A stretch of DNA of 64,000 nucleotides from positions 69,039 through 133,038 of the forward strand of contig LLEV01000006.1 of the NCBI GenBank assembly GCA_001567515.1, written 5' to 3'. How positions within the stretch are numbered: position 1 is the stretch's first letter; every line of letters starts with the position of its first letter. The notes beneath the pieces are model-generated. The model saw only the letters and a program-made list of their open reading frames with translations, was not told the DNA's origin and made no database searches. The position numbers were made by a program, and so were the translations under genes. Source of the DNA: Microgenomates bacterium OLB22 (GTDB lineage Bacteria > Patescibacteriota > Microgenomatia > UBA1406 > HO2-37-13b). This document shows, piece by piece, positions 1 through 64,000 of the stretch.

Positions 1-510
1 AAAAGTTCCGTTGTGCCTATCTCAGTAACAAGTCCTTCTCCTGAGCCTACATCATCTGTGCTTGAAAACACTGCCTCAGTTAGGGGAGCCAGAGGTATCT
101 TCACTGTCCAGATAGATACCGTCAAACGATATACAGTCGGAAGCACCATTGACGTCTATGTATATGCAAATTCGCAAGATGAGATCGTAAAGGGCTTTGA
201 TGTAGTACTTTTGTATAGTCCCTCAGTAAGTTTAGTGCGGACAGAAGGGTTGCTATCAAACTTCGACTATCTTAACTATGTAAAGGATCAGACGATATAT
301 GTCACTGGGGCACAAAAGCTACGTATTAATGATGTTTCGGTGTTGAAAAATGAAGCTATCGTGAAATACACCTTTACCGCTCTAACAAAAGGTATTGCAT
401 CATTTAAAATACTTCATAGACAAGGACTTATAACTGACTCTAATATGACAGGAAGCCAGAACATCGATCTGCTAAGTACTGTTACCAATGCACAGATCAC
501 CATAGAGTAA
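1..510 (+). CDS. Cohesin-domain surface protein, 5'-partial (frame open to the window edge)
   Basis: Track ORF 13..510 stays open in frame back to nt 1. The beta-rich module 'TIDVYVYANSQDEIVKGFDVVLLYSPSVSLV...AIVKYTFTALTKGIASFKI' follows the cohesin-type pattern also seen in the next ORF. Confidence 0.55.
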   Translation, partial: KSSVVPISVTSPSPEPTSSVLENTASVRGARGIFTVQIDTVKRYTVGSTIDVYVYANSQDEIVKGFDVVLLYSPSVSLVRTEGLLSNFDYLNYVKDQTIYVTGAQKLRINDVSVLKNEAIVKYTFTALTKGIASFKILHRQGLITDSNMTGSQNIDLLSTVTNAQITIE

Positions 511-1295
511 TGAAAGTAGAAACAAATCAAATGACTGTGTATACTGTTTTTATATCTATGCTAAGGACAAGTAGTTCACTCTGTATTCTCATTCTTTTTG
601 TTATGTTTTTTGTACCTGTGAAAGCATTTGCGGTAGCCTCTCTTGGTCTTGATCCAGAGACCATCAGTACCACAGCTGGGCAGGAGATCAGTGTTGGAGT
701 GATCGTTGATGCCGGGACTGATCAAATCCTAGGAACTGATGTCAAATTGCAATATGATGCATCTATCTTACAAATTGTGAATATATCTGATGGTACATAT
801 CTTCCAATTGGTAAAAAACTTACCAATGAGCCCGGGATGATCTATATTGCCGGTATAGTTGAGTCAGCGGGACAAACTAAAACCGGGAAGGGGACGCTTG
901 CAACTGTCAAATTCAAAGCTCTCAAAAATGGGAGTGTTACCCTATCTTTTCTTTGTCAGGAAAATCAGACAGCTGGAGATTCAAACATCGTCAACAACGA
1001 CGTAAGCCCAAAAGACATAATTAGTTGTTCTGATAATGGGAGCTCTGTGGTGACAGTTGGGACAGGAGGGGCTATAGCGACACCAGTGCCCACATCTGCC
1101 TCTAGTGGCAGTGGTAGCGGAGGCGGATCATCTAGCTCGTCTGGATCTTCGAGTTCAGGTGGGACTGGTGGTAGTGACGACGACTTGCCAGACGAACTGC
1201 CTCGTTCAGGTCTTGCTACACAGTTGTTATTCGTTGGTATCCCTGGCCTATTACTAGTGTTAGCGGGTATGTTGGCCCGTAGGTTTTTAGTGTAA
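510..1295 (+). CDS. Cohesin-domain protein with signal peptide and C-terminal LPRSG-TM-RR sorting signal
   Basis: N-terminal hydrophobic segment ends in 'VKAFA-VAS'. Cohesin-like core 'ISVGVIVDAGTDQILGTDVKLQYDASILQIV...GTLATVKFKALKNGSVTLSF'. A Gly/Ser linker is followed by 'LPRSG' (1197-1211), a hydrophobic helix and 'ARRFLV'. Confidence 0.65.
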   Translation: MKVETNQMTVYTVFISMLRTSSSLCILILFVMFFVPVKAFAVASLGLDPETISTTAGQEISVGVIVDAGTDQILGTDVKLQYDASILQIVNISDGTYLPIGKKLTNEPGMIYIAGIVESAGQTKTGKGTLATVKFKALKNGSVTLSFLCQENQTAGDSNIVNNDVSPKDIISCSDNGSSVVTVGTGGAIATPVPTSASSGSGSGGGSSSSSGSSSSGGTGGSDDDLPDELPRSGLATQLLFVGIPGLLLVLAGMLARRFLV

Positions 1296-1305
1296 GATCT
1301 TTTCT

Positions 1306-1920
1306 ATGTACATCACGAAAGAAAAAGTACTCAAATGGTCAGCTATTGCTCTTGGAGTAATTTTAGCGGGGTTACTACTGTGGCTTGTTTTTCAATATAT
1401 CCAGAGGTCCAGAGCCTCAAATCTCACTGCTGCTGATGTAAAGATTTCTGATATCACCAGCAACTCGTTTACTGTGTGCTATCAAACAACTAGTGGTCTT
1501 ACCCCTGTCGTCAAATATGGCACAGACCCGGCAAATCTCAACTTACTTGCCCCGCCAACCTCAGTGGTTGACGTGGACGGAGGAGAGTCACTTTATTGTC
1601 ATAAGGTCTTCCCATTAGTTGGACCCACGTATCATGCAATTGTCCAATTGAGCCCGGATAATGAAGTGGATAATGCAGGGACACCATTTATGATAAACCT
1701 GCTTTCAGGTTCAGCGCAGCCACCTGTCCCAACATCAGCAGTAGCAGTTTCTCCAACTACGCTTTTGATTCCTACGAGTGCAGCAGCTCCTACTACTGTT
1801 GCGCCGACCGTTGACTTTAAGTTGTGCTGTCCTGTGGACGCAAATAGCGATGGTCAAGTAGTGGATATACCTTCTGGATGCACTGCATTTGATGCGATCC
1901 GTTGTAAACAGTCAAAGTAG
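1306..1920 (+). CDS. N-terminally anchored FN3-like surface protein with Cys-rich C-terminal tail
   Basis: One TM helix is followed by 'QRSRAS'. 'SDITSNSFTVCYQTTSGLTPVVKYGTDPANL' is FN3-like. A Pro/Thr/Ala linker precedes the tail 'CCPVDANSDGQVVDIPSGCTAFDAIRC'. Confidence 0.5.
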   Translation: MYITKEKVLKWSAIALGVILAGLLLWLVFQYIQRSRASNLTAADVKISDITSNSFTVCYQTTSGLTPVVKYGTDPANLNLLAPPTSVVDVDGGESLYCHKVFPLVGPTYHAIVQLSPDNEVDNAGTPFMINLLSGSAQPPVPTSAVAVSPTTLLIPTSAAAPTTVAPTVDFKLCCPVDANSDGQVVDIPSGCTAFDAIRCKQSK

Positions 1921-1930
1921 TAGCTTTCTA

Positions 1931-2548
1931 TTATCCACCAATCAGGATCCCTACTGTCTTTTGAATAAGAGGTACAATATAGAGCTCTAGCATGCTTTTT
2001 GAGCCTGTCAAAGGAAGCATGAAGAACAGGAGAAACCATATACCATATCTCTCTAGCTTTATCCATTCTGAAGCCTGATCTTTGGAGAGAAGCCCTAGTA
2101 CTACTTTAAATCCATCCAGTGGGGCAAATGGAAGCAGATTAAAAATCGCTAACATCACGTTTACGTAGATGAGTAGCCCCAGAAAGGCTGAAAACATCCC
2201 AAATGGAACTAGACGTATGATAAGTGCAGCTAATATAGCACAAGCGATATTGGTCATCGGACCTGCCGCGGCAACAAGAGCACCATCTCTTCGAGGGTGT
2301 GAGAAGTTATACGGGTCAAAGGGGACTGGCTTAGCCCATCCAAACCCAACTAAGAGAAATAGTAACGATCCCCAGGGGTCTAAATGAGCACGTGGGTCTA
2401 GTGTTAGCCTACCATATGCCTCAGGAGTAGGATCGCCGAGTGAGTCAGCAGCTTTTGCATGCGCAAACTCGTGTATAGTAACAGCAATGATAAAACAGAC
2501 GATAGCTATGAGTGCACTTAGTGGATTGGAAAATAGTTGGGTCAACAT
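1931..2548 (-). CDS. Site-2 protease family (peptidase M50) zinc metalloprotease
   Basis: Multi-pass membrane protein with the HExxH motif 'HEFAHA' and 'LDPRAHLDPWGSL...NLLPFAPLDG', typical of small M50 proteases. Confidence 0.75.
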   Translation of the reverse strand: MLTQLFSNPLSALIAIVCFIIAVTIHEFAHAKAADSLGDPTPEAYGRLTLDPRAHLDPWGSLLFLLVGFGWAKPVPFDPYNFSHPRRDGALVAAAGPMTNIACAILAALIIRLVPFGMFSAFLGLLIYVNVMLAIFNLLPFAPLDGFKVVLGLLSKDQASEWIKLERYGIWFLLFFMLPLTGSKSMLELYIVPLIQKTVGILIGG

Positions 2549-2618
2549 GGTATGTTCTGTTGCAACGATTAGTACTCTATGATATCATACATACGTTATA
2601 GACCAAAATTCTTGAGTT

Positions 2619-2918
2619 ATGGCAGCAATATGTCTCATCTGCGGTAAAGGTAGCATGTATGGGCGTTCACATACTCACCGTAAAGGTGTGGCTGGTGGAC
2701 GTTGGAAAAAACGTGCCCAAAAAACACCCCGTATATTTAAAGCAAATCTTCAAAATGCAGCCGTTGATCTCGGAGGATTTAGAACGCGAGTAAGACTTTG
2801 TACCAAATGTATCAAGCGTATTAAGAAGGATGTTGCAGATGGTAAAACTCCAAAACTCAACCTGGTCTCTCTTCAAGTAAAGCCAGCGGATGCTGTCCTG
2901 GTAGCTGCTACAGCCTAA
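2619..2918 (+). CDS. rpmB: 50S ribosomal protein L28 (with C-terminal extension)
   Basis: 'CLICGKGSMYGRSHTHRKGVAGGRWKKRAQKTPRIFKANLQ' matches the L28 core (Cys-x2-Cys, then basic residues and '..F.PNLQ'). Confidence 0.8.
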   Translation: MAAICLICGKGSMYGRSHTHRKGVAGGRWKKRAQKTPRIFKANLQNAAVDLGGFRTRVRLCTKCIKRIKKDVADGKTPKLNLVSLQVKPADAVLVAATA

Positions 2919-2964
2919 AGGCCTATTCGTATCCTGCCTTTACACTCGTTTTATCATCCATATT

Positions 2965-3088
2965 TCAGAACTGGAGCTCCGCAGTTACAGTTCGTAGAAC
3001 CTCACTCCAGTGGGCCCCCTGGCATATTGCATGCCACACCCCACTTGCGTTTGGTAACGAACTGTACACTACTTTCGCTAGGTTCTGA
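2965..3088 (+). repeat. Family-1 structured repeat, copy 1 (candidate ncRNA or MITE-like element)
   Basis: The element is closed by TCAGAAC...GTTCTGA. It contains a 9-bp long-range helix (2987-2995 with 3057-3065) and the hairpin TGGCAT-ATTGC-ATGCCA (3020-3036). Homologous copies lie at 7072-7221 and 10938-11088. Confidence 0.85.
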
Positions 3089-3103
3089 AAAATAGATGAC
3101 TGG

Positions 3104-3126
3104 GGACTAAAAAGTTAGTCCTTTTT
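3104..3126 (+). terminator. Rho-independent terminator after rpmB and repeat copy 1
   Basis: Stem GGACTAA/TTAGTCC with loop AAAG, followed by TTTTT (3122-3126). Confidence 0.6.
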
Positions 3127-3160
3127 GGTCACTTTTGACTTCTAACTTCTGACTGTTTAC

Positions 3161-3682
3161 CTATATTTTATATTCCTCCAATTCTCCATCTTTCTCTATA
3201 TACAATCTTCCATGTTGTTCCATGATTCGTTGGGTGAAGAGGATTCCATTGAGGTGATCTACTTCATGCTGGATGATGATAGCCTTAAATCCACTAAACC
3301 ATTCTTCACGCTGCATCCCATGCTCATCCTGCCACACTAAACGAACCTTTTCTGATCTACGAACAGGGCCCCACAGTCGAGGGATAGAGAGACAGCCTTC
3401 TAAACGAGTCTCTTTCGATTTGGAGACGTGGGATATTTCTGATTGTTCGACTATCTCGGGATTTATAAAGACCTCAATTGGGGCTTGCTTTGTTGGCATC
3501 ATGATAAAGATTCGTTTTGCTACTCCTACCTGGGTTGCTGCAAGGCCGACCCCCTCAGGATCTTTGTGAGCTACTAGAGCTTTTTTCATCTCTGAGATGA
3601 GTGTGTGGATCTTCTTATCTATCCTCCCGACGGTAGCGGCCGGTGTGGTGAGCACTTCATGTGGCGTATGTATGATATTCAC
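3161..3682 (-). CDS. def: Peptide deformylase
   Basis: All three PDF motifs are present: 'GVGLAATQVG', 'EGCLSIP' and 'HEVDHL'. Confidence 0.9.
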   Translation of the reverse strand: MNIIHTPHEVLTTPAATVGRIDKKIHTLISEMKKALVAHKDPEGVGLAATQVGVAKRIFIMMPTKQAPIEVFINPEIVEQSEISHVSKSKETRLEGCLSIPRLWGPVRRSEKVRLVWQDEHGMQREEWFSGFKAIIIQHEVDHLNGILFTQRIMEQHGRLYIEKDGELEEYKI

Positions 3683-3699
3683 GTTTGGTTCAAAATAAG

Positions 3700-6600
3700 T
3701 TAGTGACGCGAGCTGGTCGTATTTTTATGCTGATATTGTATCACAAAGATCATAAGAGCAACCCAAAAGGCATACCCAATGTACTGTAGGTATTGAGGCA
3801 TGAAGACTATCATGACGTTGGTGCTATCTAATTTTTCTGCAGTAGGGAGCTTCCATGCATTTGCCCATCCTTGTGCTTTGAAATGGGAGAGCTTTTCCCC
3901 CAGGAAGGGAAAAAGGAGGTGGTGAGCTTTCTTTTCAGTGAAGAGAAATGCTTGCCAACCCGGATCAAATGATTGTGGTAAGGTAATGTAAGAGTCATCG
4001 CCATAAATAAGCGGATAAGTCCGATACAGCCAACTATCTAGTCTCTCAGGCCTTTCAAGGGCGACGATCCCGCCTGATGTATGCTCTTTAGTGAGTTTTA
4101 ACCCTGTTATCAAACGATAGGGAAAAGGATGAAGTGAGAGACCCTTTACTAGAGCCCTACTCAACTCACCATTGAATGATTTTCCAACGATATGAAAGCC
4201 ATATCCTTCAAAAAAGTCCTGAGTAGGAGGTATGACGATGACGTGTGTCCCACTCTCATTGAGTCGCACATCTATTTCTGCTCTTTTTTCAAAGGGATTA
4301 TCTACATAGAAGGTGACAGGAAGCCCACCAGACTCTTTCTCCAGAGAAATAAGAGCTACATACGCCTGATTGTGGGCTAGAGGTTCGAGGTACCAAGCAG
4401 TATCGATCGATCCACAGCGGGCTTGGATCTGAAGCCCTTTCATTGTCTCAGTGGCTGATGCGGTCCGATCTCTGCATGGGCTAATCAAACTCGAAGTATC
4501 AGCATAGCTTTTTAGCCCAGGCTTACTAGTCAGTATGTCTGAGTCGTATGAAAGGGAAGCAGCAAGCGGGACAGTCACAGAAATTTCTTTTATCCCCTCT
4601 GCAATTGGTAATTCGGGAAGGGCGATTGATGGAGACAATGAGAACGCAGCTGAATCACTGACGGCCCCAGTCGAATCTACAACTTGTATAAGATGCTCCT
4701 TACTATCTAGTGCATAGATCTTATCTAGAAGAGCCGGTGTGCCATCAATAACTATGGAAGCATAATCTTCAACACTAGTTATCAGTGTAGAGGTCGTTGG
4801 GCTGTTCGATAGCGCCTTTTCATTGATTTGTATCTGGAGCGGTATTGTTTCCATCTGTAGCTCATCTCCGCTTCGAGCAAATCTGACATAGCTAGTGCGC
4901 TCTACCTCTGGTAACACAAAGGAGTATCCAGAGGACAAGGGAGGATTAAAAGTATGTGAAAATATGATGCCATCTTTGCTTATCTGAGAAGTCCATCCTT
5001 TTTTCTTTCTTTTTCGCTATATAGTCCGGGGAAAGGAATCACAGTGGAAGGATCATTGGTGGTGATGGAGTAAGAGATCTCAGGTGGGGCTTGATAATAG
5101 AGATCTTCACCAAGCCGGACTTGTATTGGCTTTTCAAATGCGTTAGGCCAATCAGAGGAAGGGACTTTCTGATATACCACCAGTGGAGTTGCCTCAAATG
5201 ACTTGATCAGTGATGGGATTTTTTCAAAAAATCGATAGAGTCGGTCGGTAGATATATTCTTTTCACTTAGTACGTTAATCGTGGACTCATCGATCAGTAA
5301 GTATGAGACATCATATCTAGTGAGTAGTGACTCAAACGCTGCAGCATCTTCACTCCGGATAGCATAGGCCGCCTCATTGTAAAATTGTTCGTTTTGACGA
5401 CTCCAGGGGTCAAATGCACGCAGTAGTATGGGCTGAGGTAGTCCATACCAGAGAAATCCAGAGCCTCGATAACCCCAATTACGGAACTCCCAGTTCCAGT
5501 AGGTATGGGCAGGCAGTGCCATGATCCGTTGATGAGGGGGCTGATCATTGAAAAAAACGCATTACATTGCGGTAGCCATCAGGTAGCTTCACACGTACAG
5601 CAGGTGAGACAAAATTGCCACTAAAAGCCGGGATAAAAAGTAGGATAGTGATAGCGATTACTACGGTGATGAACCACCGTGATACGAGGCCCATTTCTTT
5701 TAGTAGTACTTTTACCTGGGTCAAGCCATAAGCAAGAAAAAGTGTGTAGGCAAAAATAAAGGCAGTTATACACTTGGTGAAGGGTATGCGATAGGCTTCA
5801 GCAAAAAAGGGGAGGACCTGCCGAGAGAGGGAGAGGACCGGTTTCCCTAGGAAGGAGTTGTTAGCAAGCAATACGCCTGTGAGTAAAAAGCCAATGAGAA
5901 GGGCGACGCCAATAGGGCGTGTTGGTCTATGTCTGAGGCTGTAGAAAAGACCAAAAAAAACGAGAACGATGATCACAGCTATCAGGGTCTTTCCAAGTGT
6001 ACTATTTCTAGTTGTTCTCCATGCTTGCATAAGTGTGATGTTTTGTTGCAAGCGGGCATCATATTCGATGGTATCGAACATGTATCCCTCGAGCTTTAGG
6101 ACTGAGAGGGCTGATCCCCGAGCCATATTTCGGGCGTAGAGCTCGTCTGAGGAAAATTCGTTGATTCGGGCCTGCTGGATGACTGGTCCTTTAGTGGGGA
6201 CATTGAGAAAAAAGGGAAGAGCCCAGGCGCTGTGGACAGTGGTATAGATTGCGCAGAGTAAGAGAAGTCCATGATACTTTTTTTGCCCGATACTGATAGC
6301 TACCCAGAAGAGGCCCAAGATGATTGATTGGACAATAAATAGGGTTGGGACAAAGCCACTAGCAAGCGTCAGGAAGGAAGAGAGGGTGAAGAATACTAGA
6401 TTCTTTTTTGATTGCTCACGGATGAAGCGGAGTCCCGTATAGGCAAGAAGTGGCATAGCCACATGGTGATAAGTAAATACTTCTAGTGGTGCTATAAATT
6501 GCTGTATTGTCCCGATATTTGTCATATACCAGAGCCCTGCGATGATAGATATAGGTCTGGAAAGTTTTAGTGCAGCAGCTAGTCTATACATGAAGTAGCC

Positions 6601-6978
6601 ACCGAGTGTCCAGAGTGAAAAGGTGATTACATAGCGGACAAGCGAGTCGGGGAGGACTAACGTGAGTAGCCAAGTGATGAGGACGTGGCTTAGTGTAGCT
6701 CCGTGCGCGAGGCCATCATAGGTCCCTAGTCCTCGATAATCCTGCCATACAGAGGAAAAGGCTCTTTGTAGGTTGAGTAATGGATTGAACTCAGGAGCGA
6801 TAGTGTCCCATCCTAATAAATGAGTTCCAAAAGTGTAGTTGGTGAGGAAGGTGATGAGGCCGAGAGCAAGGAAGATGATAAAAGGGCGATCTGCAATAAA
6901 GCGCCCCATCCGACCTATCCATCTCATGGGTTTATTATAGTTGAAAGATGGGGAGTTGGTTAAATTGGTTTTTGTCAT
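3700..6978 (-). pseudogene. Large GT-C-type membrane glycosyltransferase-like protein (about 1090 aa) split into three ORFs by two homopolymer indels
   Basis: 5545..6978 encodes about 12 TM helices. 4980..5522 ('YDVSYLLIDE') and 3700..4938 (final TM helix) continue it. Removing one A from the A7 run at 5551-5557 joins pieces 1 and 2. Adding one T to the T6 run at 4999-5004 joins pieces 2 and 3. The family assignment (AftD/DUF3367-like or related) is tentative. Confidence 0.55.
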
Positions 6979-6997
6979 CCTGAACTCGATTCAGGAT
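6977..6997. repeat. Perfect 8-bp palindromic hairpin (ATCCTGAA-CTCGA-TTCAGGAT), half-copy of the 'TGTCATCC' repeat type
   Basis: The stem and its reverse complement read directly from the sequence. It abuts and overlaps the ATG (6976-6978, minus strand) of the GT-C gene. Confidence 0.8.
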
Positions 6998-7071
6998 CTA
7001 AGAAACAAAACCCTGACGTCTTATTCGTTTCATTTAAGTCCCTTTTTAAGTGAAGTAATTACATTTTTGTT

Positions 7072-7221
7072 CCCACCCTATTTGTCAGAACTGGAGCTTC
7101 GCGGTTACAGTTCGTAAAGCCTCACTGCGCCAGGGATCCCTGGCATATGGCATGCCACACCCTAGCTGCGTTTGGCAACGCACTGTATACTACTTTCGCT
7201 AGGTTCTGAAAATAGGGTGGG
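7072..7221 (+). repeat. Family-1 structured repeat, copy 2
   Basis: Extended terminal stem CCCACCCTATTTGTCAGAAC / GTTCTGAAAATAGGGTGGG, inner helix 7107-7115 with 7178-7186, and hairpin CCAGGG-AT-CCCTGG. Confidence 0.85.
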
Positions 7222-7249
7222 AGATGCTAAAACTTTTGACTTTCACCTT

Positions 7250-7867
7250 CTAACTTTTGAGTTCTATCGTTTCAAAGACGTGCCCCAATACGATTCCAGC
7301 TGCCACGATGACATTGAGCGAAGTATTCACCCCATGCATGGGGATGACTCCATGAGCATCGCAGAGAGATAGAGCTTCGTCACTGACCCCAAAAGTCTCA
7401 TTACCCACAATGAGCGCCAATGGTGTTTTATAGGTAATAGTACTGTAGGTAACAGCCTTTTTAGTCTGTTCTATTGCGATGATTTGGAGATCTCTGTGCA
7501 TATTTTTTAGATTGTTAATCGAATCAGATACCGTAGTGTAGTATTCCCAAGGTACGATCTTGTAGGTCCCTATAGATGCCTTTGCTATACGTGAGTTAGG
7601 AGGAATTTCCATATCACCACATAACAATAGTCCGCTTAGAGCAAACGCTTCGGCAAGTCGGAACAGCCCTCCTATGTTATAAGTGTCATATACATTTTCT
7701 GCGATCAGATAGATAGGAAACCTCTTCTTAGGCTTTATGGCAGTACCTGGGTCTAAGAGTCGCAGTTGCTGTGCTACCAATTTTTTCCTCCATGAAGCCT
7801 TTGCTGTATTAGCTAACCAAACGCCAGACAATGAGTGCCGATATCCAGCCAATAAAACTTCCGACAA
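7250..7867 (-). CDS. SpoU/TrmH-family RNA 2'-O-methyltransferase
   Basis: 'NIGGLFRLAEAF' and 'LIVGNETFGVS...IPMHGVNTSLNVIVAAGIVL' are SPOUT-family motifs. The 5' end overlaps the next gene by 59 nt, so the true start is uncertain. Confidence 0.75.
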   Translation of the reverse strand: MSEVLLAGYRHSLSGVWLANTAKASWRKKLVAQQLRLLDPGTAIKPKKRFPIYLIAENVYDTYNIGGLFRLAEAFALSGLLLCGDMEIPPNSRIAKASIGTYKIVPWEYYTTVSDSINNLKNMHRDLQIIAIEQTKKAVTYSTITYKTPLALIVGNETFGVSDEALSLCDAHGVIPMHGVNTSLNVIVAAGIVLGHVFETIELKS

Positions 7868-8474
7868 CTACGTCACTGACATAGTGAAATCCGAGGTAGA
7901 TGCGCGAAAACGCAATAAGACTAGCGATCACATAACTCAAAACCGCATGGCGAGGATCCTGCTTTGCTATAGCTGTTGCGGCTGCAAAGGCAAGCGTTGA
8001 GTGACCGGAGGGAAAAGCAAAGTCAGTAGGATAGCCACCACAGAAGTACTTGAGTATTGGATGGGTGGAAAGACTATTGAAAAAGGTTAGGACATCAGTA
8101 GTTGGTGACCCGAGGAGTGGTCGTGGACGTTGGAAGAAGAGTTTAAGTCCAAGATTAGTGATAATTGCCCCCAGGGTGATAGCCCCCAGAAATGGGATGG
8201 CAAACCCTGGATCATGGCGTACTTGTCTGTAGAAAATGACAAAAAACATCCCCATCCAGATGATCCCAAAGTTACCCGCAAAGGAGAAAAAGAGAAACAC
8301 AAGATCGGTGAACGTATTGTGCGGCAAGGTAAAAATGGCCTTTGTGAGGCCGTAATCAATCTTCTCGAGAGTGTCCATTATCATGCTTGATTGTAAGTAT
8401 ACAAGATTAGCGGTGATTTCAAAACTTATCTTAAGCTGCACTTTCATCAACTGGGTTTTGAGATAGCTTTTCAT
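7809..8474 (-). CDS. PAP2-family (undecaprenyl-diphosphatase-like) membrane phosphatase
   Basis: The acid-phosphatase motifs 'FPSGHSTLAFA' and 'SRIYLGFHYVSDVVVG' lie in a multi-TM protein. Confidence 0.8.
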   Translation of the reverse strand: MKSYLKTQLMKVQLKISFEITANLVYLQSSMIMDTLEKIDYGLTKAIFTLPHNTFTDLVFLFFSFAGNFGIIWMGMFFVIFYRQVRHDPGFAIPFLGAITLGAIITNLGLKLFFQRPRPLLGSPTTDVLTFFNSLSTHPILKYFCGGYPTDFAFPSGHSTLAFAAATAIAKQDPRHAVLSYVIASLIAFSRIYLGFHYVSDVVVGSFIGWISALIVWRLVS

Positions 8475-8489
8475 TTCTGCTATACTTGT

Positions 8490-9149
8490 TTGATGGAAAT
8501 TCGATACCTAGGACACTCAGCATTCCTACTCAAAGGCAAGACTGCTTCATTGATCACTGACCCTTTTGATCCAGATAAGGTGGGACTCCCCTGGCCCAAA
8601 AGTACTTCTGCCTCTATTGTCACTATCTCTCACCACCATACAGATCATAATAGGTCTGATTTGGTAGAGGGAAATCCGCTTGTAATAGATCTTCCTGGTG
8701 AATATGAAAAGAGCGGCATTCGAATAAATGGTATAGAGAGTTTTCATGATGCGGCTAACGGTGCTGAGCGGGGGACGAATACAATTTTTCATATTGAGTA
8801 TGAGGGGCTTACCATTGTGCATTGTGGAGATCTTGGGCACCAACTAGACGATGATACTCTGGAGCAGATAGGGACGGTAGATATTCTGTTGATCCCAGTT
8901 GGAGGTCACTATACCATCGGCCCAGAGGAAGCTGTAAAGGTAGCTCGAGCTATCGATCCTCGGATTATCATCCCTATGCATTACGGACACCCAGATTTGA
9001 AACTTTCAAAAGCAACTGAGCTCAGTAGTGTTCAAGATTTCATTTCGGCTACAGGGACACCTGTTGTAGAGAAGCTCACTAAGTTGGTTGTCAAAAGAGA
9101 AGACCTTGTTGAGGAGCAAGCCAAAGTAGTCATATTAGAGGCAAATTGA
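8490..9149 (+). CDS. MBL-fold metal-dependent hydrolase (UPF0173-like)
   Basis: 'YLGHSAFLL', 'ISHHHTDHN' and 'VHCGDLGH' are metallo-beta-lactamase fold motifs. Confidence 0.75.
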   Translation: MMEIRYLGHSAFLLKGKTASLITDPFDPDKVGLPWPKSTSASIVTISHHHTDHNRSDLVEGNPLVIDLPGEYEKSGIRINGIESFHDAANGAERGTNTIFHIEYEGLTIVHCGDLGHQLDDDTLEQIGTVDILLIPVGGHYTIGPEEAVKVARAIDPRIIIPMHYGHPDLKLSKATELSSVQDFISATGTPVVEKLTKLVVKREDLVEEQAKVVILEAN

Positions 9150-9388
9150 CCAAAATGATAGAGGGCCTATAGAAGGCCCATATATATCGAAATGAACATG
9201 TTTTGTTATCTCCCAGCGTGTACCTGCTATAAGATATAAAAGGGACAGTAAAAAAGCAAGAAAGGTCCATGAGCTTAGATCCTACCTTTAGCCCTACACA
9301 TTATATTATCTTGCCTCAATGTATGGTTTATAGCTTCTTCTTTTCCTTGCAATTTATCTTCCTTTCTGTAGTATTGTGCTACTAACCT

Positions 9389-10714
9389 ATGTCTGTCCAA
9401 AAGGTCCCACCACAAGATGAACTAGCTGAACGCTCTGTCCTGGGAGCTATCTTGATTGATCCCGCCTCGCTTTCCACAGTCTTAGAGATAGTACTCCCCG
9501 AAGCCTTTTACTTTGAGCGCAACCGGAGCATCTTTAGTGCGATGCTCGGGCTTTATGAGAAGCATCAGCCTGTTGACATAATTACGCTCACAGCTGAGCT
9601 AAAGCTTCTGGGACTCTTGGACAAGGTAGGGGATACGAGTTATCTCTCGGAGCTTATTGACACGGTGCCTACGTCTGCATATGTAGAGCATTATGCCAAG
9701 ATCGTGAAGGCACAGTATATCAAGAGAAGTCTTATCAATTCGGCCTCTCGGATAGTTGAGGAGTCATTTCAAGATGACGCAGACATCACTGAGCTCCTCA
9801 ACCATGCTGAGTCGACTATATTTGGGCTATCACAACAGTATGTACATCGAAATTTTATAGATCTTCGCAGTATCCTTTCAGATAGTTTTGCCCGTCTGGA
9901 AGATCTAGTAAAGCACGGCAGTGGACTTCGTGGAGTCCCTACAGGGTTTGCAGACCTTGATGCCAAACTTGCTGGCTTTCAACAGTCTAACCTCATCATC
10001 TTGGCAGCACGTCCAGGCGTGGGGAAGACTACTCTAGCACTTAATATGGCACTTCACGCAGCTCTAAAAGAAAAAAGTGCCCATTGGATTTTTTCACTCG
10101 AAATGAGCAAGGAGGAGCTAGTAGATAGGATACTTGTGGGGCAAGCTGATATTGATGCTTGGCGACTCAAGACAGGAAAACTCTCAGACGATGACTATGA
10201 GCGGATCACTGATGCTATGGGGGAGCTTACAGAAGCCCCAATATACATAGATGATACTCCAGGGGCACCTATGCTCGAGATGATGACAAAGGCTCGTAAG
10301 CTAAAGCTCGAGAAGGGCCTTGGGTTGGTGATCGTTGATTATCTTCAGCTAATTGCCCCCGGTAAAAAGTTTGAGAGCCGTGTGCAGGAGGTTTCATTTG
10401 TATCTCAACAACTAAAAAATATGGCTCGTGAGCTACGTATCCCCGTCATAGCTTTGTCTCAACTATCACGTGCTATCGAACATCGTGGGGAGAAGAGACC
10501 GCAACTTGCTGATCTGCGCGAGTCGGGCTCAATCGAGCAGGATGCAGACGTAGTGATCTTTATCTATAAAGAAAAAGAGGATGAAGATCTTGTAGTCGAT
10601 AGCTCAAAGGCTTCCGCAAAGCTCTATATTGCCAAACACAGAAATGGTGCAATAGGAGAGATTGATCTTATGTTCCGAGGTGATAGAGTGAAGTTCTATG
10701 GAGTGGAGAGATAA
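9389..10714 (+). CDS. dnaB: Replicative DNA helicase DnaB
   Basis: N-terminal 'ERSVLGAILID', Walker A 'ARPGVGKTT', 'FSLEMS', 'VIVDYLQL', 'SQLSRAIE' and 'DLRESGSIEQDAD'. Confidence 0.92.
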   Translation: MSVQKVPPQDELAERSVLGAILIDPASLSTVLEIVLPEAFYFERNRSIFSAMLGLYEKHQPVDIITLTAELKLLGLLDKVGDTSYLSELIDTVPTSAYVEHYAKIVKAQYIKRSLINSASRIVEESFQDDADITELLNHAESTIFGLSQQYVHRNFIDLRSILSDSFARLEDLVKHGSGLRGVPTGFADLDAKLAGFQQSNLIILAARPGVGKTTLALNMALHAALKEKSAHWIFSLEMSKEELVDRILVGQADIDAWRLKTGKLSDDDYERITDAMGELTEAPIYIDDTPGAPMLEMMTKARKLKLEKGLGLVIVDYLQLIAPGKKFESRVQEVSFVSQQLKNMARELRIPVIALSQLSRAIEHRGEKRPQLADLRESGSIEQDADVVIFIYKEKEDEDLVVDSSKASAKLYIAKHRNGAIGEIDLMFRGDRVKFYGVER

Positions 10715-10937
10715 AAATCGAGCTATTGCTAAAGGATCGTTGCAATCGATTTGATCAGTGCAATTCGGTAAAATGAAAGATGAATTAATGCAAGAAAAGT
10801 CTCTTGTCGTCCTTAACTTGCTGCGCCCTGCATAGCCCTATGGGCGACGTAGGAAATAGGCTCTAGAAGCAAAATCTAGGAGACCTTCTCTCATTCACCC
10901 TATTAGACTTACATATTCGTAGCATTACATTTTTGTT

Positions 10938-11088
10938 CCCACCTTATTTATCAGAACTGGAGCTTCGCAGTAACAGCTTGTAGTACCAGACTCGGGTGGG
11001 GCCTCTGGCATATTGCATGCTACGCCCCACTTGCGTTTGGCAACACGCTGTAAACTTCTTTCGCTAGGTTCTGAAAATAGGTTGGGGG
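10938..11088 (+). repeat. Family-1 structured repeat, copy 3
   Basis: Same architecture as copies 1 and 2. The inner helix 10973-10981 with 11043-11051 carries two compensatory base-pair changes relative to copy 1. The ATGCTA arm pairs through G-U. Confidence 0.85.
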
Positions 11089-11105
11089 ATGAGAGGGTTC
11101 AAGGC

Positions 11106-11133
11106 AAAAAAAGCCGGCAGACTATGCTGCCGG
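11106..11133 (-). terminator. Rho-independent terminator of the MIF-like gene
   Basis: Read on the minus strand: stem CCGGCAG/CTGCCGG followed by T7. The stop codon (11122-11124) lies in the loop. Confidence 0.6.
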
Positions 11134-11517
11134 AGGTAGGTCTGATGGTGCGCAGATCATCTTCCCACCGAACCAAAATGACGTGCCAGGTGGCATATCG
11201 AAAAATGTGATGTCGAGATTTGTTTGTAGTCCGTAATCACTCAGGAAGGTCTCGATCAGATTGCCTAGTGCTTTCTTCTGCTCGACAGATCTACCCGCAT
11301 TCCATAAGATAAACACATGGAGCCCATGGCTTTTATCTTTTGTTCCATCTTGTTTGAATACCATCCAGGTCCCCGGAATCAAGTGAAGCTCGACATCAGC
11401 GGCTTGAGTACCTGAAACTTCAGCCACCTCTTCATAGAATTTGGCTATCCAACCAGCATCTCGACCAAGATAGGTGCATTCTGACTCAGGAATATTTCCA
11501 ACAAATATGCAAGGCAT
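11122..11517 (-). CDS. Tautomerase-superfamily protein, MIF/D-dopachrome tautomerase-like
   Basis: From the internal Met the protein starts 'MPCIFVGNIP' (Pro-1 hallmark). 'LHLIPGTWMVFKQDG' and 'LDITFFDMPPGTSFWFGG' parallel the MIF blocks 'VHVVPDQLMAFGG' and 'VYINYYDMNAANVGWN'. The track ORF start at 11544 is probably too far upstream. Confidence 0.55.
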   Translation of the reverse strand: MPCIFVGNIPESECTYLGRDAGWIAKFYEEVAEVSGTQAADVELHLIPGTWMVFKQDGTKDKSHGLHVFILWNAGRSVEQKKALGNLIETFLSDYGLQTNLDITFFDMPPGTSFWFGGKMICAPSDLPPAA

Positions 11518-11636
11518 TTCAAGCTCCTTTACGATGAGAGTCAATGTGCTGAAGGGAAGTATACTACTGAAAAGTCAAAACTCAAAGATCAATCCACCAG
11601 CTGGCAGATCAAAACCGAGATTAGACTTAAAAACCT

Positions 11637-11734
11637 GTCATCCTCGGACTGCTGGAGCAGAGCGACCGCAGATCCGGGGATCCAGGCTTTGTTGCTATCA
11701 TGTTTTCTGGATTCCCGCCTACGCGGGAATGACA
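11637..11734. repeat. 'TGTCATCC...GGAATGACA' palindromic intergenic element (about 98 nt)
   Basis: Inverted termini, internal hairpins CCTCGG...CCGGGG and ATTCCCGC-CTAC-GCGGGAAT (11711-11730), and a shared GATCCAG core with the element at 53113-53206. It generates the spurious peptide 'WIPAYAGMT'. Confidence 0.8.
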
Positions 11735-11830
11735 AATCTTTTTTTGTACACCTGGGAGGTGTGCTAAAGGGACACCTAGGGAGGGCATCCTCCTAGGTCG
11801 CGTCATGGTGGGACTCAGGGGTCATGCAAT

Positions 11831-11995
11831 GATCCCAGCTCACCCATGTTCAACTTCACTTCATGCATTACACGCAAGCAAGTGAACGTTTACACGTGCG
11901 GGTTACGTCTCAGTAATTACTCACTCGTGTCCGAATGCTGGCGGATATGAGATTCGTGAACTGTGACCTAAAAAAAAGCCCCGCCGTGGCGGGGC
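11831..11995 (+). repeat. Family-2 repeat, copy A (about 165 nt, candidate sRNA), ending in a terminator hairpin
   Basis: About 80% identical by eye to 47256-47420. Helices 11855-11861/11880-11886 and 11926-11932/11943-11949. The GC hairpin at 11978-11995 is preceded by A8, which is T8 on the minus strand and so terminates gene 12015..12524. Confidence 0.85.
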
Positions 11996-12014
11996 ATATA
12001 TACTCCTCGGACCC

Positions 12015-12524
12015 TTACTTTGGTCCCGACGTAGGAGTTGTAGCAGGAAAGCTTCGTCCGGAGCGTCTGAACTCAGGGAGTTCTAGGACACCAGAAGGAC
12101 TAAAGCCCCCAGCACTATCAATATGAGTAATTAGTGTACGATAGATTATCTCTGGTCCATCCGGGATGTCTCTTAGATCAAATTTCAACGCCATGAGTCG
12201 CTGATTAGGGTCAGCACAAGTCGGGCAAACGAAGCTAAAAGCGACATATCGCTGATCCGGGCTGATAGCGATACTCACACATCCCCAATCGCCTGCATTT
12301 TCGACTCCCATGCGGGGGCCATCATTCCAGAGGAGCAAATCTCCCATGGAGAGATCCTTTTTCTGGGCAAATGTATCGATACAGATATCCTTTATTGCAG
12401 CATCGAGGATCATCCGGGGATCAATGGTGCTCCAATTGACCAGACTAGCTGGATCAACAGTTGCCTCAGGGATGGGGAGCGGCGTAGCCATGGGCTTAGT
12501 CCCATCCTGGATCTTTGTGAGCAC
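12015..12524 (-). CDS. Hypothetical protein (GC-rich orphan)
   Basis: 169-aa ORF in a block with visibly higher GC than the flanks. It is followed by a canonical terminator. I recognise no motif. Confidence 0.5.
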   Translation of the reverse strand: MLTKIQDGTKPMATPLPIPEATVDPASLVNWSTIDPRMILDAAIKDICIDTFAQKKDLSMGDLLLWNDGPRMGVENAGDWGCVSIAISPDQRYVAFSFVCPTCADPNQRLMALKFDLRDIPDGPEIIYRTLITHIDSAGGFSPSGVLELPEFRRSGRSFPATTPTSGPK

Positions 12525-12569
12525 GTGTTCACCTGAGCGCGGATCGCGATTGATGAAAAGATAGTCCCA

Positions 12570-13073
12570 TCAAAGATCAATGATGTACGCCTTGCCAGGG
12601 GTATAGGTGTCGATCGCAAAAAATGGCGATACACTGAGCGCCTTATTCATGATCACAAAGCCCATGCCCTCGGTACGGCGTGCAAAATTCAGTACTGCCA
12701 GTGCTGCCCCTGTAGCCGCAGTGTGCGTTGAGCTACCAAAGCACTCCGAGCCATCAGGCATCTTATTGGCGATGCGGGTTACGACCTCTGCGTTTGCGAT
12801 GAGTGTGTCTTCCATTGACGGATAGCATGCATTTTGAATGCTGATTTCAAAGTCCACCTGTACCGTGTTCTTATCGTCCCTCTTGGGGCGCACTGCCGTT
12901 GGGCGGTCAGGCGCTCGTGTAGGGACAGCAAGAGGAGGTACCAATGTGGAGGCTCCATTCAAAACAGGTGTATTGATCGGTGCAGATTGGGTACCTTCAT
13001 CGATACCACGCTCACATCCGGTCACCAAGAGCGCTGTGACGGCGACTGCTGCGAACTTGAAAAGGGCTCTCAT
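12570..13073 (-). CDS. Putative lipoprotein
   Basis: Signal peptide with lipobox 'LLVTGC'. Overlaps the upstream gene by 4 nt. Confidence 0.6.
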   Translation of the reverse strand: MRALFKFAAVAVTALLVTGCERGIDEGTQSAPINTPVLNGASTLVPPLAVPTRAPDRPTAVRPKRDDKNTVQVDFEISIQNACYPSMEDTLIANAEVVTRIANKMPDGSECFGSSTHTAATGAALAVLNFARRTEGMGFVIMNKALSVSPFFAIDTYTPGKAYIIDL

Positions 13074-13768
13074 GTGTCATGCACTCCATGTTGGCGCGCC
13101 TCATCCTTACTACCGAACCATCTGCCGAGCCCTACTGCCACTGGCGGTACGATTGTCAGGACGAGTAGGGTGACAAAAAATCCAATCCCAAAGGGGGTGG
13201 GGATAGTCAGATGCGTACCTGCCTGAACAGTTGCCCCGAGCCAATTACAAGCACGGATGGCAACATCCGAGCTATTTGTCAATGCAGCGATGGCCGAGAC
13301 CGTGGTATTTACATCAGCCATATATATCTCCCCGAAGCAGAACGACCAACCCGGCCCCGAATACATCTTATGGATTGTCAAAGTGAAGAGGAATACATAG
13401 AGTCCCCAAAATCGTTGTTTATTGATCCATGTACATACGAGCATGGCCAAAAAAAGAAAAACCAAGAACGTGGGCCATAATCTGCTGGGAATCCTGATAG
13501 TTTCAGGCCGATCCCATAATAGGTTTAGATTGCAAAAGCGAATGACAGCAGTTTTGGTGCCTTCTTGCTTTGCCAATTGCTGGATGGTCATTTCTGCTGA
13601 ATATTCAACAGGACGGCCACCGCACCACTGAGCAATGCTGATATCTCTTCTGACCGCAAAGTTCAAGATCAGATAGCAGATAAGGAAAATACCAATAACG
13701 CCAGCCCCAATACGGAAAGGTCTTACATAGAGTTGCATGGCCGCATTAAGATCAATAAAGCGCTGCAT
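13070..13768 (-). CDS. Hypothetical multi-pass membrane protein
   Basis: 232 aa with several hydrophobic helices. First gene of a three-gene minus-strand operon. Confidence 0.5.
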   Translation of the reverse strand: MQRFIDLNAAMQLYVRPFRIGAGVIGIFLICYLILNFAVRRDISIAQWCGGRPVEYSAEMTIQQLAKQEGTKTAVIRFCNLNLLWDRPETIRIPSRLWPTFLVFLFLAMLVCTWINKQRFWGLYVFLFTLTIHKMYSGPGWSFCFGEIYMADVNTTVSAIAALTNSSDVAIRACNWLGATVQAGTHLTIPTPFGIGFFVTLLVLTIVPPVAVGLGRWFGSKDEARQHGVHDT

Positions 13769-13964
13769 AGCTCTCTCCTCTTAGCGTGTAGTAAACGAGT
13801 TCTAAAAGTGCTGGGTGAATTATACTATATCGCAGCTAAAAGGGAAGTATGTATTATTGTAAGAGATAGGTGAAACTCTACAGACTATAAGATCTATCAT
13901 TAGCTTGCATATTGGATAAGGTATGATATACTTGCGGCATATTAGAAATACAATCACAACAGTT

Positions 13965-15521
13965 ATGGAAAGATACGTATACCGCAACCCAGATGACACA
14001 GCGGGAGGAAGTGGCGATGAGTCTACAAAGTCACTAAGACTCCCTAAACGTGAAGAGCCAAAGCCCGCAAGCCTAGCTCTTCGATATATTGACGCCCCTA
14101 AGCCAAGAGGCGTAGATGATGCTGTGCTTCGTCGTTTGGAATCAGCACGTGCCACACTCCAACTAGTCGGAGAAACACGTCTCGGGGCAAATACCGCGAT
14201 ATTCAACTCTGGTGAGCTCGTACAAGCAGTTGACACTATGGTACATAAAGGAGTTATTGAGGCTTTGCAGATAGATCCAGAAGCCTATGAGCTACTATTC
14301 AATCTAGCAACACATGACCCTTTGATCAAAACTGCGTTAGTACGACTTCAAGAGCAGTTGGGTACTTATGATGTCCCTATCATACCCGCTCCTGACCTTG
14401 ATGAGGAAACTCTAAAAGAACAAGTGGGTCGAGTAAAAGGCGATCTTCTTGCAAACAATCCTCTTGTTTTGGCAGCTGCTCAATCATCGGTACATGGCAT
14501 GCTCCATCTCGTCCATCAAGCTGAAGGAATGACACGAGAACAGGCTGAAGAGCTACTTGAAGGTGCACTAGATGCCATAACTGATCTTACTCCGACGCCA
14601 GGGAAAGCAGACTCTTACAAAGGTCCAAAAGGGACCGCGCTGCTTGCTTGGCACAAATTGCGAGGAGGATACCCAGTAGATCACTATGACTTTGGAAGAG
14701 ACACCTTGTTCCCCCCAGAAGTGCTTGAATATGCTCAAGATAATCCACTGTATAGGGCACTTGTTTATAAAATGATAGCAATTTCAGCAGCAGTGATTAG
14801 AAATCAGGAACAGATCGAGCAAGTATCTAAGGCATTAAAGGCTCAAGTCGATGTAGTCTTCAATCCATATGATAAAGCTATAGCCAAAGTTATCGATGCG
14901 TATACAGTTGAGGTGGCATATAAAGAAAGAGACGCTTCGGGTAAAGAAGTGATAGTCAAAAGAAAAGTTCCTCTAGATGTCGCTCTCTCTCATCATGGGG
15001 ACAGAGTATTGGCAGCTCGAAGAGCTCTTGAAGGTCAGGATGCTCAATTGATAAGTGGTCAAGTGATAGATCCTAAAAAAACTAAGGAAATTGGAAGAAG
15101 TTTGAGGGATGCTACTAGTCACAGGCAGAGATTAGCAGAACAAAAGTCGAAGGCTGATGCTAGACTCAGGACCATTATTCTCGGTGAAATGGCAGACACC
15201 AAAGCGCTAGAAGGACAACAGAGCCTACTTGATACTGCCAGACGAGATCTTGGAAATTTGCTTAGAGAGGGACTCTTCACTTCAGTAAGTATGGTGGCTG
15301 TTGGAGCAGAGTTGAATGACGCTTATGTACGACTTCGTACTGCTCGTCAGGCACTCAGTGAGTCTCAGGTACAACAACAGGTCGCCGAAAGTATGCAAAC
15401 AGTCAACCTTCGTATAAAAGGGATGGTAGATGATGCTATGGTACAGACTGAGGAAGCCCAAAGAGCTCGTGAGATTCATGAGCGCGCTCGACGTCAGATC
15501 TCGGCCTCAAGCCAAACATAA
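13965..15521 (+). CDS. Hypothetical, largely alpha-helical/coiled-coil protein
   Basis: Long ORF (track 13923..15521; the first plausible Met is 'MERYVYRNPDD' at 13965). Charged helical C-terminal third. No recognisable family. Confidence 0.5.
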   Translation: MERYVYRNPDDTAGGSGDESTKSLRLPKREEPKPASLALRYIDAPKPRGVDDAVLRRLESARATLQLVGETRLGANTAIFNSGELVQAVDTMVHKGVIEALQIDPEAYELLFNLATHDPLIKTALVRLQEQLGTYDVPIIPAPDLDEETLKEQVGRVKGDLLANNPLVLAAAQSSVHGMLHLVHQAEGMTREQAEELLEGALDAITDLTPTPGKADSYKGPKGTALLAWHKLRGGYPVDHYDFGRDTLFPPEVLEYAQDNPLYRALVYKMIAISAAVIRNQEQIEQVSKALKAQVDVVFNPYDKAIAKVIDAYTVEVAYKERDASGKEVIVKRKVPLDVALSHHGDRVLAARRALEGQDAQLISGQVIDPKKTKEIGRSLRDATSHRQRLAEQKSKADARLRTIILGEMADTKALEGQQSLLDTARRDLGNLLREGLFTSVSMVAVGAELNDAYVRLRTARQALSESQVQQQVAESMQTVNLRIKGMVDDAMVQTEEAQRAREIHERARRQISASSQT

Positions 15522-15530
15522 CCTTAACTT

Positions 15531-16697
15531 ATGTCCAAAGAAAGCGCCATTTTTCAGCTAGAGAAGCAGCTGCGAGAAGGGCGTGGTAGTACAGTGGAAG
15601 AACAATTGCGTCGTAGTGTCGAGGCGGAATTTGATATAACTCCGCGTCTCTCCGAGCGTATTCCCATTACTGATTTTTCTACTAGCTCTACTCCTTTTGC
15701 CCCTACTGAATCACTTTTCGCACTTGAGAGGAGTGGTTCAACCGTAAGAGCCCAGAAGGGGACGATATTCAAACGTCTTGCTCTGGCAGCTGGAGTTGGT
15801 GCAGCCCTCTTTATCGGTTCCGGCTATACTGGTGATACCAACGCAGACGACGGAGCGACTAAAGAACGGATTGTACTCGAGCCACGCGTTATAGGTGACG
15901 GAGAACCCTATGTATATACAAATGATGGCCCTGAGGAGGTGAAAATAGGTCCGACGCCTACTGTTGAATTCCTCGAAAGGGAAGATTCTCCAACACGGAT
16001 AGATATCCCCTGGCTTCCTCGAAACATAGCCTTTTGGAACGCTCTTATCGAAGAGAGATACTCATTTTATGGCATAGATCCTGATCTAGGGGCTCTTATC
16101 CAGCTCATGGAGTCAGGTGGATCTCCTGATGCGGAGAGTGGACAGGCAAGTGGTCTTATGCAGATAGCCCCCGGCACAGCTAGAGGGTTTATTCCACAAC
16201 TCGGTATGTCCAGGACTGACCTTTCCGATCCCGAGGTCAGCGCGACCCTTGGAGCGTGGCATAGCTACACTGATCTCCAGCACGCTGGCATTAGTGATGG
16301 GTCGGACAATAATTCCCCAGACAAAGATACCCACTGGAAGCGCACAGTAGGTCTTGCAGGTGCCTCATATAATGGTGGGAAGGGAGCGGTAGACTACTAC
16401 AAGAGGAATGGACGTTTCCCGGACAATACCCAGACAGGCATCTATCGTGAATTTCTGGAGACAGTCTGGCCACTGCGCCATGATGCGAGTGTGACGTATC
16501 CTAGAATTGAGGTGATCTATAATGAGATCTCGCTGAAATATGGCGTGAATGCCGCATTGAGTTACCTTCAGAAGAAGGCTGTAAAGCAGCTCGATGAGCG
16601 TTATCCAAATTGGCGCACCGAGTCCTATACTCCACTATATAGCACATGTGATATGATCTCCAATCCCGCTATCCTCGCGCTAGGGAAGTGCAAATAG
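15531..16697 (+). CDS. Membrane-anchored lytic transglycosylase (SLT domain)
   Basis: 'LMESGGSPDAESGQASGLMQIAPGTARGF' carries the catalytic E-S and GLMQ motifs of SLT/GH23. One TM segment, 'LALAAGVGAALFIG'. Confidence 0.7.
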   Translation: MSKESAIFQLEKQLREGRGSTVEEQLRRSVEAEFDITPRLSERIPITDFSTSSTPFAPTESLFALERSGSTVRAQKGTIFKRLALAAGVGAALFIGSGYTGDTNADDGATKERIVLEPRVIGDGEPYVYTNDGPEEVKIGPTPTVEFLEREDSPTRIDIPWLPRNIAFWNALIEERYSFYGIDPDLGALIQLMESGGSPDAESGQASGLMQIAPGTARGFIPQLGMSRTDLSDPEVSATLGAWHSYTDLQHAGISDGSDNNSPDKDTHWKRTVGLAGASYNGGKGAVDYYKRNGRFPDNTQTGIYREFLETVWPLRHDASVTYPRIEVIYNEISLKYGVNAALSYLQKKAVKQLDERYPNWRTESYTPLYSTCDMISNPAILALGKCK

Positions 16698-16864
16698 AAC
16701 GTAAAGTCATGTCAAAGATTAAAAAATACAACGTATAACTCTAAATCCGTAGAAAGTTTCTTCATTTCACTTCGCTGCACTCAGAAAGAGGTACCTCCGC
16801 GTTCCAATCTTTAAGTCCATATCTTAGCTTTGATATTTGAGCTTTAAGCATTGATCTGTCTTTG

Positions 16865-16948
16865 TGGCGCGGGTGGGAATCGAACCCACATGATGCAAGC
16901 ATCACAGGTTTTTGAGACCAGCCTGTCTACCAGTTCCAGCACCGCGCC
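16865..16948 (-). tRNA. tRNA-Leu (anticodon CAA), CCA not encoded
   Basis: Hand-folded cloverleaf: acceptor GGCGCGG/CCGCGCC, 3-bp D stem, anticodon loop CTCAAAA, long variable arm, T arm GTGGG-TTCGATT-CCCAC. Confidence 0.9.
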
Positions 16949-17167
16949 AAGGATGAAAAAAGTTCGTAATTTCTAAATCCTAATTTCTAAATTCTAAACA
17001 AATCCCCAACGTAAAATTCAAAGCTTTTCTTGCTTAAATTTATCTTTCCTCGCTCCGATCATATCGATACTTCAGCGATAGAGCGATCTTTTTTCGGTCT
17101 TCATTATACCACCACTGATATACTTTGTGGTCTTTACCCCCTGCTCATTTGCTGGTAGCATCATAGT

Positions 17168-18244
17168 ATGAATATCCAAGAACTCTTAAAAACTAAAAAT
17201 GTGATGAAAGTCTCACCCGATGAAACACTCGGAAGTGTCTTCCCTCGGTTGAGCTCATCACATGATGTCGCATTTGTATTTGATGAAAAAGACACCTATC
17301 TGGGCGTCATCAATCTCTACCATTGCATGGTGAAAAAGCAGTATCCATCTACTACTAAGGTAAGACATGCGTTGGCCCATGCCCCGAAATTGAATATCAA
17401 CGACGATATATCCAGAGCTGCACGACTCATGCGCGAATCAAAGATGTACTATCTGCCAGTCTTCTCGGCAGGGAAGTATGTTGGCGTCCTTACAGCAAAA
17501 CGTATGCTTGGAGAGGCACTCAAACAAGGACTATTTGATCTCCCCGTCACTAAGATCCTACAAAAGGCTCGAGCGCTGGTCATAGTCTCTGAGAAGGCAT
17601 CTGTAGGTGAAGCTCTCAACAAATATAAAGAAAAGAAGGTATCAAAACTAATGGTCACGGACCAGGAGGGGAAGCTGGCCGGTATTCTTTCCTACTATGA
17701 TCTTGGTGATCTGGTAATGACTCCAAAAGAGAGGCAGTCTTCAGGGAGTCGTACAGGAGAGAAACTAAAGAGCAGTGAAGCCCCCGTAAAGCCTTATGTC
17801 AACACGAAAGTTTATACCATTTCCGGAACAGCTCGGATTGAGGATGCAGCACGTATTATGACTGATCACGAGGTAGGAAGTGTGGTGGTAGTCTGGCCAG
17901 AGAGGACACCACGTGGCATCATCACTATGCGAGACTTACTTGATTTAGTCGCTGGGACAGGTAAACCACTTTTGTTCCAGTATGGCATATCAGGCATCAG
18001 CGACACATCGCGCGAGTATGTGCAGCGCTTTGTGACTGGCATCACAAATTATGTCCGTACGATCAGCCCACTCAAAAATATCATGGTCCGTGTTCGTGAA
18101 ACGAAGGGAGGACAGCGTTATGAGGCTAGCGTCGAGCTAAAAGAAAGAGGTAAATCCACTGTCATTAAAAAAGAGGGTATCAATCTCCCCAAGCTGCTAC
18201 ATGATATGAAAACAGCAGTGAAGAACGCTGTAGGGAAAAAGTAG
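17168..18244 (+). CDS. Tandem CBS-domain protein with a C-terminal HPF/RaiA-like module
   Basis: Repeated CBS-type segments ('YLPVFSAGKYVGVLT', 'KLMVTDQEGKLAGILSYYDL', 'GSVVVVWPERTPRGIITMRDLL'). The C-terminal about 90 aa, 'ISGISDTSREYVQRF...YEASVELKERGKSTVIKKEGINLPKLLHDMKTAVKN', resembles the ribosome-hibernation-factor fold pattern. Confidence 0.5.
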   Translation: MNIQELLKTKNVMKVSPDETLGSVFPRLSSSHDVAFVFDEKDTYLGVINLYHCMVKKQYPSTTKVRHALAHAPKLNINDDISRAARLMRESKMYYLPVFSAGKYVGVLTAKRMLGEALKQGLFDLPVTKILQKARALVIVSEKASVGEALNKYKEKKVSKLMVTDQEGKLAGILSYYDLGDLVMTPKERQSSGSRTGEKLKSSEAPVKPYVNTKVYTISGTARIEDAARIMTDHEVGSVVVVWPERTPRGIITMRDLLDLVAGTGKPLLFQYGISGISDTSREYVQRFVTGITNYVRTISPLKNIMVRVRETKGGQRYEASVELKERGKSTVIKKEGINLPKLLHDMKTAVKNAVGKK

Positions 18245-18280
18245 CTTAACACATCCACACAAGCTATACTATGTGCCACA

Positions 18281-18976
18281 ATGATAGAGCGCACCTCTGT
18301 ACCTCCAAGGGATGAGATATTGTCACTAGTTGAGCAAAGAGCCATATTCAACATTCTCCAGGGTTTTGTTGACCCACAGGAAGGATTCCGTTTTTCTATC
18401 CATCACACAAGGGCGGGGCTTTCTATTACACCGACCTTCGGTGAGTATCTTTGTGCAATATCCGGGATCAGAGGAAGAGGTCGCATAGCTGACGAAATTG
18501 TGCCTGCTCTTGCAGCATCAACAGCCTATGAAGGTAAGGTCCCCGAACTCATTTTCCAGGCTGCTCACATCGAAGACCTATTGATTATACTTACCACAGC
18601 CCAAAGGATCGAAGGTGTAGAACGCGGCCTCTATCCATCCCAGAAGCGCATGGTGAGGTACCGAAGCGATTCTTGCACGCTATCGGACAAAGCACTTTTG
18701 GAGACGTATGCATATTTAGCAGGCCATTCTAGTCTGCTGTTTCGGATGGGGCAAGAGGTACAGGGTGGTGCAAGAGTGCGAATCAACGACTATGCACATC
18801 ATATCTTAGAACATCGCCAGTTTGTACCAGCTGTGCATAATGTAGCGATGCAAGGGAAGGGTTTGCCACGTCGTCACAGCGTAGAGTCGTTGGCACTCTT
18901 GCTTCACAGGATGATGCAGTTGAGGCTACAGCAAAAGTGTGGACATATGGCCCATTTTGACTTTGAATTTTCCTGA
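18281..18976 (+). CDS. Hypothetical protein
   Basis: 231-aa ORF with ordinary codon appearance. No motif recognised. Confidence 0.45.
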   Translation: MIERTSVPPRDEILSLVEQRAIFNILQGFVDPQEGFRFSIHHTRAGLSITPTFGEYLCAISGIRGRGRIADEIVPALAASTAYEGKVPELIFQAAHIEDLLIILTTAQRIEGVERGLYPSQKRMVRYRSDSCTLSDKALLETYAYLAGHSSLLFRMGQEVQGGARVRINDYAHHILEHRQFVPAVHNVAMQGKGLPRRHSVESLALLLHRMMQLRLQQKCGHMAHFDFEFS

Positions 18977-18997
18977 TAGGCTGCGTATACTTAGACC

Positions 18998-19789
18998 ATG
19001 TTACCAGTACTTATACATATTGGTTTTCTCAAGATATATTCGTTTGGCGTTTTTGTGGTGCTTGCACTCTTATGGGGGATGTTTTTTGTATGGAAATATG
19101 TAAAGCTCACTGCCCTTAAGGAGGAGGAAGTATTCGATATGGTCTTCGTAGGGATACTTAGTGGGGCCATAATCTCTCGACTCCTCTACGTCTTACTGCA
19201 CTGGTCGCAGTTTGGTCTTGATATCTCCCGCATCATCCTCATTAATGGTTATCCTGGGCTTTCACTCTATGGATTTCTATTTGGTTTTTTAGGAAGCCTG
19301 TATTTGTTGATGGAGCGTAAGAAAATTAGGTTTATTGAGACAATTGATTATGTTATCCCTGGCCTGTTCCTTGCTCTATCGATAGGTAAGCTGGGTAGCT
19401 TTATCGGGGGAATAGACGTCGGGTCGCAGACCACATTTTTCTTATCAGTATTGTACCCTGGCTATGAGGGCCTGCGTCATATAACTGCGGTCTATGAGGC
19501 GCTCTTGTACCTAATATTCTTCATTATCAGTCAACAGATACTCTTTTCTATCCGCAGAGAACGGTTCCATGACGGATTTCTTATCGTTTTCTTCACATGG
19601 AGCGTCTCTCTGATTACTCTTTCTCTTGACACTCTAAAAGACAATCAAGTATACTGGGGATCGTTTTCATCTAATGGGTTGATCTCGATAGTATTGCTTG
19701 TGGTAACAACCATCTATGGGGTCTATTATTGGAGGAAGCAATTAGTACAGATCGTTACATCAATTTCAAGAAAACTAAAAAAAGCATGA
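18998..19789 (+). CDS. lgt: Prolipoprotein diacylglyceryl transferase
   Basis: Multi-TM protein. 'GKLGSFIGG' and 'RHITAVYEALLYLIFF' parallel the Lgt motifs GR(I/L)GNF and RHPTQLYE. Confidence 0.65.
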   Translation: MLPVLIHIGFLKIYSFGVFVVLALLWGMFFVWKYVKLTALKEEEVFDMVFVGILSGAIISRLLYVLLHWSQFGLDISRIILINGYPGLSLYGFLFGFLGSLYLLMERKKIRFIETIDYVIPGLFLALSIGKLGSFIGGIDVGSQTTFFLSVLYPGYEGLRHITAVYEALLYLIFFIISQQILFSIRRERFHDGFLIVFFTWSVSLITLSLDTLKDNQVYWGSFSSNGLISIVLLVVTTIYGVYYWRKQLVQIVTSISRKLKKA

Positions 19790-20136
19790 CAGCAGTATTC
19801 GATAAAAAACAGCTCCAGGAGTTTAAAAACCTATTAGTAAGCAAACAGAAGAGCCTTGAAAAAGACATTGATCAGCTTAAAAAATCAGATCCCTTTGTAG
19901 ACCCAGCTCGACTCATCGATAATGCTCTTGAAGATGATGTCCAGGAGCAAGGTGACCATGAACGAATCCAGTCAGAGATCCAAAATCTACAGACACAATT
20001 AGCACTTGTGGAGCATGCCCTTCGAAAGACCGACGGAGATACCTATGGTATCTGTGAAAAGTCCGGAGAGCAGATCCCCGTAGAGCGACTTCGTCTTGTA
20101 CCAGAGGCTCGCTGCAAAGTAGAGTATGAGGACTAA
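19786..20136 (+). CDS. DksA/TraR-family zinc-finger protein (degenerate Cys set)
   Basis: From 'MTAVFDKKQL' (ATGA overlap with the lgt stop). Coiled-coil N-terminus and 'GICEKSGEQIPVERLRLVPEARC'. Confidence 0.5.
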   Translation: MTAVFDKKQLQEFKNLLVSKQKSLEKDIDQLKKSDPFVDPARLIDNALEDDVQEQGDHERIQSEIQNLQTQLALVEHALRKTDGDTYGICEKSGEQIPVERLRLVPEARCKVEYED

Positions 20137-20228
20137 CCTCTTTCCTAAGCAATAAATTTCCTTTATAGTGATAGCTATGCCTGAGCTGTCAATACAGACG
20201 ATAGTGCAGATACTTTCTTTTTTTATCC

Positions 20229-21906
20229 ATGCCGCTTTTATGTGGGTATTTTGCGGTGCGATTTAGGTCGCCAACAGTTATTGGCTATATCATCGCTGGC
20301 TTTTTTATAGCCTTACTTAAAGAAGCTGATGTCTCTTCAGTTGTATCTTTCTTTGCTAATTTAGGACTCTTACTGCTGCTTTTTACATTAGGACTCGAAT
20401 TGGACATAACTACTCTGCGTAGACATGGCCGGGTGGTCGTATTAGCGGGCTTATTACAGGTAGGTCTTACTACAGTTGGAACGATATGCCTTTTGGCATT
20501 TTTTAACTTTAATCTCACTACTGCATTGTTACTGGGGTTTGCTTTGTCACTTTCTTCTACAGCGGTTGTGTCCAAGATCATACAGGAGCGAGGAGATGAA
20601 CACACACTACCGGGTCAGCTGGCTATAGGTATCCTCATTCTGCAAGACATAGTTGCAATCCCAGCTATACTTGTGATCTCATCATACAACCCCGATCTAG
20701 CCAAGCCTGATCTCTTCATAGCAGTATCTGCCTCCGTGTTGAAATCGATAGGTATCCTAGGCCTTATGTACGTATTTGGGGAGCGCGTCATCCCACAAGT
20801 CTTTGAAAAACTAGGAAAGGTCTCACGAGAGCTTATGAACTTGTTTACTATTGTATTTATCTTTCTACTTGTAGGGATATTTCGTTATTTAGGTCTTTCT
20901 ACGGGACTAGCTGCATTTTTCTGCAGGACTCTTGATCGGACAAACGGCACAGCACTATCATATCTTTTCCCAGATACGCCCACTACGAGATGTCTTTGTA
21001 ATACTATTTTTTGTCTTCTTAGGGGTAAGTACCAACCTGGGATTATTAGCACATCAGTGGGTGAGCATAGTCATATTTTCCCTCTGCCTGGTACTTCTCA
21101 AGATAGCCATCATGATCGTTGTGCTCACTAAGATGAAATATAACTCTCGTACAGTTTTCTCAGTTGGGCTCTTTTTGTCCCAAGTTGGAGAGTTTGCCTT
21201 TATCTTGTTAAGGGAGGGGCATATGAAAGGGCTTATCTCGGCAGATGCCATGGCATTTGGGACAGGTGTGAGCTTGATGACTCTGTTAATCTCACCGTAT
21301 CTTATTCAGCACCATTTGTTTTTATATAGACACGTACGTAGTATCATAAAAAATCATGTTCCTTTGCTAGAGGAATTCATCGCCTATCGTATTGATAGAG
21401 AGGGGAGTGCCTCTCGAGGTATAGCTACAGCGCATACCGATCATGTGATCTTGTGTGGGTATGGACGGGTAGGGAGCTATGTAGGAAGGGCCCTTACACT
21501 CTCGAATGTGCCGTTTTGTGCTATTGATTACAATCAGCACATAGTACAAAAGGAGAGACAGGCTGGTACGGATATCATATACGGTGATCCAACGAGTGTC
21601 GACATACTCGATATGGCAGGAGTAAAAGAGGCAAAAGCTCTTATCATCGCTCTTCCAGACAATTTTTCTCAAGAACTAGTCTTGCTTTCAGCCAGGAAGA
21701 AAAATCCAAAGATCATGATCTTTGCACGTGTTAGGCAGAAGGATGAGCAGCTGAGGCTAAAGTCACTTGGAGCAGATGTAGTCATCCAACCTGAGTTTGA
21801 GGCGGCACTTTCACTCGTGAAGAAAATTATGCTTGCAAAACATATGAATGCCGAGGATATCCAGGGTAAGATCAAACGCTTAAAAATAGAACATGGTATG
21901 GCCTGA
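20229..21906 (+). pseudogene. Kef-type cation:proton antiporter with C-terminal RCK/TrkA-N domain, frameshifted
   Basis: Transporter TM helices in 20229..21131 continue in 20932..21906 ('AGLLIGQTAQHYHIFSQIRPLRDVF'). Rossmann-like 'HVILCGYGRVGSYVG'. A single extra base at or beside the T5 run 20916-20920 separates the frames. Confidence 0.7.
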
Positions 21907-22871
21907 TGAGAAAACGCCGTAGGAACCAACGCATCCTTCAAATACCACACTATCCTAAGTGGGTCTTCATATTTATAGGCGCGTTACTTCTTTATATCCT
22001 TCTCGTAGTGGCCCGATCAATTGGAGATCGAGTTACCTTTTTTGATCATGATAGAGTAAATGTTCTTTTTTATGGGGCTGAGCCTCGGGTCTTATCATTG
22101 GGTATAGGTGATGCGGGCAACTATGTCCTCTACTTTGATCCCTCGACCGAAGTTTATACTGTTGGTGGATATGGGTACTATCGCATCGGATCTTTAGAAA
22201 AGCTGGCACAGATAGAGAAAGATTATGATCTATTGCGGAGGACTCTAGCTTCTGCACTTTCGACAGATATTGACTACTACTTCAGTCCTAAGGAGACAGT
22301 GATCTATGACGGAGACACCTCTGCGACCAATCTGGATAAGTTTTCCCTCATTAGAAACATTTTGAGTATCCATGAACGGACAAATGCTCATCTACTGGAT
22401 AGAATATTCCTGGCGTGGGTTGTCCTGACTCATAAGCAAGTTGACTTTGTAGAGTTGAAGACCTCCTTCCTGGAGAAAAGCTCGAGCGGAAACCGCTTTC
22501 AAGAGGCTGAGTTTGCACGATATTACAAAGGTTTTTTCTATGAGCGGACACTGCGAGAAGGTAGGAGTGAACTGAAGATCCTATACAACGGGTCGTTTAA
22601 AAGCGCTACCACTCTCTCTCGTATCTTAGAGGGGCAGGGGATACGAGTAGTCGACATTGCACGGCATGATGATCAGAAACAGGACCAGTGTCTCCTCCTT
22701 GTAGATGAAAATCTAGTCCCCCCAAAGTCATTTCTCTCACCGACGGGCAAACTACCACTCGTGGCGGCTTTCATTAGAGATGAGCTGCATTGTGCAGTAC
22801 GAGTGACAAGCCTAGATGATGCTGATATGTACTTATTAGTAGGGAAGCGCCTAGAAGAGTTATGGAAATAG
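21906..22871 (+). CDS. Membrane-anchored protein, weakly LytR/CpsA/Psr-like
   Basis: N-terminal TM helix. 'VNVLFYGAEPRVLSLGI...DIDYYF' loosely follows the LCP pattern. Weak call. Confidence 0.35.
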   Translation: MRKRRRNQRILQIPHYPKWVFIFIGALLLYILLVVARSIGDRVTFFDHDRVNVLFYGAEPRVLSLGIGDAGNYVLYFDPSTEVYTVGGYGYYRIGSLEKLAQIEKDYDLLRRTLASALSTDIDYYFSPKETVIYDGDTSATNLDKFSLIRNILSIHERTNAHLLDRIFLAWVVLTHKQVDFVELKTSFLEKSSSGNRFQEAEFARYYKGFFYERTLREGRSELKILYNGSFKSATTLSRILEGQGIRVVDIARHDDQKQDQCLLLVDENLVPPKSFLSPTGKLPLVAAFIRDELHCAVRVTSLDDADMYLLVGKRLEELWK

Positions 22872-23053
22872 AAAATATATGTGGATACTAGTGGGACTCC
22901 TTGTCGTGATCGCTTTCTATGGAGCACTTTATTCAATGCGCGAGTTTGATGAGATCAGTAAACTAGAAAAGCATCACAAGATAAAACGTAGCAGAGGGAA
23001 AATCATCATCTTAAAGGATCGCATTATCCACAGAAAAATGAAAAGTTACTGAT

Positions 23054-23734
23054 TTACTCATCCTCATCTTCGTGTATCCTGTGAAAGCCTGGCATATAGT
23101 CATCCTCATCTTCCATGGCTTGGGCTAAGGTTTCTAGATCGGTTGCTTCTTCGTGCTCTTCAAGATGTTCCTCTTCGTACTCAGAGTCTTGTTCTGTGTC
23201 ATTTGTAGCTTGTTCGTTTGGTGATTCGTCTACTTGATCTTCAGTCCCTTCGAGTTGAGCATCTGGGTCCTTGGGAGCACCTTCATCGGTCTCGCTATCT
23301 ACAGAGTCTGCCTCGGGTGGAGATGTATGCATCATGGCCTTGAGATCATCCTGTATGTTTTGAGGGAATGAAAGGTAGAGTTGTGCTTTTGGAGTTTTAA
23401 ATTGTTCCTTGATAAAGACGTCCACACTATTTTTTGTTGCTGCCTTTATATAGCACGAATACGTCGACTTCATCTCTAGAAAAAAAATAAGCCTCTTAGA
23501 AATGTCATCAGGTAATGCTCCAATATATTCATTGTTTACCGTACGGACTTCTACACGACGCTTCTTTATCTGTAGGTATACTTCTTCACCAACTTCTAGA
23601 TTTACCAGGACATCTGCTTGGCCAATATGAACAAGATGAGTTATCTTAGTCTTCCCAGCAACATTGATAAATTGATCAGCAGTGATAGTGTTCTTAGGGG
23701 TTCCATTGTTAGTGCTCTTTGTATCTTTCTTCAT
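23054..23734 (-). CDS. Hypothetical protein with highly acidic C-terminal tail
   Basis: 226 aa. The last about 90 residues are rich in D/E. Confidence 0.45.
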   Translation of the reverse strand: MKKDTKSTNNGTPKNTITADQFINVAGKTKITHLVHIGQADVLVNLEVGEEVYLQIKKRRVEVRTVNNEYIGALPDDISKRLIFFLEMKSTYSCYIKAATKNSVDVFIKEQFKTPKAQLYLSFPQNIQDDLKAMMHTSPPEADSVDSETDEGAPKDPDAQLEGTEDQVDESPNEQATNDTEQDSEYEEEHLEEHEEATDLETLAQAMEDEDDYMPGFHRIHEDEDE

Positions 23735-23990
23735 GAGTATCTCTGCTTTCTCGAGGTTGTTTTTTTGCTATCTGATTTGTAGGCTCTATCTTAAGTGCCT
23801 TTCGGTAAAACGTAGCAGCTTTCTTGTAGTCATCCTTTTGTAAATAAGCAAAAGCTATCCCTAATAGGGAATCGATGTACTCGGGATCCTGTTGAATAAT
23901 TTGTTCGTGAAGATTGACAGCCTCATCCCAACGTGAGTCGACTGCCGCTTCTATGGCTTTCTCGTAAAGTTTTTCTTTGTGTAGGTTCAT
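23709..23990 (-). CDS. Small TPR-repeat protein
   Basis: Only the part from 'MNLHKEKLYEKAIEAA' (ATG at 23990) is credible. 'AFAYLQKDDYKKAATFYRKALKIEP' is a TPR signature. The upstream part of track ORF 23709..24431 is antisense to yebC. Confidence 0.55.
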   Translation of the reverse strand: MNLHKEKLYEKAIEAAVDSRWDEAVNLHEQIIQQDPEYIDSLLGIAFAYLQKDDYKKAATFYRKALKIEPTNQIAKKQPRESRDTHEERYKEH

Positions 23991-24084
23991 AGGATATGAT
24001 AGTAATATAAAACCGAGCAAGTATAAAGTGGGAAGTTCGGTAATGCAAGTCAGTGAGTATTTGTACTGTATACTACATTTCGTT

Positions 24085-24795
24085 ATGGCTGGACATTCTA
24101 AATGGGCAAATATAAAACATAAGAAGGAGCTCAACGATGCTAAAAGAGGAGCGCTCTTCACCAAGTTAGTACGTGGTATTACCATGGCTGTAAAAGAGGG
24201 TGGAGGAGGTGACCCTGCGACCAATGTTGGACTTCGTATAGCTATTGAACGTGCAAAGCTCGCCAATATGCCCCGTATAAATATAGAGCGTGCTATCGCA
24301 AAAGCAATAGGGGAGGGTGGGGATGCCCTCAATGAGGTATTGTATGAAGCCATTGGTCCTGGAGGGGTAGCGTGTATAATACCTGCATTCACTGATAACG
24401 CTAATAGAACTTCAGCACTCATACGCAACACCTGTGAAAAAAATGGTGGGAAGATGGCAGGGCAGGGCGCTGTTTCCTATATGTTTGATCGTTGTGGGAT
24501 AGTGACTATGTCAACAAAGGATGTGACAGAGGAGAAAGCTTTCCAGGTCGCTGAACAACTTGAAGCAGTGGAGATAAGCTCAGAAGGCGACCTGTATATC
24601 ATTACCATCCCATTCACAAAACTATCTGCTGTGGAGCTGGTATTAGGAGACATTCCGCATTCTGTCGATACCTATTATCGTCCTACTATAGAAGTCCACA
24701 TTGATCAGGGTATGGCAGCCAAAGTGGAGCAGTTTACTGAGGCGTTAGAGGAGTTAGAGGACGTGGAAAAAGTGTATACTAATGAAACAACCTAA
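24085..24795 (+). CDS. yebC: YebC/PmpR-family transcriptional regulator
   Basis: Starts 'MAGHSKWANIKHKK' (ATG at 24085) and shows family-typical conservation throughout. Confidence 0.9.
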   Translation: MAGHSKWANIKHKKELNDAKRGALFTKLVRGITMAVKEGGGGDPATNVGLRIAIERAKLANMPRINIERAIAKAIGEGGDALNEVLYEAIGPGGVACIIPAFTDNANRTSALIRNTCEKNGGKMAGQGAVSYMFDRCGIVTMSTKDVTEEKAFQVAEQLEAVEISSEGDLYIITIPFTKLSAVELVLGDIPHSVDTYYRPTIEVHIDQGMAAKVEQFTEALEELEDVEKVYTNETT

Positions 24796-24804
24796 CTATC
24801 ACTC

Positions 24805-25659
24805 ATGAAAGCTATTTCTATCCCCTCATTACTAGGTCGTATTGGTAAAAGACAACGATTCATATTATCGACAGCTCTGGCCACCATCTGTTTTATCTCT
24901 GCAAGTTTTAACTCATTTTCGCATATCCCATTTGTCCTGCCTATCTTGATGGTCCTGCTTTATGGTCTTATCTGGATAGCAATCCTTGAAGGTATCCATA
25001 GGCTTGAATGGTTTCTACTATTTATTGTCCCTCTTTATTTCACTGTTAGTCTCTTCTTGTTTTACTACTTTCTCCCACAACGATGGCTGACGAGATTACC
25101 CTTAGCACTGATTTACTCAGTTTCATTTTATGCGCTCTTGCTATGCCAAAACATATTTAACGTAGGTGTGGAGAAGAGTCTTCAGCTCTTTAGGGCAGCT
25201 TTTGCGGTGAACTACCTCTATGTGACAATAACGCTCTTCTTGATTACCAGTAGTATCCTCAGCTTTGGGTTACCGTTCTATGCCAATGGTGTTCTCTTGT
25301 TTCTATGTACATTCCCACTTGCGTTGCAATTTCTCTGGTCTGTAAATCCCGAAGAGCAATTGGAAAAACAACTGATCTATATGGCCTGTGGTATAGCTAT
25401 CCTAGTAGGGGAGGTTGGGTGGTTTTTGTCCTTTATACCAGTTAACTCGTCCATCATTGCTCTAGTGGCAACAGGAGTCTTCTATAGTGTTAGCGGGTTA
25501 TCTCAGGCATATCTGCTTGATAGACTTTTTTCAGCAAAAGACGAGGGAATATGTCTTTGTGCTCATCTTTGTACTAGTCTTGTTCCTACTCTCTATCAGG
25601 TGGTAGGAATCTGTGTTACATTTAGCGACGTCCAAGAAAGCATGTTAAGTTATTACTGA
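24805..25659 (+). CDS. Hypothetical polytopic membrane protein (C-terminus possibly frameshifted)
   Basis: About 8 hydrophobic helices. After the T6 run at 25526-25531 the +1 frame encodes a more plausible last helix, 'YVFVLIFVLVLFLLSIRW', with a stop at 25604-25606. Confidence 0.5.
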   Translation: MKAISIPSLLGRIGKRQRFILSTALATICFISASFNSFSHIPFVLPILMVLLYGLIWIAILEGIHRLEWFLLFIVPLYFTVSLFLFYYFLPQRWLTRLPLALIYSVSFYALLLCQNIFNVGVEKSLQLFRAAFAVNYLYVTITLFLITSSILSFGLPFYANGVLLFLCTFPLALQFLWSVNPEEQLEKQLIYMACGIAILVGEVGWFLSFIPVNSSIIALVATGVFYSVSGLSQAYLLDRLFSAKDEGICLCAHLCTSLVPTLYQVVGICVTFSDVQESMLSYY

Positions 25660-26524
25660 TCCTTGTCTCTAGCGGTTTTATGTCTCTGTTTGAGTAAAAT
25701 GTAGAAAAGCTTTGACATAGGTAGAAGCAAGGCAGGGTAGAGGGAAGTAGCAGAGAAGAGTGGTGGCCTATAATATATTATCCCATAATACATATCCTAT
25801 AGTTTTCTAATAAACACACGTCCGTTAGGGAAGGGTGTGGATAACTATAACGAACGTATTTTTTTCGTACTATCCCTCCTGGCTTCTGCTTCACCAGTAA
25901 ATAAGCACAAAAATAAAAGAATTGACTGTCAAAACAAGCCAAATAAATCATATGTAACCACTCCCGGGAAGGGGCTCTTGCCCTTTGGCTTAGGTTTCGC
26001 TCACTTATGACTAGCAGCCGCCAGATATGGTGCTAGTAAGTGTTAGACCGGCAGTAAGGTACTTCTGCTTATGCTTAGTTTGTGTTGGTATTTGGTGATT
26101 TCACAGGATCAGTCCTAAGAATTGAAACGATGTGTGGACCGCGAAATGTTATCCTTGCCTACAACCATAGAGATGGCACATTTATTGGTAGATAGAAGTG
26201 ATTACATAACGTCGTAAAATGAATCTTTTACGACGTCTACACTCTCCAACGAAGGGGAGCTTGTGATTTTTACTTTCGACTATTATTGACTAATTCTTCC
26301 CTATTTGACTATGTTCGTATTTCAGACCCCCTCTCTAGCTCCTCTATTTATCAATTAATCAAAATATCTCAAGAAGTCTACTATGGGCCTTGATAAAATT
26401 AGATTTATATTGTCACAAGGGGCAAATCCTTCCCTACCCCGTTGCAAAGACAGAAGAGAATCATCAGTTGATTTTTATTTTCTCCTTTGTGACAATGAAA
26501 TGAGTACTCTATACAAGACACAAC

Positions 26525-27109
26525 ATGAATTACACTCCACTACCAGAAGGGCTGTCTTCTATTAACGAATCTCCTGTACATAGGGGAGTGGCATCACACA
26601 CCTTAGTCACGGGTCTCAAGGGGCTGGTTGTGGTCGTACTTACGGTTGCGGCTGGGCTTTCTACAGCAACCCTCATCCGTAATGCGGTAACGTTGCAAAA
26701 TAAGGCAGAAGAACAAAATCAGGTTGCTATGTGTACTGGACAAGGTGGAGTCGTCTGGGACGGTCAGACGTGTCCGGATGGTGCACAGGAGGTCAATAAG
26801 ATCGTTACTCAGATCGCTGCATCAAGCCAGGACGCCACATCACCATCTGATGGGACCGTAACTGTGCCGCAGGATGGTACTGCTAGTGGCGATGGTATAT
26901 CTAGCAGTTTACAGCCCGCTACACGCGTTCAACTTTGTTGCAAACTACATACCACACTACCTACGACATCAAAAGAAGATACTACACCGGTCGAACCTAC
27001 ACCGTCACCAAGTGTTTCGGAGCCAGCTCCAACTGAAGCGGAGCGATGTGAATTGCCAGGCATAACTACTATTTTAAGTTGTCCAGAAGGATGTAGCTCT
27101 ACGCGTTAA
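26525..27109 (+). CDS. Surface-operon gene 1: anchored Cys-containing protein with PT linker and C-terminal C..SCPxxC tail
   Basis: TM helix 'LVVVVLTVAAGLSTATLI' followed by 'LQNKAEE'. Tail 'CELPGITTILSCPEGC'. The stop abuts the next ATG. Confidence 0.55.
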   Translation: MNYTPLPEGLSSINESPVHRGVASHTLVTGLKGLVVVVLTVAAGLSTATLIRNAVTLQNKAEEQNQVAMCTGQGGVVWDGQTCPDGAQEVNKIVTQIAASSQDATSPSDGTVTVPQDGTASGDGISSSLQPATRVQLCCKLHTTLPTTSKEDTTPVEPTPSPSVSEPAPTEAERCELPGITTILSCPEGCSSTR

Positions 27110-28456
27110 ATGAGCCAATTATTAGTACTACTAGGAGTGTTGAAGAAAGACAAAAGGATCTTGCTATTGTCACTTATCACGATAGCTCTTATAGTGGGAG
27201 CCTTCTTGACATCTTTTTGGGTTGTCCAAAATAAAGCAACGGTACGTAATAGGGCTGCCGAACCTCTGTCATGTCAGCCTATCTATGCCAACTGTAGAGT
27301 ATCTTGCGAAGACTTGAGTAGTGAAGCCAAAAACACCAAATATCTAATCTCTGTTTACAAAAATGTAGGTGGCAAGAGAGTCCCCGAGGAGCCGATCGCA
27401 TCGACAGAGTATAGTTGCTCAGACAGTACCAGGGGCCCTCTCGCTTTCTCCACGGGAGTGCCTGTCGCACTGCAAGAAAGCGAAGAAGTAGAGTGTGAAG
27501 TACGACAAATACACCTGAACCAATCTTGTGTCGCTAAGTCTGACAAACAGACGCAACAATGCGTTAAGCCAGGGGGTGAGCCGACACCGGCCCCCCCACA
27601 GTCTTGTGCATGCAGCCCTGAAGATGGCTGTACTCTCATCCGTGAAGATATCAATAAAAAATACGTGGGGAAACAGGGCCCTGGTCTTGTTGAAATAAAG
27701 ATGCAGTTTCCTGCCTGTTTCAACTGCGATTATGCAGTTGTAAAAGATGCTGCCGGCAAGGAGGTACGTAGATATCAATGTGATGATACCATACGCTACC
27801 ATCAGGCTCAGGTAACAGCGTGTACTACCTATAAGACCGAGTTAGTTGCCAAGGATGGGACTACTAGAACTTGTCAGACATGCGAAAAGGAAGTATGTTG
27901 TCCATCGTGTCAGCCGCTTGAGCAGCTCCCCTCTCTATCTGCCGGTAGTGCCGGTGCCCGAGGCTGTGAGATCCCCAGTAGTGAAAGTCCGGGTTGTACG
28001 TTTGATATAGTTGGAGGACAGCAGTGTCCTGCAGCGGGGAGTACGGTCCAGATCAGGGTTCGACATAGAGTATCCTCTGGTGAACAAGTAGAGCACTGCC
28101 TTATGACAGATAAAGACAATGGCACTACAGGCGAAACTAAGTGTTTTAAGACTACAAAAAGCGAAGAGATCATTGAGGTGCCTTATCCTGATGCTGGTGT
28201 ATATGATCTTCGCTTGCTTTGCCGAGTTGGTGAATTCCCTACTCTCAATGGAGCAGAACCAGATCGTATTCCTGAGGGATTGAGTGATTTTGAGTGTAGG
28301 CAAAGGATGACCGTAGTTTGTGGTGCTAATACAACCCCTCCATCAGGCGGGCCTCCCCCACCCTCTTCTACTCCAACACCTGCAGCGTGTGTTCCGCTAA
28401 AACCAAAATTAAAAATCGAGTGTCCCCAGATAGGATCACAGAAAGTCTGTTTATAA
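27110..28456 (+). CDS. Surface-operon gene 2: large cysteine-rich anchored protein (paralogue A)
   Basis: TM helix followed by 'VRNRAAEP', about 30 Cys, and multiple blocks shared with 28460..29866. Tail 'CVPLKPKLKIECPQIGSQKVC'. Confidence 0.65.
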   Translation: MSQLLVLLGVLKKDKRILLLSLITIALIVGAFLTSFWVVQNKATVRNRAAEPLSCQPIYANCRVSCEDLSSEAKNTKYLISVYKNVGGKRVPEEPIASTEYSCSDSTRGPLAFSTGVPVALQESEEVECEVRQIHLNQSCVAKSDKQTQQCVKPGGEPTPAPPQSCACSPEDGCTLIREDINKKYVGKQGPGLVEIKMQFPACFNCDYAVVKDAAGKEVRRYQCDDTIRYHQAQVTACTTYKTELVAKDGTTRTCQTCEKEVCCPSCQPLEQLPSLSAGSAGARGCEIPSSESPGCTFDIVGGQQCPAAGSTVQIRVRHRVSSGEQVEHCLMTDKDNGTTGETKCFKTTKSEEIIEVPYPDAGVYDLRLLCRVGEFPTLNGAEPDRIPEGLSDFECRQRMTVVCGANTTPPSGGPPPPSSTPTPAACVPLKPKLKIECPQIGSQKVCL

Positions 28457-28459
28457 CCT

Positions 28460-29866
28460 ATGAATACATCTCTTATTAAAGATAAAAGACAACTAGCATA
28501 TCTAGGACTCATGGTACTATTCGTAGTGGTCACGCTCCTTTTTGCACTACGAGATCGTATAACCTTTTTCAATAGAGCAAGTACCCCACAACAATGCGTC
28601 CCAAGTAGTGTGAGCTGTCGTCTTGATGTTGGCTCCCCTATCTCAGGACCTTATCGACTCAAGTTGATCGATGATTCTGGAAAAGAGCTCAAGAAAAGTG
28701 AGGTTTTGGATACCGCGACATTACAAGATGTCTTGACTTACTCATTTGATGCTAGCAAGGTATGTCGCGATGGAGCAAACAGTGTGAATTGTGATAACAT
28801 TGCTGGCTTTAAATGTATTGCTGAGTACACGGACCCACAGCTCGCTCAATGTAATGCCACTACATCATTGAGAAATGAATGTACTCAGGAGGTCACCCCA
28901 ACAGTCCCCGAGCAATGTTCTTGTAGTGAATCAGGTCTTGATTGTGATGGCGGGATCAAGGAGGAGTCTTATAAAAAAGGTGACGAAGTCGGCCCTGGAC
29001 TCATCGAGCTAAACCCTCGTTTCAGCGGGCCTGCCTGTTTTGAGTGCAAACAATTAGTAGTTCGGGATAGTAAAGGTATAACTGAGACGTTTGATTGTAG
29101 TGGGTATCCAAAAGATGCCTCAGGTTTACTACTACCTACACCGACAGTAATTCGGCTACGTCAAGCGCAAGGCTCGGCTTGCATGACATATACACTCGAA
29201 TTGGAGGGTGTAACCGGGAAGACCCCAACGACATCTTCATATGGTGCTTGTGGTGAGTGTAAACAGCAAGTGTGTTGCCCTGCCTGTCAGAAGCCCACTA
29301 CCCTACCCGACCCAAATGATCCATCTAAGCTAAGTTGTTCATCTAATCAATGTAAGTTCTCATTTGTTTCCTTCCCCAACCAATGCCCACGTCCTGGCGA
29401 TACTCAGCGATATGAAGTAGCTATTAGTGCTCCAGGTACATATTGTATAGATGGCGATCAGTATGGCCAATCCAGTGCCCCCGATGACCAATGTCGCACT
29501 GTCACCGCAACAGAGCTTTCGCAAGCTGGAGGCAAGATACTATGGCAGCCATCTATCCCCTATCCTAATGCAGGGGTCTATGACGTGAAGCTGCGCTGTG
29601 ATATAGATCGACTTGATGACCACATCGTGCCTATCAAGACTCCAGAGTATTGTGTCCAGCGTTTCTCAGTGAGTTGTAATGATCGTGGAGGCCCTCCAGG
29701 AGATGGAGGCCCAGGTGAGCCTACAGAGACACCTATCCCAACAGCTACTCCAGTGCCACCGACTAAAACTCCAACGCCAACAAAGGCTATTATCACCCCG
29801 ACAGGTATTTGTACGTTAGATGGTTCCCTATTAAATGTTCGGATGAGTTGTCCTACCTGTAAATGA
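28460..29866 (+). CDS. Surface-operon gene 3: large cysteine-rich anchored protein (paralogue B)
   Basis: TM helix followed by 'FFNRASTP'. Paralogous blocks 'GPGLIELNPRFSGPACFEC', 'VCCPACQK' and 'PYPNAGVYDVKLRC'. Tail 'CTLDGSLLNVRMSCPTC'. Confidence 0.65.
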   Translation: MNTSLIKDKRQLAYLGLMVLFVVVTLLFALRDRITFFNRASTPQQCVPSSVSCRLDVGSPISGPYRLKLIDDSGKELKKSEVLDTATLQDVLTYSFDASKVCRDGANSVNCDNIAGFKCIAEYTDPQLAQCNATTSLRNECTQEVTPTVPEQCSCSESGLDCDGGIKEESYKKGDEVGPGLIELNPRFSGPACFECKQLVVRDSKGITETFDCSGYPKDASGLLLPTPTVIRLRQAQGSACMTYTLELEGVTGKTPTTSSYGACGECKQQVCCPACQKPTTLPDPNDPSKLSCSSNQCKFSFVSFPNQCPRPGDTQRYEVAISAPGTYCIDGDQYGQSSAPDDQCRTVTATELSQAGGKILWQPSIPYPNAGVYDVKLRCDIDRLDDHIVPIKTPEYCVQRFSVSCNDRGGPPGDGGPGEPTETPIPTATPVPPTKTPTPTKAIITPTGICTLDGSLLNVRMSCPTCK

Positions 29867-30606
29867 TTATGAACAAACGAATACTAATCGCTGGCGGTCT
29901 GATAGTCATCCTCATTGCCCTTGTAGCAGGACTATTCTTGACAACGCAACAGCAGGACATACGAGAACGAGCGGATGAGCCTACAGCAGCACCACAAAAC
30001 CCATTTACCTCCCCTACCCTGCCGCCTCAACAATGTGGCGGGGATGGCGGTCTGTGTGAGTGGGATGCGGTCCCGGGTGCAACAGGATATTGTTATCGTA
30101 TAGAGAAGAAAGTAGGAGATGCCTTTGTCCCCTTTATTCCTAAACTTGCTAAAGATGACTGCATCCCCACAAATGAGACTAAGGTTTCATTTACCATGGA
30201 GTCAGGTATCCCCTATCGCTGTAGCGTCAAACTAGCTGGAGTGGCATCCATTTGTGAAGCTAATTCAACCGATCAGGCAACATTGACCTGCGGGCAACTG
30301 ACACCAACATCTCCAGCTGGAACTACGACCCCAACTACTGGAGTTGGTACTCCTACAAGCATTCAGGCATCGATCACACCTTCGACCCCCTCAGGAAGTG
30401 CTTCGACAACTCCCACCACTGCTACAGTAGGGGGTGGATCTGGCCCTACTACTGCCTCATCACAAAACAATGCAAATCCTACCGCAGCTACTACCACAAA
30501 TAACCAAACTGGTTCAACGCAGCTCCCGCGTGCTGGACTACTTGATTACTCTGTTGTGATTATTGGATTGGGGCTACTTGTAGTGGCTGTTGGCTTTGTG
30601 CTATGA
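29863..30606 (+). CDS. Surface-operon gene 4: FN3-like protein with Thr/Pro stalk and LPRAG-TM C-terminal anchor
   Basis: TM helix followed by 'IRERADEP'. 'CEWDAVPGATGYCYRIEK' is FN3-like. A long T/S/P linker precedes 'LPRAG' (30523-30537) and a hydrophobic C-terminus. Confidence 0.6.
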   Translation: MIMNKRILIAGGLIVILIALVAGLFLTTQQQDIRERADEPTAAPQNPFTSPTLPPQQCGGDGGLCEWDAVPGATGYCYRIEKKVGDAFVPFIPKLAKDDCIPTNETKVSFTMESGIPYRCSVKLAGVASICEANSTDQATLTCGQLTPTSPAGTTTPTTGVGTPTSIQASITPSTPSGSASTTPTTATVGGGSGPTTASSQNNANPTAATTTNNQTGSTQLPRAGLLDYSVVIIGLGLLVVAVGFVL

Positions 30607-33066
30607 TGATGTATGTGCCTATGAAATCGCGACGTGGTGAGATCGCTACAACTCTTACACTTATTTCCCTGCTTCTGGCAGGTATTGGTACGTTGGTTGG
30701 GGCACGTGTGACGGTCCAACAACGTCAGCAGACACAAACCCTGGCAGCAGGAGCTAGTGGTTGTGGGATGAGCTGTAGTAAAAACTCAGATTGTATGCGA
30801 TCAGTTACTAACTCTTCAGGTGAGGAGGTCACTTTGGCATGTGATATGCGTGTTAAAAAATGCCTTGCTGCTTCAGGAGAGAGAGATCGATGTGATGATG
30901 TCTCCGGTGGTGGAGGTAGCGGAGGTAATTGTGGTGTTGACTGTCGCAATGACCGGGATTGTAATAATACAGATGCAACTGATTCGAGCATTCGGCTCCA
31001 CTGCGACTTCACTATAGGGAGAGCTGCTGGTCGAGGAAGATGTCAAGGATTTCCCAACGGCAAACAGTGTCCCAACATACCGACACCAACGTCACGATTT
31101 GCGGGTGGAGGGACCACTGGTGGATCAGGGGGGCTGAGCCCCATCCCATCTGGTTTCAGACTCCCATCAGGAGACCCCTTCCCCACAGGAGCTCTACGTG
31201 GAGGGACGCCTGGTCCTACCTTTGTCGCAACTACACAGGCACCACAGACAGGCGGGGGCACGTCTTCTAGTCCTCAGGGTAATAGGTTTAGCACTGCAGC
31301 CTTGCGATGTGGTGGGACATTCCGTGTTGAGATAGATCCAGTTATAGACCGTATCCTTATCCGAGGAGGTAGTGGTCAGTCATATGTTCTAGGTAATGCC
31401 GATGAAGTGAGTGGTAGTGATACCGGTCGACGCTCCCCTGTCGGGTATCGTATGTGGATGAGCTTTAGTAGACAACAAATAGATAACATCAAAGTTGACT
31501 TTAGTGAGGGGGTACAGCGCAATGGTCGGTCGAGCTGTCTATCTAGGTCTACGTAGTGGTGGCCATCCTGATCCCGATCTAAACCAAGATGCCGCTGTTG
31601 ATATGTATTATTTCTCCTCTGTCCCGGCATTTGTATTTGATGGAACACCAAAGACTATAGAGCTTGAGTATCACGTACAGGGTAATAGAAGTGGCCGTGC
31701 TGGCACCCCTGAGTATTTCCAGCAGTCTATATCTACTAACGGATGCTCAGCATCAACCACAACGATCATCACAACACCAAGTGCAACGCAGACGCCCCCA
31801 AGGACACCTACACCTTCACGGACAGCGACACCTACTGCAGAAACTGCCCCACCCCCTAGTCCCTGTTCTACTAATGTACATTTCCTTATTGATGCATCTG
31901 AGACTATGCGTCAGTTCATTGAGCCTTCGATGACTAATCTGGTGGCTGCCATAAACGACTATGCACGGGCAGACTTTGCCAGAAATGATAATATTACCGT
32001 CACCCGACAATTCTTTTATAGAGACGTTGAGGGCTCTTCATCCCCTAAGAGTGCGAGGACTATCACTGATGCCGATTTTGCATTTCCGCGAAATAAGCAC
32101 TGGACCAATATTCACGATGCCCTGCAGCAAGGGATCCGTGGCACCACTGTGTTTATCTCTGATGGTCTTCCGTCGGTGCGCAAATATGCGCTCCAAGAAA
32201 AAGCCTGGTGTGTTTTTGGCAACGGGCCTGCGATGAGTGGAGGTGGTTCAGATAAAAAAGCAGACGGATGCGAGCCAGATGCTAATGTGAGTGGTAAATT
32301 CAACAATAATCGTCCATCCTGTTCGCCTCAATGTACTACAAAGACGTACTCAGACGCATACAGAGAGTCGAAATCAGGCTCAGCACAATTTAGCGTGTTT
32401 GTGGCAACTCCAGATGGGGATAGAGGTTTTATGGAGTCTGTTGCCAACGAGACTATAAACTTCTCCGATCTTCCAAATAAGCTTCATGAGATATTTAATG
32501 CTGCTTGTAACCGACCTGCTCAGGGGTTCTTACCTACCGGAAGAGGCACGGGGTCAGCATCACGTAGTGGATCTTCTCAATCATTTATGTCGTCGTTTAC
32601 CATGCAAAATAATTCGTCACGAACGCTATCCGGGATCAGGACTGAGGTGTGTTCAGGGTCAGGGAGCTGCGTCACCTCAAGTCAGCCAGTCCTACTTGGC
32701 CCAGGCCAAAGCTCTCGTGTATCTAGTTTAGTAGGCAATGTGCCACTACAAGGCACCTTCAATGTTAGAAATACACTCCTTTTTGCTGATGGCGGCGAAG
32801 AACAAGGGTCATCACGAACACTTTCAAGGACCAACGGTGTTCAGTATTCTCTGCAGTTGCAAGATAACGGTACTAGATCTACAGTCAAAACCTATACAGA
32901 GGCTTCTGATGTCAATGGTGATGGCGAGGTAAACACGCTTGATGCTGCTACTTGTGCTCGCAGCTATGGAAGTGCCGATGTCCGTTGTGACATCGTGTCT
33001 GATGGTACGGTAAATGCGCAGGATAATGCAGCTCTAATAGGAAATGCAGGAAGTTCAACACAATAA
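30603..33066 (+). pseudogene. Surface-operon gene 5: about 820-aa anchored adhesin (2 Cys modules, Gly-rich region, vWA, dockerin), split by a G5 frameshift
   Basis: 30603..31556 has the TM anchor. 31495..33066 lacks one and overlaps it by 62 nt. Deleting one G from 31508-31512 gives '...VDFSEGYSAMVGRAVYLG...'. MIDAS-like 'LIDASET' at 31891-31905. Dockerin 'DVNGDGEVNTLD...DIVSDGTVNAQD' at 32908-33066. Confidence 0.6.
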
Positions 33067-33068
33067 TT

Positions 33069-33689
33069 ATGCCGAAAATAAAAAGGCAATCCATACAGCC
33101 CTACATCCAAATGATAGTCATCGCAGCGATGCTATGTGGCCTTGCAGGTTTTGTGTACCTTATCATAAATGGTGCTTTGACACTTGATTCACAAGCAGCG
33201 CGAGAGAGACTCAGATGTGGTGAGTCCTGCAATACCAATAGAGATTGTGCTGCCTATGCCAAGAGAACAGCAACCGGTGATGTGATATCTATGCACTGCT
33301 TTACTGGGCGCTATGGGAGACATAGTGTTGGCGATGGGACTGGCTCAGTCTCTTATCGTGGGACATGTGCCCCTCGTGGTCTACGTCCTGCAAGTCGTAT
33401 ACAGGTATTTGAGTCCTGTCGAGGCCTTGAGCCATTTACAAAGTCCCGAGTAGCCCCACTAGTAAGCCCACGACCTACCAGTGGTGCAGTAAATAGGTTT
33501 GCACAGCCCACAAGAGCGAGAAGCCAAGCCATGTGTAACTCTACTTGTGAGGGAAACAGTGATTGCAGGGCAGCACATTTCTGTTATAGTTTTCGAGAGA
33601 ATGGCGCTGAGGTGAAGCGCTGTCGGTCTCGAGTGTGTCGTACAGATACGGACTGTGTTTGTGACCTGAAAGAAGCACCAGGACAATAA
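33069..33689 (+). CDS. Surface-operon gene 6: anchored protein with two CGxxCxxxxDC modules
   Basis: TM helix followed by 'SQAARE'. 'CGESCNTNRDCAAY...C' and 'CNSTCEGNSDCRAAHFC...CRTDTDCVC'. Confidence 0.55.
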   Translation: MPKIKRQSIQPYIQMIVIAAMLCGLAGFVYLIINGALTLDSQAARERLRCGESCNTNRDCAAYAKRTATGDVISMHCFTGRYGRHSVGDGTGSVSYRGTCAPRGLRPASRIQVFESCRGLEPFTKSRVAPLVSPRPTSGAVNRFAQPTRARSQAMCNSTCEGNSDCRAAHFCYSFRENGAEVKRCRSRVCRTDTDCVCDLKEAPGQ

Positions 33690-33896
33690 TCTACTGAGAT
33701 ACTCCTACTTTACCATTGACTATTTACTCTTAACTGAGTTGTTGTTGGTGTTTTCGTCAAGTGTAGTAAACAGAACAAGTGTCCCATATCCCAGAAGTGA
33801 TACAAAGATAGTGGATATTATCAGTAATAAAACTGTAATCTTAGGCAACTTAAGCATTGATCTTATTCTAATGTGACTAACACACAGCTGTAAAGA

Positions 33897-35132
33897 GTGG
33901 GGTATACTTTGCGTATGCGTAAAGACCTTCTATCGGTTTTGTTCCTATCATTTGTGAATATGCTGAATTTTTCGGTGCTCTTTCCTGTCCTCCCCTTTAT
34001 AGTGAAGGCCTATCATGGGTCGCCCGTCGTCTATGGCATCCTCATTTCTATCTATTCTCTTTTTCAGTTCCTGGGTACCCCCTACCTGGGAGCTCTGTCA
34101 GATAGATATGGTCGAAAGCCCGTATTGCTTATCAGCTATGCTGGGACTGTGGGTAGTTGGGTACTATTTGGACTCGCGTACTTCCTCCCCACTGAATTTA
34201 TTGGTCCCCTTGCCTTACCGTTGCTTATGATAGGGTTTTCACGATTAGTTGACGGAGTCACTGGTGGCAATAGTGCTGTCGCATTTGCCTATATGTCAGA
34301 CATTACCCCCCCCGCCGAGCGATCAAAAGTGTACGGACTATCAGGAGCAGCGATGGGACTGGCCATTCTCATAGGTCCGGCTATCGGAAGCCTCACTAGC
34401 AGCACCTCTTATGGGTACGTAGGCACTGCCATAGCTGCTGGATGTATCTCCCTGGGCACGATGATCTGGGTAGCATTCTCGTTGCGAGAATCATTCCCCG
34501 AAGAAAAGCGTACCCGTCACATTGAGTGGAATCCATTTGCACATATGAATATCCTTGAAAAGATCAAGAGCTATCAAGGCAGAAATAATATTAACACCTT
34601 ATTCTTGACACGATGGTTGTTTGGGATCGTCTTCTCCGGGTACACCGCGATAGCAATCCTCTTTATTATTGATCGCTTTAATTTTGGACAAAACCAACTA
34701 GGATGGTTTCTCTTATTCCTTGGTTCATTCTTGATATTCAATCAAGGAGTTATGGTGAGGCGATTTGTAGAGCGTTTCGGAACTGTAAAATCATTGTTGA
34801 TTGGCCTTTTTTGCATTGGATTAGGATTATTTTTTATCATCACAACCCGCTCGCTCGTGGTATACATACTCTATTACTATATTCTCAATCTTGGCTTTTC
34901 TCTCACCATGCCTACATTTAAAGCACTTCTGTCAAGCGCTGTGTCTGAGAGCAAGCAAGGTGAGGTAATGGGTATTGATGAGTCCATCATGGCGCTCACT
35001 GCTGCTATCTCCCCTACTCTATCAGGCGCGCTTTATGAGGTTTTTGGTGGCCTGGTATTCTGGGTCATGTCTGGGATAGTCCTCACGTCGTTGTATTTAT
35101 TGAAAGACCTTTCCAGCGCGGAAAAGACCTAG
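33897..35132 (+). CDS. MFS transporter (drug:H+ antiporter-like)
   Basis: 12-TM layout with MFS motif A, 'GALSDRYGRKPVLL'. Confidence 0.8.
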   Translation: MGYTLRMRKDLLSVLFLSFVNMLNFSVLFPVLPFIVKAYHGSPVVYGILISIYSLFQFLGTPYLGALSDRYGRKPVLLISYAGTVGSWVLFGLAYFLPTEFIGPLALPLLMIGFSRLVDGVTGGNSAVAFAYMSDITPPAERSKVYGLSGAAMGLAILIGPAIGSLTSSTSYGYVGTAIAAGCISLGTMIWVAFSLRESFPEEKRTRHIEWNPFAHMNILEKIKSYQGRNNINTLFLTRWLFGIVFSGYTAIAILFIIDRFNFGQNQLGWFLLFLGSFLIFNQGVMVRRFVERFGTVKSLLIGLFCIGLGLFFIITTRSLVVYILYYYILNLGFSLTMPTFKALLSSAVSESKQGEVMGIDESIMALTAAISPTLSGALYEVFGGLVFWVMSGIVLTSLYLLKDLSSAEKT

Positions 35133-35847
35133 AAAAGCTGTCCATGCTCACGTATGTTAGCTGATTCTCGATATTTGCAATATGTGCATTCAGAGTCGGC
35201 CTGAGGTAGTGTCTGGGCATCAAGGACGTTTTTTTAGTTCGACGATAGTTGGCTCTATCCATTCGTGAGTACTTGTACGGGATCAAGTTGATGCTGAACT
35301 CAAGTTTTGCATCAAATGCTTTAGCATCTTTTTTTGCAGTACAGTAGACAAAATACCCAGTTTTGGAAACATTCATCCCCTTTTGCGTCAGGAGCCATTG
35401 ATAAAACTCCAGTTGGCGTCGATAACTGTCATGCCATCCTCCATCATAGAGCTCAGTGACTGGATAGTCTTTGGCGGTTGCTTTATAGTCGACTACGATG
35501 TATTTGCCATCAGTGTCCTTCCACAGATCGTCAATCGCTCCGTAAAAAGTGATCCCTGTCAACGTATGTGTATACTCGATACCCGTGAAGTTATGTCGCC
35601 ATTTCTCTAGCTCTTCATGATCGACGGGTCGAGCTTGTAGTCCGTAGGCGCTCATCAACGGATGTGCTATACCTTGTGCGCGGTAGCTATCAAACTCCTG
35701 TTTCAACAAGTGATCGACAGCATTATTGAGCATAAAAGGAGGGGTAGAGGGACGAGTGATACCATCGTGAACATCTAGATAAAAACACCGTGGACAAGAG
35801 ATGAATAGCTCTACCTTCGAACGACTGAGACGCAGACGTTTATGCAT
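35083..35847 (-). CDS. PD-(D/E)XK (Cas4/RecB-like) nuclease, C-terminal region probably frameshifted
   Basis: 'CPRCFYLD', 'GAIDDLW...YIVVDYKAT' and 'YRRQLEFYQWLL' are D/ExK and QxxxY motifs. The expected C-terminal Cys pair 'ECTYCKYRE' is in another frame after the T7 run at 35229-35235. That frame would stop at 35129, which removes the 50-nt overlap with the MFS gene. Confidence 0.6.
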   Translation of the reverse strand: MHKRLRLSRSKVELFISCPRCFYLDVHDGITRPSTPPFMLNNAVDHLLKQEFDSYRAQGIAHPLMSAYGLQARPVDHEELEKWRHNFTGIEYTHTLTGITFYGAIDDLWKDTDGKYIVVDYKATAKDYPVTELYDGGWHDSYRRQLEFYQWLLTQKGMNVSKTGYFVYCTAKKDAKAFDAKLEFSINLIPYKYSRMDRANYRRTKKTSLMPRHYLRPTLNAHIANIENQLTYVSMDSFSRSFPRWKGLSINTTT

Positions 35848-35848
35848 A

Positions 35849-36061
35849 CTACTCTGAGGGGATGATAAGCCAGCACAGGAGGTATGGGAGGATACCAGGG
35901 ATACCCCCTGGGAATAGAGCCAGGACCCAGAGGATACGGACTAGTGTGACATCTATATCGAAATGATTGGCGAGGCCGATACACACGCCAGCTATCACTC
36001 TTCCTTCTCTTGGTCGCACAAGTTTTTTCCTTTTTACTCCCATACTGGGATTGTACTGCAA
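35849..36061 (-). CDS. PspC-domain membrane protein
   Basis: 'RVIAGVCIGLANHFDIDVTLVRILWVLALF' matches the PspC domain. Confidence 0.7.
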   Translation of the reverse strand: MQYNPSMGVKRKKLVRPREGRVIAGVCIGLANHFDIDVTLVRILWVLALFPGGIPGILPYLLCWLIIPSE

Positions 36062-36108
36062 AATACAAAAAAACCTAGTGTGTCACCTGGATATTACTCA
36101 AGTGGTAG

Positions 36109-36702
36109 ATGAACAATGAAAATTCTGTTATGATCTCTCACATGGATAACACTACATGCCCTAAATGTGGGTCGCCCCTGGCCCCAATAACAGAGACCGC
36201 AACAGGTAAACAATTGCAACGATGCTCTACCGGCTCATGGAACAAAGACACTCGTCAGAATGAAGGATGTGACTATGTAAAATGGATCACCCCCGAGCCA
36301 CAGACACTTGATGAAAAGTGTCCAAAGTGTGGATCTGCGCTTGTCATGCAGGTGACACGCTTTGGCAAGAAGATGAAGAAATGTTCAACCAATACATGGA
36401 ATAAGGAGACTAAGACAGCCGAAGGATGTGACTACATCGAGTGGATAAGCGGTAAGACAGAGCCTTTGGATGAAGACTGTCCTGATTGTGGTGAAAAGCT
36501 CGTCTTTTATACAACAGCTGCAGGAAAGAAGATGAAGAAATGTTCAACAGCGGGATGGGATAGTGCAAAGCGAGAGCCTACTGGATGTGCCTACGTTGAG
36601 TGGCTCCGTCCTGGGGAGGATCCTACACAGCACCAGCCAAATGGAGAAGAGTTTCTCCCTCCTGAGCCTACAGAAGAAGAGCTTGCTAATCAACCTTTTT
36701 GA
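36109..36702 (+). CDS. Protein made of three tandem topoisomerase-type C4 zinc-ribbon repeats
   Basis: Three roughly 45-aa repeats, 'CP(K/D)CG..L......[10 protein letters not shown]......GC.Y(V/I)EW'. Confidence 0.6.
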
Positions 36703-38173
36703 GAACAGCTTTTACTGCTCTCTGCCAGCCCTTGTAATACTTTTCAATTTCTTTCCTTTCTGTCGTTGGAGTAAAGGATGTTAGATCATGGGATTGTATT
36801 AACTGGTCCTTATCCTTCCATAGGCCTGTGGCCAGTCCTGTTAGATATGCAGCTCCAAGAGCTGTAGTTTCGACTTGTTTTGGCCGTTGGATACTGACCC
36901 CCAAAAGATCAGCCTGAAACTGCATCAGGAAATCATTGGCGCTAGCTCCCCCATCCACTCTAAGCAGCTTGATAGATATCCCCGAGTCTTTTTTCATGCA
37001 ATCAAGGACATCTTTTGTCTGATAGGCGATAGACTCAAGGGCTGCTCGGATGATATGATCCTTTCCTGTTCCTCGTGTTAGACCAGAGATAATACCTCGG
37101 GCATCCATGTCCCAGTATGGCGTCCCCAGCCCTACAAAGGCAGGTACAAAATAGACGCCGCCATTGTCATCAACGTTTTTGGCGATAATCCCAGTTTCTG
37201 CTGCAGTATTGACGATCTGTAGCTCATCCCGGAGCCATTGGATCACTGCCCCTGCGATAAATATGCTCCCTTCTAGTACGTAGGTCACTTTTCCACCGAT
37301 CTCCCAACCGATGCTAGTAAGCAGACCCGAGCGGGATGACACAGGACTCGTACCGGTATTCATGAGCATAAAGCACCCTGTCCCATAGGTGTTTTTCACG
37401 TCCCCTTTGTCAAAACAAGTTTGACCAAATAGAGCTGCTTGTTGATCTCCGGCGATCCCTGCGATCGGGATCTCAAGCCCCAGGTATCTCTTATCCAGTT
37501 GCCCATAAATCTCGCTGGAACTTTTGACTTTAGGAAGGATCTCCCTAGGAACACCTACTATCTCCAGAAGTTCAGTGTCCCACTCAAGCTTGTGTATGTT
37601 AAATAGTAATGTCCGTGAAGCATTGGAGACATCAGTTGTATGCACGGTCCCGTTTGTGAGATTAAAAAGGAGCCAGCTGTCTATCGTGCCAAACAAGAGT
37701 TCTCCCCGTTTGGCCCTCGGTAAGAGATCTGGATATGTATCAAATAGCCACTTCAGCTTTGTCCCGGAAAAATAGGCATCGAGTACCAGACCAGTTTTTT
37801 CTTTGAACATCTCTTCATATCCATGTCTGCGAAGCTGCTCACAGATATCATGAGACCGACGACACTGCCACACTATAGCAGGGTGAACAGGCTTACCTGT
37901 ATCCCTGTCCCACAGCACCGTTGTCTCACGTTGGTTGGTGATCCCTATGCCAGCGATATCCTGAGGATCTATCTTCGCCTTGGTTACTACCTCTTTGAGT
38001 GTATGTATTTGGGTAGCCAAGATCTCCATTGGGTCATGCTCTACCCACCCGGGTTGCGGAAAGTACTGCTTGATCTCTTTTTGTGAGACCCCGATTATAC
38101 TTCCCTTTTTATCAAAGATAATACTTCGTGAGCTTGTGGTCCCTTGGTCCAGGACAAGAATGTATTTTTTCAT
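36686..38173 (-). CDS. glpK: Glycerol kinase
   Basis: '[21 protein letters not shown]' with FGGY-family conservation throughout. The start is taken at 38173, in an ATGA overlap with the upstream ORF. Confidence 0.9.
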
Positions 38174-38601
38174 GGTTCGTTGTTGCATACGGTGACGCAT
38201 CTCCCATAGTTCGTATCACAGCGCCAGCAACCACCCCCACAATCAGCGTTAGTGGTACATGCATTTTGAGGTCGAGGTCCACTAGCATTGTCCTCTGGTT
38301 CAGTGGGTTTGGGGTTATTTGGGATGTTTGTGGGGGGAGGGGCTATCTGGATAGGGTCAGTGGGGCGCGGAGTCGACTCGACTCTTGTTGTGGGATTGGC
38401 ATAGATGATAGTTGGGTCTACAGGGACAGCAGTAGGCATAGCGGAGATCTCTGGGGTGAGCAGTGTATTAGGTAAAGTGTTAGCCACGGGGATGAGAAGA
38501 GTTCTGAGCAGTAGGATAGTAAGTGCTGCACCACCTACTAAGAGCAATAGTTTCGTATGCCCTATCATGGGTATATTGTACCTTATTTTGGACTGTGACA
38601 A
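38170..38601 (-). CDS. Small anchored Pro-rich protein with C-terminal Cys-knot-like module
   Basis: TM helix '[15 protein letters not shown]', a Pro/Thr region, then '[25 protein letters not shown]'. Confidence 0.5.
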
Positions 38602-38646
38602 AAAAAGCCGCCTAGCTGTTGGGCTAGACGGCTCTGGGCTGGGCAG

Positions 38647-39045
38647 TTAATGCTCCCACTCCGCGATCATCCGCTGAATCGTGTCCAGCGGGACACCGTG
38701 GATGTTGCGATCGGCAGCAACCTGCGGGTCCGGGTGCTGCATCACAATGATCTCGATAGTGTAGCCAGCATCTCTGGCAGCGTCAACGTAGCGCTGATAC
38801 TGCCACCTGCGGACATTGGTATTGTCCACGATGACGATCTCAACGCCCTCCTGGAGGCTGCTGCAGAATGCGGCGTAATTCTTATCATGATTGGCCTTGA
38901 GCTGGGCGGGATCAAATCGGTACAAACCATCGACGTAGAAATAATCATCCGTCGAGTGGATGACTCCGGTCGTCCCGACCAGGCTCTTGGCCCGCGTGCT
39001 CTTCCCGCTTCCGGGAACACCACGCATGATGTACACGGTCTTCAA
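38647..39045 (-). CDS. P-loop NTPase/kinase (AAA_33-like)
   Basis: Walker A 'GVPGSGKST' and 'VIVDNTN'. Hand-counted GC is about 57% over 38701-38820. Confidence 0.65.
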   Translation of the reverse strand: MKTVYIMRGVPGSGKSTRAKSLVGTTGVIHSTDDYFYVDGLYRFDPAQLKANHDKNYAAFCSSLQEGVEIVIVDNTNVRRWQYQRYVDAARDAGYTIEIIVMQHPDPQVAADRNIHGVPLDTIQRMIAEWEH

Positions 39046-39118
39046 AGAGTACCTCCTGCAGGTGTTTTAGAAGTGAGTGGAGAGATTATATCATATTATA
39101 GGCTTTATGTAAAGAAGG

Positions 39119-40021
39119 TTATTTTCCGTTGTATGCCTTTTCTAGCTGCCTTATATCGAGCTTTTTCATCTTGAGTACTGCTTGGGTTACTCGGTCCCTT
39201 TTCTCTTGATCTGGGTCCTTTAGCATCTCATCCAGTGCAATTGGATTTATCTGCCAAGAGACACCATAGGCATCTTTCAGCCACCCACATTGCTCTGAGT
39301 CTGGATCGGCGGAAAGTTTTTCCCAGTAGTAATCGATCTCTTCTTGGTTTGTGCAATTCACCACAAATGAAAATGCTTCGTTGAAAGAAAACTCATGATC
39401 AAGTGAGCTATCCATAGCTGACATCTGGAGTCCTTCGAGTGTAAAACGCGCATGCTTTATCATCCCTTCTTCCTCAGGCTCACCATCTCCGTTGCCATAG
39501 CGCATGATGTCAATAATTTCCGAGTCATGAAAAACAGACTTGTAAAAACTCATGGCTTTCTCTGCTTTGCCAAACTGCTCACCTACGAACATCAGTGATG
39601 GGGTTATCTTTTGATTTACTGGACTATCTCCGACATACATGATCTGCCAGGAGAGGCCAAATTTATCTTGGATCCACCCAAATTTCTCGCTAAACGGATA
39701 CTCGCCAAGCTCCATGAGGGCCATTCCGCCCTTGGATAGCTCGTCCCAGAGGGTTTGTGCTTCGTCCTTTGTGTTGCATGCTACGGTAAAGGATATAGCA
39801 GGGGTGAATCTGAAGTAAGGGCCTGCACTCATGAGTCCGACCTCAAGCCCTGCGAGCTCAATGCTGAGTATCTCAACGGTGCCTGAAGGGGTGTTATTCA
39901 TAACTGTCGTGCTCTTGATCTTTGAATCCGGGAAAAGTGAGATATAGAGAGTAGCGGCTTCACGAGCCTCTTTATCAAACCACAAAAACGGAGTTATCTT
40001 TTGCATAAGTGCTTTCACCAA
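39119..40021 (-). CDS. Tandem VOC/PhnB-like (3-demethylubiquinone-9 3-methyltransferase domain) protein
   Basis: Two repeats, each with 'ITP(F/S)LMF...' and 'CGW(I/L).D.(F/Y)G(L/V)SWQI'. Confidence 0.7.
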   Translation of the reverse strand: MVKALMQKITPFLWFDKEAREAATLYISLFPDSKIKSTTVMNNTPSGTVEILSIELAGLEVGLMSAGPYFRFTPAISFTVACNTKDEAQTLWDELSKGGMALMELGEYPFSEKFGWIQDKFGLSWQIMYVGDSPVNQKITPSLMFVGEQFGKAEKAMSFYKSVFHDSEIIDIMRYGNGDGEPEEEGMIKHARFTLEGLQMSAMDSSLDHEFSFNEAFSFVVNCTNQEEIDYYWEKLSADPDSEQCGWLKDAYGVSWQINPIALDEMLKDPDQEKRDRVTQAVLKMKKLDIRQLEKAYNGK

Positions 40022-40024
40022 TTA

Positions 40025-40720
40025 TTAATTGCTCAAGGAACTTTCATTTCGCTTAGTTAATTTTAGTATGAGCCTATAGCCGTCATCTGTTGTCTCTACT
40101 TCAAAATCCTGATCTATCTGTAACTCTTCAAGAGCTCGATTAAGGGCAGCCCTACCTGAACGATAGGGGGGAAATTCTTCTTCGACGATAAACATTCCTC
40201 CAGGGCGTAGAACCCGTTTAATTTCCGCTATGAGGCGCTGTTTCTCTACCTGGACTTCTTTTTCGGAGGCAGTAAAGCCAATAACTCCATCCTCGAGCGT
40301 CTGCGTATCATCCTTTATGTGACCACTAAGGACATTCGCGATAAATATGATATCCACAGCTTCCCTATCAAAGGGCAAGTGTGTGCCATCTGCATGGACT
40401 AATTCCCCTTGTACACCATCAGGTAAGCGAGCTTCGAACGATTTCTTAAGATATGGTAGGTGGCTATAATCCATAGCCTTATGATCTCCATGTCTGAAGA
40501 CATCTACGCTCTGACTTGGGAGTAAGTCTACCTCAACAAACATATCACCTGACTGAAGTTCAAAAAGTGCTTCTTTGTTGTCCCCACCAAAGTATTTTAA
40601 GGTCCCCTGGTCGGAAAATAGGCGATTGATTAGAGCTCGGTCCCGTTCGCCAGGTCCTATTTCAACAATCATTCTTTGAGGTTTGACACCTTCATGTTCT
40701 ATAGGCTCTGCCGCCTCCAT
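40025..40720 (-). CDS. Class I SAM-dependent methyltransferase
   Basis: 'IVEIGPGE' (motif I-like) and 'VLRPGGMFIVEE'. Confidence 0.55.
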   Translation of the reverse strand: MEAAEPIEHEGVKPQRMIVEIGPGERDRALINRLFSDQGTLKYFGGDNKEALFELQSGDMFVEVDLLPSQSVDVFRHGDHKAMDYSHLPYLKKSFEARLPDGVQGELVHADGTHLPFDREAVDIIFIANVLSGHIKDDTQTLEDGVIGFTASEKEVQVEKQRLIAEIKRVLRPGGMFIVEEEFPPYRSGRAALNRALEELQIDQDFEVETTDDGYRLILKLTKRNESSLSN

Positions 40721-40761
40721 TTTTTTAGTTTAACAAATTGAAACTACATCAGTGACCAATG

Positions 40762-40845
40762 CGGAGGGTACAGGATTTGAACCTGTGTGGGATTGCTCCC
40801 ACGAGTTTTCGAAACTCGCGCATTTAACCGCTCTGCCAACCCTCC
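40762..40845 (-). tRNA. tRNA-Ser (anticodon CGA)
   Basis: Acceptor GGAGGGT/ACCCTCC, anticodon stem-loop CGAGT-TTCGAAA-ACTCG, long variable arm, T arm ACAGG-TTCAAAT-CCTGT. Confidence 0.9.
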
Positions 40846-40930
40846 TACTGAACTCAATGTGAGTTGCTGACATTGTAACAAATGAAAGGCTATTCTGCCC
40901 TTCCCTACGCTTTAGTCCATGCTCAAGGTG

Positions 40931-40939
40931 TGGTAAAAT
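40931..40939 (+). promoter_or_regulatory. Extended -10 box (TGgTAAAAT) about 9 nt upstream of tRNA-Ser(GGA)
   Basis: A sequence match only, and the -35 is weak. A mirror 'TGTTACAAT' (40872-40880, minus strand) precedes tRNA-Ser(CGA). Confidence 0.35.
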
Positions 40940-40948
40940 GCTCCTACT

Positions 40949-41036
40949 GGAAGGGTCGCATAGTGGCCTAGTGCGCACGCTTGGAAAGCGTGTAAGGGTA
41001 AAACCTTCGGGGGTTCGAATCCCCCTCCTTCCGCCA
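40949..41036 (+). tRNA. tRNA-Ser (anticodon GGA), CCA encoded
   Basis: Acceptor GGAAGGG/TCCTTCC, anticodon stem-loop CACGC-TTGGAAA-GCGTG, long variable arm, T arm GGGGG-TTCGAAT-CCCCC, terminal GCCA. Confidence 0.9.
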
Positions 41037-41376
41037 AATGGGATGCTCCCCCTTCCAACAGATGATGTAGACTGATATAACGGTCTAATCTGAGGGTTCG
41101 ATATGCCCGGATAGCTCCATACACCCAGAGAGGAAAATCGAACCAAGTAGTGTCTCTTTCTGGCTAAATGTCAGATCGTTTGTATGATTCTGCTATCAGC
41201 CATGAGCGTCTTTATACAATCGGTTATCCTGTTTACATCATGCTTTTCAAAATGTTTCGTCATGCAATGCTATTTGTGCTTTGAAGATTTTATCTTCATG
41301 TATCGTTAGCTGCTCTTTAGACATTTCATCGCATTTAAGATACACTATAAAGGAGGTATCAAAGCTTCTAAAGGCT

Positions 41377-43308
41377 TTAAGTTTCTAACCTGCGGAGACT
41401 GAAGACAAACTCGTCGTCCGGATTCCACTCGCTGCCAGGTCCCGCCCAACGGGCATCCGACCACAGACCATCCTCATACCGTACCAGACGGAAGACATTA
41501 GGATAGCCGTCCGAGTCGGTAATTTGTTTCATTACTATCCAATAGTAATCTCCCAGTGGTTGATCCTTAGTCGCGAGTCTCATATGTGGTCCTACTTCTG
41601 CTGGACATAAGTCCAGTCCTAATTCTTGCATTTTTCTGTACACTCGGCCTGTTGTTGGATTGCCAGAGAGTCCTAAATCTCCAACCTTTAACCTCACAGT
41701 ATGAAGTGTTTGAGGAATGGGCAGGGTAGTAAAATCCGGAGAATTTATCATGTCCTCAGCGTAAGAGGTTACATAAACTCCGGCTTGTTCAAGCTCACTG
41801 AGAAGCTGTTCTTTTGTTTTCCCACCAATTTCAACACTTTGTCTTCGTATTTTTCCTTCTGGAAAGGAGGTATAAACATGCTCTATATTATACTCCTGCA
41901 ATCTATCAAAAATCCCAGGAACAAGCGGTCCAATATATGCTCTGGTATCCGGTCTTAACTCTCCTAGGTTATGCGCAATCTGAGACGGCTCACAACCAAA
42001 AACAACCAGCATATCTAACTCTGGATTTCTTTGATTTCTCAATTCCTCAATTCGTGGATCCCTACTATACCCATATCCAAATCCTTGAATTGGGCTGTCT
42101 ACTTCATATAAGAAGACAAGCTCAGAAGCATCAAGTGGCGCACCACTTTGCATTTTGTGGTCTATTTCTGTCAGATGCTTCATGTCAGCAACTTTTTTCT
42201 GATACGCTTTCCCATCTGGAAACTCTTCCAGTTTTCGCTCAACTATAGGAGCCACATACGGGTCAAGATTTTGTCCAGGAGCAATGCCACGAAATTCTGC
42301 AATACTATTACCTTCCATTCGGATAGCAAGACGGGGAACAATTGGGTTGCCATCTTTATCTATGGAATAATACACATGAAAATCGCCGCCTTGCAGTTGG
42401 GTGCGAGCGGTATCTACACTTGCAGTGCACCATTCAAGTGGATACCCTTCCAAGGATTGGGAAAGAGGGGTGGGATCTGAGCCCTGTGGATAAGTAACCC
42501 ATCTCCCGCGCGTTTCTTGCAACCCTTCGGTTGAATATTCAGGAAGTTCGATGAGAAATTGGGTATACAATCGTGCAAAATCTTCGGTTGAAAGGAGTTG
42601 CTGAAACTGACTATCGTCAAGCCTAACACTTTTATTTTCCGCGGGGTGCCGTTGATTTTTGGGTTGCCTTTTTTGTTCAAGTTGTGAGCGGATAGAGCCA
42701 ATAGTAAGTGCGAGTGCCCGAGGATTTAAGGATGGAAATGGAGCAACTGTGTCTTTTGATCTTCGTGTAAACCGTGCCGTTTCTTTTCCTGCATCATCGA
42801 CGCGCTTTTCTAGTTTGCCCATGGCCACCACAGATCGCAATGTCCAATATTTTGCCCAATCAGGATATTCAGCATCATCTGAGGAAAGATAGTCAACCCA
42901 CTTATCAAGACTTCTGGTTTGATCGGTAATAATTTGTTGGGTTTTTTGCTCTCTAAAATCATCAGTTATTTCAACATCTCCATGTCCGAGTTCTCGAGCA
43001 ATGCGCTGCTCCAAAAGAAGGGCTGATTCAGGGATATCTGTAGGCTTAATAATAAATCTTGTATGTAATACTCTTTTGAGCGCAGCAACTCCATGCTGAC
43101 GTCTTTCAGAGTCTTCTCGATCTGTGATTTCTGTAAATCGACTCAGATAATTCTGAATGCGAAGCAACGGGTCCTGTGGAACTCTTTCACCCGTACGCAT
43201 AAAGGTACGTCGGACAGCTTGATCTACCTCAGGGGCGTTATGAAAGTCATATTTTCGTTTGAGAAATTGAGCGCCATCTGCAGAGTCTTCCATAATATAG
43301 TATAGCAA
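41377..43308 (-). CDS. Large hypothetical protein (643 aa)
   Basis: Uninterrupted ORF. The central segment 'WCTASVDTARTQLQGGDFHVYYSI...PRLAIRMEGNSIAEFRGIAPGQN' loosely recalls PcfJ-like proteins. That is recalled from memory and unverified. Confidence 0.5.
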   Translation of the reverse strand: MLYYIMEDSADGAQFLKRKYDFHNAPEVDQAVRRTFMRTGERVPQDPLLRIQNYLSRFTEITDREDSERRQHGVAALKRVLHTRFIIKPTDIPESALLLEQRIARELGHGDVEITDDFREQKTQQIITDQTRSLDKWVDYLSSDDAEYPDWAKYWTLRSVVAMGKLEKRVDDAGKETARFTRRSKDTVAPFPSLNPRALALTIGSIRSQLEQKRQPKNQRHPAENKSVRLDDSQFQQLLSTEDFARLYTQFLIELPEYSTEGLQETRGRWVTYPQGSDPTPLSQSLEGYPLEWCTASVDTARTQLQGGDFHVYYSIDKDGNPIVPRLAIRMEGNSIAEFRGIAPGQNLDPYVAPIVERKLEEFPDGKAYQKKVADMKHLTEIDHKMQSGAPLDASELVFLYEVDSPIQGFGYGYSRDPRIEELRNQRNPELDMLVVFGCEPSQIAHNLGELRPDTRAYIGPLVPGIFDRLQEYNIEHVYTSFPEGKIRRQSVEIGGKTKEQLLSELEQAGVYVTSYAEDMINSPDFTTLPIPQTLHTVRLKVGDLGLSGNPTTGRVYRKMQELGLDLCPAEVGPHMRLATKDQPLGDYYWIVMKQITDSDGYPNVFRLVRYEDGLWSDARWAGPGSEWNPDDEFVFSLRRLET

Positions 43309-43479
43309 CAGAATTTGATTCTCTTTATTTCTGAATTACAAAATTACTCAACATACTCATCCAAAAAATTGTCAGATGATGGATGAGTAAAGACGATCTA
43401 CTCTTTGTGCAGACACCAATTTCATTGAAGTATGATGGTATAGTATACGAATAGATAATGTAGAAAATTTGTTACTTTC

Positions 43480-44193
43480 ATGATTGCCAGTATCGCACAA
43501 ACACTACTCCGTACGTATTCTTCCACGAGACAGCATGAACGTGTAGATCCCGATCAGAAAGGCCTCTTCCAAAATCGCATGGAAGATTATGCACAGAGGT
43601 ACCAATTTGCCCAGCAGTATGTGAAAGACAAAAGAGTTCTTGACATTGCGTGTGGTGAGGGATATGGGACATCAATCATTGCCCCACTCGCTCATAGTGT
43701 TGTAGGGGTTGATACAGATATAGAGGCTATCACTTTTGCACGAGAGCGATACGGAAGTGTAGATGAAAGAGCTCGATTTGTACATGCTGATGCTCTAGAC
43801 TACCTACATGATCTAAAGAATACTTTTGATGTGATACTTTCATTTGAGACTATCGAACATGTCGCAGATCCACATCGCTTTCTGGCATTGCTTCATAAGA
43901 CACTCAAGGTAGGCGGTACTCTACTACTCTCCACACAAAACAAATTGTTTTCGGATGTCTTCTTTGGCGGGACGGCAAATCCCTACCATGTCAAAGAGTT
44001 CTATATCGCGGAGCTACGAGCCCAGATAAAGGAACTCTTCCACCTAACACCTACACTCTATCTGCAAGGACCAATAGCTGAGGGGGCCATTGTCTCTTCA
44101 ACGCTCTTTACTTTTTTCTTCAGAAGGTCGAAGATCATTCAAGAGAAAGCTGGTTACAGTGGCCTTAATATGATCTTTGCAGTGACTAAGTAA
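43480..44193 (+). CDS. Class I SAM-dependent methyltransferase
   Basis: 'VLDIACGEGYGT' (motif I) and 'FDVILSFETIEHV'. Confidence 0.7.
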   Translation: MIASIAQTLLRTYSSTRQHERVDPDQKGLFQNRMEDYAQRYQFAQQYVKDKRVLDIACGEGYGTSIIAPLAHSVVGVDTDIEAITFARERYGSVDERARFVHADALDYLHDLKNTFDVILSFETIEHVADPHRFLALLHKTLKVGGTLLLSTQNKLFSDVFFGGTANPYHVKEFYIAELRAQIKELFHLTPTLYLQGPIAEGAIVSSTLFTFFFRRSKIIQEKAGYSGLNMIFAVTK

Positions 44194-44232
44194 GTATCTA
44201 TTAGAACGAAATGTGTGTGATATCATAAGCAC

Positions 44233-44994
44233 ATGGATACTCCCTATTCTACCCTTTTGCTTTACTCGCTAGCTGGTGTGCTTGGAGTAACCAACATGAT
44301 TCTTTGGGGTGTGTATGCAGATCTACTTGTAGAGACCTTTCACTGGAGAAAGGTATTTCGTAGTTATTTACTGGCTGTGATTTATGCCTTTGTATTGGCT
44401 TTGACTTACCCATCACTAAATCTTGTGATAGTGGCATTGTCGATCATCGGACTCGAGAGGATCAGCACAGAGATCTATAAAGCATTTATCCGTGTAGAAA
44501 ACCAAGATAAATACAAGATACCTTCGCATCTAGGTATTCATTGGCCATCACCGATAAAAAGATGTGTTGGAGTACTTTTACATATTGTCCTCATCTCGAT
44601 CTGGTTCATCCACTTCCCTGCACTATCTATGATAAGCAAGATCATCATAGTTATTTTGACCGGACTAAGTATTGCTCTGGGAGGAATGCTCAAAGACGCA
44701 CCTTATGAGGGGTTCGATGGACTAAAGTTTTGGCGAAGTCCCAGTGTCACTGTATTTGCTGGTGTAGTACTTGGTCTGCTCTTTCCTGACTTGGATCCAC
44801 TGCCCTATGCATTTTCTATCGGTGGGTTAGAGCGTATCATGAGTGAGTGCTATAAAAAGATCCTTACCAGCAAGATCCCTGGAAAGTTTCATGATACTCT
44901 CCCTCGCAACAAGAGTTGGTCAAACAAGAGGAATATCATACTTCCTTTCTATGTCGCTAATCTCTTATCTATCTTGGCTCTCTACTGGATATGA
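44233..44994 (+). CDS. Polytopic membrane protein with internal two-fold repeat
   Basis: 'IGLERISTEIYKAFI' and 'IGGLERIMSECYKKIL' each follow blocks of TM helices. ATGA overlap with the SDR gene. Confidence 0.5.
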   Translation: MDTPYSTLLLYSLAGVLGVTNMILWGVYADLLVETFHWRKVFRSYLLAVIYAFVLALTYPSLNLVIVALSIIGLERISTEIYKAFIRVENQDKYKIPSHLGIHWPSPIKRCVGVLLHIVLISIWFIHFPALSMISKIIIVILTGLSIALGGMLKDAPYEGFDGLKFWRSPSVTVFAGVVLGLLFPDLDPLPYAFSIGGLERIMSECYKKILTSKIPGKFHDTLPRNKSWSNKRNIILPFYVANLLSILALYWI

Positions 44995-45704
44995 AGACTG
45001 TGCTTATAACGGGGGCAAACTCCGGGATCGGTAAGGCATTGGTTATCAAGTACGTGCAAGAGGGATATCAGGTGATCCTCGCCTGTCGTGATGATGATAA
45101 GGCGCGTGATGTAATACATGAGGTGAGAGAGATACACAGTGGGGCTCGTGTTGTGAGTGTCTGCCTTGACCTCAGTTCGTTTGAGAGCGTCAGCAATTGC
45201 ATCATGCAACTGGAGAAGATCGGTATAAAGCCCCAAGTTCTTATCCTCAATGCAGGGATACACATGCCCTATCGGGTCATACTAACGAAAGATAAGCAAG
45301 AGCTACAATATCAGACAAACTTTCTCTCTGCCCTGTTAGTTACACTACGCATGTTGACACAGCCATGTGGTCAGAATATTGAGCAGATTGTGTATGTCAG
45401 CAGCCAAGCCCATCATGTCGCTCGTTTCCCTATCCCAACACTAGTAGGATTTTGGTATCGGTACGCACTGTCAAAGTTTGATGCGACAGCTGCTTTTCTT
45501 ATGTTAGCCAAGAGATATCCACGCCTCGATGTCAGGATACTTTCACCTGGAGGTGTCCTCAGTAATGTCCATAGAAATAAGCCCTGGATATTGCAGCTTA
45601 TGAATAGATATATAGGGAAAAAAAAGTCAGCGCCAAGGATACGGCAGAGTCTTTCTTTGCTATCTGCAACAGTCCGAAAGATAGTAAGGTCTATTGGTAT
45701 CTAG
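44991..45704 (+). CDS. Short-chain dehydrogenase/reductase; native C-terminus lies in another frame after an A8 run
   Basis: 'VLITGANSGIGKA' and 'YALSK'. After 45618-45625 the -1 frame reads 'VSAKDTAESFFAICNSPKDSKVYWYLGKAIAPHPDCLDERNQLAVWNTALKTF', a typical RDH-like SDR tail. Confidence 0.75.
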   Translation: MKTVLITGANSGIGKALVIKYVQEGYQVILACRDDDKARDVIHEVREIHSGARVVSVCLDLSSFESVSNCIMQLEKIGIKPQVLILNAGIHMPYRVILTKDKQELQYQTNFLSALLVTLRMLTQPCGQNIEQIVYVSSQAHHVARFPIPTLVGFWYRYALSKFDATAAFLMLAKRYPRLDVRILSPGGVLSNVHRNKPWILQLMNRYIGKKKSAPRIRQSLSLLSATVRKIVRSIGI

Positions 45705-45751
45705 GTAAGGCGATAGCTCCTCATCCGGACTGTCTGGATGAGAGAAATCAG

Positions 45752-47161
45752 TTGGCTGTTTGGAATACAGCACTCAAGACTTTCGAGAGCTATATGCCTA
45801 GTACACCACTTGAGCATATACAAAACTTCTCAACCAATTTCTCGGGTGTCAGCTATCGGGTAGTATCTCCCAAAACGGTTGCTGAAGTCTGTGAGATAGT
45901 CAAAGAAGCACGGGAGCGAAAAGAACAAGTGCACGTTGTGAGCAAGGCACACTCATACAATGATGTCTTCTTTACTCCACAGCGACTGATTTCACTTGAA
46001 CACTTCAAACACATATCATTTAACAAGCTGGACAAAAGAGTGTCTTGTGGAGCGGGTGTGACTATAGATGAACTCAGTGCCTACTTGGATAGACAGGGCT
46101 TCACATTGCCGTTTGCAGGATCCTATGGTGGCCAGACAGTAGTAGGTGCCCTTTCGACAGGAACACATGGCTACTATCGAGGAGGGGGTGGTCTTGGCGA
46201 GTGCGTGCAAAAAGTAAGCCTAGTAGATGGGCTAGGCAAGGCCCAAATGGTGTCAGATGAAAAAGAGCTATCAGCTTTTCGGTGTAATCTGGGGACATTG
46301 GGCATAATTACACAAATCGAGATGGAAGTCCAAGAAAAAGATGTTGTGAGATATCAGATCGTCTCACTTGGCATAAAAGAGTTCTTCGGTAGATACAAAG
46401 AGTTAGTAGCCATTCATGACCACGTACGGTTTGTGATCAGTCCATTTAGTGAAAAGATAGTCATGGCGGTACTTATCGATCATATCGCATCCGCCAAATG
46501 TCCCCTTACCAAAGGGGCTGCTTATCTATCTGACCGTGATTTCCCCACTTTACTACTTAATCTTTCGCGATGGGTATTTAAACGTAAGATAGTACACGGC
46601 ATAGTCAAACTTGTTCAATCCATTTCCTCTGTTGCGATTGATATCACTGTCCCTTTTTCTAGCTACATCTTTACAAGAAATGGAGTCGTCGCACAAAATA
46701 TCTTCTTGTCTCAGCTGCTTCACGCGGTGTTTAATGACCCTGACTGTCTAAACATGTCTCTCGCTATCGATCCTAGCGAACTTGAGGGCTTTTATGACGT
46801 ATTTTTCGAGCACCGTGATCGATATCCACAACTGACTGATGCAAATTTTTCTATGCGATACATGGGAGGCTCTGACAAGGTACTCTTGGGGACAAATTAC
46901 TTGAAGGACGTGATAGTAGTCGATGTCCAAGTGAGTAAGAAAAATCCTTGTAGCCTCCCCTTCTTAAATGAGCTAGAAGAGAAAGCCGTGTCTAGGTTTC
47001 GGGCTCGCCCGCATTGGGGAAAAGTTTTCTTCAGTGAGAAGAATACTATGGAGAAGGTATGGCCAAGGGAAAGTATCCAGCTTTTCAAAAAAGTTAAGAA
47101 AAAGTATGATCCCGATTGTCTTTTTACGAATCCCTATACTGTGCGGGTATTGGGAATATAG
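45752..47161 (+). CDS. FAD-linked oxidase (FAD_binding_4 + ALO-type C-terminal domain; sugar-lactone oxidase / DprE1-like superfamily)
   Basis: 'GGQTVVGALSTGTHG' and 'ARPHWGKVF'. The first about 14 codons of the track ORF (TTG start) are really the SDR tail. The first ATG is at 45794. Confidence 0.7.
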   Translation: MAVWNTALKTFESYMPSTPLEHIQNFSTNFSGVSYRVVSPKTVAEVCEIVKEARERKEQVHVVSKAHSYNDVFFTPQRLISLEHFKHISFNKLDKRVSCGAGVTIDELSAYLDRQGFTLPFAGSYGGQTVVGALSTGTHGYYRGGGGLGECVQKVSLVDGLGKAQMVSDEKELSAFRCNLGTLGIITQIEMEVQEKDVVRYQIVSLGIKEFFGRYKELVAIHDHVRFVISPFSEKIVMAVLIDHIASAKCPLTKGAAYLSDRDFPTLLLNLSRWVFKRKIVHGIVKLVQSISSVAIDITVPFSSYIFTRNGVVAQNIFLSQLLHAVFNDPDCLNMSLAIDPSELEGFYDVFFEHRDRYPQLTDANFSMRYMGGSDKVLLGTNYLKDVIVVDVQVSKKNPCSLPFLNELEEKAVSRFRARPHWGKVFFSEKNTMEKVWPRESIQLFKKVKKKYDPDCLFTNPYTVRVLGI

Positions 47162-47255
47162 TCGAAGTTCGAGGGATCATTGCTATCGACTTTTGATCAT
47201 TTTGATGTACATCGTCAATCTGGCATGATGAATTAAGGCAAGTCACTGCCCTCCT

Positions 47256-47420
47256 GATCCCGACCCGCCTATGTTCAACTTCACTTCATGCGTTACACGC
47301 AAGCAAGTGAACGTTTACAAGGACGGATTACGTCTCAGTAATTACTCACTCATGTCCGAAGGCTAGCAGACATGAGATACATAAACTGTGACGTAAAAAA
47401 ACCCCCGCTGGGGCGGGGGG
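47256..47420 (+). repeat. Family-2 repeat, copy B, ending in a terminator hairpin
   Basis: Homologous to 11831-11995. Helix 47351-47356 with 47369-47374. Hairpin CCCCCGC-TGGG-GCGGGGG is preceded by A7, which gives a minus-strand terminator for 47478..47822. Confidence 0.85.
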
Positions 47421-47477
47421 ATGGCTCTGCTTTCAACATGCAGAGCATTGGTCTCTACTTATTGTAGAGGTTGTTGG

Positions 47478-47822
47478 CTATGTCGTTGTCCTACTAGCCT
47501 TATAGGTCATCATGACCCCATATCGCTCATTCACGCTTCGCACGAGCGTGCATGGCACAAATCCATCCGGCACAGCATCCCCTTCAGGCAAAATCAGTTC
47601 GCCCTCCAGGTTGCCGTAGGGCATTCTACCCCCTATTGTCCGAGCTTCATACATATCCATGGCTCTCAGTATGGGGCCAAAGGCCTCTCTGGCCATTGTG
47701 GTCTTTACAGGACTTGCGTGCCCCTGCAAGACGTACTCGACTCGGTAGGCGCTTGTCCCTAGCATTTTACAGCCTTTCACGGTTGCAACCGATACCATCC
47801 AGACAGATGGCTTTCTGAGCAC
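47478..47822 (-). CDS. Hypothetical protein (GC-rich orphan)
   Basis: 114-aa ORF with several overlapping alternative-frame ORFs, a high-GC signature. A terminator lies downstream. The start is uncertain. Confidence 0.4.
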   Translation of the reverse strand: MLRKPSVWMVSVATVKGCKMLGTSAYRVEYVLQGHASPVKTTMAREAFGPILRAMDMYEARTIGGRMPYGNLEGELILPEGDAVPDGFVPCTLVRSVNERYGVMMTYKASRTTT

Positions 47823-47959
47823 ACAATATATACGATCAATGTGCCCAAAAAACCACCTGCCTGGGTATTGGCTAGATAGCTCTATGTGCAGAAGCTATGT
47901 TGCTATTAAGATAGTTTTTGTTATCTGATTAGCCACATATCCTGCGCTCAAAACATTTC

Positions 47960-48010
47960 CTATAGGATCCTGCTCCTTAATGGAAAGTATAAGTAGGCTA
48001 TAGGATCCTG
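47960..48010. promoter_or_regulatory. Two copies of CTATAGGATCCTG (47960-47972, 47998-48010) within a larger dyad, upstream of the recombinase gene
   Basis: Exact 13-nt direct repeat, each copy containing the palindrome AGGATCCT. The outer arms TTTCCTAT / ATAGGAAA are inverted. Confidence 0.35.
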
Positions 48011-48040
48011 TCAATAGGAAAATTATGCTATGCTTAGAGC

Positions 48041-48986
48041 ATGGAACTCAAAGAAGCTATGCTCCGTTTCCTCGAATACTGTGAGCTTGATAAGAATCTA
48101 TCTCCGAAAACGGTGAAGATGTATGGCTACTACCTCAACTTTTTTTTTGACTGGGTCATAAAGCAACCTAGTTTTAAAGGAAAGGAAGTCCAGGTCACTC
48201 AGCTAGACGACGAGACGGTCCGCGAATTTCGACTCTACCTATCACGTAACTATATAAATCCGTACAAAGGTGAGCTAAAGCGCCAGACGCAAAACTATTT
48301 TCTTGTGGCGCTGCGATCATTTCTTCGTTTTCTAGTGAAAAAAAAGCATAAAGTCCTCTCTCCTGAGGAGATAGATCTGGGTAAGACCGAAGAGCGACAG
48401 ATAACATTCCTTAAGGAAGATGAAATACGTAAGCTTATTGATGGCCCTGATGACACAGAGATCATGGGGGCACGCGATAAGGCCATCTTAGAACTTCTTT
48501 TTTCGACAGGTCTGCGTGTGTCAGAACTAGTCTCCCTTAACAGAGATCAGGTAAATCTAAAGGATGGTGAGTTCTCAGTCCGTGGTAAAGGACGTAAACT
48601 TCGTGTGGTATTCCTCACTGAAAGTGCCAAACGCGCGGTATCCTACTATATAAGGATGCGTGAAGATGCATACAAACCGCTTTTTATACGCTACTCAGGG
48701 CCCAAACCAAAGCAAGAGACAGATGAGGCATATCGGCTCACCCCAAGGTCTGTCGAACGCATGATCGAAAAGTATCGTAAGGAAGTAGGTATTACTTTTG
48801 CCATAGGACCTCATGCATTGCGGCACAGTTTTGCTACAGACTTACTCAAACATGGCGCAGACCTACGTTCGGTACAGGAGATGCTGGGTCATAAAAAATC
48901 TGGCTACAACACAGATCTATACACATGTGACTGACCTTGGGCTCAAAGAGGTGCATAAGAGGTTTCATTCGGGAAACAAGGAATGA
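48041..48986 (+). pseudogene. Tyrosine recombinase XerC/XerD-like, frameshifted before the catalytic Tyr
   Basis: 'ARDKAILELLFSTGLRVSEL' and 'HALRHSFATDLL..GADLRSVQEMLGH' are recombinase boxes. After the A6 run at 48893-48898 the +1 frame reads '[13 protein letters not shown]...' with a stop at 48984-48986. The annotated frame ends at 48934 without that motif. Confidence 0.75.
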
Positions 48987-49106
48987 AATAAGTGATTGAA
49001 AGTAACAGTTTCATTTTTCAATTCTCAAAGAACATTACAGGAGATCCTGTTCACGCGCTGGTGAACTAGTTAAGTATGACAAGATTGTTTTGGTATAGTG
49101 GAATAA

Positions 49107-50618
49107 ATGCATTTATCCAATCTCCTTAAGAAGCACTATGCAATGGTGATCGTATCTCTTGCTTTCATCTTTTTTTCCCTCTACTTTGCATCTGCTGCTC
49201 TTCATAAGCATCAAGTTTTCTTTACTCACTATTATGACCTGGGGATCATGGACCAGATCATCTACAACACTTCTCGAGGACATTTTATGGAGCTGACTGA
49301 TCCTTTCGGTAAAGAAAACGTTATTCGAATGGGTCTACACAATGATCTATTCCTAGCTATCTTTGCCCCCTTGTATTGGGTCTTTCCCTCTGTAGAGCTA
49401 TTACTTGTTTTGCAGGTAATAGTAGTAGCCAGTGGCGCTTTGGCTCTCTATGAGATAGGAGTGCATACCAAGCAGCCCGTCATAGGGGCCTTGGCTGGAG
49501 TCCTTTATCTACTCTACCCTCCCCTTCAGTGGAGTGTGCTATATGAGTTTCATGCTGTGACATTTGCTACCCCATTACTGTTGTGGGGTTGGTTTTTTTT
49601 GCTAATCCGTAGATGGCCTCTCATGTGGCTCTTCTTCATGTTGGCACTCCTTACCAAAGAGCAAGTTGGCTTCACACTCGGGTGGAGTATGTTCTTAGGT
49701 TATGCCTACTTGATCCTGAGAGAGAGTCGTTTTGCTAAACGATTCTTGAGGAAAGATCATGATAGCTGTGCTTGGGGGGCAACCCGATACAAGAGTCAGT
49801 ATATAGCCGTAGGCGCAGTGAGTATTTTCTGGTCTCTCTTATCCTTCCTCTACATCATCCCCCATTTTGGGACTGGCTCGCATTTTGCAATCGAGCGTTT
49901 TTCCGAATATGGGAATAGTCCTATTGAAGTTGTACAAGAGCTCATTAGTCATCCTGATCTACTTCTACAACGACTGTTTTCAGAGCCTGTACGACGATAT
50001 GTGAGCTTGCTTCTGGGCCCGTTGGGAGGAGTCCCCCTGCTATCGCCCATCTTACTACTTGGGGCATGGCCCGACTTTTTTTTATCAATATAATTAGTAG
50101 TAGTCAAAATATGGTGGATATTATCCACCAATATACTGCCGTTATTACTCCCTACATCTTTCTTGCACTATTTCAGAGTCTAGCCATGCTAAAAAAAATA
50201 TTTTAGAAAAAAATCTACACTGATCGGTATTTATCTAGGACTCGTAATATTCACCCTTTGGCACAGCTCAACGCAGAGCCCCCTTCCCTACTCAGCAAGG
50301 CGCGATACGCGTGTGCATGCCAGTGTACCGTATTACGGTCCAACTGTAATCAAATGGGCGACACGACTCGAAGATGACACTATCTCAGTAGCTGCCTCAG
50401 ATACACTAGCTCCTCACTTTTCACAAAGGAGAAAATTATTGCGATTTTCATCTAGATATGAGGGATTTGATTACGTCATCCTATTGCGTACTTATGTGCA
50501 GAATGATTGGTTTGACCAAAAGGATTCGATGAGTGCTTATAACTCCTTGATACAGGATCCGCGGTATCTCAAAGTGGATGAGGATGGAGATCTAGAGGTA
50601 TATAAGAGAGTGAAGTGA
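49107..50618 (+). pseudogene. DUF2079-like polytopic membrane protein, interrupted by two homopolymer indels
   Basis: 'YDLGIMDQIIYNTSRGHF' at the N-terminus. The middle part 'INIISSSQNMVDIIHQYTAVITPYIFLALFQSLAMLKK' is in another frame between the T8 run (50076-50083) and the A8 run (50191-50198). The C-terminal part, 50313..50618, is back in the original frame. Confidence 0.6.
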
Positions 50619-50755
50619 AGCTTAAAGATAAAAAGTCAAAGATCAAAGCCAAAAGTAGAGCTTTGAGAGATGTTTCTTTTTATATTTTTTAAGCTAGGTT
50701 TTGATATTTGATCTTAGTATTGAGTTTATACATCTTTGTTTTGCTACACTGAACT

Positions 50756-51895
50756 ATGCCTGCTTTTTTAAGCTCATTACTTTTTTGGGAAGCTACAGCG
50801 ACTCTAGTGGGCTCTATAATAGGCGCTGGTATTCTCGCGATCCCTGCTGCAGTTGCCCAGACGGGCTTCTTTATCGGTTTTTGGATCATCTTGATCACAG
50901 GCATTATTTCTGCCGTGCGACATGTCATGCTGGCGGAAGTGACTCTGCGCACAAAGCACATTCATCAGCTTCCCGGGTACGTCGGTATCTATCTGGGAAA
51001 AAAGGCACAGTGGTTCACTACCCTGATCTACGGAATGGCTCATTATGGTTCGTTACTTGCTTACTGCGTGGGACTAGGTACAATATTATCCAGTTTCTTC
51101 GGCGGAAGCGTTTTCTTATGGGGAGGAGTATACTATATCGCCCTCTCCCTCGGTGCTTATCATGGAATCTCATTTGTCAAACGATATGAACTCTATCTCT
51201 CATCACTAGTTCTTATCTTAGTAGTGTTCATAGGATTTTTTGCTTTTGATAAACTGAAGTTTGATCATTTTGTCTATATGAAGCCTGAGAGGTGGATCGT
51301 CCCCTATGGCGTCCTCTTATTTGCCTTTAGCGGTGCATTTGCTATTCCACAGATGAGAGAGACGCTAAGAGGACACGAGATGCATTTTAAACCAGCTGTG
51401 TATGTAGCTAGTATCATAACTTGTATCGTCTACCTACTCTTTACTGTTATGACGCTTGGGGTCACTGGTCAGGAGACTACAGCTGTAGCCACTATCGGTC
51501 TCGGACAGAAGATCGGGCCCTTCATGCTTATTCTGGGTAATGTACTAGCATTCTTCACAATGTCGACTAGCTTTATGACAGTGGCAAATGGCTTTGTAGG
51601 TATGTACGAGTATGATTTTGGCTTTTCACATCGCAAAGCATGGCTCTACGCACTTCTTCCTTCACTACTACTCTTCGCCTTTGGTTTTCGTGACTTTGTC
51701 CTCATCTTGTCTTTTGTAGGAGGCATTTTAACCACACTCATCACCGTAATGATAGTCATGACATTCTGGAAGGCGCGACATATCGGATCACGTCACCCTG
51801 AGTTCCGACTATCAGATCTACATATCCTAGGAGGTGGGATAATCATTTTTTCACTTGTCGGTGCTGTGCTTACAGTGCTGCGAAACTTTAGTTAG
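50756..51895 (+). CDS. Amino-acid permease (aromatic amino acid/Trp-Tyr permease-like family)
   Basis: 11 to 12 TM helices. 'LVGSIIGAGILAIPAAVAQTGF' is typical of this transporter family. Confidence 0.7.
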   Translation: MPAFLSSLLFWEATATLVGSIIGAGILAIPAAVAQTGFFIGFWIILITGIISAVRHVMLAEVTLRTKHIHQLPGYVGIYLGKKAQWFTTLIYGMAHYGSLLAYCVGLGTILSSFFGGSVFLWGGVYYIALSLGAYHGISFVKRYELYLSSLVLILVVFIGFFAFDKLKFDHFVYMKPERWIVPYGVLLFAFSGAFAIPQMRETLRGHEMHFKPAVYVASIITCIVYLLFTVMTLGVTGQETTAVATIGLGQKIGPFMLILGNVLAFFTMSTSFMTVANGFVGMYEYDFGFSHRKAWLYALLPSLLLFAFGFRDFVLILSFVGGILTTLITVMIVMTFWKARHIGSRHPEFRLSDLHILGGGIIIFSLVGAVLTVLRNFS

Positions 51896-51917
51896 TTGCT
51901 GCTATACTATCATTGCT

Positions 51918-53104
51918 ATGAAGCCCTATTTTGATATTTCCAGCAATTCCTCCAAAACTCGTGCGCGACGTGGAGCCCTCTCCAGTGCTCATGGTGATGT
52001 CCAGACCCCTGCATTTGTGACAGTAGGCACCAAGGCGACAATAAAGTCTCTTGCCCCGGAGGATCTATCACTGACTGGCACGCAATACATTTTTGTCAAT
52101 ACGTATCATATGGTACTTGCCCCCGGAGAGGAGATCGTCCAACCAGGCTGGAGGAGTTCATGCCTTTTCACATCTAAATAAGCCCATCATTACTGACTCT
52201 GGTGGATTTCAAGTGTTTTCACTTGGTCGCAATCACGGCATCGCTGAACAAGACTGGACAGAGAAACAAAAGCCAGCAGGAGTAAAAATATCTGAAAGAC
52301 GGCGTGGAGTTTCGGTCCCACATTGATGGGAGAAAAGTCCTTTTCACCCCCGAGTTTTCTATCTCAGCTCAGAAAAAGATTGGGGCTGATTTCATCGTCG
52401 CATTTGATGAAGACATCCTCAATAAGGCCTCCGAAAAGTATACGAAAGAATCAACAGAACGGACTCACCGATGGGCACTACGAAGTCTTGCGGAATTTGA
52501 GAAGAAGAAGGATGCTCCACCACATAGACAGCGGATGTATGGAGTGTTACATGGAGGACGATACGAGGATCTGCGCAAATGGAGTGCCCAGACGATTGCC
52601 GCGATGCCTTTTGAATGTTTGGCACTGGGGGGTGTCTCAGTCGGCATAGAAAACAAAGAGCTACGAGAGGAAGTTTCGTGGGTATCTGATGTGCTACATA
52701 GTGATCCGCGTCCTCGACATCTACTAGGTATCAGTACCCTTCCCGATGTTCTGTTTGGGGTGAAACTGGGCTTTGATACCTTTGACTGCGTTCTCCCGAC
52801 TCGATATGCCCGTATGGGACGACTCTATGATGCTGATTACAGTTCACTAGAGCTCTATGAAAGGCCCCGGAGAGATGTTGACTTTACTCTCGATATCTTG
52901 TCGAAAAAGTATAAACGCGATATGGGCCACATTAGCTCCCATTGTGATTGCTATGTTTGCAAGACGTATACACGTGCCTATCTGCATCATCTGTTTACTC
53001 AACGTGAGCTCCTCGCCTATCGACTAGGGACCATACATAATCTGTTTTGGATAGAACAATTCTTCGCAGAAATCCGTAGAAGTGTTGAGGGTGGAAAGAT
53101 GTAG
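51918..53104 (+). pseudogene. tgt: Queuine tRNA-ribosyltransferase, split into three frames by two single-base insertions
   Basis: 'ARRGALSSAHGDVQTPAFVTVGT', '[26 protein letters not shown]', '[18 protein letters not shown]' and 'CDCYVCKTYTRAYLHHL' occur in three successive +1 frames. The shifts are near 52138-52146 and at GAAAGA (52294-52299). Confidence 0.8.
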
Positions 53105-53112
53105 TTCTTTTT

Positions 53113-53206
53113 TGTCATCCCTGGTCCTATGAACGGAGTGAATAGTAACCCAGGGATCCAGTAAACAAAATTGAAGAGGAGATCTTGAATCAAGTTCAGG
53201 ATGACA
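53113..53206. repeat. 'TGTCATCC...GGATGACA' palindromic intergenic element (94 nt)
   Basis: Inverted termini, hairpin CCCTGG...CCAGGG, shared GATCCAG core, and a terminal imperfect hairpin. It generates the spurious peptide 'VILNLIQDL'. Confidence 0.8.
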
Positions 53207-53307
53207 ATGGGGTAAGTTTCAATGAGCATTTCTCAATGTTCAATGAATATTCAATAGTTTAATGATCATTGTAAATTGTCAACTTACCCTTAGCTCTTAT
53301 TTGCCTA

Positions 53308-53853
53308 TTATAGACGTTCCATTAGTCTTTGAACCATCTCATCATGTGGTTTGTGTCCATCTGCTGCAAGTGCTCCTTCTATGTCTGTAAGAAGATCTGC
53401 AACATGGCCAAATAAATCAGGAGAAAGCTGTCGACCATTCCAATCTGATGCACTGTGTGACCCTAACTAGAAGAGTCTTTTTTTGCTTTGTTTCTTATCT
53501 GCTGGATCGAGTCCTGTCCCTTTAATGTAATACACGCTACTATCGGAAAACTTGTGAGGCTTTCCCGAAATACTAAGGCTTATTGATTCACCTTCTGTAG
53601 GAAGTGTGACTATTGGAGTTTCTCTATAATACAGTGTTACTCGTCTACCACTTCCATAAACACCGGGGACAGAACCTTCCCACCCTTCTGTATTCTTTAG
53701 CTCTCCGTATGCTCGAAGTATACTTCCAGCCTGGTCAAACAGAACTTTTGATGCTTCTGCATATTCAGCTTCTTCACGTGCTTCGACTGCTTTTCTTTGT
53801 CGGTCAGCTTCATAGCTTGCTCTGATTTGTTCAAGTAATTCATTGTGTGACAT
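53308..53853 (-). pseudogene. Hypothetical protein interrupted by one in-frame TAG (53467-53469)
   Basis: The frame of 53467..53853 continues for 52 more sense codons after the TAG ('LGSHSASDWNGRQLSPDLFGHVADLLTDIEGALAADGHKPHDEMVQRLMERL') to a TAA at 53308-53310. Otherwise 160 nt would be unexplained. Confidence 0.45.
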
Positions 53854-53963
53854 ATGAGCCGATTACATATCAAAGATTATCTGAATCAAGCAGATCAAAT
53901 TATATTAATCAGACGCATATGAGAACATCTGGCGAGTACGAAGCTGACCTATAGCCACAGGTA

Positions 53964-54350
53964 TTATGAACTAGAATTCTTGTTAGCGTCTTCTCTGGGT
54001 TTTACTTTACGTGCGAGGTGAGCGGCAAGCTCAAGACGATGACGGATACGTTGTGATGCCTCTACAGCGATGGCTGCTGGGGCCCAGGGGACGACTGCCC
54101 CACCGAGGTAGATGAGGCGATCTATTATGTCGAGCTTGTCCCCGGTATAAAGATCCTTCCCAATAAGCGCATTGACGAGCGCGATCCCGTCGCCTATACC
54201 ATAGGCGCCAAGTGACCATGCGCTAGTCCCGTACTCTAGCGCGGTGCCGATGATGAGTCTGCGTGCTGACTTACCCACTTTACCAAAAAAGTCCTTTTTT
54301 ATTTTCTTCATCGGTTCGGAGTCGAGATTCTCTACTAGCTGCAAGAGCAT
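53964..54350 (-). CDS. Hypothetical small protein
   Basis: 128-aa ORF. The likely start is 'MKKIKKDFFGK' at 54311. It overlaps the upstream ORF. Confidence 0.4.
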   Translation of the reverse strand: MLLQLVENLDSEPMKKIKKDFFGKVGKSARRLIIGTALEYGTSAWSLGAYGIGDGIALVNALIGKDLYTGDKLDIIDRLIYLGGAVVPWAPAAIAVEASQRIRHRLELAAHLARKVKPREDANKNSSS

Positions 54351-54588
54351 CTAGTGTAGTAGTGACTGGCGCTTTAACGAGCCTCGCAGTCGTGCCCGCA
54401 ACCTCATCTGTCGATCTTCGTACTGTAGCAGCTAGTTCTCTTCGGGCAGCAGTAAGCCCTTCCCTCTTTTGCGCAGCCATCTCACGAGTATCGGTTATTT
54501 TGTCCTTCCACTTCGTCCATGAAGGCTTTTCTCCTTCAGGTGGTGAGGTGACTTCGGTAGGATCTGGTATTTCGGATTCATCGGTCAT
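54280..54588 (-). CDS. Hypothetical small protein
   Basis: 102-aa ORF with a charged, helical appearance. The 3' end overlaps 53964..54350. Confidence 0.4.
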   Translation of the reverse strand: MTDESEIPDPTEVTSPPEGEKPSWTKWKDKITDTREMAAQKREGLTAARRELAATVRRSTDEVAGTTARLVKAPVTTTLDALAASRESRLRTDEENKKGLFW

Positions 54589-54611
54589 ATGCTAACTATA
54601 CCATTATCAGT

Positions 54612-55196
54612 TTAGCTACCTTTCCTCGAAACATAAGGGTTGTCTTTAATATAAAAACGATATGAAGCATCTTGGGCTTTTGAGAGGCCAACTCTCTTAC
54701 CCGAGATGATCTCCTGCGGGATAAATCCATCATCGATAATAGAGATGACCGAATTGGGTTCAGTAATGTCTATTCCATCGAGTTCTGTCGTGATTCGAAG
54801 TGCTTGAGACAGTTTCCCCGGACCACTAGTCAGATCTACGAGTCCTTCTTTTCCTCGAAACTTTCGCATCATATCTATGCCGTCAATTGGCTCCAGAGCA
54901 CGTATCAAGACACTGCTAGGGATATCTGCTTTCTCTACTACGATGTCGAGACAATGCTGCATATGAATGCGATGGACATAGGCATGTCCTGCAGGTAAAA
55001 AGAGTGACGTATTTCTCTTTGTCTTTCCAATAAATGAGTGAGCTGCCTCATCGATGAAAGCGACATAAGCTTCCACTTCGACAATCCGCCCTGAGATAGT
55101 GCTGCCATTTAACTTTCTTACCAAGATCTTTCCGAGGAGGTCTGGTGCTACTGCCAAGGGGCTTCGATTATAGAAGTCCGCTCTTAGAAGCCTCAT
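54612..55196 (-). CDS. mpg: DNA-3-methyladenine glycosylase (Mpg/AAG family)
   Basis: 'FYNRSPLAVAPDLLGKILV', 'IVEVEAY...DEAAHS' and 'GPGKLSQALRIT'. Confidence 0.85.
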   Translation of the reverse strand: MRLLRADFYNRSPLAVAPDLLGKILVRKLNGSTISGRIVEVEAYVAFIDEAAHSFIGKTKRNTSLFLPAGHAYVHRIHMQHCLDIVVEKADIPSSVLIRALEPIDGIDMMRKFRGKEGLVDLTSGPGKLSQALRITTELDGIDITEPNSVISIIDDGFIPQEIISGKRVGLSKAQDASYRFYIKDNPYVSRKGS

Positions 55197-56953
55197 TTCT
55201 GTTGTACTTTATAAAGTTGGTTAAAAAGACTTTTTGGGTCCTTGGTCAGACTAGTATAACTACCTGATTCCACGATCCTACCATCTTTGAATACATGAAT
55301 CACATCGACATTTTTGAGTGTGCTAGTCCGGTGTGCGACAAAGACAAGTGTTTTTTGAGTTAGCTCACTTTCCAGTCCAGCCTGTATTTTTGACTCTGTC
55401 TGTGAATCGAGTGAAGATGTCGCTTCGTCAAAAATGAGAATATCTGGATCTTTACAGATGGCTCGTGCTATCCCGACACGTTGACGCTCACCTCCCGATA
55501 GATGGTACCCTTTTTCGCCGATGAGCGTATCGAGTCCTTGCGGAAGCTTTTCTAGTACCAGTTCTAGTTGCGCGATTTGTATGGCTTTTGTAAAGAGATC
55601 TGGTTTCACATTTCTCATCAATGTGATGTTATCCCTAAGCGATAGATTGAACATCTCTGACTCTTGAAGAACAATTCCCAGATGTTTAGCTGTACTTTCA
55701 TAGTTGATATCTTCAAAACGGGTAGACCCGATGGAATATGTTCCGCTTGATAATGGGTACAAACCCATAAGTATCTTTGTGAGTGTCGATTTGCCACTTC
55801 CGGTCTTTCCGACGATACCAACTTTTTGATGCCTCTGTATACTCAGGGTCACTCCACTGAGTCCACCTCTTCCCTTTTCTTCTGATTGATAGTGAAACAC
55901 CCCATCTTGCAGCGTAATAGTATCCCAGTTGGTGGGAAAATTTTTAGTGCCTGTATGCAGATTATCTTTTGCCCATAGGATGGACATCATACGCCCGATG
56001 CCAGATTTTGCGGTGATCATCTGATCATATACATCGAGTATGTCTGCGGATTTTCCTGTCAATTGTTGCCCGTAGTTAAAAAAAGTTATGATCGAACCAA
56101 TAGTGATGATCTGATGAGTCACATCATGCCCTATCAACAAGAGAAATGCTCCCATAGTTACGCCATTGAGTGCTTGAAAGAGTTGCCACTTTTGTATCCC
56201 CACTCTCCTGATCTTCATTTCGTACTCTTTGCGAATCAGCTCTGTCTTGGATATTCCTGCACCAAAACTTTTGTGTGCTCCTGCAGATTTGATCGCAAGA
56301 ATGTTGCCTAATCCCTCTACATAGGCTCCACTAGCCTGCTCGATTGCTTGGTTTTGTTCTTCTTGAAGCTGCCTGGTAGCTAAATAAAAGTGTCGTAATA
56401 CAAAAATGAAGAGAATGAGATAAGCGAGGACAAATATAACGTATGCAGGTTGAAGTACAAAAAAGACACCAATGATACCGACAAAACTGGCCAGTGCAGA
56501 ATATACTTCATTATTAAATACTCTGGTGATATAGAAAATCTGATTAGTCCCCGTCTGAATACGCTGAAATTTGTTCCCAGTGCTCTCCGCATCATGCCAA
56601 CTCAATGAAAGTGACATTAGTTTGTCGAAACCCCTTAATCTGGTGTTATAGGCAACGGTTGTCTGTATGTTGCCCATGAGTCTTTTGACAGTGAGTCTGA
56701 AATATGAAATAAAGATCTGCAGAAATGTGATGAGTCCAACCAGTAGGTAAAATGGCAAGAGGCTACTACCAGCTGTGTAGTTGGTAAAGAAATCGATGAT
56801 CTTACCCGTGAGAAATGGCGTCAATACAGCATTGAATTGGAATGCGATCAGAACTATGGAGAGCAGAATGTACTGCACTTTTTGTTTGCCTAGCAAGGAG
56901 TATATGGAGCGAATAAGATCGATCCAAGAAAATGAAGGTTCCTTTTGGGACAT
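55193..56953 (-). CDS. ABC exporter, fused permease/ATPase (MsbA-like)
   Basis: Six-TM N-terminal half, Walker A 'GKTGSGKST', signature 'LSGGERQRVGIARA' and Walker B 'ILIFDEATS'. Confidence 0.9.
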   Translation of the reverse strand: MSQKEPSFSWIDLIRSIYSLLGKQKVQYILLSIVLIAFQFNAVLTPFLTGKIIDFFTNYTAGSSLLPFYLLVGLITFLQIFISYFRLTVKRLMGNIQTTVAYNTRLRGFDKLMSLSLSWHDAESTGNKFQRIQTGTNQIFYITRVFNNEVYSALASFVGIIGVFFVLQPAYVIFVLAYLILFIFVLRHFYLATRQLQEEQNQAIEQASGAYVEGLGNILAIKSAGAHKSFGAGISKTELIRKEYEMKIRRVGIQKWQLFQALNGVTMGAFLLLIGHDVTHQIITIGSIITFFNYGQQLTGKSADILDVYDQMITAKSGIGRMMSILWAKDNLHTGTKNFPTNWDTITLQDGVFHYQSEEKGRGGLSGVTLSIQRHQKVGIVGKTGSGKSTLTKILMGLYPLSSGTYSIGSTRFEDINYESTAKHLGIVLQESEMFNLSLRDNITLMRNVKPDLFTKAIQIAQLELVLEKLPQGLDTLIGEKGYHLSGGERQRVGIARAICKDPDILIFDEATSSLDSQTESKIQAGLESELTQKTLVFVAHRTSTLKNVDVIHVFKDGRIVESGSYTSLTKDPKSLFNQLYKVQQK

Positions 56954-56971
56954 TTAGCTATTGTAACACGA

Positions 56972-57445
56972 CTATTTATTGAAATACTCTTTCATCGCTG
57001 ATGAAAATGGTTTTCTTTCCTCAGGCGTGGCTACCCGTGAGTCGCTCATATTCGCGTGAAGCTCATCACCTTCAAATCGCGGGAAGATATGGAGGTGGTA
57101 ATGGAAAGCATGTTGGCCACTGGCTGGCTCGTTATTTTGAAGGATCATGGTCCCATCACACTTTCGTATCTCTTTCAACGCCAGAGTTATCTCTTTGGCG
57201 ATATTCATTATTCTATTCCCTTCTTTCTCAGGAAGATCATAGAGATTTTCGTAGTGGGTCACGGGAAAGACGATGATATGTCCGGGATTGTTTCCAATGA
57301 ATTTGGAGTTTATGGCAGCCATGACTAGGTCATCTCGATAAAAGATGTCCGCCTGCTTCATCATAGTAGCATCACTCTCTATGCCCTGTATTGCAAGACA
57401 AAGTGGGCAGTTGTAGTTGTGCGGAGCATGGTTGTGCATAAGCAA
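56972..57445 (-). CDS. HIT-family nucleotide hydrolase
   Basis: Histidine triad 'HYHLHIFPR'. Confidence 0.8.
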   Translation of the reverse strand: MLMHNHAPHNYNCPLCLAIQGIESDATMMKQADIFYRDDLVMAAINSKFIGNNPGHIIVFPVTHYENLYDLPEKEGNRIMNIAKEITLALKEIRKCDGTMILQNNEPASGQHAFHYHLHIFPRFEGDELHANMSDSRVATPEERKPFSSAMKEYFNK

Positions 57446-57522
57446 GAGTATATGGTTTTTTATCTAAATATCCACCCCAGTGTTACATCTCGTATCTATG
57501 CCTTTACCCGGACTGCTGATTG

Positions 57523-57796
57523 TTACTTTCTATAGACCTCATCGTGAGTTCCTAAATCTACAAAGTACGCTGTATCTTCCGTGATTAAAACATAAACCAT
57601 TCGAAGATCTTTATTAATTGAAACACTCCACTGATGGGATAGATTACCGATTAATTTATGTGTTCTCAAGGAGGGATGTTTTTGGATTTGATTCGAATAG
57701 GGTGATTTGTTTTTGTATCCGCGTAACTAGCTTTTTGTCTTTTTTATTCAAAAGGAGGATTTTTTGTTGGACTTGAGGAGAAAGTTTAGCTTTCAT
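57523..57796 (-). pseudogene. RelE/ParE-superfamily (YafQ/RelE-like) toxin, frameshifted
   Basis: The ATG at 57796 overlaps the antitoxin stop. 'MKAKLSPQVQQKILLLNKKDKKLVTRIQKQITLFESNPK' is followed in the +1 frame by 'HPSLRTHKLIGNLSHQWSVSINKDLRMVYVL...LGTHDEVYRK'. There is an extra base in the run at 57679-57683. Total length is 274 nt (3n+1). Confidence 0.7.
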
Positions 57797-58046
57797 TCAA
57801 CGTTTGAAAGAAATCAGAGGCATCGACAGCCTTATCTAATTGCTTCAATGCCTTTTGAGTATTCTTTTGTACTCTGTCGGAAGCGCGGAAAACAGGATAG
57901 TTCTCACTATCTACTTCCTTCAGAATCAAGTATTTGACAAATTGAGTTACTGGAACACCAAGTAGAGAAGCCTTTGACTCCAGATGATCATTCAACTGCT
58001 CCGAAAGGCTGATTTTTAGTTGTATTTGTGGACTTTGTGTCTGCAT
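57786..58046 (-). CDS. Ribbon-helix-helix antitoxin
   Basis: 'IQLKISLSEQLNDHLESKASLLGVPVTQFVKYLI' fits an RHH fold. It lies directly upstream of the toxin and overlaps it. Confidence 0.6.
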   Translation of the reverse strand: MQTQSPQIQLKISLSEQLNDHLESKASLLGVPVTQFVKYLILKEVDSENYPVFRASDRVQKNTQKALKQLDKAVDASDFFQTLNES

Positions 58047-58126
58047 ATGCCTATATAGTATCTAAAATATACCTATTTGTCAATCATACGAAGTATAAAA
58101 GTCCTGATAAGTGGCATTCCTTGTAA

Positions 58127-58450
58127 TCATTTACTAATCTTTTTTGATACTGCGCCTACAAAAAGTCTATATGCAAGTCTATCTTCTTTTTCAAAGATGA
58201 TAGGAGTCCCCAGATGTCTCTGACAGTTTGGACACGTTAGTTGTGGGATGTCCCCAAGAATATCTGTCGATTGGAAGGTCAAGCCATTTATCCGGTCCAG
58301 ATACATCCGTTTGAGTATCCCGGGGCCGTCCTTTTGGTAGAAACACAGGTGCTCACCACAGCTAGCACAGCTAATATCGAGGATTCGTGAGGATCCTCCC
58401 CGGACTTTTTTATATCTATCATTCTTGATAGAAATATCTAGCTTTGCCAT
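58127..58450 (-). CDS. Small CxxC...CxxC zinc-ribbon protein
   Basis: Independent ATG at 58450 ('MAKLDISIKN'). 'CASCGEHL' and 'CPNCQRHL'. It is fused to the GNAT ORF in the track only because of a frameshift. Confidence 0.5.
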   Translation of the reverse strand: MAKLDISIKNDRYKKVRGGSSRILDISCASCGEHLCFYQKDGPGILKRMYLDRINGLTFQSTDILGDIPQLTCPNCQRHLGTPIIFEKEDRLAYRLFVGAVSKKISK

Positions 58451-58466
58451 GTGTCCTCTTAAGAAA

Positions 58467-58984
58467 TTAGAGCAGGATTTGATACCGCAACTTATGTAAC
58501 TCAAATCCGTCTCTATTATCTGTTTTAGTAGCTCCCTCAGATTCCCATCCCTTTTTTCATACCACCTTCGAGTCTTTTCATTTGTATCGAGGACCCACAG
58601 TGTCGCTTTTTTATATCTTCGCTCACGAAGATAGTTACAACCCTCCTTGAGCAAGGCAGAGCCTGCTCCGTGCTTCATATGGTCAGGGTCAATGTAGATT
58701 GACCAGATCTCGCCTGTCTTACTATCCATATCATTATCACGGCACGGACCGACGCTACAAAAGCCGATGACCTCCCCATCTTGTCCTGCGACGAAAGTCC
58801 TGGTCCCCGGTATGGGCGCAGCTAAGATCTTTTCCCAGCGTTTTTTCCTCCGCGCAATAGATAGGCTAGCGAGGTAGTCATCGGGGATCTGTCCTTTGTA
58901 CGCATGTTGCCAGGTCCTGACATGAATTTTCGCAATTTGCTGCGCATCTTTTGGTAATGCTGGTCTCACAGTTATGTCATCCAT
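58467..58984 (-). pseudogene. GNAT-family N-acetyltransferase, frameshifted near the C-terminus
   Basis: 'ITVRPALPKDAQQIAKIH' and 'VIGFCSV...HGAGSALL'. Adding one base to the T6 run at 58552-58557 restores 'WYEKKGWESEGATKTDNRDGFELHKLRYQILL' with a stop at 58467-58469. Confidence 0.7.
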
Positions 58985-58996
58985 GGCGTGATTATA

Positions 58997-59551
58997 TCAA
59001 TTCTCCTTGTTAGGAGATGTTTTTTTATTTCCGACCTTTATTACCAATGGACAGTAGCGCAGGCGTATTCGGAGGCTTTTGATACTTTCCTCGAGCTTCT
59101 TCTTACTCATGCGTATTCTCTTCCCCACTGCAGGCTCCAGGATGGTGAAGGTCGCCGGTGTGGCTGACTCGATGATGATGTAATGCGGGCTGTGGTCATA
59201 GTTCCCAAGTTGGTGAGTGTCTATTTGAACGATGACAGGATAGCTCAATTGTTCGAGGAACTGTACCCTGACCTTTTGATGGATAAATACGAGGTTTTTT
59301 GAGTCATAATGAGTCTTTAAAAAAGAACAAAAGTACGCATTATCTACGTAAATAGTGATCCTCCTAGAATACTGTCTTTGAAAAGCTGTAACTATCCCTG
59401 CTACATATCCCCCATGCAGATCGAGCAATCCCTCAAAGGGAATCTCCTTCTCTTTTTCAGTCGAAGGTACGATTCCGTGGCATTGTAAAAGGCAGACTGG
59501 TAGACAGCTCTGTGATGTTGTTTGTTTATAGGGTTCCATGAGGCACATCAT
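58997..59551 (-). CDS. Papain-fold cysteine peptidase, C39-like
   Basis: 'YKQTTSQSCLPVCL' (Gln/Cys) and 'NYDHSPHYIIIE' (His) are arranged as in C39-type peptidase domains. Tentative. Confidence 0.4.
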   Translation of the reverse strand: MMCLMEPYKQTTSQSCLPVCLLQCHGIVPSTEKEKEIPFEGLLDLHGGYVAGIVTAFQRQYSRRITIYVDNAYFCSFLKTHYDSKNLVFIHQKVRVQFLEQLSYPVIVQIDTHQLGNYDHSPHYIIIESATPATFTILEPAVGKRIRMSKKKLEESIKSLRIRLRYCPLVIKVGNKKTSPNKEN

Positions 59552-59631
59552 ACTTTTTTAGATTTTATATACAACAGTAGTTCCAGGCGCTACGTTAGCC
59601 TGAGTTTGTTATAATAGGTAGTAAATCTCCA

Positions 59632-59702
59632 GCGGGATTAATTTATCGGTAAAATGCCACCCTTCCAAGGTGGATAGACGGGTTCGATTCCCGTATCCCG
59701 CT
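59632..59702 (+). tRNA. tRNA-Gly (anticodon TCC)
   Basis: Acceptor GCGGGAT/ATCCCGC, anticodon stem-loop CCACC-CTTCCAA-GGTGG, T arm ACGGG-TTCGATT-CCCGT. Confidence 0.88.
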
Positions 59703-59766
59703 CCCTTTCTTCGCTAAAGCTACGGATGACTCACCTACAAAATAGTTGTTAACGAAGGCCACCCCC

Positions 59767-62391
59767 CTAATGGCTACTTTGTGAAATCATTGTAACGAGT
59801 TCTTGGTCCGATTTGCTAACGGGGATGAACCTACTTATAATTGTAGCAGGCATTGTGTAACTCCCCATTTTAATTCCCATGCCAGCATGTCCCGCGTTTC
59901 CAGCTGCAGCATCTTCGTATTGTCCACTAGGGTTACGGCTACTAGGTACTGTAACACTTTCTCCCCCTGCCCCCCTTACTAGCTGAATCCCCATTGGATC
60001 TGCCACAATTAGTTCGGCAAAAGTATCAAAAAATGTGTTCATGTTTAGATCAGCTCTATGAAGTTGTGTATAAGTAGGCTCTAAAAAGAGCACGGGTCTT
60101 CCGTCATGCATTTGAACTAACTTTGCAATTGACCTCCCCACACTTGCTTCTAACAATTCCTGTTGGGGGATAGTGTTTTTAACTTCTTCGAAACCTCTTG
60201 CGTCTATTTTTTGCCGAGTTTCTGGAGATAGCTTATTTAGGTCTATCAGAAAAATAGCCTTTGTATGTGCATCGGCAACATACCCCGCAAGAGCCTTGTT
60301 CAGCTCTGGCCTTCCCTCATAATTCTGACATGATCTACAGCCAATTGGATATTTCCCGACTTGAAATAGTATCTGTGGGTTGTCTGTGATAATCATGGCT
60401 AAACGACGATTCCCACCTATGTTTTCTACCATAGAGAGAGCCGTTTGGAGATTATCAATGTCTTGAAGAAAAGTAAGATTATCTTTGAAAAACTTTCTAA
60501 GACCATCAATCACAGATGTGATAGACTCACTTTGTTTATCCGCTCGTTCTGTAATCATATCTTTACCTATAAGTTGAATATTTAACTTACTCAACCTATA
60601 CAAATCAATTAGAGTTTTAAGCTCCTGTCTTTTTTGATAAAACTGTCCACTATTCTTTAGCTGCTCTTTGTCTAAACCACATCTCTGGAAGATATCGGAG
60701 TCCATAGTCTGAGCAAAAGATTCTTCAATATTTCTTACTGTGTCAGATAAACTTTGAGCGATTTCAGTACTCAACAATGTAGTTGCTTCAACTGTAGTGG
60801 CTTTTAACTCCACAGCAGCATTCATTGCTGATTGGATTACCAAAAACTGCTCTTTACTAAGAAATTGTTCTAGAAATCTTAGGGCGTCGAAAGTTTTCTT
60901 GCCCACTTGGACATTTTGTCCCGCTGTGAACACACTAAGTATTTGTTGGAGCCTAGTTACACTAGCGGCCCTTATGATACTATCAATCCTTGCTATGTCC
61001 TCTTGCAACAATTGAATTTCGTCAGCTAATATTTGCTTTCTTTGTTCAGGGTGTGCAACTAATGATTCGTGAGTTCTTGCGAGCCTCTCTTGAATAAATT
61101 TGTATTTATCAGAATCATCGACATCAGGATTATAGATATGACCTTCGAGGATAGCCCGCTCGATTTGACCAGCTATATGATCTGGCAGGTCCCTAGGGGA
61201 ATTTGCAATCATGATGACACCTAACTCTGCAAAATGGTCAGCTTTCCATACATCGAGCTGCTTTTTTGTGAGATGCCCTACTTGACTACTTACTATTCGA
61301 TCACTCAAATTATATCTCCATTTTTTCCAACCATCATAAGTCGGAGGATCCATGCCCGCAACCATCTCAGCAACTAATCTTAGCGTAGTACCATATCTCG
61401 ATGACGCCATCTTGGAAGCATAAACAAAAATTGGGTCAAGATTACCCCAATGTTCCCAAAGTTTTTGTATCTTCTCGGCATCTATTGCATCATTTGGCAA
61501 TACTTCTCTTATTTTATAGACTACGGCTTCTTTAAATGATGCATTTAGTTGGTCTAATGAATCAACTTGCGCATCCAAAATGGCCAATACCCCTGGACTG
61601 TCATGCTGCCCTAGCTTGTTATCTATAGTAGTAAGAAAACATACTGTTTTGAGCAGCCGTGCCATATGTTCAGCTCCTTCTTGACTTACAAAATCAATTC
61701 TGGCTAACTGATCTACGACCTTTGCCAGCATCTGCCTGTTCGCGCTTAAAATGTTTACAATACCATACAAGAGTTCTTCCTTGAAAACTGTGCCTTTTGT
61801 AACTGAATACAAACTGTTAAACTTTGCTACTAACTCCTCATTGCCCCCAGTAAATTTCCATAGCTGCATAAATGTATCTTCTGGAATAGAAGGACACAAT
61901 TCCTTATGTGTATGAGCTATTGATCTTCCGTCTTTAGTAAACATCTCGAGAGCATCATCTAGTTGCTTTCGTGATCTTGCCCGTATGTCAGCACTTGATA
62001 TTCTACAAGTAGCTTGAAAAAATTTGAAATCCTGCCAATCAAAGTCCCTAGAATCCATACTTAACTTAGATTTAATCCATGCCCTCATGTTTTTAGGGAA
62101 AAAGTCTTTTTTTGTTTCTATAAGATTTCGAATAACAAAGACTTTTACACGAGAATCGATATCAGCGGTCAAAATTAGTGAAAATAGTGCATCGTTTCCC
62201 AGGGGGTTATCTAGCTGCATCAACGTCCTTAATGCTAATTCTTGCTCTTGTGTAAATCCAATTCCCCTTCTGCCCTCATCCTCATCTTTACCTGAGCTTC
62301 TCCTTTTAAGTACTCCTGCCAAATGGTCAATAATCTCACCATCTCCTCGTTTTGCCAACTTGGCTAATGCTAAAGCGAGTGTTTTATCCAA
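59767..62391 (-). CDS. Large hypothetical protein (874 aa)
   Basis: Uninterrupted ORF in a low-GC block, mostly helical. 'GKYPIGCRSCQNYEGRPELNKALAGYVAD' is the only Cys-containing motif. No family recognised. Confidence 0.55.
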   Translation of the reverse strand: MDKTLALALAKLAKRGDGEIIDHLAGVLKRRSSGKDEDEGRRGIGFTQEQELALRTLMQLDNPLGNDALFSLILTADIDSRVKVFVIRNLIETKKDFFPKNMRAWIKSKLSMDSRDFDWQDFKFFQATCRISSADIRARSRKQLDDALEMFTKDGRSIAHTHKELCPSIPEDTFMQLWKFTGGNEELVAKFNSLYSVTKGTVFKEELLYGIVNILSANRQMLAKVVDQLARIDFVSQEGAEHMARLLKTVCFLTTIDNKLGQHDSPGVLAILDAQVDSLDQLNASFKEAVVYKIREVLPNDAIDAEKIQKLWEHWGNLDPIFVYASKMASSRYGTTLRLVAEMVAGMDPPTYDGWKKWRYNLSDRIVSSQVGHLTKKQLDVWKADHFAELGVIMIANSPRDLPDHIAGQIERAILEGHIYNPDVDDSDKYKFIQERLARTHESLVAHPEQRKQILADEIQLLQEDIARIDSIIRAASVTRLQQILSVFTAGQNVQVGKKTFDALRFLEQFLSKEQFLVIQSAMNAAVELKATTVEATTLLSTEIAQSLSDTVRNIEESFAQTMDSDIFQRCGLDKEQLKNSGQFYQKRQELKTLIDLYRLSKLNIQLIGKDMITERADKQSESITSVIDGLRKFFKDNLTFLQDIDNLQTALSMVENIGGNRRLAMIITDNPQILFQVGKYPIGCRSCQNYEGRPELNKALAGYVADAHTKAIFLIDLNKLSPETRQKIDARGFEEVKNTIPQQELLEASVGRSIAKLVQMHDGRPVLFLEPTYTQLHRADLNMNTFFDTFAELIVADPMGIQLVRGAGGESVTVPSSRNPSGQYEDAAAGNAGHAGMGIKMGSYTMPATIISRFIPVSKSDQELVTMISQSSH

Positions 62392-62410
62392 TCCTGTATT
62401 ATCTTCACTT

Positions 62411-63016
62411 TCAAATGCGAGAATTTTTTTCTTTTATTGCTGAATAGCGCTCGTTATTTGGTTTGTCCCTCAATCCCATCGTCGTCAACAATTCTATTGT
62501 CCGCTTCTTGGCATCTGTTGTCCCTGCTTTTTGAAGCGTTGTTAGTACCTCTTGATAATATTCATAGCAGCCGAAGACAGAGTAGATTCTTTTATATTCT
62601 TCTAGAGAGTTATGCTCTGGATTGGAGAAGTGCTCATCAAGCTGTTCAGAGGTGATCCCAAATGGTACGGCTTTTGAGAAGTCTTTATTGTCAAGTATAT
62701 GTATCTGAATGAATTCTTGATCAATCTCAACTCCTGTATGTTGAGCTATTACACCGAGTTTATGATGATATTCTTTCCCATGAGAAAGACAGTATGCATA
62801 CATAGACATCACAAATTCTCTATCAAGTTGTAGGGGAACCCCTGTTTGCTGAGAAAGTATGGCTATTTGTTCAAGAAAATGTGCGGCTTCATCGTCGTCT
62901 TCGTACTGGCCGACATAATCGATATCATCCTCATCGTTAACATAGTTGGTACTGTAAGGAAACTGACTCGTCCTGACAAATTTTTCAAACAGTTCCTTAT
63001 ACTTACCTTGTAACAC
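62411..63016 (-). CDS. Hypothetical protein (201 aa)
   Basis: ORF 19 nt upstream of the 874-aa gene. Acidic N-terminal region. No family recognised. Confidence 0.5.
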   Translation of the reverse strand: MLQGKYKELFEKFVRTSQFPYSTNYVNDEDDIDYVGQYEDDDEAAHFLEQIAILSQQTGVPLQLDREFVMSMYAYCLSHGKEYHHKLGVIAQHTGVEIDQEFIQIHILDNKDFSKAVPFGITSEQLDEHFSNPEHNSLEEYKRIYSVFGCYEYYQEVLTTLQKAGTTDAKKRTIELLTTMGLRDKPNNERYSAIKEKNSRI

Positions 63017-63020
63017 CTCT

Positions 63021-64000
63021 TTAGAAGGAGGCGTTTTTTACTATCTCTTGAAAAGCCGCAACATGTTCCGCTCTAAATTGATCACCTGCAAATAGTTCAG
63101 TATAGCGTGCCTGAATGATTTTTGGACTTGGTAAAGTCTTGCTTTCCTCTAAGACAAGTTCAAACGCATCTTTCCTATTTTTCACTTCGCCAAGCAATAT
63201 TTTGGCGTATAGTACTTGTGCTTCCTTTTCATCTATACTAAATGCAAAGTTAAATAGCGCTTGTAGTTGTCTTACCATATCAACGTCTCCGCCAAGCAGT
63301 CTCTGTGTGTAAATCTGGTGCAGTTTGTTCTCAATATCTGCTTGTGTTATCTGTAGGCCTTCTTGTTGGGCGATTTCTACCATTATCTGCATATCCGGAA
63401 TGACACCAGAAAAGTTCTCTACAGTCGCAGTGTTTGTAGATAAAGAATGTGGTAGTTGATTATCATCTACAATAAACTGCAAATACACAGTTTGCATCGC
63501 TTCTGGGGAAGGTAAACCATATCTCTGTCTTAATACATCCCATCCTTTTTTACGCTCTCTATTTCCTTCCCTATTTACATCTTTGTAAATCGCTTGATCA
63601 AATGTTAGCGAATAAGCCAAATCAATCAACCGTTGAGGGGGGGGCTCACCCATATAGCTTTCATACCAATCAAATAAATCAATTATGTCATTACAAAAGA
63701 TATCACTCGTCTTATGACGTACTAATATTTGCTCCATCTTTGGGGCTACTAGTTCTGGTGTCAGTTTTACTTCGATACCTGTAGCTTCTTGAATGTATTC
63801 AACAACTTGAGTGCCAAGCCCTTTGCGACCTAGGTGATACAATAATATTTGTTGGACCATTTCCTCAGGCATTCTTATATTATTTTGTTCGATAAATTGC
63901 GTAACTCCTTTATCTCCATGCCTATACCAGGTAGAACTCGTAAACCAGTCTAATACTCTTTGTTGCAGAATATCTTGCGTAGGAGGAACACCAACTACTG
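63021..64000 (-). CDS. Hypothetical protein, 5'-partial (frame open to the window edge)
   Basis: The frame of track ORF 63021..63872 has no stop between 63873 and 64000 ('VVGVPPTQDILQQRVLDWFTSSTWYRHGDKGVTQFIEQNNIRMPEE...'), so the gene may start outside the window. Confidence 0.5.
   Translation of the reverse strand, partial: VVGVPPTQDILQQRVLDWFTSSTWYRHGDKGVTQFIEQNNIRMPEEMVQQILLYHLGRKGLGTQVVEYIQEATGIEVKLTPELVAPKMEQILVRHKTSDIFCNDIIDLFDWYESYMGEPPPQRLIDLAYSLTFDQAIYKDVNREGNRERKKGWDVLRQRYGLPSPEAMQTVYLQFIVDDNQLPHSLSTNTATVENFSGVIPDMQIMVEIAQQEGLQITQADIENKLHQIYTQRLLGGDVDMVRQLQALFNFAFSIDEKEAQVLYAKILLGEVKNRKDAFELVLEESKTLPSPKIIQARYTELFAGDQFRAEHVAAFQEIVKNASF

Follow-up and report, generated by a model that had tools for sequence, protein, structure and literature searches.

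Three orphan reading frames beside a tRNA-Gly gene of Microgenomates bacterium OLB22 as pieces of one giant accessory gene, probably interrupted by homopolymer errors

Does the low-GC block next to a tRNA-Gly gene at the end of a 64,000-nt stretch of contig LLEV01000006.1 of Microgenomates bacterium OLB22 (hereafter, the window) carry several orphan genes, or only one? The initial annotation had read it as an island of three or more co-directional genes, forming a multi-protein system of unknown function. ORF calling agrees with the sizes that it gave for the three ORFs and with the gaps of 19 nt and 4 nt between them on the minus strand (Table 1), and a candidate start codon (TTG, GTG and ATG) is present for every one of the three. 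It had named no motif in them, and indeed none of the three has a match in Pfam, NCBIfam, PADLOC or PHROGs. Its placing of the first gene as starting 65 nt after the tRNA was mistaken: the reading frames converge on tRNA-Gly, and 61 nt separate its 3' end (position 59705) from the stop codon that closes the 874-aa piece, so that no gene starts past the tRNA. No terminator-like hairpin was found in this spacer. The flanking accessory genes that it listed, namely a GNAT and a Zn-ribbon protein, a weak C39-like peptidase and a toxin-antitoxin pair, were all verified.

Table 1. Coordinates of the features of the block within the window
Feature	Position	Strand	Remarks
tRNA-Gly(tcc)	59631..59705	+	ARAGORN; convergent with giant gene
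Fragment 3, 874 aa, UZ21_OP11001000452	59767..62391	-	C-terminal two thirds of relatives' gene B
Conserved C-terminal domain, residues ~650-830 of 874-aa piece	59902..60444	-	~180-residue alpha/beta
Middle conserved region, residues ~260-480	60952..61614	-	Invariant Trp, Tyr and His columns in alignment
Fragment 2, 201-aa ORF	62411..63016	-	Residues ~150-345 of relatives' gene B
Break 2	62424..62430	T7 on + (A7 in gene)	Surplus base; between 201-aa and 874-aa pieces
Fragment 1, 325 codons in window	63021..64000, continues off window	-	Annotated 525-aa UZ21_OP11001000454
Break 1	63034..63039	T6 on + (A6 in gene)	Surplus base; between off-window piece and 201-aa piece

The deviant composition that had been noticed in the block withstood formal analysis, being outside the norm of the window. 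The GC content of positions 59767-64000 is 39.3%, against 44.9% in the remaining window, and lies beneath that of all 555 equal-sized control windows (mean 45.1%, s.d. 1.8, minimum 41.6); the 35% first counted by hand was too low, the real value being 39%. GC3 is 0.31-0.36 in the block versus 0.42 ± 0.045 in the other genes (n = 34), and GC2 is 0.29-0.36 versus 0.41; amino-acid composition accounts in part for the low GC. The far border of the block, together with the 5' end of the gene, is beyond position 64000.

As judged by comparison with relatives, the three ORFs are pieces of one giant gene and not three genes. Both ORF boundaries are +1 frame changes within homopolymers, and with a base removed at both 63034 and 62424 the sequence reads as a single stop-free frame of 1409 codons, in which there is no further lesion, neither an in-frame stop nor an indel outside a homopolymer. 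This mended frame is colinear with the related protein P0008 and ungapped over both junctions (39% identity, E = 4e-116): at break 1, ..FQEIVKTPPSKEVLQGKYKELF.. aligns to ..FQNMAEVPPTNEMLQGKYREIF.., and at break 2, ..IKEKILAFESEDNTGLDKTLALA.. aligns to ..TKEKLMSFVEEKSTPINKSLGEA.. of the same protein. The 874-aa piece, a 100% match to an OLB22 protein, is 45-55% identical over its full length to CPR proteins of 1200-1850 aa, and in 18 of the 21 relatives one ORF of this size range spans all three pieces, none split at the same two points being found among close relatives. Homology extends upstream past each apparent start, in the other frame.

The locus in relatives comprises two giant genes, A (~1200 aa) and then B (~1215 aa). 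The first ~188 window residues of fragment 1 match the C-terminal end of gene A (E = 3e-12 for this N-terminal part of the mended frame) and its remainder matches the start of gene B, with the A/B junction at ~63411-63479. Because fragment 1 spans the end of one gene and the start of the other, the OLB22 gene reads as an in-frame fused version of an A/B cassette that occurs sporadically in other Patescibacteria. The annotated start of the 525-aa piece falls within the gene A homology, and therefore at least one additional break should exist upstream. The recoverable length of the giant gene is at least 1609 codons, and the full gene is probably longer than 2000 codons.

We consider it fairly probable that the block is one giant accessory gene, horizontally mobile and broken by likely Ion Torrent homopolymer errors. 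The surplus bases are most likely uncorrected errors of this type, because two unrelated genes of the window carry the same kind of break: an Na+/H+ exchanger is split at a T6 run (21007-21012) and a RelE/YafQ toxin at a T5 run (57679-57683), and one deletion restores PF00999 positions 5-373 of 375 in the former and YafQ_toxin positions 4-86 of 88 in the latter. In all four breaks in the window, a T-run of the + strand is one base too long. OLB22 belongs to the OLB genomes assembled from Ion Torrent data, in which the authors report 'persistent frameshifts' (PMC4821891), and their frameshift repair would presumably pass over a gene without database relatives as a guide. The features agree with those of Ion Torrent and 454 homopolymer indels: the length of A/T runs of 5-7 bases is off by a single base, neighbouring ORFs lie in different frames yet are colinear with one homologue, and several genes of the assembly are affected, with the problem reported in the source paper. 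Real slippage mutations would look identical in a consensus sequence.

Real frameshift mutations, by slippage at homopolymers in a giant gene that decays to a pseudogene in OLB22, are the alternative to be weighed most seriously, and we regard them as unlikely but far from negligible. The closest homologue (in L001) is IS-truncated, the L007 locus has only a 322-aa C-terminal ORF, the upstream break implied by the 525-aa start would add to the damage, and the breaks are denser here (2 of the 10 A/T runs of at least 6 bases) than in the remaining window. However, this density would also be expected for an orphan gene skipped by homology-guided repair, and decay is opposed by the 1409 codons free of in-frame stops and of indels outside homopolymers, by the same surplus-base break in the transporter and toxin genes, and by the documented frameshift problems of the Ion Torrent data (PMC4821891).

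The cassette is a horizontally mobile accessory gene and not a core gene, because it keeps its own composition across hosts, lies in variable accessory neighbourhoods and frequently adjoins tRNA genes. In relatives, its GC content stays at 38.6-39.2% with that of the flanks ranging over 32-48%, and its GC3 is 0.28-0.33 versus 0.24-0.49 in the hosts; cassette GC is independent of host GC, and copies with 85.7% amino-acid identity are found in hosts 12-14 GC points apart. The accessory character first proposed for the block is borne out by the existence of only 21 close clusters among 5.8 billion proteins and by a neighbourhood that is different in every relative's genome; the distribution of the family is patchy and mostly inside Patescibacteria. 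The flanks are non-syntenic and contain Eco57I, T5orf172, Fic/RhuM, AbiE, HicA and IS fragments, several relatives' neighbourhoods being rich in restriction-modification, Abi, Fic, toxin-antitoxin or IS genes. A tRNA gene lies at most 530 nt away in five of ~11 independent loci. With a dN/dS of 0.14-0.21, the cassette evolves under purifying selection.

Patescibacteria commonly carry genomic islands (PMC12455944), and the block could be the tRNA-proximal end of an integrase-borne island at tRNA-Gly, a reading which is compatible with the favoured explanation and which we hold to be rather doubtful. The block resembles such islands in its composition deviating from that of the host, in its patchy spread and in its restriction-modification, Abi and toxin-antitoxin neighbours, and the 61 nt to the tRNA 3' end and the recurrence of tRNA genes beside the family would fit such an origin. 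In contrast to these islands, the transferred unit is apparently only one or two giant genes, the only DNA common to relatives, and neither an integrase or transposase nor an att repeat, nor any link to a phage or plasmid, was found. No integrase was found in the part of the block inside the window, where the giant ORF faces the tRNA with its 3' end, and no integrase Pfam family in the flanks (up to 10 kb) of eight related loci. Around the complete cassettes of L009 and L011, a search for direct repeats that involve the adjacent tRNA gene came up empty. No two of the five neighbouring tRNAs share an identity, and all but one of these loci have the tRNA upstream of the gene and co-directional with it. 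Mobility genes were likewise not found, nor were copies in phages, plasmids or IMG/VR.

Two other readings retain hardly any probability. Programmed +1 ribosomal frameshifting or transcriptional slippage, tuning the amount of full-length protein, is highly improbable, for although both sites are A-runs of 6-7 bases and RNA polymerase slips on such A-runs in some bacteria, the runs are rather short to slip efficiently, unrelated genes of the window carry an identical lesion, and the relatives read through both positions in one frame, so that the sites are not conserved, unlike in programmed frameshift genes of the dnaX, prfB or IS type, and the homologues are continuous single-frame ORFs. It is just as hard to maintain that the block holds three or more separate co-directional genes of a defence-like or effector-like system, as first supposed: the possible starts and the operon-like spacing are outweighed by ORF boundaries that sit midway in continuous homology to single proteins, by the homology upstream of every start, by the lack of any relative split at these points and by zero PADLOC matches, and the supposed genes are fragments of a single giant ORF.

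With regard to function, the defence-like label found no backing among known defence systems, since no PADLOC-DB v2 family matched any of the three pieces at E <= 1. The effector-like label fared no better; gene A of the relatives begins MRERFFE... and their N-termini have, by eye, no signal peptide or transmembrane segment. A polymorphic toxin or secreted effector was considered and rejected, the C-terminus being conserved and the N-terminus variable, with no conserved small gene downstream in relatives.

The giant protein is built, in order, of a repeat array, a helical solenoid, a Trp/Tyr-rich middle region and an alpha/beta C-terminal domain, with only helices predicted over the N-terminal two thirds. 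The array consists of two-helix units of ~36-45 residues with a 'TG[IV]xP' turn, and two such 'TG[IV]x[P/I]' units are found in the 201-aa ORF. It is similar to HEAT/ARM/TPR-like solenoids in its helical two-helix repeats, for which Foldseek gave generic solenoid matches only, but differs from them in that none of the Pfam repeat families matched the 'TG[IV]xP' unit at the thresholds applied. Residues 311-429 of the middle region have an AF2 pLDDT below 50, and some distant relatives match this region alone. The C-terminal domain is the core common to 221 representative clusters (50% identity), and 155 of 158 proteins have it at their C-terminal end. Its signature is TDxP..GKYPxGxxSCQNY..YVxDAHxK..aRxixK..EPtY..SRNPxGQYED, the near-invariant residues being Cys, Asp, Lys, Arg, Glu, Ser and Tyr and including D670, C688, D707, R753, S818 and D827. 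It has no Pfam or PDB sequence match and matches no curated family.

A GNAT-like fold of the C-terminal domain is a weak lead from structural modelling. A Foldseek search with the AF2 model of the domain gave almost only GNAT, N-acyltransferase and N-myristoyltransferase folds (PDB, BFVD), and the order of elements in this low-confidence model fits beta1-alpha1-alpha2-beta2-beta3-beta4-alpha3-beta5. Structure prediction and structural search, as the initial annotation had advised, did return GNAT-fold and generic solenoid matches, but every E-value was >1e-3 and the models were poor (pLDDT 58-60). In two relatives, a true GNAT domain is inserted immediately before the C-terminal domain. Neither the window protein nor 33 diverse domain sequences matched Pfam GNAT, and hhalign against an 8-sequence GNAT profile gave a probability of 0.3%. 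The Q/RxxGxG/A pyrophosphate-binding loop is absent, the segment after beta4 (..LFLEPTYTQLHRAD..) having no glycine motif; the family consensus after the presumed beta4 is EPtY...nk.d. Unlike in GNAT enzymes, including the toxins AtaT, TacT and KacT, the conserved Cys/Asp/Arg/Ser set is not a GNAT signature, and the domain ends a protein of >1200 aa.

Tentatively, the repeat scaffold would bind a macromolecular partner and present it to the C-terminal domain, which would act as an enzyme, possibly with an acyltransferase-like fold, and the giant protein would work in the cytoplasm, in a conflict or accessory role and not in housekeeping. It is an improbable but more far-reaching idea that the family combines a new acyltransferase-like enzyme domain with a Cys/Asp/Arg/Ser active site and a self-mobilising, integrase-free cassette that lands beside tRNA genes and spreads among Patescibacteria, its 'TG[IV]xP' array recognising a nucleic-acid or translation-related target (e.g. 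tRNA, as GNAT toxins do), in which case the family would represent a novel class of proteins for conflict or host interaction in episymbionts.

The find is moderate and not spectacular. The OLB22 'hypothetical proteins' ...452, ...453 and ...454 ought to be annotated as a single gene, probably along with others further upstream. The public OLB22 assembly still has homopolymer frameshifts in ordinary genes, and OLB22 gene counts, pseudogene calls and orphan-gene statistics are therefore unreliable. What emerges is a newly defined, uncharacterised family of giant proteins, comprising 221 clusters at 50% identity, whose C-terminal domain is sharply conserved and whose helical repeat has not been described before. 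The family moves between CPR lineages and keeps its own base composition, yet is under purifying selection. Because the genomes of CPR bacteria are ~1 Mb, a 7-kb cassette is a large investment, and its role could illuminate how episymbionts handle hosts, phages or one another.

The low-GC block beside tRNA-Gly, which the initial annotation read as an island with three orphan genes, is a single giant orphan gene, acquired horizontally and split on paper. Its three ORFs converge on the tRNA gene; 61 nt separate the stop codon of the 874-aa ORF from the tRNA 3' end, and no terminator-like hairpin was found in this spacer. The gaps between the ORFs were again 19 nt and 4 nt on re-measurement; the earlier measurements were accurate, but the segmentation into three genes was wrong.

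Features of the giant gene, its surroundings and other broken genes in the window
Feature	Position	Strand	Remark
tRNA-Gly(tcc)	59631-59705	+	ARAGORN
874-aa ORF	59767-62391	-	TTG start
201-aa ORF	62411-63016	-	GTG start
Off-window ORF	63021 onward	-	Open to window edge; 325 codons in window
Break 1, GTAAAAAACG	63034-63039	+	T6 (A6 in gene)
Break 2, GAAAAAAATT	62424-62430	+	T7 (A7 in gene)
Na+/H+ exchanger ORFs (overlapping)	20229-21131, 20932-21906	+	TrkA_N domain; T6 run 21007-21012
Toxin-antitoxin pair	57523-58046	-	T5 run 57679-57683 in toxin
RHH-like antitoxin	57786-58046	-	
Genes across the tRNA	54612-59551	-	C39-like peptidase, GNAT + Zn-ribbon, HIT, ABC exporter, MPG DNA glycosylase
Small PT-TG ORF	53964-54350	-	Pre-toxin TG domain, E = 3 × 10-6
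Candidate break	5551-5557		Membrane protein
Candidate break	23760-23766		TPR protein
Candidate break	31508-31512		Dockerin-domain protein
Candidate break	54285-54290		PT-TG protein

The 874-aa ORF is identical to UZ21_OP11001000452, a hypothetical protein of 'Microgenomates bacterium OLB22'; among 5.8 billion clusters, no more than about 20 are close relatives of it. These relatives, mostly of 1200-1850 aa and from CPR/Patescibacteria metagenome bins, span as a single polypeptide first the end of the off-window ORF, then the 201-aa ORF and lastly the 874-aa ORF. Read directly in the DNA, each ORF boundary is a +1 frame change within a homopolymer, and upstream of each annotated 'start' the homology to relatives goes on in another frame. 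Removal of one base from each run yields a single stop-free frame of 1409 codons, which is colinear with the related protein P0008; in a BLASTP comparison, the repaired N-terminal 645 residues gave a single alignment that crosses both junctions (residues 189-645 with 6-459 of P0008, 39% identity, E = 4 × 10-116). A/T runs of at least 6 bases cover only about 63 nt (1.5%), and the chance of both breaks falling there, presuming randomly placed breaks, is about 2 × 10-4.

In relatives, the gene corresponding to most of the block (B, 1213-1221 aa) sits 10 nt downstream of another giant orphan gene (A, 1188-1202 aa). In the off-window ORF, the first ~173 residues inside the window align with the last ~170 of A (E = 3 × 10-12); its frame runs stop-free from the A homology into that to B, which makes A and B a fusion in OLB22. 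The off-window piece is annotated by NCBI as a 525-aa protein (P0169), the 'start' of which falls within the A homology, at about A residue 838; there is thus at least one further break upstream, beyond the window. The recoverable ORF has at least 1609 codons. The multi-protein system proposed initially has to be abandoned, as the ORFs are pieces of one giant gene.

The frame breaks are probably artefacts, most likely sequencing errors. Two other genes in the window are broken and can be repaired in the same way. The two ORFs of a Na+/H+ exchanger gene match PF00999 positions 5-238 and 243-373; once one base of the T6 run is deleted, the product has 558 aa and covers positions 5-373 of 375 (E = 1 × 10-45). 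A RelE/YafQ-type toxin is divided into 46- and 48-aa ORFs at a T5 run, and without one base of this run becomes a 90-aa protein that covers positions 4-86 of 88 of YafQ_toxin and matches the YafQ, YoeB and ParE models end to end. All four verified breaks consist of one surplus base in a plus-strand T run. Candidate breaks, where a one-base deletion joins long neighbouring ORFs, were also noted at the four further sites in the table; no Pfam match across the junction was found in the merged proteins of the 5551, 23760 and 54285 candidates.

That the giant gene is a real pseudogene in OLB22 seems less likely; in favour of this reading, the closest homologue (L001, 55% identity) is also degraded, being cut by an IS1595-like transposase end, and another locus, L007, keeps only a 322-aa C-terminal ORF. 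As neither site is conserved in relatives, programmed frameshifting is improbable. The OLB genomes stem from the Olburgen anammox reactor study (PMC4821891), which used Ion Torrent data and reports persistent frameshifts. A gene without database relatives would presumably escape homology-guided frameshift repair. As to L001 itself (1-240, Patescibacteria JTS-AC425), its 5' side is truncated, and the homology starts directly behind the stop of an ORF with the ending ..EYRFNHR.., which by eye we take to be typical of IS1595-family transposases.

The low GC content noted initially stood up to formal analysis: it is 39.3% in 59767-64000 and 44.9% in the remaining window, and none of 555 equal-sized windows was as low (mean 45.1%, sd 1.8, minimum 41.6). 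GC3 is 0.31-0.36 in the block against 0.42 ± 0.045 in the 34 other window genes, and GC2 is 0.29-0.36 against 0.41. The compositional deviation is therefore real, and it comes from synonymous usage and amino-acid content alike.

The accessory character proposed for the block likewise survives, with non-syntenic flanks and a host-independent GC content. The flanks of the A/B cassette differ between all genomes compared, and include IF3 and ribosomal protein genes (L009), an Xre-type HTH gene (accompanied in L012 by AbiEi/AbiEii), DUF2130 and a MacB-type exporter (L013), and Eco57I, T5orf172, HD and Fic/RhuM (L015). The cassette has a GC content of 38.6-39.2% in flanks of 46-48% (L009), 38-40% (L011) and 32-35% (L013), and a GC3 of 0.28-0.33 against host values of 0.49, 0.32 and 0.24. 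Between L009 and L013, the B proteins share 85.7% identity; with a dN/dS of 0.14 for B and of 0.16-0.21 for A, both proteins are functional in relatives. Two paralogues occur about 6 kb apart on one 25-kb contig (L013 1-545; L017 312-5072); the two members are a 1586-aa single gene and an A+B pair, with a MacB-type exporter operon between them. A tRNA gene lies 31-530 nt from the family gene in 5 of about 11 independent loci (Gly in the window; Trp, Ser, Asp and Gln elsewhere), and fewer than one such locus is expected from the window tRNA density. No integrase was found in the examined flanks; around the complete cassettes of L009 and L011, the neighbouring tRNA gene takes part in no direct repeat, and phage, plasmid and IMG/VR collections yielded no homologue. 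Downstream of the L009 cassette there is a 57-nt direct repeat of 93% identity (14223-14279 and 16590-16646). Genomic islands and transfers within the group are documented for Patescibacteria (PMC12455944).

Across the tRNA, accessory genes are mixed with housekeeping ones and GC is within the normal range; the C39-like peptidase match is weak (21.6 bits against a cut-off of 22). The small PT-TG ORF belongs to the same accessory-looking stretch as the giant gene and is about 5 kb away from it; PT-TG is a module associated with polymorphic toxins.

Searches of Pfam, NCBIfam, PADLOC and PHROGs with the three pieces, gene A and long or distant relatives stayed at noise level, the PADLOC scan having covered the possibility of a defence system raised initially. 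PDB sequence searches with the whole-family and C-terminal domain (C-domain) profiles gave no match, no curated family matched the C-domain, and a literature search found no published description of the family. The products had been described as helical and repeat-like in appearance. Two-helix units, ~36-45 residues long and with a 'TG[IV]xP' turn, build up gene A as well as residues 1 to ~350 of B, and in the AF2 model of the 874-aa piece, residues ~40-300 and 440-590 are helical (pLDDT about 80). Overall pLDDT (59.7 for this piece, 57.9 for the C-terminal 315 aa) is too poor for a firm assignment, and Foldseek returned only generic helical matches for the 874-aa model. A helix-hairpin-helix identity of the repeats was discarded by eye on spacing or poor conservation.

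When 1.84 billion representatives were searched exhaustively with a profile, the C-domain was found in 221 clusters (140 at E <= 10-10), the common core of which is the last ~180 residues. It lies no more than 60 residues from the C-terminus in 155 of 158 proteins, after N-terminal parts of 0 to 2000 residues, and distant members are found as single genes in ordinary Gram-negative genomes. In two non-CPR genomes (L018 6806-7849; P0170 locus 10550-11542), a distant member adjoins a ~330-347-aa gene with faint HTH_24/AsnC matches, which may be a conserved partner.

Positions conserved at 85-100% (n = 141; numbering of the 874-aa piece) are D670, P672, G679, P682, C688, Y691, L701, Y704, D707, K711, R753, K757, E771, P772, Y774, S818, G823, Y825 and D827, a pattern that suggests a catalytic or ligand-binding site. 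ADP-ribosyltransferase R-S-E, PLD HKD, CX5R phosphatase, papain/transglutaminase Cys-His-Asp and PD-(D/E)xK identities were each rejected by eye on spacing or poor conservation. With the low-confidence AF2 model of the C-domain (pLDDT 57.9), Foldseek retrieved almost only GNAT/N-acyltransferase folds from PDB and BFVD (best E against PDB = 9 × 10-3, TM-score 0.41-0.48). However, the C-domain has no CoA-binding glycine motif, and its hhalign probability of matching a home-made GNAT profile was 0.3%. In the family proteins P0014 and P0015, a canonical GNAT domain (PF00583, PF13508, PF13673) is inserted at residues ~905-1050, after the helical region and directly before the C-domain. Very tentatively, the giant protein might be a cytoplasmic scaffold-plus-enzyme with a conflict or accessory role.
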